The notes under the pieces: generated by a model | Seen by the model: only the letters and a program-made list of their open reading frames with translations | What the model was told of the DNA's origin: nothing | The model's database searches: none | Made by a program: the position numbers and the translations under genes | Origin: Okamejei kenojei | Taxonomy: Eukaryota | Direction of reading: 5' to 3' | Length of the DNA: 64,000 nt | Assembly: GCA_035221665.1 (NCBI GenBank) | Contig: CM069135.1 | Coordinates: 39,742,001-39,806,000, forward strand | Shown here: one piece after another, positions 1 through 64,000 of the stretch | Position numbering within the stretch: position 1 is the first letter of the stretch | Layout of the letters: every line of letters starts with the position of its first letter

Positions 1-348
1 CATCTCAAGTGTGATTGGCGCAATAAAAACAAACATTAACGAGATTGTCAGAAATTACAATAACAGCCCTAAAAAAAATGAACTCAAAAATGGGTAAATT
101 ACTGTTTGATATTATCAACTGACAATTTTAATAAACTGTAGTGTACATTCCCTGAACATCTTCATAACTATAACCATTTAACTATAAATATGGCATTTAT
201 TTGCCTGCATTGAAAAAGAACATGTGCTCAACTTTATTATGAACTAATTTGAAAAATAATTGTTTGAGATAACAATATATTTTAAAATACCTTTTCCCAA
301 AAAACATGTAATTACTACTGATTTACAAATCAGTGGGCAGGTGTTATA

Positions 349-765
349 GACCTGCACGGGAAGGTAGACGCTCCCGCCCCCATGAGTCTCGGACAGATGG
401 GGCTCGTCAGCCTGGGAAGGTGGTCCATCTGGGAGAGGGAAAACTCTGAATTAAAACCTCCTCTGCCTTGTAGCCATATCCAGTCATGGAAAAGGCTCCT
501 GGAGTAAACCTCAAGAAAATCTGGAGTCGGAGCAGCTAAGGCAGTTCACCATTGTCTACAACCTCGCTCTGGCAGCTCCTGCGACAGCGCTGGTGCCAAA
601 CTGTAACTGCTCTGCTGTTCCTTTGGATCGATCAGCGACATGGAGAGGGGGGAAGTGCTGCATGGGCAACAGCCTGTCCTCCATATGACATCGCCCAGGC
701 TTGCATCTGACCACACATCACCTGCAAACTAGGATGGTCAGTCATGTCCGAGGGGGTCTACTACT
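349..765 (+). mobile_element. Short non-autonomous RTE-clade-derived element (RTE 5'UTR-like head, CTA-repeat tail)
   Basis: Contains CCTGGGAAGGTGGTCCATCTGGGAGAGGGAAAACTCTGAATTAAAACC, resembling the conserved RTE 5'UTR motif (recognised from memory). GC-rich block in AT-rich flanks, ending in CTACTACTA. No ORF and no clear TSD. Confidence 0.55.
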
Positions 766-972
766 AAAAAACGATTCAGTAATATTTAGAAAAATGCACC
801 AAGGATATGGATTCATAGGATGCACTATAAAATGTTATCAAGTCATAGCAATAACTTACAATGTATTATGATGGCTTTTGGAGACAAATTATTGATACCT
901 GCTTCAATGTGCTCGTTGGTAACTCTACACCTTGGCAAAGGCTCAACCAGTAAAGGAAAAAGCCATCCTCAA

Positions 973-1246
973 AGTGCTAGAGCTGCTGCCTTACAGCCCC
1001 AGAGACTCGGGTTTGATCCTGACTATGGGTGCTGCCTGTTTAGAGTTTGTACGTTCTGCCCGTGGCCACATAGATTTTCTCCGAGAGCTCCTGTTTCCTC
1101 CCACACTCCAAAGACATACAGGTTTGTAGGCTAATTGGCTTGGTATTGTTGTAAATTGTCCCTAGTGTGTGCAGGATAGTGTAAGTGTGCGGGGATCGCT
1201 GGTCAGTGGGCCGAAGGGCCTGTTTCTCTAAACTATTAAACTAAAT
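973..1246 (+). mobile_element. tRNA-derived V-SINE (HE1-like)
   Basis: B-box-like GGGTTTGATCC, V-domain GTTTCCTCCCACACTCCAAAGAC, CR1-like tail GTGGGCCGAAGGGCCTGTTTC ending in CTAAA repeats. Confidence 0.9.
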
Positions 1247-1837
1247 TCCTGCCAGGCGAGGTTGGAGGCCATCTGCTCTTGTAGCAACAGCTGGATTGAT
1301 TTCATGGCTGCTTAACACTGCTGCACTTCTGAAAATAGATGGGTTATTAATAGCAAGCATGTGCTATCCTTTGTCAATAAATGACCTTGCATGATTTTGG
1401 TAGGTAGCGTTACCACAATTCTATGCATGGAAGCCCTTTGAAGATGTGAAAACGCCATCTTTAAAGATGAAGATGGCTTATAATCCGCTCCCCATGACAA
1501 ATTTTGTTTGGTGGATCAATGAAGTTTAAGAAAATACCGCACCATGTAAAATAATGTTGTTGAGCAATTAAAGAGAGCAAAGGCTCTATGTGAAATGAAT
1601 CAGTAATTAAGGAAGTGGATTAACAGGTCAAAGCCTGACAGATTAAATTACTCACAAGCCACTATTGCAGAAGCCACTACACATTAACCTGGCATTTAAC
1701 AGCAGAAGAATATGGTCTAATTCCTCCTTCAGTCCACAGGAAAGGTAATCTGCCTATTAAACATTATCTGCAAACCATTGGTGACCATCAGCCCACTCTA
1801 ATTCCCAACTATTCCAATATTACTGTTTCTGCCTCCT

Positions 1838-2142
1838 TTAGTTTAGTTTAATTTAGAGGTATAGTGCAGAAACGGGCCATCGGCCGACCGAGTCCTTAGC
1901 GACCAGCGATCCCCCACACTACCACTATCCCACACACGCCAAGAACAATTTAAAATTATACCAAGCCAATTAACCCACTAACCTGTACGTCTTTGGAGTA
2001 TGAGAGGAAACCGAAGATCTCAGAGAAAACCCACGTGGTCATGGGTAGAACGTACAAACTCTGTAAAGACAGCACCCGTAGTCGGAATTGAACCTGGGTC
2101 TTTAACGTTGCAAGCGCTGTAACAACTCTACCAGTGTGCCAC
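1838..2142 (-). mobile_element. V-SINE (HE1-like)
   Basis: Reverse complement of the same SINE: TTTAG repeats, GTCTTTGGAGTATGAGAGGAAACCG, ATTGAACCTGGGTC, GTGCCACC. Confidence 0.88.
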
Positions 2143-3005
2143 CCAATTATGCCTCATGCCTCAATTATTATATTTCCTACCTAAATTATTTTCTTTCTTT
2201 CATCGGTCCCTATTCACTAATACCGATCATAATGACATTTGCCACCTTAACCATTATTCAATTAAAAGCCTTTTTGGATCAGGGAGTTAGAGTTTCTATA
2301 TATACAGCCTTTATTGGAAAAAGTGCGGTCCAGTAGTCCAACCAGTTTTCATCCAACTCACTGACAATCTGGATTTCTCCATTAAACATTTCCTTGAATT
2401 CCATTCACTGCTACAAAATTTAAAGAGATCTTGGTTATCATCCATCTTTTCGAGGCACGTTCATTTTGTCCAGTTCCCTTAAGTCAGAAACCTTAATCCT
2501 ATTATAGAGATAATTATGCTTTCTATCAAGTCACGCTACTGTGAATTATAAAAATAAAACACCCATATTTTGCATTAGCGGTCCGTGTTGACATTTAGGT
2601 CTCTCCGTTCATCGATAGTACAACATTGGCAGTGATGTGTGTGCACATTTATAAAATCTCAACAGTTTTCAGGTGAAACGTAAGACTGTGGCTCTGTCTG
2701 CCATGCATTCAAAGCAGATCAGAACTGTCAACTGACATTCCTTCCTTAACCTTCCCCAGCACAGAATATTATTGCTCAGTCATTTCCTGTGTGTGTAAAA
2801 TTACTGCCATGTTTCCATGAATAACAACTGTAACAGTATGCACTTGAATAACAAGGAAAAACATTATATATAATTTGCAAAATTAATCTCTTTGAAATGT
2901 GCAGGAGTCTCTGTCCATTACTGAATTGCAGAGAGATACATACTAAATCCAGTGTGTTCAATTTTGTATTTTCCTTTTTAACAGCTCAAATACAAAATTA
3001 CATAG

Positions 3006-3209
3006 TGTAGATGGTTTATATATGCAACCAATAACATAGTTACCTCAGTACCATTAACCCCACCTAGTTAACATCAATCATAACACCTTCCCCTTCCTGG
3101 GTACAGTTCAGTAGAAGAATGTAGCCAGTGCTTGAGGATGTATGTGATACCCTGTGCTATCATTAAAAGATGTTGCACACTTTAAGAGTTTGTGAATTGC
3201 TTGTTTACA
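3006..3209 (+). repeat. 5' LTR
   Basis: TG...CA termini, direct repeat of 4913-5116, ATTAAA poly(A)-like signal. Confidence 0.95.
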
Positions 3210-3259
3210 TGGTGTCAGAAGTGGGATGCGAATCCACACCTCCAATTGGAGTCCTGAAC
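3210..3259 (+). other. tRNA-Leu PBS extended into a ~50-nt reverse tRNA copy
   Basis: 18-nt PBS complementary to the tRNA-Leu(CAA) 3' end including CCA. It continues as a T-arm hairpin (GTGGG-ATGCGAA-TCCAC) and a variable-arm palindrome (CTCCAATTGGAG). Confidence 0.8.
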
Positions 3260-4865
3260 AAGCCGATTCACGCTGCCCCTGCCAGGCTGCAGCATATGAT
3301 GCTGCAGCTCCAGCGTTTCGATTTCGACATCATCTACAAGAAGGGCACCGAGATGCACATTGCGGACACCCTATCGTGCGCCCCAGGGACCTCCTGTGCT
3401 CGCCACCCCTACGAAACAGAGGACTTGCTCGTACTGGGCGTTAACTTTATTCCCACCAAGCAGCTACAGGTTTTGGCCGAGCACACCGCTGTCGATCCAG
3501 TTTTGCAGTGGCTCTCCTCTGTGATTAAAGCAGGGTGGCCAACAAAGCGCTCCGCTGCGTCGTCTGAAACACAGCCTTTCTTTTTGGTCCGCGACGAACT
3601 GGTGCTCCAGAATGACGCCATCGTCAAGGGACATAAAGTTGTAGTCCCGTCCTCCCTGTTTGACTTTTACTATTGCGCAGCCCATAGCGGACACCCTGGG
3701 GTCGATGCAACACTCGCCCACGCTCAGTGCCAATTCTACTGGCCTGGAATGGCCAAATATATACGAGACAGAGTTTCTGCCTGCTCCACGTGCAACAGTC
3801 TTGCTCCACACCAGCAGCGACAGCCCCTGCTGCAACAGCCTGCCCCTGCCTTGGCTTGGTCCTCGCTGGCTGCCGACATATTCGAGTGGCGTGGTAACCA
3901 CTACCTTGTCCTGGTCGACTCATACTCAAACTGGTTCGAAGTGGATTTACTGACATCCCTCACAACTCCGAACGCTGCAGAAACACTTCTCCACTTTTGG
4001 GTCCCCTGTCAGGCTGCAGACTGACAACGGCAGGCAGTTTACCAGCCGAGAATTCAAAAGTTTTGCCGACAAGTGGAATTTCGTGCATTTCACCAGCAGC
4101 CCAGAGTACCCACAGAGCAACGGCCTTGCAGAACGGGCCGTCCGCAGCGCCAAGCTTCTGATGGAACAGGCGAGACTGTCCAACTCTGATTTGTATTTGG
4201 ATCTCCTGAACCTCAGGAATGTTTCCAGAGATCCGGCCATGGGGTCACCTGCTCAGCGTCTGATGTCCAGAAGAACAAGATCTACCATCCCGATTACTCA
4301 GCGCCAGCTGCAACCTTGGGTGCTGGAGCCTGCCTCCGTGCAGAGGCGCATTCAAGAGAAACATGACAGCCAGCGGCGTTCCCACGATCGGTCGTGCAGA
4401 CCACTCGATCCTCTGTTGCCTGGACAGGTTGTTCGGTTGCAGACCGCCGGTGGTCACTCCCGTCTGGCTACCGTGGTTGGGGTGGCCGACTCACCTCGTT
4501 CGTATCTGGTCGACTATGAGGGTTCCATCTACCGAAGAAGCCGACAACACCTGCTTGCGGTTAATGAGCCGAAGCCGCAGCCCCCGGGGCCCTATGCCCC
4601 GCCACTCTCATACCAGCAGCCGGCTGCCGTCCCAGCTAGTGTTCCCTGCATGCCTCGGTCCCCATATCGAGTGCCTGGTTCCCCTCTGCGCGGGTCCCCT
4701 GTTGCCGGTCGCGGTTTTAACTCTCCTGTTTTTCCCACCCCACTGCCCTTCCCTGGTTCCCCAGCTGCCTCGTGTTCTCCTGTTTCTTCTGCTCTTTCGG
4801 GGGAAGGGGGAGACATCCGTACGCGGATTAGTAAGCCACCTGTTCGTTATGGCGATTTTGTTTAA
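3251..4865 (+). pseudogene. Gypsy pol remnant: RNase H C-terminus, connector, HHCC zinc finger, DDE integrase (one frameshift near 3970)
   Basis: ORFs 3170-4024 (KPIHAAPARLQ, HIADTLS, HSGHPG...CSTC, AAD) and 4083-4865 (SPEYPQSNGLAER). TDNGRQF lies in the second frame just upstream of 4083. Confidence 0.92.
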
Positions 4866-4912
4866 TTCTGTTGTTGTGACAACAATCTGTTTTGATTTTC
4901 TAAGGGGAAGGA

Positions 4913-5116
4913 TGTAGATGGTTTATATATGCAACCAATAACATAGTTACCTCAGTACCATTAACCCCACCTAGTTAACATCAATCATAACACCTTCCCC
5001 TTCATGGGTACAGTTCAGTAGAAGAATGTAGCCAGTGCTTGAGGATGAATGTGATACCCTGTGCTATCATTAAAAGATGTTGCACACTTTAAGAGTTTGT
5101 GAATTGCTTATTTACA
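4913..5116 (+). repeat. 3' LTR
   Basis: Follows the PPT (4902-4912); about 98.5% identical to the 5' LTR; followed by TSD CATAG. Confidence 0.95.
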
Positions 5117-5311
5117 CATAGCTTCTTCAACAGAGAAATATCTAAGTGTGTACAGACTACTTGTGCAAGTTAGTATGTTTCCTTGTTATAATTCAAAGTG
5201 AACTGAGTGTTTTACATATGTTTTCATAATAAATCACAATACTGCATCTTAAGTCATATTTAGACCGGTCTGCCTCCTCCAAAGTAAGGCTGTGGATTTC
5301 CTTCCTTAATG

Positions 5312-5945
5312 ACATAGAAACATAGAAATTAGGTGCAGGAGCAGGCCATTCAGCCCTTCGAGCCTGCACCACCATTCAATATGATCATGGCTGATCATCC
5401 AATTCAGTATCCTGTACCTGCCTTCTCTCCATACCCCCTGATCCCTTCAGCCACAAGGGCCACATCCAACTCCCTCTTAAATATGGCCAATGAATTGGCC
5501 TCAACTACCTTCTGCGGCAGAGAATTCCACAGATTCACCACTCTCTGTGTGAAAAACGATTTTCTCATCTCAGTCCTAAAAGACTTCCCCCTTATCCTTA
5601 AACTGTGACCCCTTGTCCTGGACTTCCCCAACATCAGGAACAATCTTCCTGCATCTAGCCTGTCCAACCCCTTAAGAATTTTGTAAGTCTCCATGAGATC
5701 ACCCCTCAATCTTCTAAATTCCAGCGAGTACAAGCCGAGTCTATCCAGTCTTTCTTCATATGGAAGTCGAGCCATCCCAGGAATCAGTCTGGTGAACCTT
5801 CTCTGTAATCCCTCTATGGCAAGAATGTCTTTCCTCAGATTAGGAGACCAAAACTGTACACAATACTCCAGGTGTGGCCTCACCAAGACCCTGTACAACT
5901 GCAGTAGAACGTCCCTGCTCTTGTACTCAAATCCTTTTGCTATGA
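5312..5945 (-). mobile_element. CR1 LINE 3' fragment (RT C-terminus and tail)
   Basis: ORF 5404-5955 (LYRVLVRPHLEYCVQFWSP...RTRGH...FFTQRVV); CATAGAAA tail repeats. Confidence 0.95.
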
Positions 5946-6404
5946 AAAAGAACATCAGTTAATGAGATTAACATCAGTTAATTGTTTCTAGAACAATCCA
6001 GCAATTTGAGAGTTCAGCTTTTTAATTAACTAATTGAATTCCACAGTTTATTCAGGTATAATTGGAACTCTTCATTGACTCACGTGACTGGGTTGCTTGT
6101 TAATTACAAACACACCAGTGCACAATTCCCCCTTCTTCAAGCAAGATCCCTTAATTTGTATTTTAGATAAGGTGTGCATAGTTAGGAGATAAGTAGCAAT
6201 TGAAATGTGACTGTTCCTCATTAGGAGCTAGTACACTTGGTTTACTGATGGTATTGGGTATGTGATGCAATGTACAGACCATATTGCAATAAAGCCAGCA
6301 GGAAATGCTTCCTCTTCAGATGTCTCATGTCTGGTCTTGATGTGGTAATGGCAGCCACTGATGGATAATTCACTTTGAAGCTGGCATCTGTCCAGCTGGC
6401 ATCT

Positions 6405-7047
6405 GCACCGTCGACCCGTCCTCGTGGCCTACCAGCGGGCCTGGAGTGGCGTTTCCTGGGGGGACCGCCCAGAGCCACGGCTTCGGCAGCGGCGCAGCAC
6501 TGGGGCGCCATTGCGGAGCGGGCGATGCCTTGCCTGGGCCGACCCGCTGGAGCTCCGGTGAGCTGAGGACCGCAGGTGAACATCGCGGAGCTGCGGGCGG
6601 TGGGCGCTGAAATTTAAATCAGGAGCCTGGGATCTCTCGGCGAGATCGCCAGTTGTGGAGCTCCATCCAGCGCGGCCTGTTGCCTTCGGGAGCCGCGGTC
6701 TCCAGGCAAGGAAGCGACCGTTACAGGCACCCCGAGCCACTGAGAGGGTTCTCCTGTCGCTGGAGCACCATCACCCGGCGAAGAAGGGCCTGGAACATCG
6801 GCCCCCATAGCGGCGACTGTGGTGGCCTCAATAGGCCCGACTATGGGTGAACTGGGGATGGGGTCTGGACTTTGTGCCTTCCCTCATTATGGGAACCATT
6901 GTGGGGGGATGTTTTTTATGTTTTATGTTAAATTCTTTAATGTTATGTCTTACATTTATCTATGTGCTGCATGGCAAGACAAATTTCACTACACCAATTG
7001 GTGTATGTGACAAATGTCCTTTGTCCTTTGTTTGTCCTTTGTCCTTT
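6405..7047 (+). mobile_element. GC-rich non-autonomous retroposon with Rex1/Babar-like 3' tail
   Basis: CpG-rich 5' body, T-rich 3' part, tail AATTTCACTACACCAATTGGTGTATGTGACAAAT followed by TGTCCTT repeats. Confidence 0.55.
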
Positions 7048-7416
7048 TGTGGCTGTAATCACAGAGATCATTTGTGGTTCGTCTGTCAACATTCTATCAC
7101 TTTGCAAAAAGTTATCAGCTGTAATTCTTCTTTCTGCCCCAAGGTTCTTCATAGTTCAGCCTAGACATTAACCAAAAATATTGTACATTTATTTCTTCTT
7201 GCCATCTTCTGGCTGCACAGTGTCAGCCTCCTCAAATGTGTAGGGCTTTGCAGTTAACACACACACTCAAAACCCCTGGTCAGAATCGTGTATTTGCGCA
7301 GTTGGTCATACAACTGAACATTGGTGGAAGTGGGCCATTACAGTGTCTGTAATGGCCCACTTGTGTCTGCTCCATCAATTAATAAGGTCGGTTCCATTTG
7401 CCTTTTACTTGCATAC

Positions 7417-7626
7417 CTGTAGGTAGCCTCGCACAACTGAAATCAAAGTGCTTTACATTTGTAGAAAAGACCTGAATCCATGTGTTTTTGTGATGAACTA
7501 TACAGTTGGAAAGCATACAGAGATGTTGACTGGTCATGCTGTAATGTATATTGTTGTGGAATTTGACACTGCAGAGTAGAATGTCAGCAAGTGAAAACAA
7601 ATGCTGACGGGTTGCTTCATCACATA
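7417..7626 (-). other. Candidate 210-nt exon (phase 1-1) of an unidentified gene
   Basis: Open frame CDEATRQHLFSLADILLCSVKF...FSCARLPT between tttctaag| and CAG|gtatgc. Acceptor is weak and no homolog was recognised. Confidence 0.3.
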
Positions 7627-8024
7627 CTTAGAAATACATTTGGTATGCACGTTTCCTCTGCTTCAGCCTTATCAGTGACTGAGCTGCATTGGATTGAAAA
7701 CACGAGATACAGTTGGAAAAGTATAATGTGTGATCAGGAGCCAAGAGAAAATTGAGAGCAAGGTTACCTGGTCTCTGCAGGTTTTTTGAGGGAGGAGTTA
7801 ATCAAGCTACCTGGATAAAATTGATAAACCCCCAAGTTTCAGAAATGTCACTAAATCTACATGCCATGTAACAGGTGGTAACTACATGTTTTAAGTCATT
7901 AAAATAGATCATGTGGAGGGATTGGTTATTTCTTACTATCTTGTGGAATAATGTTACAAACTGGCAGTACCTATCACTTTTGGCTGCTAATTTGTTAATT
8001 ACCCATATAGAGGAGCAGTATTTT

Positions 8025-8555
8025 ACAGGTTTGGAGGGGCCTGCAGTGTTGAATACAGAGCTGTAGTCTATGACCAACAGCCTGACGTATGTATTTTTAG
8101 TGTCCAAGTGGTTCAGTAGAGAGCCAGTGGGATCGCACCCTCCGTTGACCTGTTGGCAAATTGTAATGGGTCCAGGTTTTTGCTGAGGTCAGAGTTGATG
8201 TGTGCCTTAATCAATCTCTCAAAGCACTTTATCTCAGTGGATGTTTATGTCACTGGTCAATAGTCATTGAGGCACGTCACTTTACTCTTCTTGGGTGCCA
8301 GTGTTATTAATGCCCTCTTAAAGCAGGCAGAGATCTCAGAACTGTAATGAAATGGTGAAGATGTTTGCAAAAACTCCAGCCAGTTGGTCTGTGCATGTTT
8401 TGACAATGTGACCAGGTACACCATCAGGTCAAGGCGCTTTCTGAGGGTTCACCCTCTTGAAGGTTCTTTTGGCTCTGGCCATGGTGACTGAGATTGCAAT
8501 ACCATTGGGGGCTATAGGGACATGAGAAGGCACACCAGTGTTCTCCTTATCAAAG
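8025..8555 (-). mobile_element. Rex1/Babar LINE RT fragment (degenerate)
   Basis: HLDTKNTYVRLLVIDYSSVFNT motif; upstream region matches the KAPGPDG-like segment of Rex1 RT. Confidence 0.8.
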
Positions 8556-11192
8556 CAACGTGAGTGTTAGGGGAAAATGGATCAGACTGGCATAAACATA
8601 CTGGGTCCTTAACCTCACTGGTTTTCCATGAGAAAGATTATGGCTAAGGGCTGAAAACAGAATCTGTTACATTAAGGATTGGATATAGAATATAAAGTTT
8701 CAATTTTCAAGGTTATAAAAACAATAATTTTCAAGGTTATAAATATACATGCAGAAACTCGCCACAAATTTGAGGTTTTGAAAGGATGGAGTGATGGATG
8801 GAATATTAGTGATGTTTTTGACATCCACCCCAACTTAAAGTTGACCATCCTTGGCGAACACGCCCAACATGTCAGGATGTTGCAGAGATTGTGCTTTCGC
8901 ATGACAGTACTGGTGGAGGTGGGCAAGGGACCAGGCATCCCCCGCACACACTGGACCAGAAAGTTTCTGATGTGTTTCAGGAATCTTTTCCACAGCTCCA
9001 GCATCAATGACAACAAAATGGTGTGTAGCTCATGCAGTGGTGCTTGAAATTAATATCATCCCTGCTTCCTCCCAAAAACCTATTCCCTATCCCTACAGGT
9101 GTGGGTGTTAGTCTCAGCACTTCACTGAAGTACTGTGCAGCTTCCTAATGACAACAAACAAGTACTTTATGATGCCTTGATAAACTATTGTTTCAGTTTA
9201 AGATTCTTCAGCGCTCAGTCATTTAGTGTATGCATGCTTGCTAGGTCTTCGCATTGGTTTCATTTATATACCTACAAACATTGCATGATAAATTCTTCAC
9301 CAATATTTCATGGGAAGTAAAGTTAATGCCAAAAGCATTTTGCAGTCTTATCTAAAACCCAGTCTTATCTAAAACCCAGGGTAGGTTTTAAACTTACAAT
9401 GGCCAGCCTTTCAATCTGCTAATTGACAAATACGGGCCCACATTTAACCCTTGACCTCACTGCCAGTAAGCTGCACATCCTGAATCTGGGTAGCTGCAAT
9501 ATATCAGCTCCTAGCACGTGTGCATTGATAAATTATTGTGGAAGGAGAGAGTATTAAAATGCAATGTTATGAGAAACGTTCAAAAGCACTCATCACTGAG
9601 CCAAGTTGACATCTGTATAACAGCGATAATGTTCTCCACCATTCGAGTACATGTAAACCAGCTCAAACTTCCATCACATGATTCCTGTATTCCAAGTAAA
9701 TCAAAAATGTTCTTGGTAGAGGAAAACACAACATCACTGCAGATATATCAGTCAGCATAGACAAAAATTGCTGGAGAAACTCAGCGGGTGAGGCAGCGTG
9801 ATAAGCATGATAAATTGAAAGTCAATGGCTCTTTTTCTAAGGCTTTCATGTGAAGGATAGTGAAGATACTGGGTTAGAATATTGTATTATTAACTCGCAG
9901 ACAAAAGAGGTAATTTCAATTGATATGTACGGAAAAGATCTTGGATCGGTCACTATGATCTAGTTCACAAATATCTTTCAGGTGAGGACATTTTCCAAAG
10001 TGGTTTCCCCATCACTTTTTTAAACGAATGAATGAACCACGCTGCTTCCGATGATTTTTCAAGTTGTCAGAACAGTTGCCTGTCTTGAATCTTTTTTTAT
10101 TAGAATATTCATGTTTTTAAATAGTGGGGGGGAAATCACACTTAATGTGGGAGTAATGCACTGTGCAAAGCAATGTGATGGTGCTGGAACTATAACAGAC
10201 AACAACAGATCAATGAGACAACAGGCAGAAGGACACTAAATGGGTTCTGAGTCAATGTTGAACATCGCTCCCATCACCCAAAGTAAAAGAGCAGCCCCTT
10301 GCTGGAATCAATTTACAGACATACTGCAGCCTGGAAACTGCTTTGAAATGGTGTTACTACAGCGTTATGTGCCACCTTATGTTGGTTGAATTCCCATGAA
10401 GATTGCTAAATTCAATTACCAAATTCCCGAAAAATATTGTTGTGTATTGTCTGTTTCAGCACTTTTCTGATTTATTGCAATAAATCGTAGCCTCTTGATC
10501 TTTGCTTAGCAGCTATAATCTTAGCATCTGACTTGTAAAAGGGTCATAATCTGCATGACACTCTTCCAGTTAATGGAGGGGGGTACTGCATAAAGTCTGG
10601 ATGCTGCAATGATAAGGGGTTATTGGGGGCTGGGTAGTTGTAAGTGTACCCGCAGGTGGGTATGGGCAGACTGGTGAAAATCTTTCTGGGTTACATACGC
10701 GTGCTCATAGCATGAGGCAGCAAGGTTATCTCTAATAAGGATTAATATTGCATGAGCAGCCTGCAAGGATTTGCACTTCAGGAAAGCCTATTTAATTACA
10801 TGCTGAATCTGCCTGCTTGTGTGGACTGAAGAAAAAGTAGATGAAGGCTCCTGACCTTAAATGGAACTAGGAGGATTCCCAAGTACAGCAGTGAATTGGG
10901 AAATGTGGCACTGATATGCAATGAAGCAATCCGTAATGATCCTGAGGCTGGGAAGCCAAGAGTTACCTTGACATTTATGGAAGAGCAATCCAACCACATG
11001 TGACCTTGTACAATGTCATAGGAAGTCACCAATCTCAGAACAATGAATTATATTTGAATCTTGGCACTTCAAGTTACGGTTTCATATTGACTGGTTGTTC
11101 TGTGAGGAAATTAGAACTTTATTTTGTACAACATTGAAGATGAAATTCATACAGGATATGAACTTTGAGTATTGCATTGCAATTGACAATAG

Positions 11193-11490
11193 TGGTGCAA
11201 CAGAGTTACTGCCTTGCAGTGCCAGAGATCCATGTTTGATCCTGACTACGGGTATTGTCTATATGGAGTTTGTTAGTTCTCCCTGTGACCATGTGGCGTT
11301 TCTCTGGGTGCTCTGGTTTCCTCCCATATCCCAAAGATGTGATTTGTAGGTTAATTGGCCTCTGTAAATTGCCCCTAATGTGTAGGACGTGAAACTGGAA
11401 TAACATAGAACTAGTGTAAGGGTGATTGTTGGTCTGTGGGGATTCGATGAGCTGAAGGGCATGTTTCCACGATGTATCTTTAAACCTAAA
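11193..11490 (+). mobile_element. V-SINE (HE1-like)
   Basis: TTTGATCCTGACTACGGGT, CTCTGGTTTCCTCCCATATCCCAAAGA, tail GAAGGGCATGTTTCC. Confidence 0.85.
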
Positions 11491-11529
11491 TTTAGGCGGA
11501 GTGCTCATAAAAACAATGTCCTTTCTTTC

Positions 11530-11920
11530 CACGCTTACTTAAAGTTAAATTGCTCCATATCTGTGATGGGGTTCTGACTTGTGGAAAACGGCTCGGATGT
11601 TTTCCTTCATCCCAGGAATCAACCTTGTGGCCCATCTCTGAAATGTCTCTATTGCAAATTATACAGATACCAAACTATACAGATTACACCACCTGAGATC
11701 TCGCCAATGCTCTGTTCATTTGCAAAAGACAGAACTTTTCTATTTGATTCCCCCTTGTAATAAATACACTTGCACTTGCATTCTATCTTTGTGTTTCAAC
11801 TGTTTCTCTCCATTTAAACAATAATTTGCTTTTCTATTCTTCTGCCAAAGTGAATAATCTCACATTTCCCTATAATATACTCCATCTGTCAAATGTTTGC
11901 CCTGCGACATAACCAGGTCA
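11530..11920 (-). mobile_element. Old degenerate CR1 RT fragments
   Basis: CATCCCAGGAATCAACCTTGTG and CCAAAGTGAATAATCTCACATTTCCC resemble other CR1 copies in the window. Confidence 0.6.
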
Positions 11921-12439
11921 TATCTCTCCACCGAGCATCTTGTTTTCCCTTTTTTATTTTTATCATTGGGGAAAACTCCAATACACGACACATGAATACA
12001 CAAATCCTTTACCAAGTAATCCTTAATTTACACTTCACTCTTCTTCTCTCCTTATTTGACATCCCTTTGTCTCTTTACATCCCAAGACTTGCTCCACCCT
12101 TCCCCCTCATCTGTAGCCACCCATTGCTTGCAATGGTTTCATGCATAGCCACTCGTGTACGTATAGTTCTTAATTTGCAACTCCTTCACGAATGGAAACA
12201 ACTGGTCCATATATAATCATTATCTTAAAATTCTTCCATCAGTTTACCCTTCAATATGGAGAAGAAATTCCAACCAAGTTTAAAGCCTTCAGTTCCTAGC
12301 CTACTGATGAAGTAGTCTATGTCCAAGGAGCTGCTCCTGCTTTAGAACTAGAATATTGCTGGACGAGCAGTGGGAACATAATCTGAACATATGGGTTAGG
12401 GTTCTGGATGCTGGTGGAATGTAGTGCTGGAGTTACTTG

Positions 12440-12765
12440 ATCAGCATCCAGAATTCTGTACCATTGCTCCAAATTCACGCAATTCCTGTTCCTGGTTTGG
12501 CTTCCTTTGCATCAGCGAGGCCAAGCGTAGACTCGGCAACCGGTTTGCTAAACTTTTGTACTCTGTCAGCCATGGCCGACTGGATCTCTTGGTTGCCAGC
12601 GATTTTAATTCCCCTTCTCCTTCCCATACTGACTTTTCTGTCCTAGTCCCACTCCATTGCTAGAGTGAGGCCACATGGTAACTGGAGGAATACCACCTCA
12701 TATTTTGCTTTGGTGGCTTACAACTCAATCGTATGAACATTGAGTTACCCAATTTTGGATAACTA
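12440..12765 (+). mobile_element. Penelope-like element GIY-YIG endonuclease fragment
   Basis: LCISEAKRRLGNRFA motif (degenerate YIGETKRRLGDRFA); homologous to 19190-19450. Confidence 0.8.
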
Positions 12766-12769
12766 ACCT

Positions 12770-14875
12770 AACCCAAAAAGGTTACCCCTCAGATTCCTAT
12801 TAAATCTTTTCCCCCAAACCTTGAACTTATGTCATCTGGTCCTAGATTCCCCTACTCTGGGCAAGAGACTCTGTGCATCTTCCCGATCTATACTAATCAG
12901 GATTTTGTACACCTCTATGAGATCACCCTTCATCCTCCTGTGCTCCATGAAATAGAGGCCCAGCCTACTCGACCTCTCCCTATAGCTCACGCCCTCTAAT
13001 CCTGGCAACATCCTCGTAAATCTTTTCTAAACCCTTTTGAACTTGAGAATATTGTTATATTGTTAATATGAATACCTGCAACTCTACATTCAAGGAACCA
13101 TGCACCTGTACTCCTAGATCCCTCTGCTCTACAACACCACCCAGATGCCTACCATTTACTGTGTAGGTCATGCCCTTGTTTGACATCCCAAAATGCAACA
13201 CCTCAGTTTTCTGTATTTAATTCCATCAACCATTCCTCGGCCCACCTGGCCATACGATCCAGATCCTGCTGCAATCATTCACAACCTTCTTCACTATCTT
13301 CAAAACCACTAACTTTTGTATCATCAGCAAACTTGCTAATCTTGCCCTGTATGTTCTCATCCAAATCATTGATGTAAACAGTAATGGGGCCCAGCACCGA
13401 ACCCCGAGGCACACCACTGGTCACAGGCCACCGGTCTGAGAAGAAACATTCCACGTCACCCTCTGCTTCCTTCCATGGAGCCAATTTGCTATCCATTCAG
13501 CTATCTCTCCTTGGATCCCATGTGATCTAATCTTCCAGAGCAACTTGCCATGCGGAACATCGTTGAATGCCTTATTGAAGTCCATGTACACAACATCTGC
13601 AGCTCGGCCCTCATCAACCTTTTTGGTCACGTCTTCAAAAAAAATCAATCAGATTTGTGAGACACTACCTTCCATGTATAAAACCATGCTGACTATCCCT
13701 AATCAGCCCTTGCCCATCCAAATGCCTGTATAACCTATCCCTCAGAATACTCTCCAGTAACTTACCAGCTACAGATGTGAAGCTCACCGGCCTATAGTTC
13801 CCAGCATTTTCCCTGCAGCCCTTCTTGAAAAGAGGTACAACATTTGCCACCCTCCAGTCTTCAGGCACCTCTCCTGTATTGAAGGATGACTCTTAAATCT
13901 CAACCAGGGTTCACGTAATTTCCACTCTAGTTTCCCGCAATGTCCTCGGATATATCTGATCAGGCCCTGGAGATTTGTCTAATTTCAAACACGACAGTGT
14001 CTTCAGTATTTCTTCGACAATGACCCTGGCTGCTCCAATTTCCTCAGTAAATACAGAGGAGAAATACTCATTTAGGACCTTGCCCATCTCCTGTGGCTCC
14101 ACACAGAGGTGACTGCTTTGATTCCTGAGAAGTCCCACCCTCTAGTTACCCTTTTTCCCCTTGTGTATTTAGAATATCTTTTGGGATTGTCCTTAATGCT
14201 ACCCGCCAGAGTTATCTCCTGGCCCCTTTTTGCCCTTCAAATTTCCTTTTTTAGTTTACACCTTAGTTCCTGAAACACCTCCAGGGATGCACTTGATCCC
14301 GGCTACCAATACCTGTCCCATGCATACTTCTTGTTTTTGACTAATGTCTCAATTTCCCTTGTCAGCCAAGCTTCCTTGCGTTTGCTTGCTTCTCCGCACA
14401 CACTTGATTAACTTGCCCTTCCCAATTTCCCAATATTAGATCCACCGTTGCCCTCTCATGTGTGGGGGCCTCCACATACTGCTTAAGACTCTTCTGAACA
14501 CTTTTGAGGAATTGCACCCCATCTGAACCCTTCATGATATGATGTTCCCAGTCTATAATGGGAAAGTTTAAATCCGCTACTACAACAATCTTATTTGACC
14601 TGCTCTCCCGGAACATTTGCTCTTCTAATTCCCATTGACTATTCGGGGGTCTGCAATACATCCTTTTCTTGTTCCGCAGCTCCACCCATATAGCCTCAGT
14701 AAACAAACCGTCCATAATGTCACCTCTGAACACGGCTGTGACATCCTCCTTAACCAACAATGCAAAATCCAACCCCCCCCCCCCCCCCCCCCCCTGGTTT
14801 TCCCCTCACCCCTGTCTGTCGTGAAGCTCCTGTACCCCGGAACATTGAGCTGCCAGTCCTGCCCCTCCCTTAATC
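12770..14875 (-). mobile_element. CR1 LINE ORF2 (APE endonuclease and RT), degenerate
   Basis: KSPGPD, PEDWRVANVVPLFKKG, MDFNKAF, GVPRGSVLGP, SKFADD, VELRN motifs in consecutive ORFs. Confidence 0.93.
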
Positions 14876-15153
14876 AGTACTTCCTTGTTTCTTCAGTCTC
14901 TGCTACTTTCCTGGATGTGTTTCTATCAAGAATGCATATATTTTGTTGTTTGATTTCTCTTTTACTCCAAATATTACTTCCCCAACAATAATTCCCCTTG
15001 ACCTGGCCTGTTTTCAACAATATCGCGGGGTGCACGTCTTTGGAACTTCTCTTATTTCAATCATTATAGATTTAAGTTGGCAATACAAGACTTTGTTAAA
15101 CTAACAGGAGGAAGAAGGAAAGGATTTGCCTCTTTAATTCAGTATGTAATCTG

Positions 15154-15985
15154 TATAACCATATAACCATATAACAATTACAGCACGGAGACAGGCCCTC
15201 TCGGCCCTTCCAGTCCGTGCCGACCATTTGTTTTCCCCTAGTCCCATCTACCTGCACTCAGACCATACCCCTCCATTCCCTTCACGTCCATATACCTATC
15301 CACTTTACTTTTAAATGTTAAAATCGATCCTGCCTCCACCACCTCTGCTGGAAGCTCATTCCACACAGCCACCACCCTCTGAGTAAAGAAGTTCCCCCTC
15401 ACGTTACCCCTAAACTTCTGTCCCTTAATTCTCATGTCATGCCCTCTTGTTTGAATCTTCCCTACCCTCAATGGGAAAAGCTTATCCACGTCAACTCTGT
15501 CTATCCCTTTCATCATTTTAAAGACCTCAATCAAGTCCCCCCTTAACCTTCTGCGCTCCAAAGAATAAAGACCTAACTTGTTCAACCTTTCTCTGTAACA
15601 TAGTTGCTGGAACCCTGGCAACATTCTAGTAAATCTCCTCTGTACTCTCTCTATTTTGTTGACATCCTTCCTATAACTAGGCTACCAAAATTGTACACCA
15701 TACTCCAGAATTGGTCTTACCAATGCCTTGTACAATTTTAACATTACTTCCCTACTATATTCAATGCTCTGATTTATAAAGGCCAGCACACCAAAGGCTT
15801 TCTTTACCACCCTATCTACATGCGATTCCACCTTCAGGGAACTATGCACAGTTATTCCTAGATCCCTCTGTTCCACAGCATTCCTCAATTCCCTACCATT
15901 TACCATGTACGTCCTATTTTGATTTGTCCTGCCAAGATGTAGCACTTCACACTTATCAGCATTAAACTCCATCTGCCATCTTTCA
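15154..15985 (-). mobile_element. Young CR1 3' fragment
   Basis: ORFs 15238-15624 and 15682-15972; TAACCATA tail repeats; TTCAGTATGT repeated at 15138-15147 and 15982-15991; near-identical to the copies at 48.9 kb and 60.4 kb. Confidence 0.95.
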
Positions 15986-17299
15986 GTATGTTTCCTGATG
16001 TAACCCAGCTACAGTAAAACAGAATTTGAGCAAATAATGTACACTGCTATGACAACAGCACCAAAAAGCAGCAAGCAAACAAATTAATCTGATACACAAT
16101 ATTGCCTTTGTACATTTACACTGTGTTAAGATGTTTTGGTCTTAAGATATTGAGTCTTATATTTCTTCTTTGTGTAGTGAATGAGCCCTTTCATGCTTTT
16201 TATTATATTAACCAATTATCAAAGTTGCCTTGGAATGCTTGCATAAAGAGATGTCATGATTTTGCTTGTAAATATTGAAATATTCTTTGCAATGACAATC
16301 AAATAACTACTGAAATAAAAACATTTGATTTATACTTCAGATATTATTATCTCTGAGTTTCACCTCCTAAGTTATGAAGTAGGAACAGCTTCATATGCCA
16401 TAGTTATATCCTGTGATAGTGGAAGTTTGTCAAATTTGGGTCAACAGAAGAGTGGGACATTATTCAATTTAAATTCAGTAATATTAAATAAAGCTTGAAC
16501 TAATTTATAAAGACTTCTGTCAGTTGTTCCTGCCTTCCATTAAAGCTTTAGCTCAACTTGTTACTTGGTGATGCTGGGATATCTTGGGGGTCAGATTAGC
16601 AATGACTGCAGCCTGACTCCCTGCTCAGGTTTCTGCTTGGATGGCCATTCTCGAACTTGATCATGTAAAATTAGCACGTAAACATGATCGGCAACCTGCT
16701 GAATACACAGCGACAGATTTCCTCAGAAACTGCACTGCTGTGCAAGTGATAAGAAGTCAGGACTTTAACTTGGGCTGCAAATCGTACAGCAAAATTACAA
16801 AAAGAAAATGACAGAAGAACACGAAGAAGTTATGTACATTGGGAGTCCAACAGGATCTATATGGTCATGGGTAATTAAAAATATATATATTTAATGGTTG
16901 GCAAAAATATGTTGAGCAGAATTATTTAAGTGAATGGAATAACTACTGCTGGATCTGCGTGTGCATTTGATGCTAACAATGGAATCATAATAATTGCAGA
17001 CTTTGAAATGTCTTGGGGATATCTGAAGCAATACAATCCGCTTTTGTTGGGAATTAAGTTGTTTATAATTTTTTTCTCTATTTAATGTTTTATTGAGCTG
17101 GTTTAGATATTTAAAAGTTTGTTTCTGGATATTGTGATGTACCTCTTAGTTGGTCCACTTTGCGTGTTACTTCACGTTCAAGAATTTCTGAACTTCCCTC
17201 ATCCATTTTTGTGTCCATGACAAGTCCAACCATACACCAGTGGAAAGGGAGCCCAAAAGTAAACACCTAAGATGGTTGAGATTCCAATATTCTAGTTTC

Positions 17300-17830
17300 C
17301 TTCTCCTAAAGAATTAGTAACACTGCATATAAATGAAGCCTCCAATGGATTTTGAGGAAATCTTGTTTCTTAAAGGTGCACTAACCAGTTGAAAGAAAGT
17401 AGATGGTCCCGATATATGGTTCCCGGCAGATCGTTGTTTGAAAGCAGTAGGGGAGATGAAAAGCACTTGGAAATCACAGGAGTATGGTGAGCTTGTTGAA
17501 TCTATCACCAGGATCTCTGGCATTTATTCATTCCACATGTCACCCAGCAACAGCACAGAATGAGGGACCGACTGTCTTCTGAGTGATCAAATAAATGGCA
17601 AAAAAAGTGACTGTCAAATGTGAGGACAATCCACTGCAAAGCGGTAAGATTGCATGATGTAAATGGTGAGGTGAGACCAGGAATCGTAGGGTGGAACTGA
17701 TTCCATGGTAGAAGGTTTGGAGAGAGATGTATGTGGTCTACTGATTTCCAGGTTTGCTGGAAGGCTCGGGTAGGTTGGTGGAGAAAGCAGGGAGAGGGGA
17801 AAAACATATAGAGCACTGTACCCCCTCTCG
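17300..17830 (-). mobile_element. Old Penelope-like fragment (C-terminal/GIY-YIG region)
   Basis: Degenerate similarity to the PLE at 19.4-19.8 kb (IY-x-x-C segment and preceding C-rich tract). Confidence 0.45.
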
Positions 17831-18992
17831 GCATTCAAACCCTGCAGGATGGAAAATAAAAACATCCTCTTAAGCCAGCTGTACCCTTTTCCATTTTGCT
17901 GTCCGTATCGCCAATCCTGAGTGACCTGACCTGCAGCTGTTCGAGCAAACCTTCCCTGCAAAATCGGCACTTTCTATCACATCGCTCATATTCATCTGTT
18001 TAAACTTCAAGGTGAGTGGTTCTATGGCTTGCGCAGTAGATCCTCCAGATCGAAACACAGGTGACATTTTGGTTTGGGACCTTTCTTCAGTCTGATTGTG
18101 GTTGGGAGGGAGAAAGGTGGGGGCAGAAGAAAGCTAGTGGATACAGGTGAGGATGTATCAAAAACAACTCTACTAGCATCGGCTATAATTAACTATATAA
18201 ATTGGCTCCCAATGTGCTATTTTGAATGTGCTCAGCATGACTTGGCCCAAAGGCACATCAATAATTCTGTCAGGAACCATGCTCAATGCAACTGATATAA
18301 ATTAATTGTTTCTTGATATGATTGAATATTGAAAGAGTTAGTTCTTGCCAAACCTGAAATTTCATTAAGAATTTGAAATAATCTTCGAACAGAATGTGTT
18401 TTGGAATGTGCGAACTCCACGCAGGGAGCACTATCGATCAGGATAAAACCTGTCACGGAGGCTGTGAGGCAGCAGTTTTTAGTTGGGCAATGGTGCCACC
18501 CTTTTGTGGGTTGTAAAATGGTTCTTCGCATGTTAAACATGTGAAGCAGTGTGTTTTTTAATGGACAAATAATTCTGTTTCTATTTGCAGAAGGTTTCAA
18601 ATTTTATGCAAAGGAACCTCCTAGAATATATAACACTCTCAGTCACTGTGCATGAAAGACAGCATAAGTTGTAGGAAGCAAAACATGATGGCAAAGAACA
18701 TTTTCACGATTTTACTCAAGTAGTCCAAAAGCAAAATCCTGCTGTTCACTAATCAGATTATTTTTTTGAGGGGAGTGCATAAAAAAACATGCAAAAGTTA
18801 ATATTGTGGATGTCAGTTAAGAATGTTTTTGACAATTCTTCCAGAGCGAGGATTTGGGATGAAGGAATTACTGTTTATAAAAAATAAAAAGATTTTGTTT
18901 TTTAAGGAACACAGAGTGCAACCTTTACAAAGATGAATTGACACCAACTTTAAACTTACTCAATATAATCGGCTATAAATGGAAAATTGGAG

Positions 18993-20785
18993 GTAGACAA
19001 AAATGCTGGAGAAACTCAGCGGGTGAGGCAGCATCTATGGAGCAAAGGAAATGGGCAATGTTTCGGGTCGCGACCCCTCTTCAGAATAATGGGTGGGGGT
19101 TGGAAGAAGAAAGGTAGAGGTGGAGACAGTGGGCTGAGAGAGAGCTGAGAAGGGGAGGAGATAGTAAGGACTGCCTGAAATTAGAGGTCAATGTTCATAC
19201 TGCTGGGGTGCAAACTGCCCAAGTGAAATATGAGGTGCTGCTCCTCCAATTTACGGTGGTCCTCACTCTGGCCATGGAGGAGGCCCAGGACAGAAAGGTC
19301 GGATTCAGAATGGGAGGGGAAGTTGAAGTGCTAAGCCACCAGGAGATCAGGTTAGTTATTGCGAACCGAGTGGAGGTGTTGGGCGAAACGATCGGCAAGC
19401 CTACGCTTAGTCTCACCAATGTACAGCAGCTGACTTCTAGAGCAGCGGATGCAATAGATGAGGCTGGAGGAGGTGCCGGTGAACCTCTGCCGCACTTGGA
19501 AGGACTGCTTGGGTCCTTGAATGGAGTCAAGGAGGGAGGTAAAGTGACAAGTGTAGCATTTCTTGCAGTTGCAAGGGAAAGTGCCAGGTGAGGGAGTAAT
19601 ATGGGTGGGAAGGGAAAAATTGACTAGGGAGTTATGGAGGGATGGGTCTCTGTGGAAAGCAGACAGCAGAGGAGATGGGAAGATGTGGCAAGTGGTGGGA
19701 TCACATTGGAGGTGGCGAAAATGACGGAGGATTATTTGTTGTTCGTGATGGGTGGAAGGTGAGGACAAGGGGATTCTGCCCTTGTTACGAGTGGGGGGGG
19801 GGGGGGTGGGGAGAGAGCAGAGTCACTGGGTATAGAAGAGACCCTGGTGAGAGCCTCATCTATGGTAGAAGAGGGGAACCCCCATTCCCTGAAGAATGAG
19901 GACATCTCCGATGTCCTGGTGTGGAACACTTCATCCTGGGTGCAGATGCGGCGTAGACGGAGGAATTGGGAGTAGGGGATGGAGTCCTTACAGGAAGTAG
20001 GGTGGGAACAAGTGATGTCCAGATAGCCATGGGAGTCAGTGGGTTTATAGTAGATGTCGGTCAGTACTCTATCACCTGGGATGGAGATAGTGAGGTCAAG
20101 AAATGGTAGGGAAATGGTCCAAGTCTATTTGAGTGCCGGATGGAAGTTAGTGGCGAAATGGATGAAGTCAGTGAGTTGTGTGTGGGTGCAGGAGGTAGCA
20201 CCAATGGAGTCGTCGATGTAGCGGAGGTAGAGTTTGGGGATAGGGCCACGGTACAACTCGAACAAGGATTGTTTGACGTACCCTACAAAGAGGCAGGCAT
20301 AGCTAGGGCCCATGTGCGTGCCCATAGCTATACTTTGCATTTGGAGGAAATGGGAGGAGTCAAACGAAAAGCTAAGGGTAAGGACCAGCTCCACTACGCG
20401 GAGGAGAGTATCAGTAGACTGGGATTGGTTAGTTCTCTGTTCGAGGAAGAAACGGAGGGCTTTGAGATCCTCCTGGTGGGGGATGGAGGTGTAGAGTGAC
20501 TGGACATCCATGGCGAAGATGAAGGAATGGGGGCCTAAAAATCTGGAAGTCCTGGAGTCGACGAAGAGCGTGCAAGGTATCTTGAACATAGGTGGGGAGG
20601 GATTAAACCATGGGGGATTGGATGGAGTCGAGGTATGTGGAAATAAGTTCAGTGAGACACAGACAGGCAGAAACAATGGGTCTGCCAGGACAGTCAGGTT
20701 TTTGGGTTTGGGGGAGAAGGTAAAATCGGGCCGTGCGTGGCTGGGGAACGATGAGGTTGGAGGCTCGGGAGGGCAGAGAGGCGGT
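18993..20785 (-). mobile_element. Penelope-like element, 5'-truncated (RT, GIY-YIG and 3' terminal repeat)
   Basis: FYLLP..KPDCPGRPIVS, MDVQSLYTSIP, AMGTHMGPSYA, YLRYIDD, IYCIRC...YIGETKRRLADRFAQH. Confidence 0.95.
19056..19084 (-). ncRNA. Minimal type-I hammerhead ribozyme motif in PLE terminus
   Basis: Minus strand reads CTGAAGA-G-GGGTCGCGACCC-GAAAC-ATT: intact core boxes, stem II hairpin and vestigial stem III, as described for PLE hammerheads. Confidence 0.7.
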
Positions 20786-21099
20786 GTTGATTAATTGGGC
20801 TAGCTCTATTCGGTTTTCATAAATTATGACACAAGTTCTGACATCTGACACAAACAAAATTAATTTTAAAAGATTAAGACATTGGATAGTGAGCTCTTTG
20901 AGAGTGGAGAGCAGTCATCTTGCTGACAAAAGGTAATTTAACAAAATCGTGCAACAAGGTTTTTTTTGCTGGTTTAATGTGTACCCATTTGAGAAGGCTG
21001 GACATAGAGAGAAGCAAGTGTCCAAATGGCTGGGTAACAGGCAGAGCAACGAATGAAAGGAAGGCAAGGTATAACAGAGTGGCCTGTTCACACTGGCTG

Positions 21100-21672
21100 T
21101 GCTGAGGCAGTGTGCTGTGTTGAGGAAAAGTGCAACTTGAGGCTTTTGCTCGAGAGACTTCGGTGAGAAGGGCAAGCCCAGAGCAGCAGCAGCAAGCGTG
21201 AAGTATAAATAGCTGTTGGAAATAAATAAAGGCAGCGTGCAGGATCATGTGATGTGCTGTAGCTGCATGATGTGGGTGCTGGTGGACCCCTTGGTGGTTC
21301 TTGGCTACATCTGCAGCAAGTGTTGCTTGATTGAGGAACTCTGGCTCAAAATTGATGACCTGGAATCTGAACTTCAAACACTGCGGCTGATTGGAGGTGG
21401 GGAGAATTACCAGGACGTTAAGATTCTGTAGGCAGTCATGCCCATTATTTTAACTGCTTCCAATTTGGTCCGGAGAAGAAGGGTGTGCCTGCAACTGAGG
21501 AAGGTCGGGAGTTCCAAGAAGCATTGTGAGAGGACCCTTGGCCCACGAGCTTGTCCGGCAGGCCTGAGATGTGCAGACAAATGTGGAGGGTGTAGGAAGG
21601 ATGAACAACATAACCATGGCACTGTGGAGTAAACCTGATGGGCTGAATGGCCTAATGCTGCCCCTATGTCTA
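21100..21672 (+). mobile_element. CR1 5'UTR/ORF1 fragment joined to a ~40-nt CR1 3' tail
   Basis: CCSCMMW...YICSKC...ELWLKIDDLESELQTLR (zinc finger and coiled coil of CR1 ORF1), then GATGGGCTGAATGGCCTAATGCTGCCCCTATGTCT tail. Confidence 0.75.
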
Positions 21673-22164
21673 ATTAATGTTTTATTGTGGACAATTTCTC
21701 CTGAAATGTTAATTTTTGCTTTATTAGCTTTAAAAAATATATAATTGCACAGCAAACTGTTTTGATAAACGTCAGTGAGACCAAAGATGGGTTTGTTCAA
21801 AGTAGCGAGCAGGTCAGGCAGAGTCTGTGGAGACAGAGTCGTCGTTTCAGTTTCTAAATATTTTGCAAGAATCCTACTCAATTAGTTAATCACAGTTTTG
21901 CACTACACAGCAGTTGGATAATTCCTGCTCTTTTAGCTGAGTTTCAGTGATCCTTGCATCTTTAAGTTAAGCTGACATAAAGGGCATGCATTATGATTGT
22001 CACTGTGGTTATGTTTTCAGATATTTTGAGAACAGTGTCACCTTTGAACAAACAGTTTAAACTCAAAGCTCAATGATGATATAAACTCTTTTTAAATAGT
22101 GATCTCATAGATGTTATTCCAATGTTCATTTGATGAAGATCGATGCTTGAACTGCAATTTCTAG

Positions 22165-25100
22165 CACGAGGTAGTGCTTCCCGTGCCAGTCAAAGATATC
22201 AGCAGCCACTGATGACCATGGTAGAGAGGGAGCTGGCTGAGACAGCAGGGGTTGTTTTTGCTGGTGTGGTGCCTGCCTGTTACAGATCGCGCATGATTCT
22301 GTTTTCTCCCAAATATACTTGGTCATTCCGGGCCAGTAGATCATTTCTTTTGCACGTTGTAGGGTAACCTCCATGCCCGGGTGACCACCATGGATTTCCT
22401 TATAGTACTCGTTTCGCAGGGATGAGGGGAAGACCGTCTTGTGACCCTTGACAATCACTCCATCCTGTAGTACTAGTTCGTCACGTACCAGGAAGTAGGG
22501 TCGTAATTCAAAAGGGTTTTAGGCTGTTTGTTTGGCCACCCGCCTTTGATGATGGAAGTTAGCAGTTGGGAGGTTTTATCTGCAGCTGTGTGTTCGGCAA
22601 GGCGGCGCAAGTGGTTGGTGGGAACAAACGAGACTTTCAGGACGGAGAATTTGTCCTGTTCGAATGGGTGTTCGCTGGTGGTGCGTGGCGCTCTAGATTG
22701 AGTGTCTGCGATGTGCATGTCTTTCCCTTTTTGTAGACAATGTGAAAATCAAATCATTATAGCTACGTCATCATGCGTTGAAGTCTGGCTGGGGCAGCAT
22801 GGATCGGTTTGCTAAGGATAGTGACTAGTGGTTGAAGGTCAGTCTCTACCGTGAAGGTCTTGCCAAAAATAAAGTCTTTAAATTTCGAACAGGCGAAAAC
22901 CACGGCAAGCAGTTTCTTCTCTATCTGTGCGTAGCGTTGTTCAATATCAGTTAAGGTGCGCGATGCGTAGGATACAGGCATCACGTCGCTGTTGGAGGTT
23001 TGCAGGCATGCTGCGCCTAGTCCATACTGGGATGCATCGCAGGTGATTGTGACTGGCAGATTGATGTTGAAGTATGCCAGGGTTGGTGCACTAGCGAGCT
23101 GTAACTTTAAAGTCTTGTAAGCTTATTGATGCTGTGGGTACCAGGACCAGGTGTTGTCCTTGTGGGTTAATTGTCACAGTGGGGCTGCCAATTCTCTGAG
23201 ATTGGGGATGAATTTGCCCAAGTAGTTGACCATACCTAAAAATCGTTGTAAGCTGGTGACGTTGGTTGGTACTGGCAGCTCGTTAATCACTGCAGTCTTC
23301 AGCGGGTCAGGCTTTAACCAGTTGCTGGTGAACACGTAACCAACGTAAGTGACTTCTGGAACTCTGAACTTGCACTTCAGTGGGTTCAGTTTTAAATTAA
23401 TATCTCTGGCACGGTTCAACACCTGCCGTAGCTTGGCAACATGCTCGGTTGCGTCTCGGCCGTAAACTAGGATGTCGTCAACAATGATGGCACAAGGGTA
23501 TTCTGTGAACAGCTGTTCCATTGCGCGCTGGAAGACTTCACTAGCAGAGTTGGTACTGAAAGGCATTCTGAGAAATCGGTAGCGGCCGAACGGAGTAGCG
23601 AAAGTTATTAGCGCAGATGATGCACGGTCTAAAAGAGCTTTTGGCATCTAGGACTGAGAATACAGTTGCAATACCGATCCGTGCCGCTACGTCCTCAGTG
23701 GTTCTCATCGGGTAGTGTTCGCGTTTAATTGCTGTGTTCAAATCTTTAGGATTGATGCAGATGCGTAATTCCTTTTTGTCTTTCTTGGTGGTGATGACCA
23801 TGGTGGAGACCCAGTCTGACGGTTCGCTGCCTTCGGCAATAACTCCGATGGAGACCATACATTTGTGTTCATCGTGTATTTCCTCTCGCATGCCGTGAGG
23901 GACGTGGTGAGGTGCACGTACAATTAGGGTGACCGAATGGTCAATAGTGATCTTATATATTGTCGGTAACTTGCAGAGTTTGTCATCAAACAAGTCCTTA
24001 TAGTTGGATAATATTTGTTGTATTTGTTCCTCTGTTAGACAGAGTTTGTGGACAGCACTCCCGAAATAAACCAGACCCAAGTCATGGCATGCGTTGATGC
24101 CAAGCAAGGTTTCAGAACTTGGATGGGCAATGTAAAAAAGAGTAAGGTCTTTGTTGATGGTACATTTCAGATCAGCTTACCCAGTGGGTGTAGAATTGCT
24201 CCTCCATAAGCATGTAGAGTGGAGGAGTCTTTTTTTTCATGTGCTCAGTGGTTCTTATCTTGTTGAACACTTTGAGTGACATGACGTTTACTCTGGCGCC
24301 GGTATTGACTTTGGCGATCCGAGGTTTGTTAACGATTGTCATGGTCACCGCAGGATCAGTCATTTTGCCTGGAGTGCGCAGGTTTAGGGAAAGTACAGTA
24401 GACTCGGTGTCTGTGTTATCTGAGTCATTCCCGTGGGAAGATTCTTCCTGTTCATGGGAATCGGACGGGTCTTGTTGAATCCGGTGCACCTTTGTCCTTG
24501 AAGCTGTACTCCCTCTAGACTGACAACAATTAGCAAAGTGGTTGTGTTTCTTGCAATTATGACATACATTCCCATGGGCTACGCAAAATTAGCACCCCCT
24601 GGGTTGGAAATAGTTACAGTTAGAGCAGGCACATTTTGATCTTTGCAGGACGCATTGAGAAATCTTTGTGGAGAATAGCTAGCCTGATTCACATTAAGTT
24701 GTTGATGAGAGTTAACGCTATCAAAGTCAGCAAGTGGTGCTACAATCTCAGCCATCCGACAAGCATGAATCGTTTGCTCCAAAGTCAGTTCAGCGTTCTG
24801 CAACAGTTCGGCTCTTAACTTGCGGTCGCTTATTCCTCCCACAATTTTATCACGTACTAGCTCATTTGTCAACTCACCAAATCTGCATTGAGAGCTGATG
24901 TGTGTCACTGTTGCACTTGGGGGGGGGAAAAAATCTCGTCCTCTCGAGGATCCTCTCTAAACTTCCTCAGCAGAACCGTCGTCAATAATTTCAGCCGGCA
25001 CCACTACCAGACCATTCCCGTCTAGTTGAGCTAGTGCAAATCCAAAAGAGTCAGTGCGGATCATAGCTTCCGGACCCGCTAAATTCAACTGCAGCGATGC

Positions 25101-25400
25101 TTTCGAATCGTCGGGATTGTTTTGGTGAACAATGCGGATATAATGAGAATAGTCCTTCTCAAATATTTGCCATTGCTTGGCAATATCGGAGTCCAACACG
25201 AGCAGGCTAGGCTTTTGACAAGAGTTAGCCATGTCATCAAAATCGCTCACAAATAAAAACTGGAAAACAAAATAAATTGCGGTAAACATACGCGGGATAG
25301 ACCCGATTCACTGACACCATGTAAAGAGCTCAAACTCACACAGGTTGAAACGCAAGCATTTTTATTGTTCAGGTCATGATCTTGTAAGCAGGTCATTACA
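22165..25400 (-). mobile_element. Gypsy LTR retrotransposon, degenerate, 3'-truncated within integrase
   Basis: Short LTR-like segment 25320-25400, PBS TGGTGTCAG, gag (LVRDKIVGGISD), PR (KVNTGA), RT (LDAKS, IVDDILV), RNase H (CDAS, YAQIEK), IN HHCC. No 3' LTR. Confidence 0.92.
25320..25400 (-). repeat. Putative short (81-bp) 5' LTR
   Basis: Minus strand TGTAA...AATAAA...TTTACA immediately followed by the PBS. The outer boundary cannot be verified without a second LTR. Confidence 0.6.
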
Positions 25401-26047
25401 CGTTCACACTGCTATGGCTACTGCCAGGCAGTGGGCAAGTCCTTAAACTATGAATGTTATAATTAGGTGGAGTTATAATTATTAAGCATTCTAATTGGCT
25501 AATTGTTTTTGTTGTAATGTAGGCTAACTTGACAGTCAATTTGAGCAGAACAAAAATCTGTTCCCTCCAGTTTTCATGTCGTGGTTCCACAGGACACTGG
25601 CATGGATGAGATAATTCAATGTGTTTCACTACAATGTAAGCAACAAGCTCATTATCTAAATTATTCAAATTAAAACCTGTACATAATGTATTCAAATTTT
25701 CTTTTAGACCATGCGTCATGTGCGCTAATAACTTTCGCTACTCCGTTCTTTGAGATGTAAATCTCAAAGGCAACGCTTTTAGATGGTACTTGATTTATTG
25801 GTCAAACAACACCACTGAATGGCAATCCTCTTGCTCTTTCCAATTAAACACTAAACTATTGGCTACCAGCTGCCTTTTCTGATCTCTATGTTAGTTGATA
25901 TTGCAGTTAAACCCCTCCTACATGTACCATGCCTGTCAATTTCAATCTACTGTCATCACTTCTTGTCCTTGGAAACCTAGGCTCCATCCCTGCAGACCAT
26001 TGTCCCCTCTGCAATCTCACTTTCCTCTCGTCCATGAATGCAAGAGA

Positions 26048-26142
26048 TAGACACAAAATGGTGGAGCAACTCATTGGGTCAAGCAGCATCTCTGAATAAA
26101 GTGGATGGGTGATGTTTTGGGTTGGGACCCTTGTTCAGTCTG
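26048..26142 (-). mobile_element. Isolated PLE terminal repeat with degenerate hammerhead
   Basis: AGACACAAAATGGTGGAGCAACTCA...GCAGCATCTCTG...GTTTTGGGTTGGGACCCTTGTTCAG. Confidence 0.75.
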
Positions 26143-26278
26143 TTGTTTCTCTTCCACCAGTTGGGTAGATCAGCATCTGCCTTGTTTGACCAGGGATTAC
26201 TTTTCACCCCAATCCTACATTACCCTTCTGGTATATTCCATGGATCTAAACCTGGTCCCATTTCCTCCATGTAACGTT

Positions 26279-26510
26279 TCAACAATGCTTCCATTCAGCG
26301 GCATCATCCAAAAAAAAAGAATGTAATGCTTCACGCGTATAATAAGTTCTAGGTGTGTTTGCGGCAGAATTGTGGCGTGCAGTGGACAAATCTGCTGTTC
26401 TCTGAACTTGATGTGAACGTTTTTCTGACGGCGGTTTGCAAATTGCATCTGCTGGCTGCAGTACTTTGAACACAGGCTCTAGACATGGAGGCTCAGCCCT
26501 TAAATGCATC
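26279..26510 (-). other. Candidate exon-like ORF (unidentified)
   Basis: Acceptor tgtcatttttcag|G then ATG; MHLRAEPPCLEPVFKV...TPRTYYTREALHSFFLDD; CpG-containing unique sequence. Confidence 0.3.
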
Positions 26511-27549
26511 CTGAAAAATGACAACTAGTCATCATGGACCCACAGTATGTGGAAATGCTGTCGTAGGGTTTTAGAATCACAGAGCACAGAACCAGGATTT
26601 TCAGACCACGGAGTCCATACCAACCATCAAACATTCACTTGGGTAAATCGCACATTAGTCCCATTTGATGTATTAAAGATTGCTTCTGCTGAATTTGAAT
26701 TAAAATAAGGCAATATTATGAAAATGGGTCGCCAGAGGGACAAATGATATTAGAGCATTAAGACATCATGCTACGCACCATGGTAATGCAGCTTCTCCCA
26801 GCCAGGTAAAATATATCTAAATTGCTACAGTGCCTTTATGAACATCTGTGATGGTGAACCAAGTTCAGCATTGTATACTGCACAGTAACATTGCAACAAT
26901 ATTTCAAGATATCATTCACTTTTTTTTTCAAATAATATTCATTTTGATTAGGATATGAAGTTGCCTTCAACAAAGCACATCACCATGTAGAAAAACCTTT
27001 GCTGGTTTTGATGTTGTAAAACGAACTGGATCTTTTCCTATTGAGGGAGAGAGCAGCCAAATTGCCAGGCTTGTTCTGCCTCGGATTGCTGCCAAGTCTT
27101 AGAATATATGAAAATACTAATTTTCATGTCTGTTCAAGAGCATTTGTGTTTCTGTATTGTTAAACTTTCTCCCATGTATAAAAACAATTATTATTTCTGA
27201 ACAAAACATAACTTATTATTGTGTGACTCAGGATAATGCATGTGTTGTACTGAAATGTAACACAACTTGAACTGAATTTCTGTGGCAAACTCTCATTGCT
27301 TCATTTATCTTGTGCCTCTTTGTTGATTGAATAAGTATTGAGAAGTATGATCAGTGACAATTGTTCTTCCCACCAACAAGAGGCAGAAATGGATGACTTT
27401 GGGTTAGCTCCTTAAATATCCATTCAACGCATGACAAATATTTTTACACCATAAATTGCACATCCTGATGTAACTGGCAGAAATAAAATTAGTTGCAATG
27501 TATATACCTGATACATTTTTAGGTTTTAATAGAATTGTGCAGAATGGGA

Positions 27550-27915
27550 TCGGGACATTCTGCTCAATTAATCCATGTTGACCTATCCACTCCCTTTCAT
27601 ATTAATCGCATGTCCCAGAACCTCTATGCCCAGGAGATTAGTGTTCATGTAGATACTTCTTAAATACTGTCAGTGGCCCAGCTTCAACCACTATCTCGGG
27701 AAGTGTATTCCAGGTATTTGCCATGCCCTAGGTGAAGAAGAATCCCTTCATAAACCTTGTGTGTTTCTTACATCTACCCTAAACCCATATCCTTTAATTG
27801 TATCTACCTCTGAAATGAAAAGCAAGTTTTCTGCAGTCTACTCTACCCACATGTCTCATTGTACATATCCCAGATAACCTTACTCATATCCCTCATAATT
27901 TATATACCTCACCAA
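27550..27915 (-). mobile_element. Old CR1 3' fragment
   Basis: Degenerate match to CR1 3' ends (GCTTCAACCACTATCTCGGGAAGTGTATTCCAG, CCCTCATAATTTATATACCTC). Confidence 0.6.
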
Positions 27916-28132
27916 AGTGCTTCACAGCCATTGAGCAGTGTTTTAATATTTTGCAGCACTGACTATACTTTAAGTCTGGTATACATTTCTGCTCCTTTTG
28001 ACAGTCAATTTCACTTGGAAGTAACACTTCACATTCATCTGAAGGTCGCCTACAGTGAATTTTGCCCATTCTGTAAATCTGCTGGCACCTTCCCACAGTT
28101 CAGTCTGTCTTCCAGGCATTCTCCCCTCACTT

Positions 28133-29040
28133 GTCTAAAGAAACGTTCTAACACGAAATGTCACTTATTTCTTTCCTCCAGAGAGGCTGCCTGACTGCTG
28201 GGTTACTCCAGCATTTTGTGTCTGTCTTCTCTGCTCACAACTTGGATAATGACTCCACTCCAGGGTCTCCTTTATATCCCATAGCTCCGCTCACTCCCCA
28301 TCTCCCCCCCCCCCCCCACACTCGTAACAAGGACCGAGTCCCCCTTGTCCTCGCCTTCCACCCTGCCAGCTGTCACATACAACAGATAATCCTCCGACAT
28401 TTTTGCCACCTCCAACGGGATCCCACCACTGGCCACATCTTCCCACCCCCTCCCCTGGTAGTTTCCCTTGCAACCGCAGGAAATGCTACACTTGTCGCTT
28501 TACCTCCCCCTTGACTCCAGACCCAAGCAGTTTTCCAGGTGAGGCAGAGGTTCACCTGCACCTCCTCCAACCTCATCTATTGATCCACTGTTCTAGGTGT
28601 CAACAGTTCTACATCGGTGAGACCAAGCGCAGGCTTGGCAATCGTTTCGCCCAACACCTCCGCTCAGTCCGCACCAACTAACCTGATCTCCCGGTGGCTC
28701 AGCACTTCAACTCCCCCTCCCATTCCAAATCTGACCTTTCTGTCCTGGGCTTCCTCCATGGCCAGAGTGAGTCCCACCGCAAATTGGAGGAGCAGCACCT
28801 CATATTACGCTTGGGTATTTAACGCCCCAGTGGTATGAACATTGACTTGTCTAATTTCAGGTAGTCCTTGCTTTCTCCCTCCTTCCCCTCCCCAGCTCTC
28901 CCACAGCCTGCTGTCTCCGCCCCTTCCTTCTTCCCACCCCCACATCTGTCTGAAGAAGGGTCTCGACCCAAAATGTCACCTATTCCTTCTCTCCATAGAT
29001 GCTGCTTCACCCACTGAGTTTCTTCAGCACTTTTGTCTAA
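28133..29040 (+). mobile_element. PLE remnant (GIY-YIG part) bracketed by two hammerhead-bearing terminal repeats
   Basis: Terminal repeats at 28133-28225 and 28948-29040; YIGETKRRLGNRFAQH in ORF 28403-28681. Confidence 0.9.
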
Positions 29041-29899
29041 CTTCACTATCATCAATATGTTTGATATCCTGGACAGCATTAACTTTCTCACTGTAACATC
29101 AGCAAAATCGAGTTCACTTCTTCATTTTAAGATGTGGGTCTGTTCTGTGTAACTTTAGTTTCCTTTAGTGAAATTGACGTAGGATCTCAAAAGTATTCTG
29201 TTGGAATATTTTTTGAGTTGTTTGACTTTTTAAAGAGAAGTTTTGTATAAAACCAGGTATTGTACAAATCAGTGTGCTTTGTCAGCAAATTGCAAAAGTC
29301 CAGAAACAGTGAACAATAGGAATGCCTAGCTGATGTGCTTTTGTTTGTGATAATTGAGGAATGCTGACTAGGACAACAGAGGAAATAACTCCTTGGTGTT
29401 CTTTAAGTCATGCCCAGTGACTTTTTTTTTTCCCCAAGTATATCTGAATACGCAGGTGGGTGGTGGTCAAATTCTCATTTTTTTTTAAAACAAAATAAAA
29501 TTCATCCTCGGCTGCAATGAACAATATGTGGGCAGCGAAGTCAAATAAAATTCACAGCACGGAATTTATTGTTTCATGCACGTAACACATGCCATTGAGG
29601 ACAAAAGTATACCCAGACACCTAAAATAATGTAAAACTCTAGAAAAGTATAAATTGGACATAAGGATAGGAGAGTATGATGTGTTAAACACACAAAAAAG
29701 AGAACATTACCAACTGAGCCACACTGTGTTATCGATAATTTTGCTTTTATTCCTCTGATTTCAAGTTAATTCAGGAACTCAAAGGAGGTAATAACTAAAC
29801 TTATTTTAGCTGCTCGGCTTGCACAGATCACAATATCACTGAGATCATCTTGAAGATGACACGGGAATTGGAGGTATAGTGAGGAAAGATATCAAAGTC

Positions 29900-30950
29900 C
29901 AATTCACTGGATGTTTTCAAGAGAGATTCAGATAAAGCTCTTGGGGCAAACGGGATATAGGGGAAAAAGCAGGAATGGGGTACTCATTTTGAATGATCAG
30001 CCATGATCATATTCAATGGCGGTGCTGGCTCAAAGGGCCAAATGGCCTACTCCTGCACCTATTTTTCAATGTTTACAACGGGTTCTAGATCACGGGAAGG
30101 TGGGCCAAGGAATGGCAGATGGAAATTAACTCTGACAAGTGTGAGGTGTTGCATCTCAATATGTTAAACCATGACAGGACTTGCATAGTAAAAGGTCTGC
30201 ATAGTAAACTACTCTTCAGGGTTTCATAGTAAAACCCTGAAGAGTAGTGTAAAACAAATAAATCTGGGAGTACAGATGCATTTGGCAAGCTTGCTTCCAT
30301 TGAAAAGGGTATTGACTACAGGTTTGGACATCTTGATAATGATATAGAGTCATAGTGGTACAGCTTGGAAACTGGTTCTTCAGCCCAACTTTCCCACACC
30401 GACCAACATGCCCCATCTACATTTGTCCCACCTGCCTGTGTTTGTCACAGATCCCTCTAGACCTATCCAATCCATGTACCTGTCTAAATGTGTCTTAAGC
30501 ATTGTGATAGTACTTGCAGCATTGTGATCGTTGTACAAGTCTTTGGTGAGACCACACTTAGAGTACTGTGTGGTGTTCTGGTTGTCCAGCTGTAGCAAGG
30601 ATGTCATTAAATTGGAAAGGAAGCAGAAGGGGTTCACCAGGATGTTACCTTGGCTTGCAGGCTTGAATTATAGGGAAAGGCTGGATAGTCTAGGATTATT
30701 TTCTTTGGAGTAAGAGTGACATTATTGAGTTTTATAGAATAAAGGGCATGGACAAAGTGAATGCTCACAGCCTTTTACCCAGGGTAGGGGAATCTAACAC
30801 AAGGGCATAGATTTAAGGTAATGGGGGAAAGATTTAACAAGGGCATCATGGGCAGCTTTTTAATTCAGATGTTTGTCTGTATATTGACTGAGCTTCCAGA
30901 GAAAGCTAGAGAAACATACAATATCTTAAAATATTTGGCATTATTATAGG
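29900..30950 (+). mobile_element. Cluster of CR1 fragments (3' tail 29900-30070; RT 30085-30950 with an antisense CR1-type tail at ~30345-30515)
   Basis: LYKSLVRPHLEYC motif; GATCAGCCATGATCATATT...GGCCTACTCCTGCACCT tail. Confidence 0.8.
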
Positions 30951-30955
30951 GATAA

Positions 30956-31150
30956 TGGGCCTGTCCCACATCAGCGATTTTTGGGGCGACGACAGGCGAC
31001 TGCCGCAAAATTTTCAACATGTTGAAAATTTTTCTGCGACAGTGGCAACAATTTTTGTTTTTGTAGGTTGTCGCCAGGTGTCGTAGGTAAATTCCATTAA
31101 AACTAGTCCCTGGCAGTCGCCTAAAGAGTCACGCAAGTGGGACTGTCCCT
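30956..31150. mobile_element. MITE, probably PIF/Harbinger-like
   Basis: TIRs GGGCCTGTCCCAC / GTGGGACTGTCCC (2 mismatches); TAA/TGA flanks; 26-bp perfect internal palindrome at 31007-31032. Confidence 0.75.
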
Positions 31151-32289
31151 TGAGGTGAGCTGACGGGGAAGTTTCCATGCTGAAAAGATCTATGATTCTA
31201 AGACTCTAAATGAACTCTTTGTTCTATAAACTGTGGACGTGTTCATATTTTTATGGCTGCATGAATTATTGCTAAATGGGACTGATCCAAAACATTCCTT
31301 TGTTGTGACTTCAGCTACATTTTTTTTTTGTAAGCTTTGTACAGAACTGCATGTAATACTGGATTCTACCAATGTAGCTAATTGTGGTATTGGCACCTCC
31401 TATCAACTCAACTGTTGCGTTTTCAAATGTTTTCAGTTGAGCAAATGCGTCGAGGAGTAATGCAGCAGAATAAGATTTAACATTAACAGTGCACTCGATA
31501 AAATAGGATAACGAGATGCCGATAAATTTCTTGACCTAACAACTGTCAATGATATGTATTCATGTGTTTGAATACAAACATTTAGAGCAGCATTTTGTTC
31601 ATTTTAATTCTTTTGTTTTACTTCTCCCAAGCCACGTTCTTTCGGTTATTCTTTAGATTTTGTCAGTATTCTGTGACTAAGTATTTGCGTCAGATCTCTG
31701 ATTAGTCTGCATAAAAGCAATCGTTCGGAAAATCAGCATTCCTGTGCATTAAATAATAAAAGTACATTTTACTCAAAAACATTAATGAGATCTTAATTCA
31801 GCTGACTTCATCATATCTGATATTTGATGCTGAATTCTAAACATAACAGGAGCTTCCCCCTAAATCTCGAAATAAACTACTTGGATGGGATTAACCTACT
31901 TTTGACAAATGGAAGACAGCTGGGTGGAATTATTTATGGTTGTAAATATTGAGCAACTAGCAAGAAATTAAACAGTGTTATGTGATTGAACGGACTCAAC
32001 GTAACGTTACATTTTAAGGATCTTTGAAATGGGTTTGAAAAATGAAAATGATTGTGGGATATTAAGAACAAATAGTTATTTCTAACCCTTTAGTTTTACC
32101 ACATCTCTGATAATGTGACAAAGGTGATGAAAGATGTTTTGGTCATAATGACAAGGCTATTGATAAAGTGTTGGGTGTATCAAGTATGTGGCTTCATAAT
32201 TATTTCATAAAATAACTGCCATGGCATCTATTATGATATCATAGATATCAACTCCTATCGCGATAGCCCTGTCTGGCTTTACCCTATCC

Positions 32290-32422
32290 TGTTATGCTTT
32301 AGAGCCAAACCTGGTTCCACAGACCTGACTGTTGCTACTGCTCTCCTCTGAATAGTCATCCCTCACAACCGTATCCAAAAGGGATGCTTGTTTTCGAGAG
32401 CGGATGGCCACAGGGAAACTCG
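32290..32422 (-). mobile_element. CR1 ORF1 fragment, inverted relative to the adjacent CR1
   Basis: FPVAI...LLDTVVRDDYSEESSSNSQVCGT is homologous to ORF1 SPAVISLLNRYTILDTVGGD. Confidence 0.7.
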
Positions 32423-32429
32423 TGCATCC

Positions 32430-35400
32430 AGGAGGGAAAGAGCTCATTGTGAACATCCTTGTTGTACATTGGCAGCTCCTGAATGAACGTGTTGGGGAAC
32501 TGGAGCAGCAGTTGGATGACCTCGGGGCCATCTGGGAAAAGGAGAGTTTCCTGGACAAGACCTACAGTGAGGTTGTCACACCAAGGATACAGGAAGAGTG
32601 AAGGTGGGTGACTGTGAGAAAGAGGAGTAAACGTGGAGTGCAGGAGACCCCGGTGGCTGTACCTACTGAAAACGGGTACATCCTCTTGGGAGCAAACAAC
32701 ACGACAAGACTGAGTGGTAACCAGGGCTGTGATTCCAACCCTGGTGCTGAAGCTCAACGGGGAAGAGTGATGTCAGGCAGAACCATAGTGGTGGGAGACT
32801 ACATCGTCAGAGTTACAGAAAGGAGATTCTACGGCAGCAGCCGAGACTCCAGGATGGTGTGTTGTGTCTCTGGTGCCACGGTCCAGGATGCCTCAGAGCA
32901 GCTTCATGGCATCCTCCAGAGTGAGGGGGAGCAGCCGGAGGTTGTTGCGCATGTTGGCACAAATGATATAGGTTGGAAGAGGAAGGAGCTTCTGCAACAA
33001 GAATGTATGGAATTAGGTTGAAAAGCAGGACCTGTGGGGTAGTGATCTCAGGATTGCTTCGTGCTTGTGAAGGTAAGAATAGGAAGATGGGGGAAATGAA
33101 TGTGGCTGAGTTGGTGCAGGGGGCAGGGATTCATAATTCTGGATAATTAGGATCTCATCTTTGGCAGGGGTGACCTGTATAAAAAGGGACGGGTTGCACA
33201 TAAACTGGAGGGAGATTAACACCCTTGCGGGAAGGTTTGCTAATGCTACACGGGAGGGTTTAAACTAGATTGGCGGGGGGGGGGGGGGGGGGGGGGGTGG
33301 GACCTCATGCAGGACAGAAGTACATGAGAGACGAGAAGTTGGTATGGAGGGTGGTGTGGGAACGTTTAGTGGACAGAAGAGGCAGGTGAAAGGCGGAGAG
33401 CGAGGAAGGAGGGTTGGCTTAAACTTATTTTAATGCAAGGGACCTGACGGGTAAGGCAGATGAGCTCGGGGCATGGATAGGTACGAGCGACTCGGATGTT
33501 GACTGAAACCTGGTTAAGGGAGGGGCAGGGCTGGCAGCTCAATGTTCCGGGGTACAGGAGCTTCAGGAGAGACGGGTGAGGGGGGAAAAAGGGGGGGGGG
33601 GGGGTTGCATTGTTGGTTAAGGAGGATGTCACAGCTGTGTTCATAGGTGATATTGTGGACAGTTCGTCTAGTTAGGCTATATGGGTGCAGCTAAGAAAAG
33701 GATGGTCACCTTGTTGGGGGTGTACTGCAAACCCCCGAACAGTTAACAGGAATTATAAGAACAAATATGCAGGGAGATTGCAGACAGCATCGGGTCAAAC
33801 AAGATTGTTCTGGTACGGGATTTTAACTTTCCCAATATAGACTGGGAAAATCATAGCGTGAAGGGCTTAGATGGGGTGTGATTCCACAAAAGTGTTCAGG
33901 AGAGTTGTGTTAAGCAGTATGTGGAGGCCCCCACACGTGAGAGGGCAATGCTGGATCTAGTATTGGGAAGGGCAAGTGTGTGTGGAGGAGCCTTTTGGGA
34001 CCAGTGACCACAGTTCGATTAGGTTTAAGATGGTTATAGATAGGGACGGAGAGGGTTCAATTGTTAAAATGCTCAACTGGGGTATGAGAGAAGGTCTCAC
34101 TCAAGTTGACTGGAGCAGGTTATTAGCGGGGAAAGGAACCTCGGCCAAGTGGGATATTTTTAAAAGTGTACTGAAGAAAGCTCAGGATGTGTACGTCCCT
34201 GTTAGATTGAAGGGCAAAGCAGGCAAACATAATGAAGCTTGGCGTGCGAGGGGAAATTGAGACATTAGTCAAACAAGAAGGATGCATCACACATGGGTAT
34301 AGGCAGTTGGGATCAAGTACATCCCTGGAGGAGGTTTGGGAACTAAGGACTAAAACTAAAGCTAAAAAAGGAAATCAGAAGGGCAAAAAGGGACCAGGAG
34401 ATAGCTCTGGCGGGTAGCATTAAGGACAATCCCAAACATTTTTATAAATACATAAGGATGAAAAGGCTAACTAGAGAGAGGGGCTTCTCCAGAATCAAAG
34501 TGGTCACCTCTGTGTGCAGCCACAGGAGATGGGCAAGGTCCGAAATGAGTATTTCTCCTCTGTATTTACTGAGGAGGAAGACAGTAGGATGGAGGAAATT
34601 GGAGCAGTCGCTGGAAGTTTCTTGAGAGCAGTCAGGGTTAATGTCAAAGAAGTACTGAAGGTACTGTCATGTTTGAAGGTAAACAAATCTCCAGGGCCTG
34701 ATCTGATATATCTGAGGACATTGTGGGAAACTAAGGAGGAAATAAGCAAGTTCAGTATTCCGACTGCGCATGCACAGGTCGTGGGTCGCTCGGGATAAAC
34801 ACTCTCGGCGGCCGTGCCACTGCATGTGTGCAGACCTGCATCTTGTCCCTAACCAGCCGCTGCTGGGCCGTCTGGTCCCCACCCCCTCCCGAGTGTCCCG
34901 GCCGGAGACGTCCAGGGTGGCCCCGAGCCGGACGGGGGGGGGGCCTGTCCTGTCCTGCCGGGGCGCCGGCCTGTTGCAGCGGACGGGACACTCGGGAGGG
35001 GATGGGGACCGGACAGGCGGCGCGGAAACGAAGTACCAACTCCAGCTCAACCCTGCCCGGGACAGACCGTCGAGCTGGGGCTGGCACCTCCCCTCCGCGC
35101 TGGCTGCAGGCCTGGGTTGACACTCCCGTCCACAGAGCTCTGGATAGAAGACCCTCCTTCAGACTTCCTACACATTAGACTTTTGCGCCGTGGCTGAGAT
35201 GAATGGGAGCGGGGATTTCCACCGGTGCAAGGAACAAATTACCTAATGTTTGCGTTGAGTGAACTGAGTGTTCTTAACGTCCTCGCCGTACATGGTGTTT
35301 TGTGTGAGTGGTTGGATCCCATCTTCAGCTCGGCCAATGTTCGTCACATTATCCGGACAGGCGGCCGGCGATCAGGGACTGATGTGAGGCCTCAGCGATG

Positions 35401-36740
35401 CTCTGGAATCCTAGCTGGTCGTTGCGGAGCAGCGGGGTCGAGGAGGCAGGGCCCGACCCGGGGAGTAGAGGTATCACTTCTTCCAGCGCCGTGCAGAAAG
35501 GCATCGGCTATCTCCGGCCTCTCACCTGTCGGGCGCTGCCTTCTTGATCCTCACTCTCTCTTGTCTCCACAAGTACGTCTTTCAAGCCCCCCTCTCACCG
35601 TCTCTCCGCCGGTCCAGCCTCTCCCCTCTCGCACCTGCCACCTTTCTCTCGCTGTTACACCCGCTCTCTCCCTGCTGCCAGGCACCCCGTTTGCGTTTTT
35701 TATTCTCGAATGACCTTTGACAAATCCCATGATTCCTTGCATTTATCGCTTATTGTGGGAGCCCTGGTTGAAATTTATGATTCGTCCTTAAATACAGGAG
35801 AGGTGCCGGAAGACTGGAGGGTGGCAAATGTTGTACCTCTTTTCAAGATGGGCTGTAGGGAAAATGCTGGGAACTATAAGCCGGTGAGCTTAACATCTGT
35901 AGTTGGTAAGTTACTGGAGAGTATTCTGAGGGATAGGATATACAGGCATTTGGATGGGCAAGGGCTGATTAGCAATAGTCAGTATGGTTATGTACATGGG
36001 AGATCACGTCTCACAAATTTGATTGTTTTTGAAGACGTGACCAAAAAGGTTGATGAGAGCAGAACTGTAGATGTTGTGTACATGGATTTCTGTAAGGCGT
36101 TCGACAAGGGTCCGCTTGCTCTGGATGGTTAGATCGCATGGGATCCAAGGAGAGATAGCTGAATGAATAGCAAACTGGATCCATGGAAGGAAGCAGAGGG
36201 TAATGGTGGAAGGTTGCTTCTCAGGTTGGATGCCTGTGACCAGTGGCGTTCCTTAGAGTTCGGTGCTGGGCCCGTTACTGTTTGTCATCTACATCAGTGA
36301 TTTGGATGAGAACATACAGGGCAAGATTAGCAAGTTTGCTGATGATGCAAAAGTTAGTGGTTTTAAAGATGGTTGTGAATGATTGCAGCAGGATTTGGAT
36401 CGTATGGCCAGGTGGGCAGAGGGATGTTTGATGGAATTTAAAACATAGTGTGAGGTGTTTCATTTTGGTGTGTTGAACAAGGGCAGTACCTACACAGTAA
36501 ATCGTAGGCCTCTGGCTAGTTTTGTAGAGCAGAGGGATCTAGGAGCATTGTTCCTTGAAGGTCGACTCGCAGGTAGATAAGGTGGTCAAAAAGGCTTTTG
36601 GCACTTTGGCCTTCATCAGTCAGAGTATTGAGTATAGAAGTTGGGAGGTCATGTTGCCGTTGTATGAGACGTTGGTGAGACTGCATTTAGAATATTGTGT
36701 TAAATGCTGGGCACCATGTTATAGGAATAATATTGTCAAA
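32430..36740 (+). mobile_element. Near full-length degenerate CR1 (ORF1 SGNH esterase and ORF2), interrupted at 34743-35752 and cut at its 3' end by a PLE
   Basis: IVVGDYIVR, HVGTND, then TETWL-like, SDH, KSPGPD, PEDWRVANV, FADD, LYETLVRLHLEYC. Confidence 0.93.
34743..35752. mobile_element. GC-rich non-autonomous insertion with TAAGC...GCTTA termini
   Basis: Precisely interrupts CR1 (empty site GGAAA|TTGTGGG). Short terminal inverted repeat; 31-bp internal inverted repeat at 34870-34900 / 34984-35014. Confidence 0.8.
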
Positions 36741-36891
36741 GTTAGACATAAAATCCTCAGCGGGTGAGGCAGCCTCTATGGAGAGAAGGAATGGGTGACG
36801 TTTCGAGTGGGAGAACTGGGAAGGCGAAGAAGAGAGAAAGCAAGGGCTATCTGAAGTTCGAGAAGTCAATGTTGATACCGCTGGGGTGTAA

Positions 36892-39800
36892 TCATAGAAA
36901 ATAGGTGCAGGAGTAGGCCATTCGGCCCTTCAAGCCTGCACTGCCATTCAATATGATCATGGCTGATCATCCAACACAGTATCCTGTACCTGCCTTCTCT
37001 CCATACCCCCTGATCCCTTTAGGCCACAAGGGCCACATCTAACTCCCTCTTAAATATAGCCGATGAACTGGCCTCTACTATCTTCTGTGGCAGAGAATTC
37101 CACAGACTCACCACTCTCTGTGTGAAAAATGATCTTCTCATCTCGGTCCCAAAAGACTTCCCCCTTATCCTTAAACTGTGACCCCTTGTCCTGGACTTCC
37201 CCAACATTGGGAACAATCTTCCTGCATCTAGCCTGTCCAACCCCTTAAGAATTTTGTAAGTTTCTATAAGATCCCCTCTCAATCTCCTAAATTCAGAGAG
37301 TATAAACCGAGTCTATCCAGTCTTTCTTCATAAGACAGTCCTGACATCCCAGGAATCAGTCTGGTGAACCTTCTCTGCACTCCCTCTATGGCAATAATGT
37401 CCTTCCTCAGATTTGGAGACCAAAACTGTACGCAATACTCCAGGTGTGGCCTCACCAAAACCCTGTACAACTGCAGTAGAACCTCCCTGCTCTTGTACTC
37501 AAATCCTTTTGCTATGAATGCCAACATACCATTCGCTTTCTTCACAGCCTGCTGCACCTGCATGCCTACTTTCAATGACTGGTGTACCATGACACCCAGG
37601 TCTCGTTGCATCTCCCCTTTTCCTAATCGGCCACCATTCATATAATAATCTACCCTCCTGTGGATAACCTCACATTTATCCACATTATACTACATCTGCC
37701 ATGCATTTGCCCACTCACCCAACCTATCCAAGTCACCTTGCAGCCTCCTAGCATCCTCCTCACAGCTAACGCTGTCCCCCAGCTTCGTGTCATCCGCAAA
37801 CTTGGAGATGTTGCATTCAATTCCCTCATCCAGATCATTAATATATATTGTAAATAGCTGGGGTCCCAGCACTGAGCCCTGCGGTACCCCACTAGTCACA
37901 GCCTGCCATTCTGAAAAGGACCCGTTTACTCCTACTCTTTGCTTCCTGTCTGCTAGCCAGTTCTCTATCCACATCAATACCGAACCCCCAATACCGTGTG
38001 ATTTAAGTTTGTATGCTAATCTCTTATGTGGGACCTTGTCGAAAGCCTTCTGTAAGTCCAGATATAACACATCCACAGGTTCTCCTTTATCCACTCTACT
38101 AGTTACATCCTCGAAAAATTTTAAAGGATTCGTCAGACATGATTTAACTTTCATAAATCCATGCTGACTTTGTCAAATGATTTTACTGCTATCCCATCTT
38201 TAATAACTGACTAGCATTTTCCCCACTACCGATGTTAGACTAACTGGTCTGTAATTCCCCGTTTTCTCTCTCCCTCCCTTTTTTAAAAGTGGGGTTACAT
38301 TAGCTACCCTCCAATCCTCAGGAACTACTCCAGAATCTAAAGAGTTTTGAGAAATTATCACTAATGCATCCACTATTTCTGGGGCTACTTCTTTAAGTAC
38401 TCTGGGATGCAGCCTATCTGGCCCTGGGGATTTATCGGCCTTTAATCCATTCAATTTACCTAACATCACTTCCTGGCTAACCTGGATTTCACTCAGTTCC
38501 TCCATCTCATTTGACCCCCGGTCCCCTGCTATTTCCGGCAGATTATTTATGTCTTCCTTAGTGAAGACAGAACCAAAGTAGTTATTCAATTGGTCTGCCA
38601 TGTCCTTGTTCCCCATGATCAATTCACCAGTTTCTGACTGCAAGGGAACTACGTTTGTTTTAACTAACCTTTTTCTCTTCACATATCTATAAAAACTTTT
38701 GCAGTACGTTTTTATGTTCCCTGTTTTCTTTCATAATCTATTTTCCCTTTCCTAATTAAGCCCTTTGTCCTCCTCTGTTGGACTCTGAATTTCTCCCAGT
38801 CCTCTGGTAGGCTGCTTTCTCTGGCTAATTTGTATGCTTCATCATTTGCTTTGATACTATCCCTGATTTCCCTTGTTATCCATGGCTGCACTACCTTCCC
38901 TGATTTATTCTTTTGCCATACTGGGATGAACAATTGTTGTAGTTCATCCATGCAGTCTTTAAATGCCTTCCATTGCATATCCACCGTCAACCCTTTAAGA
39001 ATCACTTTCCAGTCTATCTTGGCCAATTCACGTCTCATACCCTCAAAGTTACCTTTCTTTAAGTTCAGAACCCTTGTTTCTGAATTAACAATGTCACTCT
39101 CCATCCTAATGAAGAACTCAACCATATTATGGTCACTCTTGCCCAAGGGGCCATGCACAACAAGACTGCTAACTAACCCTTCCTCATTACTCAGTACCCA
39201 GTCTAGAATAGCCTGCTCTCTCGTTGGTTCCTCTACATGTTGGTTTAGAAAACTATCCCGTATACATTCCAAGAAATCCTCTTCCTCAGCACCCCTGCCA
39301 ATTTGATTCACCCAATCTATATGTAGATTGAAGTCACCCATTATAACTGTTTTACCTTTGTTGCACGCATTTCTAATTTCATGTTTGATGCCATCCCCAA
39401 CTCCACTACTACTGTTAGGTGGCCCTTTACACAACTCATACTAGCGTTTTCTGCCCTTTAGTGTTTCGCAGCTCTACCCATATCGATTCCACATCCTCCA
39501 AGCTAATGTCCTTCCTTTCTATTGCGTTAATCTCCTCTCTAACCAGCAACACTACTCCACCTCCTTTTCCTTTCTGTCCATCCCTCCTGAATATTGAATA
39601 TCCCTGGATATTCAGCTCCCAGCCTTGGTCACCCTGGAGCCATGTCTCCGTGATCCCAAGTATATCATATTCATTAATAACTATCTGCACATTCAACTCG
39701 TCCACCTTATTACGAATGCTCCTTGCATTAAGACACAAAGACTTCAGGCTTGTTTTTTACAATACTCTTACCCCTTATACAATTACGTTGAAAAGTGGCC

Positions 39801-41111
39801 CTTTTTGATTTTTGCCCTGGATTTTTTTTGCCTGCCACTTTTACTTTTCACCTTGCTACCTATTGCTTCTACCCTCATTTTACATCCCTCTGTCTCTCTG
39901 CTCATGCTCCATCTCCCTGCCACATTAGTTTAAATCCTCCCTGACAGCACTAGCAAACACTCCCCCAAGGACATTGGTTCCCTTCAAGCCCAGGTGCAGA
40001 CCGTCCTGTTTGTACTGGTCCCACCTCCCCCTTGCACCATTTTTCAAGCCACATGCTCATCTGCCATATCCTCCTATTTCTACTCTGACTAGCACGTGGC
40101 ACTGGTAGGAGTCCAGAGATTATTACCTTTGAGGTCCTACTTTTAAGTTTATCTCCTAGCTCCCTAAATTCGCCTTGTAGGACCTCATCCTGTTTTTTAC
40201 CTATATCGTTGGTGCCAATGTGCACCACGACAGCTGGCTGTTCACCCTCCCCCTCCAGAATGTTCTGCAGCCGTTCAGTGACATCCCTGACCCTTGCACC
40301 AGGGAGGCAACATACCATCCTGGAGTCTCGTTTGCGGCCGCAGAAACGCCTATGTGTTCCCCTTACTATTGAATCCCCTATTACAATAGCCCTTCCACTC
40401 TTTTTTCTCCCCTCCTGTGCCGCAGAGCCACCAATGGTGCCATGAACTTGGCTGCTGCTGCCTTCCCCTGATGAGCCATCTCCCCCAACAGTATCCAAAA
40501 TGGTATATCTGTTTAGGAGGGAGATGACCGCAGGAGACTCCTGCACCACCTGCCTACTGCTACGCTGGCTAATGGCCACCCGTTCCCTTTCTGTCCACTT
40601 AACTTGTGGTGTGACCAACTCGCTGTATGTGCTATTCACGAGCTTCTCAGCATCGTGGATGCTCCAGTATGAATCCAACCGCAGCTCCAATCATTCAATG
40701 CGGTCTGCCAGGAGCTTCAGCTGGACACACTTCCTGCAAACGTAATCACCAGGGACACCAACCATATCCCTGATCTCCCACATGTTGAAGGATGAGCAAA
40801 CCATGGGGCCGATCTCAAATGACATGGTTTGCCCCCAAATTAAATCAACTCACACTATAAAAATCTTAATCCTTTAAACTAACCTTTACTGAAAAGCACT
40901 GAGCCCTTAGCGCAAACCAGGGGTTGCACCCAATCAGCTGCTTCCACCAATCAGTGGCTTCCACCTGAACACTTGTGTGGAATGTTACAGGTTTGGGTCC
41001 TCCTCTTGCTCCAATGGCTCCTGGGCCTCTGTTAAAACAAAGCCCCACGCTTGATTTTTAAACTCACCGCCTGGAGACTCCTCCTCTTGCTCCAACGGCT
41101 CCTGGGCCTCT
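36892..41111 (-). mobile_element. Full-length CR1 LINE (5'UTR repeats, ORF1, ORF2, tail) with several frameshifts
   Basis: ORF1 39950-~40800 (Cys motifs, GDSIVR, HIGTND); ORF2 ~37019-39740 (CLNARS, ITETWL, GDFN, SDH, QGSVLGP, FADD); CATAGAAA tail. Confidence 0.95.
39950..40800 (-). pseudogene. CR1 ORF1p (zinc finger, coiled coil, SGNH esterase)
   Basis: AIVIGDSIVRG...CLPGAR...VVVHIGTNDIG...ISGLLPVP. Confidence 0.9.
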
Positions 41112-42385
41112 AATAAACTACCCAAGCGAAATATGAGGTGCTGTTCCTCCAATTTGCACTGGACCTCACTCTGACAATGGAGGAGACACAAGACAGAAAG
41201 GTCAGATTGGGATTGGGAGGGGGACTTGAAGTGCTGGGCTACCAGGAGATCAGATGGGTTAAGACGGACTGAGCAGAGGTGTTCAGTGAAACGATCACCG
41301 AGCCTGCACTCACCAATATAGAGAAGTTGACACCTGGAACAGCGGATGCACTAGTTGAGGTTGGAGGAGGTACAAATGAGTCTCTGCTTCACCTGGAAAG
41401 ACTGTTTAGACCTTTGGATGGAGTCGAGGGGGGAGGTAAAGAGACAGGTGGTTTGGATGGGAAGGGACTAGTTGACCAGGGTGTTATGGAGGGAACAGCC
41501 TCAGCGGAAAGCAGAAAGGGGTGGAGATGGGAAGATGTGGCCAGTAATGAAATCCCGTAGGAGGTGGTGGAAATGTTGGAGGTTTATATGCTGTATGCAA
41601 CGGCTGATGGGGTGGAAAGTGAGGACAAGAGGGACTGTGTCCTTATTACGAATGGGGGGGATGGGGAGTAAGAGCGGTGCTGCGGGATATCGAGGAGAAC
41701 CCAGTGAGAGCCTCAGCTATAATGGAAGAAGGGAACCCCACCCAGTTCCCTAAAGAATGAGGACATCTCTGATGCCCTGGTATGGAACACCTCATCCTTG
41801 GCGCAGATGCGGTGTAGACGGAGGAATTGGGAGTAAGGGATAGAGTATTTACAGGAAGCAGGGTGGGAAGACGTGTTGTCAAAATAGCTATGGGAGTCAG
41901 TTGGTTTGTAGTAAATGTCAGTCAATAGTCTGTTGCCTGTGATGGAGACGGTGAGATCTAGAAACGGTAGGGAGATGTCAGAGATTGTCCAAGCGAATTT
42001 GAGCGCAGGATGGAAATTTGTGGTGATGTTGATGAAGACAGTGAGTTCTGCTTGTGTGCAGGAGGTAGCACCAATGCAATTGTCAATGTAGTGGAGGTAG
42101 AGTTCGGGGACGGGGAGTGTTCGATGTACCCTACAAAGAGACGGGCATAGCTGGGGCCCATGCCAGTGCCCATCGGGGCTCGTGATTAAGGGGCTATCAC
42201 TTAAACTGATGTGCATTGACTCTTCTTGTAGAGGTTGATGAATCACTAGGATTCTCTACCCCAGAAGCTACACTGGAGGTACTTTAAGAGGAAGATGGAT
42301 GTTTTGTTTGAAAAATCACAGAACTGTGAGCCATGGAAAATTGACAAGGAAAGTGGAGATGAGGCCTGGGGTGTAACAACCACAA

Positions 42386-44155
42386 TGTGGTGCCACCCGG
42401 TGGTTAGACCACCTGTCTTCGAACCCTTGGTAGTCGGGGGTGGGGTCAAGTGACTGGGTGAAGGCGGGAAGCAGTTGTCACAAGGTTTAGTGATGTGCCC
42501 TAGTAAAAGTATGGAGACCAGGGTCAACCCTCCCCCATTCGCATGTGTGTTGATCTCTTTACCTGAGCAATAAAGTTCTCTTTTGTTTTTGCCACGCGTG
42601 GCTCGTTTATTCGCCCACCATATTGGTGACCCCGACGATCCATTTTGCATTTCATACATGTTCACAGCCAACGACCAACCTCAACAGCCCGATGTTGCCG
42701 ACATGGCAGCCCTGCGGGTGCTACTGTCCTGCGTGTCTCCACTGGTCAACTGCGGCCTATTGTTCTGGCTGCCTGGCGCCGGCGGGTGTTTGCCGTCCTC
42801 CACGGGTTGACGCACTCTTCCATCCGGTCCATGATTGCGCTGGTGGCGGCCCATTTCATGTGGCATGGTTTGCGCAAGCAGGTTGGTAACTGGGCCCGGG
42901 CGTGTGTCCAGCAGTCCAAGGTCCAGCGGCACGTCCGGGCACCTGTTCAGGTGTTTGCCGTGTCACATCAATGGTTTGATCACGTGGATATCGTGGGTCC
43001 GCTGCCTCTGTCCCGGGTCGTCACGCATCTCCTCACGTTGGTGGATCGTTTTACGCGGTGGCCAGAAGCTGTTCCGCTGACCGATACCTCTGCTGCGTCC
43101 TGTGCCTGTGCCCTTGCTGCCCATTGGATTGCTCGTTTCCGTGTGCCTGTGGACATTTCCTCGGACCGGGAGCCTCGGTTCACTTCTGAGTTATGGTCGG
43201 CTATGGCTCGCCTGTTGGGGGTTCAGTTCCACCATACTACGGGCCTACCATCCCCAGTCGAATGGTTTGGTGGAGCGCTTTCACCGGCATTTGATGACCG
43301 CCCTCCAGGCACCACTTACCGGGCCAGAGTGGATGGACGTTACCTTGGGTGTTGCTGGGAATCTGCACTGCCCCAAGGAGGATTTGGCTTCCTCATCGAC
43401 GGAGTTGGTGTTTGGTGCTCCGCTTGCGGCTCCGGGGGATTTTGTTCCGGGTTGCAGGAACCGCCTTCCTCGGTGTTGGTTTGCGGCAGAAGGTGGGCAT
43501 GCTTGCTCTGGTTCCGACGTCTCGCCTTCGCACAGTCCAGCTGCTCCTCAGGATTGTGCTTTTGTGTTCCTGCGCTGTGACGCGCATCGCACGCTGCTGC
43601 AGCAGCCTTGCAAGGGGCTCTTCCATGTGCTGCAGAGGGGTCTTCCGACTTTTGTTTCAGACATGAGGTGACTGACATGAGACTGTGTCGGTGGCTGGGT
43701 TGAAGCCTGCTCATGTCGACCTGATTCAAGCTGTATTGGGGCCCTGCCTCGTCGTCGGGGGCGTCCGAGGTCCTGCCCGCTCCCGCCTTCACCTACCTCG
43801 GGGGAGTCCCCTGTGTGGGGGGGGGGGGGAGGAGGAATGTGTGTTCGAGGTCCGGCCGCCTCGTTCGTCAACCCTTTTGGTTTCGTGCTTCGGGTTCTGG
43901 GGGGGGTGGGGGGAGATCCTGCGGCGCCACCCGGTGGTTAGGCCACTTTTATTTGAACCCTTGGCAGTCGGGGGTAGGGTAACGTGACTGGGTAATGGTG
44001 GGAAGCAGTTGTCACGAGGTTCAGGGGTGTGCCCTAGTATAAGTATGGAGGCCTGGGTCAGCCCTTCCCCCATTCGCTTGTCTGCTAATCTCTTTACCGG
44101 AGCATAAAGTTCTCTTTGTTTTCACCACGCGTGGCTCATTTATTCGCCCACCATA
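42386..44155 (+). mobile_element. Integrase-only Gypsy LTR element (CsRN1-like lineage)
   Basis: LTRs 42386-42622 and 43920-44155 (about 85-90% identical by eye); 4-bp TSD ACAA; PBS TGGTGACCCCGACG (tRNA-Trp); G-rich PPT; HVDIVGPLP, DRFTRWPEA, SDR, YHPQSNGLVERFHR. Inserted into an old CR1 tail. Confidence 0.92.
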
Positions 44156-45578
44156 ACAATCTCATTGAATAGCAGGCCAGGCTTGAGAGGCGGAGTGGCT
44201 TTCTCCTGCTCTGACTCTCTTGTGTTGTGATAAGGTTCACGGATAAGAGAGGTTATGTAATTGTATGAAAGGGCAAGTGTCAAGGCTTTTAAAATTTACG
44301 AGAGGACACCCTTTTTCCGACAGGTTTACGAGATTTAATTATAATTCCTTTCAATCTTGTGTATTTGTTTTCATGTGTATTAAATTATTTCAACTATTGT
44401 ATTACATCTCCTTATGTTACTGTGCCAAGGCTGCGAAGGAAATAATAATAAGCTACACTGGGCATTCAACTTTCTGGGGGTCTGATGCATACTTCTTTTC
44501 TCCAAGCGGTGACTTCAGAGACAACATTAAATAGCTCCAGTGCACCTGGTGACACTCTCGTGACCAGCGTCGTGCAGCAGAGAATGTGTAGAGATACAGC
44601 CAGTGGATGTTGAGGCAGGAAGGTATTTCAACTGCTCATCATCTCACATGTCATGTCCCGAGGACCCTCTTGGATCAACTGATACGCAATACCACGTCAG
44701 CTGTTAATGGAAAATGATGCCATTGTGACATTTTCATAGTTTCCCACTCATCGCTTGGGCATTTATGGATGACGCAGACTAAGATTTATTTAGAGTTTAT
44801 GTGCTCGCTGATACACATTGATCACCATTTTGACTAACTGGTTACTCTGCCATGGATTTGGGTACTAACTACTTGTGACCTGAAGGGTAATGCAGTCACA
44901 AAATGTCCCTTTCAGAGGACATTCAGAGAAAATGTCCCTTTCAGAGTAGCAACCTGCATGCTCCTGAGATCAAAAGTACAATCCACTACAATCCGTTACT
45001 TCACAATGTTCTTGTTCTTCACATAGGCTACCATGAAAATGTTATAGTCCTTGATGCACTGACTATGCAAAAATGTATTTTTCAGAGGCTACATGCTGTG
45101 ACAGCTTTATGAATGTTATACATCTTCCTACCTTGGATTGGCTTAGATGTGCACCAAGAACTTTACTGTCAGATATTCATAATGCAGTCCCAATAGGATT
45201 AGTTTTCCAAGGAACCTCGAATAACCTGTAAATTCATTTGATTAGCAGGAAAAGAAATATGATTGCTTGAGAATGGTCTTTAAACCAGATCAATCGTTGC
45301 TTATCCTGTTCTAGCCTGGCAATAACTGCATCGCTTCCTTAAGTGTTTCTCATGATTCGCCTTGATGTCGGGTGGTTAATTGTTTTTAAAAAAAAAGACG
45401 GCGATCTTTTAGGGAAAGCGCTCTCATTGCTGTTTTGATGGTGTTGGATTCCTTGTTAACAAAACCTTTTCATAATTGGTCAATGTGCCTTCAAAGATGC
45501 ATGTTCCTCTGCACCCAGCTACCTTGATCTGCCCCAATAGTCTTTTAACCCTTTCAGACAGCCACTTGTAAAGTAGCA

Positions 45579-45668
45579 TCTGAAGAAGGGTCTTGGCCCA
45601 AAATGTCACCCATTCCTTCTCTCCAGAGATGCTGCCTGTCCTGCTGAGTTACTCCAGCTTTTTGTGTC
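45579..45668 (+). mobile_element. Isolated PLE terminal repeat with hammerhead-like motif
   Basis: CTGAAGAAGGGTCTTGGCCCAAAATGTCACC...GCTGAGTTACTCCAGC. Confidence 0.8.
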
Positions 45669-46254
45669 CATCATCGCTTGTAAAGTAACATGCTTTGAAG
45701 TTTATGTTGTGTTAACTCAAACTAAAATCATAGTTAGAGGTTTTGTGGGACCAAGCACGGCCAGTGTGGCACTGAGGTATTGCTGCCAAAGTAGCAAAGT
45801 CTCTATTCCCTGGTTTTGCTGCGAGGAGGCACTCTTTCATCTGCTGCTAGTGTTTTTAATGGAAAATGTAGCTCTGCCTGAGAATCAATTTGGCTTTCAT
45901 TTGCCCATTGGAAATCACTAAAATGTGCTGCACAGCCATATGTAGTTCCAATGGGACATATTCCAGAAAAGAGTTGTGTGAGTGGAATGGCCTCTGACTC
46001 AAGGTGTCTCCATTTATGAGGCATGTGGTCTTCCTGCCATGGAATGGCCCACTTAGAGCTGTGTAGTTCCTGATCCCCTTCCACTCCGGGACCCGTTTCC
46101 TTCTCGACCTACTTCCCTTCCTGAACTGGTCGCTCAGTTAAGGGGCTGTTGTGCGGGATGGAGCCGACTGCCCCATATTACACAGAGCTGCTTGGGGTGT
46201 ACTACACTGTGTCCCCAGGTCGACGTGGACTGTGGAGTCTCCTCTTATGATATA

Positions 46255-46650
46255 CTATAAAACTTTATTTATCCCAGGAGGGAAATTGATCTGCCAACAG
46301 TCATAAAACACAAGCTACATGAAATTAAAATAACGAGTGGAAAGGATTGGGGATGTGAAAAGATTTTGGGGGGGGAGAGAGAGAGATCAGTCTATCCCAC
46401 GACAGAAGGGGGAGGAGTTGTACAGTTTGATCGCCACAGGGAAGAATGATCTCCTGTGGCATTCTGTGCTGCATCTTGGTGGAACCACTCTGTTCCTGAA
46501 GGTACACCTTGGGTTGACTAGTGTGTCATGGAGGGGGTGAGCTGCATTGTCCAAGATGCTCCGCAGTTTGAGGAGCATCCTCCCCTCCAAGACCACCTCC
46601 CATGAATCCAACTCTGCCCCCAGGACAGAGCCAGCCTTCCTGATGAGTCT
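46255..46650 (-). mobile_element. Rex1/Babar LINE 3' end
   Basis: LIRKAGSVLG...SILDNAAHPLH...RRSFFPVAIKLYN; tail GGGATAAATAAAGTT. Confidence 0.9.
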
Positions 46651-46799
46651 TGGGGAAATACAGTGACTTGGTCCACTGTACTGCTGGGGTGCCATAGTGT
46701 TCATCATAGTGATACTCTGCAGGGGTTCATGGGAGACACATTGGTGTGGGAAGCCATTAAAGGAGAGGGCAGGCGCTATCACCCAAGGTCAAACCCTCA

Positions 46800-47430
46800 C
46801 GGCTGTGCTATCCATGAAAGACTGAGAGCACAGTAAAGAGAACCTGCCAAATGAAGGAGCCATATGAGCTTCCTGGACCCCTGCCATTGACTTTGAGAAC
46901 ATTCCTTGCATGGTCACAATGACATACACGTTGAAATAGGAGCCTTGCAATTCGAGAAGCATTTAGAGTTTTAAAGGAGAGCCCAGGCACCATCTACTGC
47001 AGCCTAGGTTTTAGGAAGTCGCAAGTGTTTGCTCGTCCACAGGCTTGCTGACAAAGGAGGAAGGTCGCTTCTTGACAATACGAGGATCAGCAACTTCCCC
47101 AAATGCTGCAGCGGCAATACACTATCAGATTTGGCGTAGTCGGCCAAAGCTGCCAACGATAATCCCAGACATTATGACGTTAATCGTGAAAGTGACTTGT
47201 GGGAAGAGCAGACTGGGACATGGGGATAAAGCTCAGGGGCTGACTGTGAAATGTCACACATCTCTGAATGTGAACTCTCAAAGCATCCGTTCCCTGGGAA
47301 GATTGAGACGGGTGTCCATGAGTGCGTGCGAGCATGATCCCTCCACAGTCTTCAATGATTTAATTGCATTGCATCCTCCTGGGTTTACAAACTTTTTTCC
47401 AGATATCAGCAATGCCTGGCTGTAGCACTC
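46800..47430 (-). mobile_element. Old LINE endonuclease remnant (RTE-like)
   Basis: Degenerate RIARLLFQR (compare LRIAGSWFQR) and LMDTRL segments; heavily eroded. Confidence 0.35.
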
Positions 47431-47689
47431 TCTTCAAGTGCCGCCACTGGAGTCACCCAGAAATAGTTTCCTTCTGTCAAATTCCCAGCCACAGTCAATT
47501 CAAGTGGCTATTGTGAATAGAAATAATTTTCAGCCTTTGAATATATCCTCCAGTGAGATCTGCGTCAGCACACCGTAGTTTAAAGTTTCAATGGGAGTGG
47601 CCCTCCAAATAGCATTGTTAACATTAAATTGCACCATAGAGACCTGCTGGGCAATTGACTGCTGCATGATAATTGTTACTTGGACCAGT

Positions 47690-48870
47690 GATAGTTATAC
47701 AGCATGGAAACAGACCCTTTGGCCCCAAATTGTCCATGCTACCCAAGGTGCTCAATCTAAGCTAGCCTATTTGCCTGTGTTTGGCCCATATATATTCCTC
47801 TAAAACATTCCAATCCATCTACCTGTCCAAACGTTTATTAAATGTTAGTATTGAACCTGCCTCGATTACTTTGTCTGGCAGCTCTTTTCAGATAATCCCC
47901 ATCGATGGTGTGAAAAAGTTGCCTCTTAGCTTCCTACCAAATCTTTCCCGTCTCGCCCTATACCTATGTCCTCTTCGTCTTGATTCCCATATTCTAGGAA
48001 AAAGATCCATTCCCCATGTGATTGTATATACCTCTATAAGGTCAGCACTCTGCCTCCATGCTCCAAGGAGTAAAGTCCAAGCCTGCTCATCTCTCCCTAA
48101 AGGTCAGGTCCTCGAGTCCTGGCTCAATATTGTTGTAAATTTTCTCTGCATTTTTTTTTCAACTGGCAGCTTTCCTATAGCAAACTGTGACCCAAACTGT
48201 AACATAATGTCCGTATACCCAGCTCCTTGACTGATGAAGGCCAGCGTGCCAAAATTCGTCTTCACCACCCTATCTACATTTTGCGCCGCTTTCAGGGAAC
48301 AATATATTTGTACTCTAAGATCTCTCTGCTCTATAACACTCCCAAGGGCCCTACCATTCACTGTTTGGGTCCTGTGAATACAACACCTCACACGTAATTG
48401 AATTAAGCTTAGTTTGCGATTCTTCGGACCTCTTGCTCAACTGATTAAGATCCCACTGTAATTCTTCATAAAGTTATTCACTGTTTGATGCCACCTATTT
48501 TTGTGTCATCTGCAAGTGTACTAATCATGCCTGGTGCCTTCTCGTCAAAATTGTTGATATAGATGACAAACAATATTGGTCCCAGTGCCAATCCCTGAGG
48601 CGCACCACTAGTCACAGGGTTCCTCTGTAATAAGCAATCTTTCACCACCACAATCTGCTTCCTACCATGAAGCCCATTCAGTATCCAGTTAGCTCGCTCT
48701 CCCTGGATCCCATGCAATCTACCTTTTCGGAGCAGATTATGTGGAACCTTATCAAAGGCCTTGCTGGTCTATTTAGACCCATCTAAGTGACCCATCTCAT
48801 CAACTTTCTTTGTTATTTCTTTTATAAAGCTGAATGAAATTTGTGGGACACTATCTCCCACACACTAAAC
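47690..48870 (-). mobile_element. Older CR1 RT fragment
   Basis: [24 protein letters not shown] motifs; continues for a few bases after 50943. Confidence 0.85.
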
Positions 48871-50940
48871 CATATAACAATTACAGCACGGAAACAGGCC
48901 CTCTCGGCCCTTCCAGTCCGTGCCGACCATTTGTTTTCCCCTAGTCCCATCTACCTGCACTCAGACCATACCCCTCCATTCCCTTCACGTCCATATACCT
49001 ATCCACTTTACTTTTAAATGTTAAAATCGATCCTGCCTCCACCACCTCTGCTGGAAGCTCATTCCACACAGCCACCACCCTTTGAGTAAAGAAGTTCCCC
49101 CTCACGTTACCCCTAAACTTCTGTCCCTTAATTCTCATGTCATGCCCTCTTGTTTTCAATCTTCCCTACCCTCAATGGGAAAAGCTTATCCACGTCTATC
49201 CCTTTCATCATTTTAAAGACCTCAATCAAGTCCCCCCTTAACCTTCTGCGCTCCAAAGAATAAAGACCTAACTTGTTCAACCTTTCTCTGTAACATAGTT
49301 GCTGGAACCCTGGCAACATTCTAGTAAATCTCCTCTGTACTCTCTCTATTTTGTTGACATCCTTCCTATAGCTAGGCGACCAAAATTGTACACCATACTC
49401 CAGAATTGGTCTTACCAATGCCTTGTACAAATTTTAACATTACTTCCCTACTCCTATATTCAATGCTCTGATTTATAAAGGCCAGCACACCAAAGGCTTT
49501 CTTTACCACCCTATCTACATGCGATTCCACCTTCAGGGAACTATGCACAGTTATTCCTAGATCCCTCTGTTCCACAGCATTCCTCAATTCCCTACCATTT
49601 ACCATGTACGTCCTATTTTGATTTGTCCTGCCAAGATGTAGCACTTCACACTTATCAGCATTAAACTCCATCTGCCATCTTTCAGCCCACTTTTCCAAAT
49701 GGCCCAAATCTCTCTGTAGACTTTGAGAATCTACTTCATTATCCACAATACCACCTATCTTAGTATCATCTGCATACTTTACTTATCCAATTTTCCACCC
49801 CATCATCCAGATCATTGATGTACATGACAAACAACAGTGGACCCAACACAGATCCCTGAGGCACCCCACTGGTCACCGGCTTCCAACCTGACAAAACAGC
49901 CATCCACCATTTACTCTCTGACATCTCCCATTCAGCCACTGTTGAATCCATCTTGCTACTCCGCCATTAACACCCAAAGATTGAACCTTCTGAACCAACC
50001 TTCCATGGGGAACCTTGTCAAAGGCCTTACTGAAATCCATATAGACAACATCCACTGCTTTACCCTCATCAATTTCCCTAGTTACCGCTTCAAAAAAATT
50101 CAAGAAGGTTTGTCAAACATGACCTTCCAGGCACAAATCCATGTTGGACTGTTCCTGATCAGACCCTGTTTATCCAGATGCTTATATATATTATCTCTAA
50201 GTATCCTTTCCATTAATTTGCCCACCACTGACGTCAAACTAATAGGTCTATAATTGCTAGGTTTATTCTTTGAACCCTTTTTTAAACAATGGAACAACAT
50301 GCGCAGTACGCCAATCCTCCGGCACTATTCCCGTTTCTAAATGACATTTGAAATATTTCTGTCATAGCTCCTGCTATTTCTACACTAACTTCCCTCAATG
50401 TCCTAGGGAATATCCTGTCAGGACCTGGAGACTTATCCACCTTTATATTTTTTCAAAAGTGTCAGTACTTCCTCCTCTTTGAATCTCATAGTTTCCATAG
50501 CTACTCTACTTTTTTCCCTTACCTCACAGAGTTCAATATCCTTCTCCTTGGTGAATACCGAAGAAAATAAATTGTTCAATATCTCCCCCATCTCTTTTGG
50601 CTCTGCAGATAGCTGTCCATTCTGGTTCTCTAATGGTCTAATTTTATCCCTCGTTATCCTTTTGCTATTAATATAGCTGTAGAAACCCTTTGGATTTACT
50701 TTCACCTTTCTTGCCAAAGCAACCTCATATCTTCTTTTAGCCTTCCTAATTTCTTTCTTAAGATTCTTTTTACATTCTTTATACTCCTCTAGCACCTCAT
50801 TTACTCCATGCCTCCTATAATTATTGTAGATATCTCTCTTTTTTCGAAACAAGTGTCTAATTTCCCTTGAAAACCATGGCTCTTTCCAATTTTTACTATT
50901 TCCTTTCAACCTAACAGGGACATAAAGATTCTGTACTCTA
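48866..50940 (-). mobile_element. Young CR1, 5'-truncated, inserted into older CR1
   Basis: Near-identical to 15154-15985; TAAACCAT duplicated at 48866-48873 and 50943-50950. Confidence 0.95.
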
Positions 50941-51341
50941 TGTAAACCATGTTGACTTTGTTTATTTAATTTTAAACTGGAAATTATGGAAAATAGTGCT
51001 GCATGAAGATTGATGTGCTGAGGAGTGTTCTGTACACACAATGTATATCCAAATGGAGGTGCCCGATCTCATTTACAGAAAGGTGCAATATGACCTGGAA
51101 ATAGTACATTCACATTCTCCTCTGGGTTACATAAATTTAATCACTGAGCACAGTAAAATGCAGTTTATTGTGATCTAATTTCTTGAGGTGAATGAAACCA
51201 AGATCTGGGGTGGACAAAATACTGGAGTAACTCAGCGGGCAAGCAGCATCTCTGGAGATTAGGAATGCATCTGCTGATCTTTCCTGCACAAAACCAAGAT
51301 CTGCCCATCTCCTCCCATGACGTTCAGCTGAACCATAATTC

Positions 51342-52918
51342 TGCCCTCCATAATATTTGGGACAAAGACATTTATTTATTTGCCTCTGTACTCCACAATT
51401 TGAGATTTGTAATTTTAAAAAAAACCTTTGCGATTAAAGTGCATATTGTCAGATTTTATTAAAGGGTATTTTTTATACATTTTGGTTTCACCATGCAGAA
51501 ATTACAGCTCTGTTTATATTTAGTCCCCCCTCATTTCAGGGCACCATAATGTTTGGGGCGCATGGCTTCACAGGCATTTGTAATTGCTCAGGTGTGTTTA
51601 ATTGCCTCCTTAATGCAGGTATAAGAGAACTCTCAGCACCTACTCTTTCCTCCAGTCTTTCAATCTCCTTTGGAAACTTTTATTGCTGTTTATCAACATG
51701 AGAACCAAAATTGTGTCAATGAAAGTCAAAGAAGCCATTATGAGACTGAGAAATGAGAATACAACTGTTAGAAACATCAGCCAAACCTTAGGCTTACCAA
51801 AATCAACTGTTTGGAACATCATTAAGAAGAAAGAGATCACTGGTGAGCTTACTAATCGCGAAGGGACTGGCAGGCAGTCCGACAGATCAAAGACACTCTT
51901 CAGGATTTGGGTGTGGATTTATCAATGACCACTGTCTGCAGAAGACTTCATGAACAGAAATACAGAGACTACACTGCAAGATGCAATGCACTGGTTAGCT
52001 GCAAAAATAGGATGGGCAGGTTACAGTTTGCCAAGAAGTACTTGGAAGAGCAACCACAGTTCTGGAAAAAAAGTCTTGTGGACAGATGAGACTAAGATTA
52101 GCATATCAGTGATGGCAAGAGCAAAGTATGGAGGAGAGAAGAAACTGCCCAAGATCCAAAACGTACCACCTCATCTGTGAAACATGGTGGTGGGGGTGTT
52201 ATGGCCTGGGCATGTATGGCTGCTGAAGATTCTGGCTCGCTTAACTTCATTGATGATACAACTGCTGATGGGAGTAGCATAATGAATTCTAAAGTCTATA
52301 GACACATCTTATCTGCTCAAGTTCAAACAAATGCCTCAAAACTCATTGGCCTTCATTCTACAGCAAGACAATGATCGCAAACATACTGCTAAAACTACAA
52401 AGGAGTTTGTCAAAGCTAAAAAATGGTGAATTCTTGAGTGGCCAAATCAATCACCCGATCTGAACCCAATTGGGCATGCCTTTTTATATGCTGAAGAGAA
52501 AACTGAAGGGGATTAGCCCCCAAAACAAGCATAAGCTAATGATGGCTGCAATATTGGTCTGGCCGAGCATCACTACAAAAGACACCCAGACACTGGTGAT
52601 GTCCATGAATCACAGACTTCAAGCAGTCCTATGTAAAGGATATGCAACAAAATATGAACCATGACTACTTTCATTTACTTTACATTGATGTGTCCCAAAC
52701 ATTATGGTGCCCTGAAATGGAGGGGGGACTATGGATAAACTCTGCTTTAATTTCTACATGGTGAAACCAAAATGTATAAAAATGGCCTTTATTAAAATCT
52801 GACAATGTGCACTTTAACCACATGTGATTATTTTCTCTATTACAAATCTTAAATTGTGGAGTACAGAGGCAAATAAATAAATGATGTGTCTTTGTCCCAA
52901 ACATTATGGAGGGCACTG
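51342..52918 (+). mobile_element. Tc1 DNA transposon with long (~220-bp) TIRs, degenerate transposase
   Basis: TIRs ~51342-51560 and ~52690-52918 ending GGGCACTG|TA; HTH (ISQTLGLPKSTVWNII), WTDET, KHGGGGVMAW, QDND, SPDLNPI. Confidence 0.95.
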
Positions 52919-53019
52919 TAAGTCTGCAAAATTATGGAGGGCACTGTAAGTCGGCATTACTAAGGACAATGGACTGAATTGAGATGTATGTGGCTCAATT
53001 CAAATGATCTTACCACTTA

Positions 53020-53112
53020 TAGACACACAATGTTGGAGTAATTCAGCAGGTCATACAGCAATTCCGGAGAACAGGGCTAGGTGACGTTTCATGTCAGAAC
53101 CCTCTTCAAACT
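53020..53112 (-). mobile_element. PLE terminal repeat with degenerate hammerhead
   Basis: Minus strand TTGAAGAGGGTTCTGACATGAAACGTCAC. Confidence 0.75.
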
Positions 53113-53344
53113 GATTGGGGAGAGGGTGGGAGGGGGTAGATGAGGAGGGGTGGGAGGGGGGGTGTTTTTTTTCTGAGAGGGCCTGGAGACCCCACCCCGA
53201 GGAATCGGTGGGTAAACCTCATATGGACAAGAAGACAGCACAAGATGGCTGGGCGATGGAAGACGACGCTGAACGCCGAGAAAAGATATATTAATATTTG
53301 TGGGGCGCCGCAAAAGCGAACTGGTGGGGGAACCTCACCCACAG

Positions 53345-54200
53345 GCCCCCCCCCTCACATTCCCCCCTCTCCTCCCCCCTCGTACCTCCCGTCAAGTCCT
53401 CTCACCTCGACCTCCCCTCCACCCCTCATTTCCCCCCCCCCCCCCTCCCCCCCCCCCTCATTTCCCCCCCCTCATTTTCCCCCCCCCTCATTTCCCCCCC
53501 CACTATTTCCCCCCCCATCATCCCCCTCATTTCCCCCCCCCTCGTTTCACCCCCCCCCTCGCACCCCCCCCCCCTTTTCATTTCATTCCCCCCCCTCATT
53601 CCCCCCCCTATGTCCCCCCCCCCATCCCCTCGTTTCCCATTCCCCCCCCTCCATTTCCCCCTCAATTCCCCTCCCCCCCCTCAGTTCCCCCCCCCTCATT
53701 TCCCCCCTCATTTCATTCCCCCGTTTCCCCCCCCCCCCCCCTCATCCCCCCCCATTTCCCCCCCCTCATTCCCCCCCCCTCATTCCCCCTCCATTTCCCA
53801 CCCCCCTCCCCCCCCCATCCCCTCATTCCCCCCCCCCCTCATTCCCCCCATTTCCCCCCCCCCCCATCCCCCCCCATTCCCCTCCCCTCATCCTCCTCCC
53901 CTCATCCCCCCGTCCCCCTCATCTCCTCCCCCCCCGTTCCATCCCCTCCCCCTATCCCCCCCTCATCCCCCCCCCATCCTCCCCCCCATCCTCCCCTATC
54001 TCATCCCCCCCCATTCCTCTCCCCCCTCATCCTCCCCCCCCATCCCTCTCCCCCCTCTTTCTCCCCCCCCATCCTCCCCCCCCCATCCTCCCCCCCCCCC
54101 CATCCCCCCACTTCCTCCCCTCCCCTCACTTCCCCCATCCTCCTCCCCTCACTTCCCCCCCCATCCTCGTCCCTCTATTTCCCCCATCCTCCTCCCCTCA
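53345..54200. repeat. C-rich minisatellite, irregular (C4-10)TCAT(T) units
   Basis: About 850 bp of CCCCCCCTCATTT-like repeats with extreme C/G strand skew. Confidence 0.95.
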
Positions 54201-56495
54201 CTCCCGTTCCCTGCAGCAGCACCTACCCAGGTCATAAAGCAGCGCCAGGGACTGGAACTTGACCTGGTTCTCGTACTCAACCCTGCCCTGACTGTAGACT
54301 GCAGCTGGCAGCTCGGCTGCCGTATGGGCTCCAGTCCAGCTCTGCCCCAACTTCATCTCCAGGCTTATCCCTGACCCCGGACCCAGGCTCGACCTTTGTT
54401 CCACCGACGGCTTCTTTCACGCACCCGGTCATGGCCCCATTCTAAACCCCGGGCTCAGCCCTACGGGCTCGGCTCCAGCCCAGGCCCAGTCGCCGGGCTC
54501 AGCCCGCAGCAGCAGCCTCCCCACCAGGCACCGGGCCGCGGGCAGGCGTGGACCCGAACGAGGCCGCGGGCGGGCGTGTGTGAAACTGGCACCGACCTGA
54601 GCCATGGTGCCCACCCACCTCATTGTGATGTCATATCTTTAAAGATGGCAAAGTCAGAATGAAGCATCAAGGAGTGCATCAAGCAGTGAGAATGAAGCAG
54701 GTCGACGGTTTGGGAGGCGGTGAAGCGTTTGAGGAATGTTCTGGAAATGCGGTCCTTCCCCCGACGTCACTCGAATCTCGTGGAATATTCTCTGTGTGCC
54801 GGGCGATCCGAGCCATCGTGTCCGCCCACCTCATTATGACGTCATCAGTGGAAATATATATATACATATATATACACACACACAAACATACAGGATGAGA
54901 GTTTTCAAGTTATAGATGTCCCAAAATGATAGAAAGTAGAATGGATAAATATGCAAAATACTTGTAGAAACTGTAACCCAGCAGCAAGGGAGAACATGAA
55001 ATGCCCCATTAGTTATTATTCTCCCCATGAACATCTTCAGTGTTGAGACTTGTATCCAGAATACTTGGTCTCAAGATGCTTGGCCTTTGCGCAATAGTTT
55101 TTGTCTTATTGAAACGTGAAACACTCCACAACCAAAATTGCTGTTAAATTGCAACCACAGCTTAACTTCAGTGCTCTGTAACCAATAGTATTTATAAAAC
55201 AATGGCATGGTATAATCTGCCAGTGCAGAATAATTTGGCTCACAATTGATTTGAAAATTCTGGTTACATTTGTATCATAGCAGTCAGTGGTGCGAGAAGA
55301 GTTTTGACGGTGCAGCTACTAGAATTTACTTAGTGTGAAGCTCTCGCTGAATAGCTTAGTCGACCACAATCATGTATTAGCATACATAAGCTTGTATGTC
55401 AAAAGCCGCCACTCATTAGAATGTGCAACAGGCTCGCAATAGCAGTATGGTTCTGTACATTCATGCTTTCATCAATATTAAGAAACTCTAGTTCAAATGT
55501 GGGAAGGAAGAAGACATCATGGGAATTATTCCCCAGTTGAAATACTCTGTGAAATACCGGGCCACCCCAGCCGATTTTGGCTCTTTCCAAAGGTGGAGCA
55601 ACAAATTGGTCTGTATCTCTATTGACTATAGTTCTGTGATTATTTGTTTAGTATTCATTTAGCTAGAGGCTCTTCAGAGTAATTGTATGGATTTCATAAG
55701 TGAAATGAATAAGATTGTTAACAAAGTAGAAATTTGCCATTTTCACAATGTATCATTGAAGTAAATTTCTGTTCAGTAAGTGGTAGCATGTTAACACAGG
55801 AAGAGGGTCATTTTTCCATTCCATGAAACCACAGCCTTCATTCTTTCTTAATTCCATATACTTGTCTTGATTTCAGATCGTGTTATGTATTTGTTTGACA
55901 AAAATTAGTTAGTATTAACATATCATATTACCTTGCAATCAGCAGTTTTTTTTGGTGAAGGTGTTTGGTCATCTATTGTGAAAAAAGTAATTTCTATTTT
56001 TATCGTGAACTTTTAAGTTTTACCTGTTTCACTATGGACTGAATACAGACAAATTTAGTCGGCATGTAGTTAGCCGAAGGCTTGGATTAGCTTCACATCC
56101 AGCCCTTGCTTTATGTCAGCTGCAGCTGGCATGTCTGCTGTGATCCCATTCATTTGAGTCACTCACCATCATTGAAAGGAGATGAGATGAGGTAACTTTT
56201 TGTTGGCAAAAATAAACAGATGGAGGAATTCTGGAGGGTTAGACAGCATTTGTGGAGGCAGAGGGATGGTTAACACTCTGTCATGATCCTCAATCGGGAG
56301 TGTAGAGGGGAGATGACCAAAATGGGAGGGCGAGATGAAGGGGTGAGGCAGGAGCTGCTAAGCAATAGGTGGAACCCCGGTTAGGAGCAGGTGGAACTTG
56401 GTGTTGGGGAAGGGAGAGTAGAGATAGAGGCTGGGACGTGGTAAGTGGAGACAACAAAGGGCTGCAGCTTCTGGAATCTGATCAGTAAGGAGCAA

Positions 56496-59400
56496 GGGCA
56501 GCATGGTGGCGCAGTTGTAGTTGCAATCTGAAATCAATAGACAGTAGATGCAGGAGTAGGCCATTCGGCCCTTCGAGCCAGCACCGCCATTCAATGTGAT
56601 CATGGCTGATCATCCCCAATCAGTACCCCGTTCCTGCCTTCTCCCCATATCCCCTGACTCCGCTATCTTTAAGAGACCTATCTAGCTCTCTTGAAAGTAT
56701 CCAGAGAACCGGCCTCCACCGCCCACTGAGGCAGAGAATTCCACAGACTCACAACTCTCTGTGAGAAAAAGTGTTTCCTCGTCTCAGTTCTAAATGGCTT
56801 ACCCCTTTTTCTTAAACTGTGGCCCCTGGTTCTGGTTTCCCCCAACATCAGGAACATGTTTCCTGCCTCTAGAGTGTCAAAACCCTTAATAATCTTATAT
56901 GTTTCAATAAGATCCCCTCTCATCCTTCTAAACTCCAGAGTATACAAGCCCAGCCGCTCCATTTTCTCAGCATATGACAGTCCCGCCATCCCGGGAATTA
57001 ACCTTGTAAACCTACACTGTACTCCCTCAATAGCAAGAATGTCCTTCCTCAAATTAGGGGAGAAAAACTGCACACAATATTCCAGGTGTGGTCTCACTAG
57101 GGGCCTATACAACTGCAGAAGGATCTCTTTGGTCCTATACTCAAGTCCTCTTGTTATAAAGGCCAACATGCCATTAGCTTTCTTCACTGCCTGCTGTACC
57201 TGCATGCTTACTTTCATAGACTGATGAACAAGGACCCCCAGATCCCGTTGTACTTCTCCTTTTCCCAACTAGACACCATTTAGATAGTAATCTGCCTTCC
57301 TGTTTTTGCTACCAAAGTGGATAACCTCCCATTTATCCACATTAAACTGCATCTGCCAAGTCACCCTGCATTCTCATAGCATCCTCCTCACAGTTCAGAC
57401 TGCCACCCAGCTTTGTGTCACCTGCAAATTTGCTAATGTTACTTTGAATCCCTTAATCTAAATAATTGATGTATATTGTAAATAGCTGCGGTCCCAGCAC
57501 CGAGCCTTGCGGTACCCCACTAGTCACTGCCTGCCATTCTGAAAGGGACCCGTTAATCCCTACTCTTTGTTTCCTGTCTGCCAACCAATTTTCTATCCAT
57601 GTCAGCACTCTACCCCCAATACCATGTGCCCTAATTTTTGCCCACTAATTTCCTATGTGGGACCTTATCAAATGCTTTCTGGAAGTCCAGGTACACTACA
57701 TCCACTGACTCTCCCTTGTCCATTTTCCTAGTTACATCCTCAAAAAAATTCCAGAAGATTAGTCAAGCATGATTTCCCCTTAGTAAATCCATGCTGACTC
57801 GGACCGATCCTGTTACTGCTATCCAAATGTGTCACTATTTCATCTTTTATAATTGTCTCCAGCATCTTCCCCACCACTGATGTCAGGCTAACTGGTCTAT
57901 AATTCCCTGTTTTCTCTCTCCGCCTTTCTTAAAAAGTGGAATAACATTAGTTACCCTCCAATCCACAGGAACTGATCCTGAATCTAAAGAACATTGAAAA
58001 ATTATCACCAAAGCGTCCACAATTTCCAGAGCCACTTCCTTAAGTACCCTGGGATGCAGACCACCTGGCCTGGGGATTTATCAGCCTTCAGTCCCATCAG
58101 TCTACCCAACACCATTTCCTGCCTAATGTGGATTTCCTTCAGTTCTTCCATCACTCCAGATCCTCTGGCCACTAGTATATCAGGAAGATTGTTTATGTCC
58201 TCCTTAGTGAAGACAGATCCAAAGTACCTTTTCAACTCATCTGCCATTTCCTTGTTCCCCATAATAAATTCACCCTTTTCAGTCTTTAAGGGTCCAACTT
58301 TGGTCTTAACTAAGTTTTTTTTCCCTCTTCACATACTTAAAGAAGCTATTACTATCCTCCTTTATATTATTGGCTAGCTTACCTTCGTACCTCATCTTTT
58401 CTCCCCGTATTGCCCTTTTGGTTATCTTCTGTTGCTCTTTAAACACTACGCAATCCTCTTGCTTCCCGCTCATCTTTGCTACGCTATACTTCTCTTTTAT
58501 TTTTATACTGTCCCTGTCGTCCCTTGTCAGCCACGGTCGCCCCTTACTCCCCTTGGAATCTTTCTTCCACTTTGGAATGAACTGATCCTGCACCTTCTGT
58601 ATTATTCCCAGAAATACCTGCCATTGTTGTTCCACTGTCATCCCTGCTAGGGTATCTTCCCAGTCAACATTGGCCAGCTCCTCCCTCATGGCTCCATAGT
58701 CCCCTTTATTCAACTGTAACACTGACACATCTGATTTACCCTTCTCCCTCTACAATTGTAGATTAAACTTGACCATATTATGGTCACTATCTCCTAATTA
58801 CTCCTTAACCTCAAGTTCCTTTATCAAATCTGGTTCTTTACATAATGCTAAATCCACAATTGCCTTCTCCCTGGTAGGCTCCAGTACAATCTGCTCTAAG
58901 AATCCATCACGGAGGCACTCCACAAGCTCCCTTTCTTAGGGTCCAGTACCAAATCTGATTTTCCCAGTCTACCTGCATGTTGAAATCTCCCATAACAACC
59001 GCAGTTCATGTACCTTTACTACATGCCAATTTAAACTCCTGATTCTTAAGTCCCATTAGGGTCTTTTTACCCTTACAATTCCTTAGTTCTATCCATACTG
59101 ACTCCACATCTCCTGTTTCAATGTCACCTTGCAAGGGACTGAATTTCATTCCTCACCATCAGAGCTACCCCACCCCCTCTGCCCATCTGTCTGTCTTTTC
59201 GATAGGAGGTATACCCTTGAATATTCAGTTCCCAGCCCTGGCCCTCTTGCAGCCATGTCCCTGTTTTCCCCACAACATCATACACAAATCAAGACTGCTA
59301 CATGGAATTGAGAAAGAATGAAGACTGCTGCAATACAGCGCCAGGGACCTGGGTTCATTCCTGACTATGGGTGCTATCTGTATGGAGTTTGGACATTTTC

Positions 59401-59625
59401 CTTGTGACCTACGTGTGTTTTCTTCCTGCTTCCTCCCACACAAGGCGTACAGGTTTGTAGGCTAATTGGCTTGGTAAAATTGTAAATTGTCCCTAGTGTG
59501 TGTGTAGGATGGCGTTAGTGTACGGGGATCGCTGGTTGGCGCAGACTCTGTGGGCTGAAGGGGCTTGTATCTCTAAACTAAACTAAAACCTAAAAGGCAC
59601 TGTATCTCTAAACTAAACTAAAACT
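56496..59625 (+). mobile_element. V-SINE split by a CR1 insertion (head 56496-56523, body ~59324-59625)
   Basis: A-box head GGCAGCATGGTGGCGCAG; the body resumes CTGCTGCAATACAGCGCCAGGGACCTGGGTTCATTCC; duplicated CTAAA tail. Confidence 0.8.
56535..59283 (-). mobile_element. CR1 ORF2 (endonuclease and RT), 5'-truncated
   Basis: ORFs 56678-57268, 58005-58262, 58306-58728 with CR1 RT motifs; CAATAGA tail. Confidence 0.95.
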
Positions 59626-59789
59626 CGGAGGAACTATATGAAGAAGGGATGATTGGCAGATGGGACTAGTGAGGAAAGAGAAAGCAACAAGGTAGCATAG
59701 GGTGGGGGGAAGGGTTTGCTTGGAAAAACAAGGGGTGAGAGAACTTGAGTGGAATAAGAGAGAAAGGAACCCCAGGTGCTGTGCATACA

Positions 59790-60062
59790 TTTCTCTTACC
59801 ATTCCAACCACCTCAATCATGACGCTCCTTTCCCCTCTTCCTTCCCTAAGTCCCATATTGCCTTTTATCTCCCCTCTTCTCCCTCTCCTCCATTCCCTTC
59901 CACCGTAGCCCTCGCTATGACTTTATATTTTACATTTCCTCTTTCCTTATCTGAACATCCCTTTATCTCCATTTGATCTCTAGCCTTCGTCATTTACCCC
60001 ACCCAAGTGTCAATTACCCACCCTCACCTACTAGGTTTTCACTCACCTCCATCTTTCTTCCC

Positions 60063-60113
<51 letters not shown>

Positions 60114-60205
60114 CCGTGTGAAGAAAAGTCCTGACTGGAAACATTGTCTGTCCAAACCCTCCAGAGATGCTGCCTGACCTGCTGAGTTCCTCCAGCAATT
60201 TGTTA
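59790..60205 (+). mobile_element. PLE 3' region with degenerate hammerhead repeat and poly-C
   Basis: Pyrimidine-rich 3'UTR, then GTGAAGAAAAGTCCTGACTGGAAACATTG...CCTGCTGAGTTCCTCCAGC. Confidence 0.7.
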
Positions 60206-60396
60206 TCTGCTGTTCTTTGTACTTTTCTTTCATCCTGTTCTGGCCTCTCTTTCTACTGCCTCTCTCCCCATATTTGGCTCAATTTATCCCCACCCCACTC
60301 ACAATTGTTTTTCAACACAATTTAAGGCATTTTATAAGATTCTTTGTTGCAGGCTGAGCTAGAAGATTAAGATGCCTGGGATCCTTGAAGATTTGG

Positions 60397-60895
60397 TCAG
60401 AGTACAGAGGAGATTTACTAGAATGTTGCCAGGGTTCCAGCAACTATGTTACAGAGAAAGGTTGAACAAGTTAGGTCTTTATTCTTTGGAGCGCAGAAGG
60501 TTAAGGGGGGACTTGTTTGAGGTCTTTAAAAATGACGAAAGGGATAGACAGAGTTGACGTGGATACGTTTTTCCCATTGAGGGTAGGGAAGATTCAAACA
60601 AGAGGGCATGACATGAGAATTAAGGACAGAGGTTTCGGGGTAACGTGAGGGGGAACTTCTTTACTCAGAGGGTGTGGCTGTGTGGAATCAGCTTCCAGCA
60701 GAAGTGGTGGAGGCAAGATCGATTTTAACATTTAAGAGTAAAGTGGATAGGTATATGGACGTGAAGGGAATGGAGGGGTATGGTCTGAGTGCAGGTAGAT
60801 GGGACTAGGGGAAAACAAATGGTCGGCACGGACTGGAAGGGCCGAGAGGGCCTGTTTCCGTGCTGTAATTGTTATATGGTTATATGGTTTATATG
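60397..60895 (+). mobile_element. Young CR1 3' end
   Basis: RVQRRFTRMLPGFQQLCYRERLNKLG; TATGGTTA tail; same family as 15.2 kb and 48.9 kb. Confidence 0.95.
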
Positions 60896-60914
60896 GCTAA
60901 TTGGCTTACACATA

Positions 60915-61900
60915 GAAGACACAGTGTTGTGCTGGAAGGGTGTTATTCTGGCTGAGAATCTGTGACCAGTGGAGTTCCACAGGGATCTGTGTTGGGATTT
61001 CTGTTATATGTGATATATATATAATAACCTGGATCAAAATATACACGGGCTGATTGGTAAATTTGCACATTACACTAGAATTGGTGGAGTTGTGGACAGT
61101 AAGCAAGGTAGTCGAAGTACACAGCAGAACATAGATCAGCTAAAGAAATGGGCGGTGAAATGGCAGATGGAGTTTAATCTGAGCAAATGTGACTTGTTGG
61201 ACTTTGGGAGGTCAAATGTAAAGTGAAAATATACAGTTAATGGCAAGACCTTGATAGCATTGATGTACAGAGGGATCTTGGAGTCCTAGCCCATACTGTA
61301 ACCCGATGCAAATGGCAATACAAGTAGATGGAGTGGTAAAGAAGGTTTATGGGATGCTTGCCTTCACTGGTCAGTTGAGTATGAGTCAGGAAATTATGTG
61401 ATAAGTTTACAGGACTTTGGGTGGGGCATATTTGGAGTATAGTGTGCAATTCTGGTTATCCCTTTACAAGAAGTATGTGACGGCTTTGGAGAGGCCACAG
61501 AAGAGGTTTACCAGAATGCTGCATGGATATGAGCTTTGACAAACTTGAATTGCTTTTTTCTAGTGTCAGAGTCTGAGGGTAGACCTGATGGAAGTGCATA
61601 AACGTATGAGAAGTAAAGATAGGGTAGACAGTCAGAATATTTCCCAGGATGAAAAAATCAAATGCTGGAGGGCTTAGCTTTCAAGTGAGAAGGCCAAAGT
61701 CTAAAGGGGCATGTATTTTTACACAGAGTGGTGGGAGCATGGAGCGTGCTCCCAGTGGTGGTGGAGGAAATAAATATGACATTGGCACTTGAGAGATAAT
61801 TTAGATAGGCACGTGAATATGGAGGGATATGGATCACATGCAGGCATCATGTTCAGCATAGACATTGTGGAACAAAAGGCCTGTTCCTTTGCTGTTGTGT
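60915..61900 (+). mobile_element. Old CR1 RT/3' fragment
   Basis: GTGACCAGTGGAGTTCCACAGGGATCTGTG, TGGCAGATGGAGTTTAAT, CAGAGGGATCTTGGAGT. Confidence 0.8.
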
Positions 61901-63398
61901 TTTGTGAATCTTTGAAACAGTTCCTCAATATCTCTGATCATTAATGAATAGGCCTTTATACTGCACAAGCTGTCATAAGGCTATCGGGGCGATCTACTGC
62001 ACCTGTGTGAGGATCTTGATTCTGGCACTGGTCCTGGTTGCTTGTGGTCTTCAGTCTGTGGAAGGGTTGCAACACTGAGGGGAGTAAGGCTTGAGAGGGC
62101 TGCATGGGGGTTAAAGGCTTGTGTGGTCACGTGCATCCTGTGAGATGAAAATAAAGGGCAAGGGTTTGTGGCCCAGGTCAAGTGTGATCTGGCCTGATCG
62201 ATCCTTCTCAACATATGGTGCCTCAAACCAAATGAATTACTCCCAAATGGGTCTAACCAATGTCACTTGTACAATGCAGTTGTATTTTTCAGGTTTTGAC
62301 ATTCTTCGAATAATCATTTGTTAGCTTCTGTCATAAACTGAACTGGAAATCTTATTGATAAAGGAGTTAATAACCTTGAATATGATAATTTTAAAGATCG
62401 GGAGAGGGAAAGTATTATTGCCACCTAAATCTTGAGAGTAAACAATTCTCTCCAGAGTTATTCTGCCCCAATATTTTGGCAAAATAAATCACACTCTTGA
62501 CGGGATGACAATCTATCAGCATTCCAAATCCCGGACAATGTGGGTCCTACACTTCTTCCAGTGCCCTTGTACTTTGTCTGAGCACTTGCTCTGTGCTGGT
62601 CACCACCAATGTAAAGGTACATTAACCAGCAGGAAAGCTTCCTTCCAGCTATCCATTTGTATGTTAAATATTGCTCCTGTCATCTATCCCGGGTGCAGAA
62701 GATCCCATGATAAAAAGTGGAGATTATCCCCAGTGTTCTGACCAATATTTCTCCCTCGGCTAGCAGTTTATCTGGTCTAGCTTGTTGCTATGTAAGGAAG
62801 ATCGTTGCGAACAATGAAAAAAAACCCACTGCATTTCATGTGTTGCTGCACTTCACTGGTTGTGAAGCACTTCGGGACTGGAAAGGAAATAAAGGCACAT
62901 AAAAATGCAAATCATTCAAAACTAATGAGACTAGTGTTTATAGGCGAGCTGGTGCTTTACAACACCTGTCGCTTTACTACTTTCTATGTACCTTTTTGGT
63001 ATAGTGCACCACTGCAAAGTTCGCTCAGTCAGTAAAGAACGATCTGCTGCCTTTGCATTTTAGTTGCTCTTTGTCTTGAATCTAACGTGGGCACAGACAT
63101 GAGTGGTGTCATGGGTTGTGTTGAGGACTGAGGATGAATTGGGGCAGAAATTATGATAAAATGGAACTGGGGATGTTGCCACAAAAGAAAGGAAGAGAGT
63201 ACTGAACAGGAGGCAGGAGGGACAAGGGAGCTTTTTATGATTTTACTAAGGAGCTATGAACAGGATCATTTCTATTGTGGCCTATTGTGCTTTGTCAGCT
63301 GTTTCAGTACCAGTTTGCACTTAGACTTGTCTGTGGATAACTTTCTCAATGGCTGGTAAAGTTCTTGACAACATTCTATGCCTTTCTATTGCCATAAG

Positions 63399-63677
63399 GG
63401 CAGTACAATGGCACAGCAGTAGAGTTGCTGGCTTATGCCACCAGACCACGGGTACTGTCTGTATGGAGTTGGTATGTTCTACTGTGACCTCATGGGTTTT
63501 CTTTGGGTGCTCCGGTTTCCTCCCACACTCCAAAGATGTACAGGTTTGTAGGTGAATTGGCTTTGGTACAAATTGTAAATTGTCCCGAGTGTGTTGGATG
63601 GTGCTAGTGTATGGGGTGATCGCTGGTCAGCACGGACTCAGTGGGCCAAATGGCCTGTTTCCCGTGCTGTATCTAAA
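63399..63677 (+). mobile_element. V-SINE (HE1-like)
   Basis: CTCCGGTTTCCTCCCACACTCCAAAGA V-domain; tail GTGGGCCAAATGGCCTGTTTCCCGTGCTGTATCTAAA. Confidence 0.9.
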
Positions 63678-63738
63678 TGCTCATCAACAACCTCTTTCGG
63701 CCCATAACCACATTAACAAGGTCATTAAGACACTCAAA

Positions 63739-63836
63739 ACCAAATGAAACACCCCCATTGCATAGAAACATAGAATGGCTAGCACCAAATGAACCCCCCC
63801 CCCCATTACATAGACACATAGTGTGGCTAGCACCAA
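63739..63836. repeat. Two-copy ~46-bp tandem repeat
   Basis: CCAAATGAA(C)nATT(G/A)CATAGA(A/C)ACATAG..TGGCTAGCA twice. Confidence 0.8.
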
Positions 63837-64000
63837 CTACACTAACTCTAGATGTAGTTTCTTTTTTCTTCTTGCACTTTATTAACTTTTTATTTTCTTA
63901 CTTTCTGTATTTTTTACTTAATTACTATTTTGAATGAATTCAATTATGAATATTATTTGTGGAGATATGTCCGGGAGGAAGATTTATTAGATTTAAAACT

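Follow-up and report, generated by a model that had tools for sequence, protein, structure and literature searches.

After analyzing a window of 64,000 nucleotides (the whole stretch of Okamejei kenojei DNA studied here), we propose, with moderate confidence, that the retrotransposon at 3006-5116 is a decayed copy of a passively copied, non-autonomous Ty3/Gypsy (Mag-like) family, which was born by delayed plus-strand transfer and carries its integrase frame as a passenger. To judge from the junction that it preserves, plus-strand synthesis in a full-length parent under reverse transcription would have overrun position 58 of the primer tRNA-Leu, and 24 or more extra primer bases would have been copied. 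Transfer of the strand to a short, similar stretch of the minus strand, close to the RNase H end, would then have cost the element gag, protease, RT and the greater part of RNase H, with both LTRs, the primer-binding site (PBS) and the polypurine tract (PPT) retained. The shortened element would have been copied many times by the proteins of a full-length sibling. Its integrase frame and ATG would have been carried passively, the ATG arising from CA+TGG and falling in frame by chance about one time in three. For this family, we infer a high copy number of the deleted form, mobilization in trans and no selection on the ORF.

The features of the element are listed in Table 1. The two LTRs show 3 differences in 204 nt (1 transition and 2 transversions), corresponding to a K2P divergence of 0.015 (Poisson 95% range 0.003-0.043); the intact target site duplication (TSD), PBS and PPT and the LTR difference of 3 in 204 given in a preliminary description were all found as claimed. 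Two overlapping coding frames, 3209-4021 (Integrase_H2C2, E 1e-12) and 3954-4862 (rve, at 31.6 bits slightly below the Pfam cut-off of 32.6), are free of stops and together contain the HHCC and the D, D, E motifs. The element lacks gag, protease, RT and most of RNase H, amounting to ~840 codons in P0143, a full-length homologue of 1354 aa to which the alignment starts near residue 840, at the last ~22 RNase H positions. Pfam and the homologue alignment thus agree with the earlier statement that the coding content is the RNase H end plus integrase alone, and the suggestion that the element is non-autonomous and borrows Gag and RT is supported by the missing gag, protease and RT.

Table 1. Coordinates of the features of the retrotransposon in the window
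Feature	Position	Strand	Remark
Whole retrotransposon	3006-5116	+	2111 nt, including 1.6 kb pol
Left TSD, CATAG	3001-3005	+	Single copy at the empty site in runs X6 and X9
5' LTR	3006-3209	+	204 nt, TG...CA; TATA-like word at 3017, ATTAAA at 3162
In-frame ATG within LTR, A at -3	3170-3172	+	Opens into the integrase frame
Junction ATG (last LTR base and first two PBS bases)	3209-3211	+	T at -3, G at +4
tRNA-Leu PBS	3210-3227	+	ARAGORN calls tRNA-Leu for 90 of 130 motif-matching rows (among the matches listed)
24 nt more of antisense tRNA-Leu (T arm, variable arm)	3228-3251	+	Differs from the tRNA gene at 3228, 3233 and 3238
Deletion junction	3252-3260	+	pol resumes at 3252; 3253-3259 fits the continuing tRNA at 6 of 7 positions (microhomology)
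RNase H tail, last ~22 codons	3252-3320	+	Alignment to homologues
Integrase zinc-binding HHCC motif	3683-3793	+	Pfam Integrase_H2C2, alignment
Integrase core, D, D, E motifs split across two frames	3869-4142	+	Pfam rve, alignment
Frameshifting break in the catalytic core	3963-3967	+	Not common to the bulk of copies (read depth, loose ends)
Second small gap, near the C-terminus	4820-4830	+	Not common to the bulk of copies (loose ends)
Stop codon of the integrase frame	4863-4865	+	ORF listing
PPT, 11 purines	4902-4912	+	Directly before the 3' LTR
3' LTR	4913-5116	+	204 nt, TG...CA
Right TSD, CATAG	5117-5121	+	Sequence

The deletion junction and extended primer-binding sites

A motif search of metagenome contigs returned 130 rows, some of them overlapping, which represent at least 118 stretches at 117 loci and most of which ARAGORN assigned to tRNA-Leu (Table 1). 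Among the matches listed, the best row (L089) is identical to 3213-3251 at 36 of 39 positions, including 13 of the 14 positions that are free of the search motif (P ~2e-5 over 130 rows). L089 is an intron-bearing gene labeled Met by ARAGORN, and the near-identical L111 and L112 are labeled Leu(CAA); from these sequences, we infer a primer of the Leu-CAA type. As judged from this alignment, the 18-nt PBS is followed by 24 nt of antisense tRNA-Leu copy, which make up the deletion junction. The tRNA match stops precisely at the restart of pol (3251/3252), and its first mismatch, at 3228, faces tRNA position 58. This position is T in all 118 gene-like rows (L012 being counted as gene-like because ARAGORN calls a gene there) and is not T in 2 of the 12 TGG-starting PBS-like rows, among the matches listed. 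Methylation at this site (m1A58) is described as the normal stop for the copying of primer tRNA (PMC8599865). The element therefore displays the hallmarks of a delayed second-strand transfer: the primer tRNA is copied beyond position 58, continuously with the PBS, and the tRNA insert marks the deletion junction. Rfam, at E up to 10, gave four sub-threshold matches on 3150-3330, none of them a tRNA, and ARAGORN found no tRNA gene across the 64-kb window.

The same kind of junction has been reported for HIV-1, where a delay in second-strand transfer leads to copying of the primer tRNA: in 44 defective proviruses, 5 of them altered at position 58, inserts of 7-54 nt define the deletion junction (PMC12657518). 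The element at 3006-5116 resembles these proviruses in that the copied primer tRNA lies right after the PBS, the insert is itself the deletion junction and the LTRs are intact, and the occasional change at tRNA position 58 is likewise shared. Unlike the HIV-1 cases, all of which that source classes as defective, it lies in a fish germ line, is a Gypsy element and has probably been amplified (PMC12657518).

Extended PBSs also occur at other loci. Among the matches listed, 12 TGG-starting metagenome rows carry CCA-ended tRNA complement for 12-32 nt beyond the PBS. L015 and L115 pass through the anticodon without an intron, where 34 gene rows carry 27-45 nt (among the matches listed), and this spliced anticodon points to mature tRNA as the template. 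Three loci (L035, L096 and L105) reach mid-pol within ~50-150 nt (E down to 1e-18); the other nine gave no forward pol match in 31-2528 nt of sequence downstream. The 12 loci, several of which belong to one family, yielded no LTR pair, and their LTR context accordingly rests on the CA+TGG junction. The PBS-like sites of L015, L115, L035, L096, L105 and L097 extend 19-32 nt into tRNA-Leu, and L097 has tRNA-like sequence directly upstream as well. The extended-PBS motif had no match in viral_contigs; two viral matches to the junction motif were dismissed as chance, only the 19 searched bases being in common.

Abundance, insertion history and the integrase frame

All contigs of 4 of the 24 listed sequencing runs, namely X1 (organism A), X6 (organism B), X9 (organism C) and X15, the sole RNA-labeled run aligned and probably DNA, were aligned to 2400-5315. 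In the three DNA runs, the summed depth over the element is ~4e4 to 6e5 compared with 14-100 in the flanks. Depth sums are no copy number, and as a floor we took the summed depth per contig, which is at least 329 times the flank in X1, at least 679 times in X6 and at least 71-142 times in X9. The family of the element is abundant in three species. Loose ends before 3252 read into upstream RNase H in one contig each of X1, X9 and X15, which indicates that a sibling with more pol exists and places the junction at 3251/3252. Protein searches (27, 118 and 50 matches, one covering 476-2000 aa) and a representative search returned no near-identical family member; in these searches, the first frame is matched at best at 72% over 58% of its length. 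Among named homologues, the closest come from two skates, Amblyraja radiata and Leucoraja erinacea, and point to a skate as the host.

The breaks of this copy behave differently from its junction. The depth falls from 49,660 (X1), 120,489 (X6) and 9,150 (X9) at 3963 to 28.5 in X1 and 0 in X6 and X9 at 3966. Among the 24 of 582 loose-end rows listed, 7 contigs in X1 and 23 in X6 end at 3967, and 5 in X1 and 29 and 17 in X6 end at ~4825. At 3252, X1 and X9 have 1 contig each and the six X6 rows listed have none, and no loose end lies behind the PBS in any run (24 of 582 rows). Piled-up loose ends at 3967 and 4825, in contrast with 3252, make an indirect case for a multi-copy deleted form, and we consider it likely that this form is multi-copy and not a one-off. 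The depth in the junction bin (3184-3281) dips in all four runs (76,931 in X1; 114,281 in X6), and it could derive from the LTR and RNase H parts alone. In X1, two contigs of single-copy depth exit the PBS at 3227 and 3232 and re-enter at a more internal point after an intervening tRNA-like sequence; one of the two is inverted, their matched sides are short, and they may be separate read-through accidents. PBS-to-internal joints are weak evidence, since all have sides under 30 nt.

X6 and X9 each contain one contig that joins 2999 to 5116 and skips the element together with one TSD; in X1, both filled junctions were seen and no empty site was found among the rows listed. The empty sites at the orthologous positions of organisms B and C identify 3006-5116 as a true insertion, and sorting of an ancestral polymorphism may be the source of the empty and filled sites. 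The flanks differ from the window by 2.4% in organism B and 3.6% in organism C, which makes the LTR divergence comparable in magnitude to the species split. The element had been described as young, and this holds in a relative sense only, the insertion being missing from species at 2.4% and 3.6% flank difference. At the rate of the epaulette shark, 7e-10 per generation (PMC10587355), an LTR divergence of 0.015 corresponds to ~10 million generations (2-31 million), the rate being that of another species.

The junction ATG had been noted as being in frame through the tRNA segment, and the frame is indeed open for 271 codons. However, an LTR ending in CA and a PBS starting with TGG create an ATG automatically, and an in-frame start is therefore no sign of design. 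Of the 12 TGG rows, 11 have the ATG (among the matches listed); in the two TGG rows that lead into pol, its frame differs from that of pol and ends after 12 and 28 codons (in frame in 0 of 2), and the element at 22162-25330 also has a junction ATG, which opens 27 codons out of frame with its gag. Two of the retrieved Gypsy proteins start MVSE-like, and none of the 336 retrieved proteins starts with the junction peptide. The upstream ATG at 3170 has a better -3 base (a purine) than the ATG at 3209.

The break at ~3963-3967 shifts the frame and, compared with homologues, drops several codons from the stretch that links the first catalytic Asp to the second. The frameshift placed at ~3970 by the preliminary description is thus real but is a deletion that removes several codons, and it is not the only one, given the second gap at ~4825. 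Judged by its broken core, the copy at 3006-5116 is unable to make integrase. As the breaks at 3963-3967 and ~4825 are not common to the bulk of copies, the frame of the family probably runs uninterrupted from the LTR to 4865, and no further frequent indel was found within the frame among the rows listed (three rows lie beyond the list). For differences between this copy and the runs, 40 of 211 rows were listed, of which 19 fall within the frame, with the deleted or full-length origin of the copies unassigned. Fifteen of these 19 are near-fixed in all runs and hence private to the 3006-5116 copy; 5 are synonymous and 10 are not (40 of 211 rows listed), the neutral synonymous share being 0.25-0.32. 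By this measure, the copy decays neutrally, and the earlier proposal that the element supplies its own integrase is not supported for it, as its core is broken and its private changes are neutral. Among the differences that vary between species, three of four are synonymous (P 0.08; 19 of 211 rows usable), which is a hint of selection on the family ORF. A comparison at conserved columns, where the window is off at 37 of 173, was set aside because the 21 homologues are mostly one cluster and the closest is itself off at 24. An open frame without selection is expected if amplification took place soon after birth from an intact parent.

Competing explanations for the origin

The preferred reading requires that the deleted form was amplified, and it is possible instead that this form is a rare dead-on-arrival product, present in one or a few copies, and that the high depth is produced by full-length siblings with the LTR and integrase in common. 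The dip of the junction bin in all four runs is consistent with this, as are the contigs that run upstream into RNase H in X1, X9 and X15 and the several PBS-to-internal joints of single-copy depth, which suggest, weakly on account of sides under 30 nt, that such deletions recur. However, X6 is without the insertion, and a full-length majority there should yield many loose ends at 3252, whereas none was seen among the rows listed, and no loose end lies behind the PBS in any run among those rows; we therefore regard a dead-on-arrival product as rather unlikely. The passively copied family would also have a different beginning if the leader of the parent already had a long PBS, which may have been so and which speaks against the preferred reading. 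In that case, the parent would have carried a long tRNA-complementary leader, and the deletion would be an ordinary template switch or a DNA-level recombination at the 3253-3259 microhomology. The 6 of 7 matching positions there agree with such an event, and 9 of the 12 extended-PBS loci gave no forward pol match downstream, which indicates that a PBS can be extended without a jump into pol. Nonetheless, the tRNA match stops exactly at the pol restart, the mismatch faces tRNA position 58, and the extensions of 12-32 nt vary between loci as accidents would, which together render a long-leader parent quite improbable.

A more active role for the family can also be envisaged, in which it acts as a semi-autonomous integrase donor, the mirror of Gag-only elements, whose RNase H tail-integrase is translated from the ATG at 3170 or 3209 and given to shared machinery. 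The HHCC and DDE motifs are present in two stop-free frames, both breaks are missing from the bulk of copies with no other frequent in-frame indel among the rows listed, three of the four species-level differences are synonymous, and the RNase H-integrase linker, the protease cut region, is retained. Moreover, free overexpressed Ty1 integrase has been described as active outside particles; the same source, however, has Ty1 integrase normally meeting cDNA in particles, after release from Gag-Pol (PMC2939329). An open frame would be expected anyway if amplification came early from an intact parent, the in-frame start is a one-in-three event that occurs in 0 of 2 cases at other loci, 0 of 336 retrieved proteins start with the junction peptide, and the sole RNA-labeled run, X15, is probably DNA. 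We accordingly find an integrase donor improbable. The same low probability attaches to the broader proposal that one tRNA read-through accident both deleted gag-RT and set integrase in frame with the LTR start, founding a high-copy family that supplies integrase in trans across several skate species.

Relatives, neighboring elements and implications

The element carries the hallmarks of Ty3/Gypsy, with a TG...CA LTR pair and TSD, a tRNA PBS and PPT, and RNase H before a Gypsy-like integrase, and the sole PDB match of its first frame is Ty3 Gag-Pol (7q5b, E 9e-6). The gag, protease, RT and whole RNase H of an autonomous Ty3/Gypsy element were not found in it. The Mag lineage is described as having a PBS for tRNA-Leu or tRNA-Ser, mostly a 5-bp TSD and a short LTR, and the element is similar to it in its tRNA-Leu PBS, 5-bp TSD and LTR of ~200 nt (PMC3286476). 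Mag is, however, defined by an RT tree (PMC3286476), and the element is without RT, so that "Mag-like" refers to these hallmarks alone. A Ginger-type DNA transposon was ruled out, because the element is bounded by direct LTRs and has a PBS and a PPT. A TRIM, which is less than 1 kb and non-coding (PMC10886601), was rejected given 2111 nt with 1.6 kb of pol. Helenus TRIMs are similarly non-autonomous LTR elements that bear tRNA-derived sequence, yet they have a tRNA-like promoter within the LTR and are less than 1 kb, whereas the tRNA copy at 3006-5116 lies beyond the LTR, in antisense orientation, as a direct continuation of the PBS (PMC10886601); Helenus was excluded because the tRNA match at 3210-3251 lies outside the LTR.

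Other families with partial coding content offer closer comparisons. In sugar beet, 7 of 15 pol-bearing non-autonomous families are described as being without Gag, and the size class of 1.5-4 kb has no name there (PMC13570524). These pol-remnant elements likewise retain LTRs, PBS, PPT and a partial pol (PMC13570524). In contrast, the sugar beet families are from a plant and their domains are partly decayed, whereas the skate family is from an animal and its bulk seemingly has an open integrase frame; the account of the sugar beet elements that we consulted mentions no tRNA-copied junction (PMC13570524). In the literature covered, the semi-autonomous elements described so far retain Gag and not integrase (PMC9744471). 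TR-GAG and the wheat elements RLG_Sabrina_SA and RLG_WHAM are similar in being high-copy, retaining one coding part and borrowing the rest; they carry Gag (with or without protease) and are without RT and integrase, whereas the element at 3006-5116 carries integrase only, and its contribution is putative (PMC9744471, PMC13570524). The intact ORF of TR-GAG-like elements is broken in this copy at 3963-3967. In the literature covered, with most subscription journals and Repbase outside it, we found no multi-copy retrotransposon family founded by tRNA read-through and no integrase-only family; the family may already be catalogued.

The window contains further mobile elements. A second Gypsy element on the minus strand (22162-25330) has gag-like, RT and H2C2 regions in several broken frames and is truncated inside integrase. 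The preliminary description had placed a related family with gag-RT at 22165-25400; a gag-like/RT element is indeed there, but its kinship amounts to only 64% over 664 nt. It was ruled out as a helper, since it shows no LTR likeness past the last few bases, a PBS alike at 10 of 18 positions and the same 64% over 664 nt. A 49-nt piece of the RT region of this second element (23588-23636) recurs inverted at 25700-25748 (94%), ~370 nt past its LTR/PBS junction. A decayed integrase (H2C2, rve) at 42630-43671 on the plus strand belongs to a third, distant Gypsy family. Penelope-like fragments lie at 19352-20790 (minus strand, with GIY-YIG and RT matches), 28152-28514 and 40985-42255. LINE copies, which we take to be CR1-type, are found at 5318-6016, 15165-15986, 36890-40690, 48868-49685 and 56533-58749; those at 15165-15986 and 48868-49685 are 99-100% identical and are thus recent copies. 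An ORF at 39953-40690 matches the GDSL esterase family. Two 204-nt inverted repeats (990-1193 and 1911-2114; 78% complementary, 717 nt apart) are possibly an old MITE-like element, and a long C-rich low-complexity array with ~14-nt units occupies 53330-54120.

To our knowledge, non-autonomous LTR elements are common and their birth is seldom visible. The junction of the element at 3006-5116 would record such a birth event. For annotators, MVSE-type starts at LTR/PBS junctions are to be seen as arising automatically. If the family integrase is selected and expressed, integrase would be shareable outside Gag-Pol. If the high copy number belongs to the deleted form, a successful family of a vertebrate germ line would owe its origin to an error that is known from defective HIV proviruses, and a PBS longer than 18 nt would then be a simple search key for such births in animal genomes; three metagenome loci jump into pol in the same way.

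What the first reader, a model, noticed from the sequence alone, without database searches (positions are those of the whole stretch)
3210..3275. Primer tRNA read-through captured in an LTR element: ~50 nt of reverse tRNA-Leu replaces gag-PR-RT
Seen: after the LTR the sequence is TGGTGTCAGAAGTGGGAT-GCGAATCCACACCTCCAATTGGAGTCCTGAAC. It keeps a T-arm hairpin (GTGGG-7nt-TCCAC) and a variable-arm palindrome (CTCCAATTGGAG), then runs directly into pol (VLNKPIHAAPARLQ). From memory, the reverse complement of vertebrate tRNA-Leu(CAA) is TGGTGTCAGAAGTGGGATTCGAACCCACGCCTCCATTGGAGACCAGAAC, about 5 mismatches and 1 indel over 50 nt. Established: plus-strand strong-stop DNA normally ends at m1A58 after 18 nt. 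Here the first mismatch is exactly at nt 19 (3228, opposite m1A58), and similarity ends near position 37 (m1G37 in tRNA-Leu, an RT block). Inference: RT read through m1A58 with misincorporation, stalled at the anticodon loop, and jumped via CCTGAAC/CCAGAAC microhomology into pol, deleting gag-PR-RT in a single step. That would be a genomic record of tRNA modifications.
Basis: partly seen in the sequence, partly recalled or inferred. Interest (0 to 1): 0.85.

Follow-up and report, generated by a model that had tools for sequence, protein, structure and literature searches.

The report
Retrotransposons fossilise tRNA modifications genome-wide
This broken jumping gene, like hundreds of others in the same genome, carries an over-long copy of the host tRNA that likely primed its copying, and the copying errors and end points pile up at three tRNA positions that are likely methylated, so the genome likely holds a readable record of RNA modifications.

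Summary
Confirmed, and far larger than one locus. The 2.1-kb Ty3/gypsy-type element (LTRs 3006-3209, 4913-5116; 5-bp target duplication) carries 42 nt of antisense host tRNA-Leu(CAA) (3210-3251), joined to the end of RNase H, about 2.6 kb downstream in longer relatives. Gag-bearing relatives have only a short, mismatched primer site, so the tail is not ancestral. A 32-nt pattern finds 377 places; 99 of the first 100 are such tails, not tRNA genes, with 87 different junctions and 33 LTR-end clusters. Opposite A58, 55 of 99 copies differ from the gene; opposite C47d, 49 of 69; two control positions differ in 3 and 4 of 99. Of 20 copies reaching position 38, 18 end there, before G37. All 17 gene copies read carry A58 and C47d. 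Junctions share short overlaps (mean 3.7 nt, null 0.83). Best reading: plus-strand strong-stop DNA over-copies its primer, misreads m1A58 and probably m3C47d, stops at m1G37, and mis-anneals inside the element. Corrections: this copy's last 8 nt are pol, its exact overlap is zero, and the modifications were not measured. Ten literature searches found no report of such a genomic record.

The parts
3001..3005 (+). left target-site duplication (5 bp)
   Evidence: identical to 5117-5121
3006..3209 (+). 5' LTR, 204 bp, TG...CA ends
   Evidence: 3 differences from the 3' LTR
3210..3227 (+). 18-nt perfect antisense copy of mature tRNA-Leu(CAA) positions 76-59, CCA included; replaces the family's short native primer site
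   Evidence: host genes lack CCA; native site
3228..3228 (+). non-templated G opposite A58 (likely m1A58 misread)
   Evidence: 17 of 17 gene copies read have T here; 55 of 99 element copies differ
3229..3251 (+). read-through copy of T-arm and variable arm (tRNA positions 57 to 45); differences at 3233 and 3238 look like later decay
   Evidence: background 21 of 918 positions
3245..3245 (+). non-templated A opposite C47d (likely m3C47d misread)
   Evidence: 17 of 17 gene copies have G; 49 of 69 long element copies differ; no gene with the variant found
3252..3259 (+). first 8 nt of the pol acceptor; 6 of 8 also match tRNA positions 44-37
3252..4865 (+). pol remnant: end of RNase H, integrase zinc domain and core, with a frame change near 3954-4024
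   Evidence: ORFs; Integrase_H2C2 and rve; position in longer relatives
4902..4912 (+). polypurine tract
   Evidence: seen directly before the 3' LTR
4913..5116 (+). 3' LTR
5117..5121 (+). right target-site duplication

Best explanation
This is an integrated, internally deleted Ty3/gypsy-type element carrying 42 nt of host tRNA-Leu(CAA) copy, likely made when plus-strand strong-stop DNA copied its primer past A58 and then joined the wrong place in the element. Shown: the tail, its origin in mature tRNA, the deletion, the target duplication, hundreds of like copies with different junctions, misread letters at A58 and C47d, and ends just before G37. Inferred: (1) the family's own primer site is short and mismatched, so any strong-stop DNA that carries 18 or more nt of tRNA copy cannot pair properly with it and is normally the discarded product described for Ty1 and Ty3; (2) RT often passes m1A58 and m3C47d by putting in a wrong base and is blocked at m1G37; (3) the tailed DNA is rescued by pairing a few 3' bases with an unfinished minus strand (deletion, as here) or with plus-sense RNA or DNA (inversion); (4) the double-stranded product keeps both LTR ends and is integrated in the germ line.
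For: Mature template: 92 of 99 copies begin with the exact CCA complement, which the genes lack; one copy (L118) runs across the spliced exon joint to nt 60, and its acceptor does not supply those letters. Not ancestral: in a sample picked by LTR alone, 11 of 16 other 5' LTRs carry the short native site and the gag leader, 5 of 16 the tRNA-type site, 4 of them mis-joined; of 29 other copies with the full 18 nt, 1 continues into the native leader, 20 jump at about nt 18-20 and 8 read through 30 nt or more. A second family: native match about 13 nt, 6 native, 6 tRNA-type mis-joined, 1 other of 13. Independent events: 87 junction classes in 99 copies, 33 LTR-end clusters. Site-specific errors: nt 19 T44/A38/G10/C7; nt 36 A43/G20/T3/C3; controls 3 and 4 of 99; in a BLAST-picked sample 17 of 27 at nt 19 against 21 of 918 elsewhere; one copy per class gives the same picture; both isodecoders show it. 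Ends: 18 of 20 copies that reach nt 49 stop there; 11 of 99 end at nt 35. Overlaps: 28 of 44 read-through junctions share 3 nt or more with the acceptor, null 8%. Integration: 22 of 26 copies with both LTRs in hand have a 5-bp duplication. m1A58, m3C47d and m1G37 are the known RT-disturbing marks of vertebrate leucine tRNAs (PMC5066629, PMC11417395, passages); the Ty3 dead-end product is in PMC5371799, section 2.2.
Against: The modifications were not measured in this host. m3C47d is reported for Leu-CAG and Ser, not Leu-CAA, in the passages read. Position 38 is also the first base of the 3' exon, so the nt-49 stop could be run-off. This copy has zero exact overlap, as do 7 of 44 read-through junctions; 22 of 81 family junctions mapped poorly or not at all. 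The 99-copy sample is the first 100 of 377 places and is conditioned on an exact pattern to nt 35, so shorter tails and background there are not measured by it. 4 of 26 copies lack a clean duplication. The ten ends at nt 42 fall to 6 after shared junctions are merged and are not taken as a modification stop.
Confidence: 0.87

Rival explanations
1. Same read-through, but the stop at nt 49 is run-off from an unligated 3' exon or a 3' tRNA half used as primer, not a block at m1G37.
For: The genes have their intron right after G37, so nt 49 is exactly the 3' exon boundary; only 2 of 20 copies go further.
Against: L118 crosses the spliced joint; m1G37 gives strong RT stops in all human leucine isodecoders examined (PMC5066629, passages); mature tRNA should far outnumber splicing halves (general knowledge).
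Confidence: 0.15
2. The change opposite C47d comes from C-to-U editing or deamination, or from tRNA genes missing from the assembly, not from m3C.
For: 43 of the 49 non-templated letters are the single change expected from C-to-U; assemblies can miss tRNA genes.
Against: 6 of 69 show the two other letters and 11 of 99 end just before the site; 17 of 17 gene copies have C, and exact searches for the variant found 4 places, all element junctions; the site is not a CpG; 47d is a known m3C position.
Confidence: 0.2
3. The long tail is an inherited, extended primer site of a non-autonomous sub-family.
For: 10 junction classes hold more than one copy; some share the nt-19 letter, so limited re-copying or segmental duplication occurs.
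Against: 87 classes in 99 copies; copies at one junction can differ at nt 19 (L006/L015, L022/L024; L151/L164); shared junctions sit at 4-10 nt overlaps that would attract repeated events; gag-bearing copies lack the tail.
Confidence: 0.03
4. DNA-level recombination or gene conversion with a genomic tRNA gene, pseudogene or SINE.
For: tRNA-Leu(CAA) genes and pseudogenes exist in the genome.
Against: CCA present, always flush with the LTR end, always antisense, non-genomic letters at two fixed sites, one spliced copy.
Confidence: 0.02

Closest known systems
Over-extended plus-strand strong-stop DNA of HIV-1 (products ending at positions 55, 54 and 37) and the primer over-extension sequence (PMC13191261, PMC8599865; passages read)
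   Same: RT copies the primer past A58; ends are set by tRNA modifications, the last at position 37.
   Different: There these are minor products and those reaching 37 are described as unable to complete transfer or integrate; here tails of 35-60 nt were rescued, integrated and fixed hundreds of times, with the misread letters kept.
PPT-recycling model of Ty1 and Ty3 (PMC5371799 section 2.2 read; PMC7472051 passages; the original, PMC1170264, was not held)
   Same: Ty3/gypsy element whose own primer site is inherited, while the tRNA-bearing first strong-stop DNA is a dead-end product.
   Different: Here the tRNA-bearing product does reach the genome: 5 of 16 and 6 of 13 sampled 5' ends in two families carry it, nearly all with a rearranged interior. 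Recycling itself was not tested here.
Deletions from errors in strand transfer in retroviral vectors (Pulsinelli and Temin 1991; only the title seen, in the reference list of PMC9278108)
   Same: By its title, large deletions caused by faulty strand transfer in one round of replication.
   Different: Laboratory vector, not a natural genome-wide record; whether it reports copied tRNA past A58 could not be read.
Misincorporation-based tRNA sequencing (DM-tRNA-seq PMC5066629, mim-tRNAseq PMC8062790, tRAM-seq PMC11417395, m1A signature PMC4787781; passages read)
   Same: Wrong bases and stops at m1A58, m3C47d and m1G37.
   Different: Here the reading was made in vivo by retrotransposon RTs and stored in the chromosome; 47d in Leu-CAA is not among the sites named in the passages read.
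Helenus and Ajax TRIMs (PMC10886601, parts 1-3 of 6 read)
   Same: Non-autonomous LTR elements that hold tRNA-derived sequence.
   Different: There the tRNA-like piece is inside the LTR as a conserved Pol III promoter; here it is antisense, outside the LTR, of variable length and made anew in each event.

Membership tests
Ty3/gypsy LTR retrotransposon | Two LTRs with TG...CA ends and a 4-6 bp target duplication | tested here: met
   relatives
Ty3/gypsy LTR retrotransposon | pol order RT, RNase H, integrase | tested here: met
   Pfam on natural open stretches of relative L215 and of the window
Ty3/gypsy LTR retrotransposon | RT closer to Ty3 than to retroviruses | tested here: met
   best PDB matches are Ty3 RT, E 1e-59, against 2e-22 or weaker for retroviral RTs; no tree built
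Ty3/gypsy LTR retrotransposon | Clade within Ty3/gypsy; recognisable gag and protease | tested here: inconclusive
   first ORF of L215 has no Pfam match; gag and protease are inferred from position
Over-extended plus-strand strong-stop product | LTR end flush with an antisense copy of the mature primer, CCA included | tested here: met
   92 of 99 exact CCA; genes lack it
Over-extended plus-strand strong-stop product | Errors and ends at RT-disturbing positions | tested here: met
   A58, C47d, G37
Over-extended plus-strand strong-stop product | The positions are chemically modified in this host | not testable with these tools
   one search listed only assembled contigs, no raw small-RNA reads
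Ty1/Ty3 PPT-recycling pathway | Primer site inherited from the element, not from the tRNA | tested here: inconclusive
   11 of 12 sampled copies with the native leader keep the mismatched site, 1 has the tRNA version; fits, but retrovirus-like partial conversion also occurs (L135, L250, L268)
Helenus-type TRIM | tRNA-derived promoter inside both LTRs, under 1 kb, no coding remnant | tested here: not met
   tail lies outside the LTR, once; element is 2.1 kb with a pol remnant
Inherited extended primer site | Same extension in gag-bearing copies | tested here: not met

The most novel reading that the evidence does not exclude
Animal genomes hold a datable archive of germ-line tRNA modification: every LTR family with a short native primer site leaves tailed copies whose misread letters and end points map m1A, m3C and m1G on its primer, here predicting an unreported m3C47d in tRNA-Leu(CAA); and rescue of the 'dead-end' strong-stop DNA is a main source of deleted and inverted copies, so that a perfect 18-nt primer site marks an aberrant copy, not an intact one.
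Probability: 0.6. Interest if true: 0.9.

Novelty: new variant of a known kind. Interest (0 to 1): 0.82.

Why it matters
It would be in vivo evidence, from hundreds of independent germ-line events, on how a retrotransposon RT treats m1A58 and other marks of its primer, a question mostly studied in vitro and in HIV. RNA modifications could be read, and roughly dated by LTR divergence, from DNA alone in species without tRNA data. It makes the Ty1/Ty3 dead-end model testable in an animal genome and gives a mechanism for a sizeable share of non-autonomous copies (4 of 16 and 6 of 13 sampled 5' ends in two families). It also warns that a perfect 18-nt primer site can point annotation to rearranged copies.

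Tried and rejected
Rfam and ARAGORN on the window: nothing relevant. ARAGORN in bacterial mode missed or mis-named the intron-bearing genes; they were read by eye. A stop before U44 (nt 42) was considered and dropped: 10 ends fall to 6 after merging shared junctions. CpG decay explains the few changes at nt 20 and 29, not those at nt 19 or 36. No link between misreads at nt 19 and nt 36 (Fisher p 0.59). The first TSD count (14 of 29) used rough LTR ends; the count with exact ends covers the window's family only (22 of 26). Sequencing-run search gave only contigs, nearly all with small shares; no reads were examined, so there is no check from raw reads or from other species. (28 of 30 with the short site, 1 with one base restored, 1 without LTR) is biased because its query held most of the native site; one search is the unbiased count. 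Literature searches found no report of genomic copies recording primer modifications; the library lacks most subscription papers, PMC1170264 and PMC248936 were not held, and no supplements were read. PMC6088434, PMC7197481 and PMC9278108 passages added nothing on this point.

Full report
Setting. The window lies in a 2.76-Gb genome. The finding sits in a 2,111-bp element with 204-bp LTRs at 3006-3209 and 4913-5116, 3 differences between them, a 5-bp target duplication and a polypurine tract. Inside is a pol remnant with integrase domains. Relatives with the same LTR run up to about 4.7 kb, have RT, RNase H and integrase in Ty3/gypsy order and match Ty3 RT best among solved structures. The window copy resumes about 2.6 kb into such relatives, late in RNase H.

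The observation. Host tRNA-Leu(CAA) genes were found by pattern and by similarity. They carry an intron after G37 and no CCA. All 17 gene or pseudogene copies in which both sites were printed have A58 and C47d (10, 7; position numbers counted by me from the 3' end under the standard scheme). Window 3210-3259 aligns to the gene without a gap, with differences at nt 19, 24, 29, 36, 43 and 46. The last two are explained by pol: from 3252 on, the window equals the family's pol, and the best break is 3251/3252 with no shared letter. So 42 nt are securely tRNA. The next 8 pol letters match tRNA in 6 places, so a longer copy that paired imperfectly and was corrected to pol remains possible but is not shown.

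Not ancestral. Copies with the gag leader have a short site: 7 perfect nt, then a missing base and mismatches (28 of 30, a sample biased by its query). In 30 loci picked by LTR sequence alone, 13 were 3' or solo LTRs, 1 was the window's 5' end, and of the other 16, 11 had the native site and 5 the 18-nt tRNA version; 4 of the 5 were joined to a wrong place and 1 of these read through. Of 29 other copies picked for LTR end plus full 18 nt, 1 continued into the native leader, 20 jumped at about nt 18-20 and 8 read on for 30-50 nt. A second family has a native match of about 13 nt: of 13 primer-bearing copies besides the query, 6 were native, 6 tRNA-type and mis-joined (in three junction classes), 1 other.

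Genome-wide. A 32-nt pattern spanning tRNA positions 73 to 47e, free at three places, has 377 matches and 0 for the reversed control. All of the first 100 places were read: 1 is a tRNA gene, 99 are tails; 92 have the exact CCA complement, 5 have two of three letters, 2 have fewer and lack a clear LTR end. They fall into 33 LTR-end clusters, 35 copies in the window's family, and 87 junction classes.

Errors. Opposite A58: T 44, A 38, G 10, C 7. The two other free places differ in 3 and 4 of 99. In a sample picked by BLAST, 17 of 27 copies differ at nt 19 and 21 of 918 other positions differ. Opposite C47d, among 69 copies that run to nt 41 or beyond: A 43, G 20, T 3, C 3. One copy per class gives T39/A32/G9/C7 and A39/G15/T3/C2. 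Exact searches for a gene carrying the variant at 47d gave 1 and 3 places, all element junctions.

Ends. 11 of 99 tails end at nt 35, just before C47d; 18 end at nt 49, just before G37; 2 go a little further. One copy from another search, L118, crosses the spliced exon joint to nt 60, with letters its acceptor lacks, which shows a spliced template. Because nt 49 is also the exon boundary, run-off from a tRNA half is a live rival for that stop.

Junctions. Of 81 window-family junctions, 59 mapped well onto natural copies: 36 sense (deletions) and 23 antisense (inversions); 22 mapped poorly or not at all. For the 44 read-through ones the overlap with the acceptor averages 3.7 nt, 28 have 3 or more and 7 have none; random places give 0.83 and 8%. 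Recurring junctions sit on 4-10 nt overlaps and can differ at nt 19. Of 26 copies with both LTRs in hand, 22 have a 5-bp duplication, so these are integrated products.

Mechanism. In retroviruses plus-strand strong-stop DNA ends before m1A58; minor products end at 55, 54 and 37, and longer copies are held unable to finish (PMC13191261, PMC8599865, passages). In Ty1 and Ty3 the tRNA-bearing product is displaced and accumulates as a dead end, while the element's own site is inherited (PMC5371799 section 2.2; PMC7472051 passages). I infer that these families work like Ty3: short native site, tailed product without a proper partner. The tailed product is sometimes rescued by a few 3' base pairs with an unfinished minus strand or a plus-sense template, and is then integrated. 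m1A, m3C and m1G cause wrong bases and stops in RT-based tRNA sequencing, at 58, 47d and 37 of leucine tRNAs (PMC5066629, PMC11417395, PMC8062790, PMC4787781, passages); 47d is named there for Leu-CAG and Ser only. My odds: read-through and mis-transfer 0.95, m1A58 0.9, m3C47d 0.75, m1G37 as the block 0.8.

Novelty. The parts are known; their sum, as far as ten searches of an incomplete library show, is not. Helenus differs in place and role (PMC10886601). Three unchecked notes of this scan describe single tRNA-copy scars in other genomes; they are leads to generality, not support. Limits: one genome, one primer tRNA, 100 of 377 places read, no reads, no direct modification data.

Noticed in passing
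window family junctions: Junctions that stop near nt 18 are mostly antisense (12 of 15), read-through junctions mostly sense (33 of 44). Unexplained; a few hotspots and the sampling may account for it.
   Followed up: partly
L011, L019, L026, L059, L201, L238: 6 of 81 tails join sequence not found in family copies; L011 is a 954-bp element with both LTRs and a target duplication whose insert looks coding, possibly a captured host RNA.
   Followed up: no
L089:904-1040: Two identical 49-nt tails 85 nt apart, separated by a piece of LTR end.
   Followed up: no
L135, L250, L268: Copies with the native leader whose primer site is partly or wholly converted to the tRNA sequence.
   Followed up: partly
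L071: 6.6-kb element with the window family's LTRs that holds a segment only 68% alike to the window's pol and matching the second family: likely template switching between families.
   Followed up: no
G000:C13 63.17-63.20 Mb (L076-L079): Cluster of intron-bearing tRNA-Leu(CAA) genes and pseudogenes; two isodecoders differ at 47b and both appear in the tails (43 and 26 of 69).
   Followed up: partly
window 979-1193, 1911-2114, 11202-11337: Three copies of a short interspersed repeat, two of them inverted to each other.
   Followed up: no
window 23541-24176 (-) and 42630-43580 (+): RT-like and integrase-like fragments of other LTR elements, judged from the translations.
   Followed up: no
window 5404-5958, 20125-20790, 38712-40690, 50433-51068 (all -): Fragments that read like non-LTR retrotransposon proteins (likeness recalled, not searched).
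   Followed up: no
window 53420-54200: C-rich low-complexity tandem tract.
   Followed up: no
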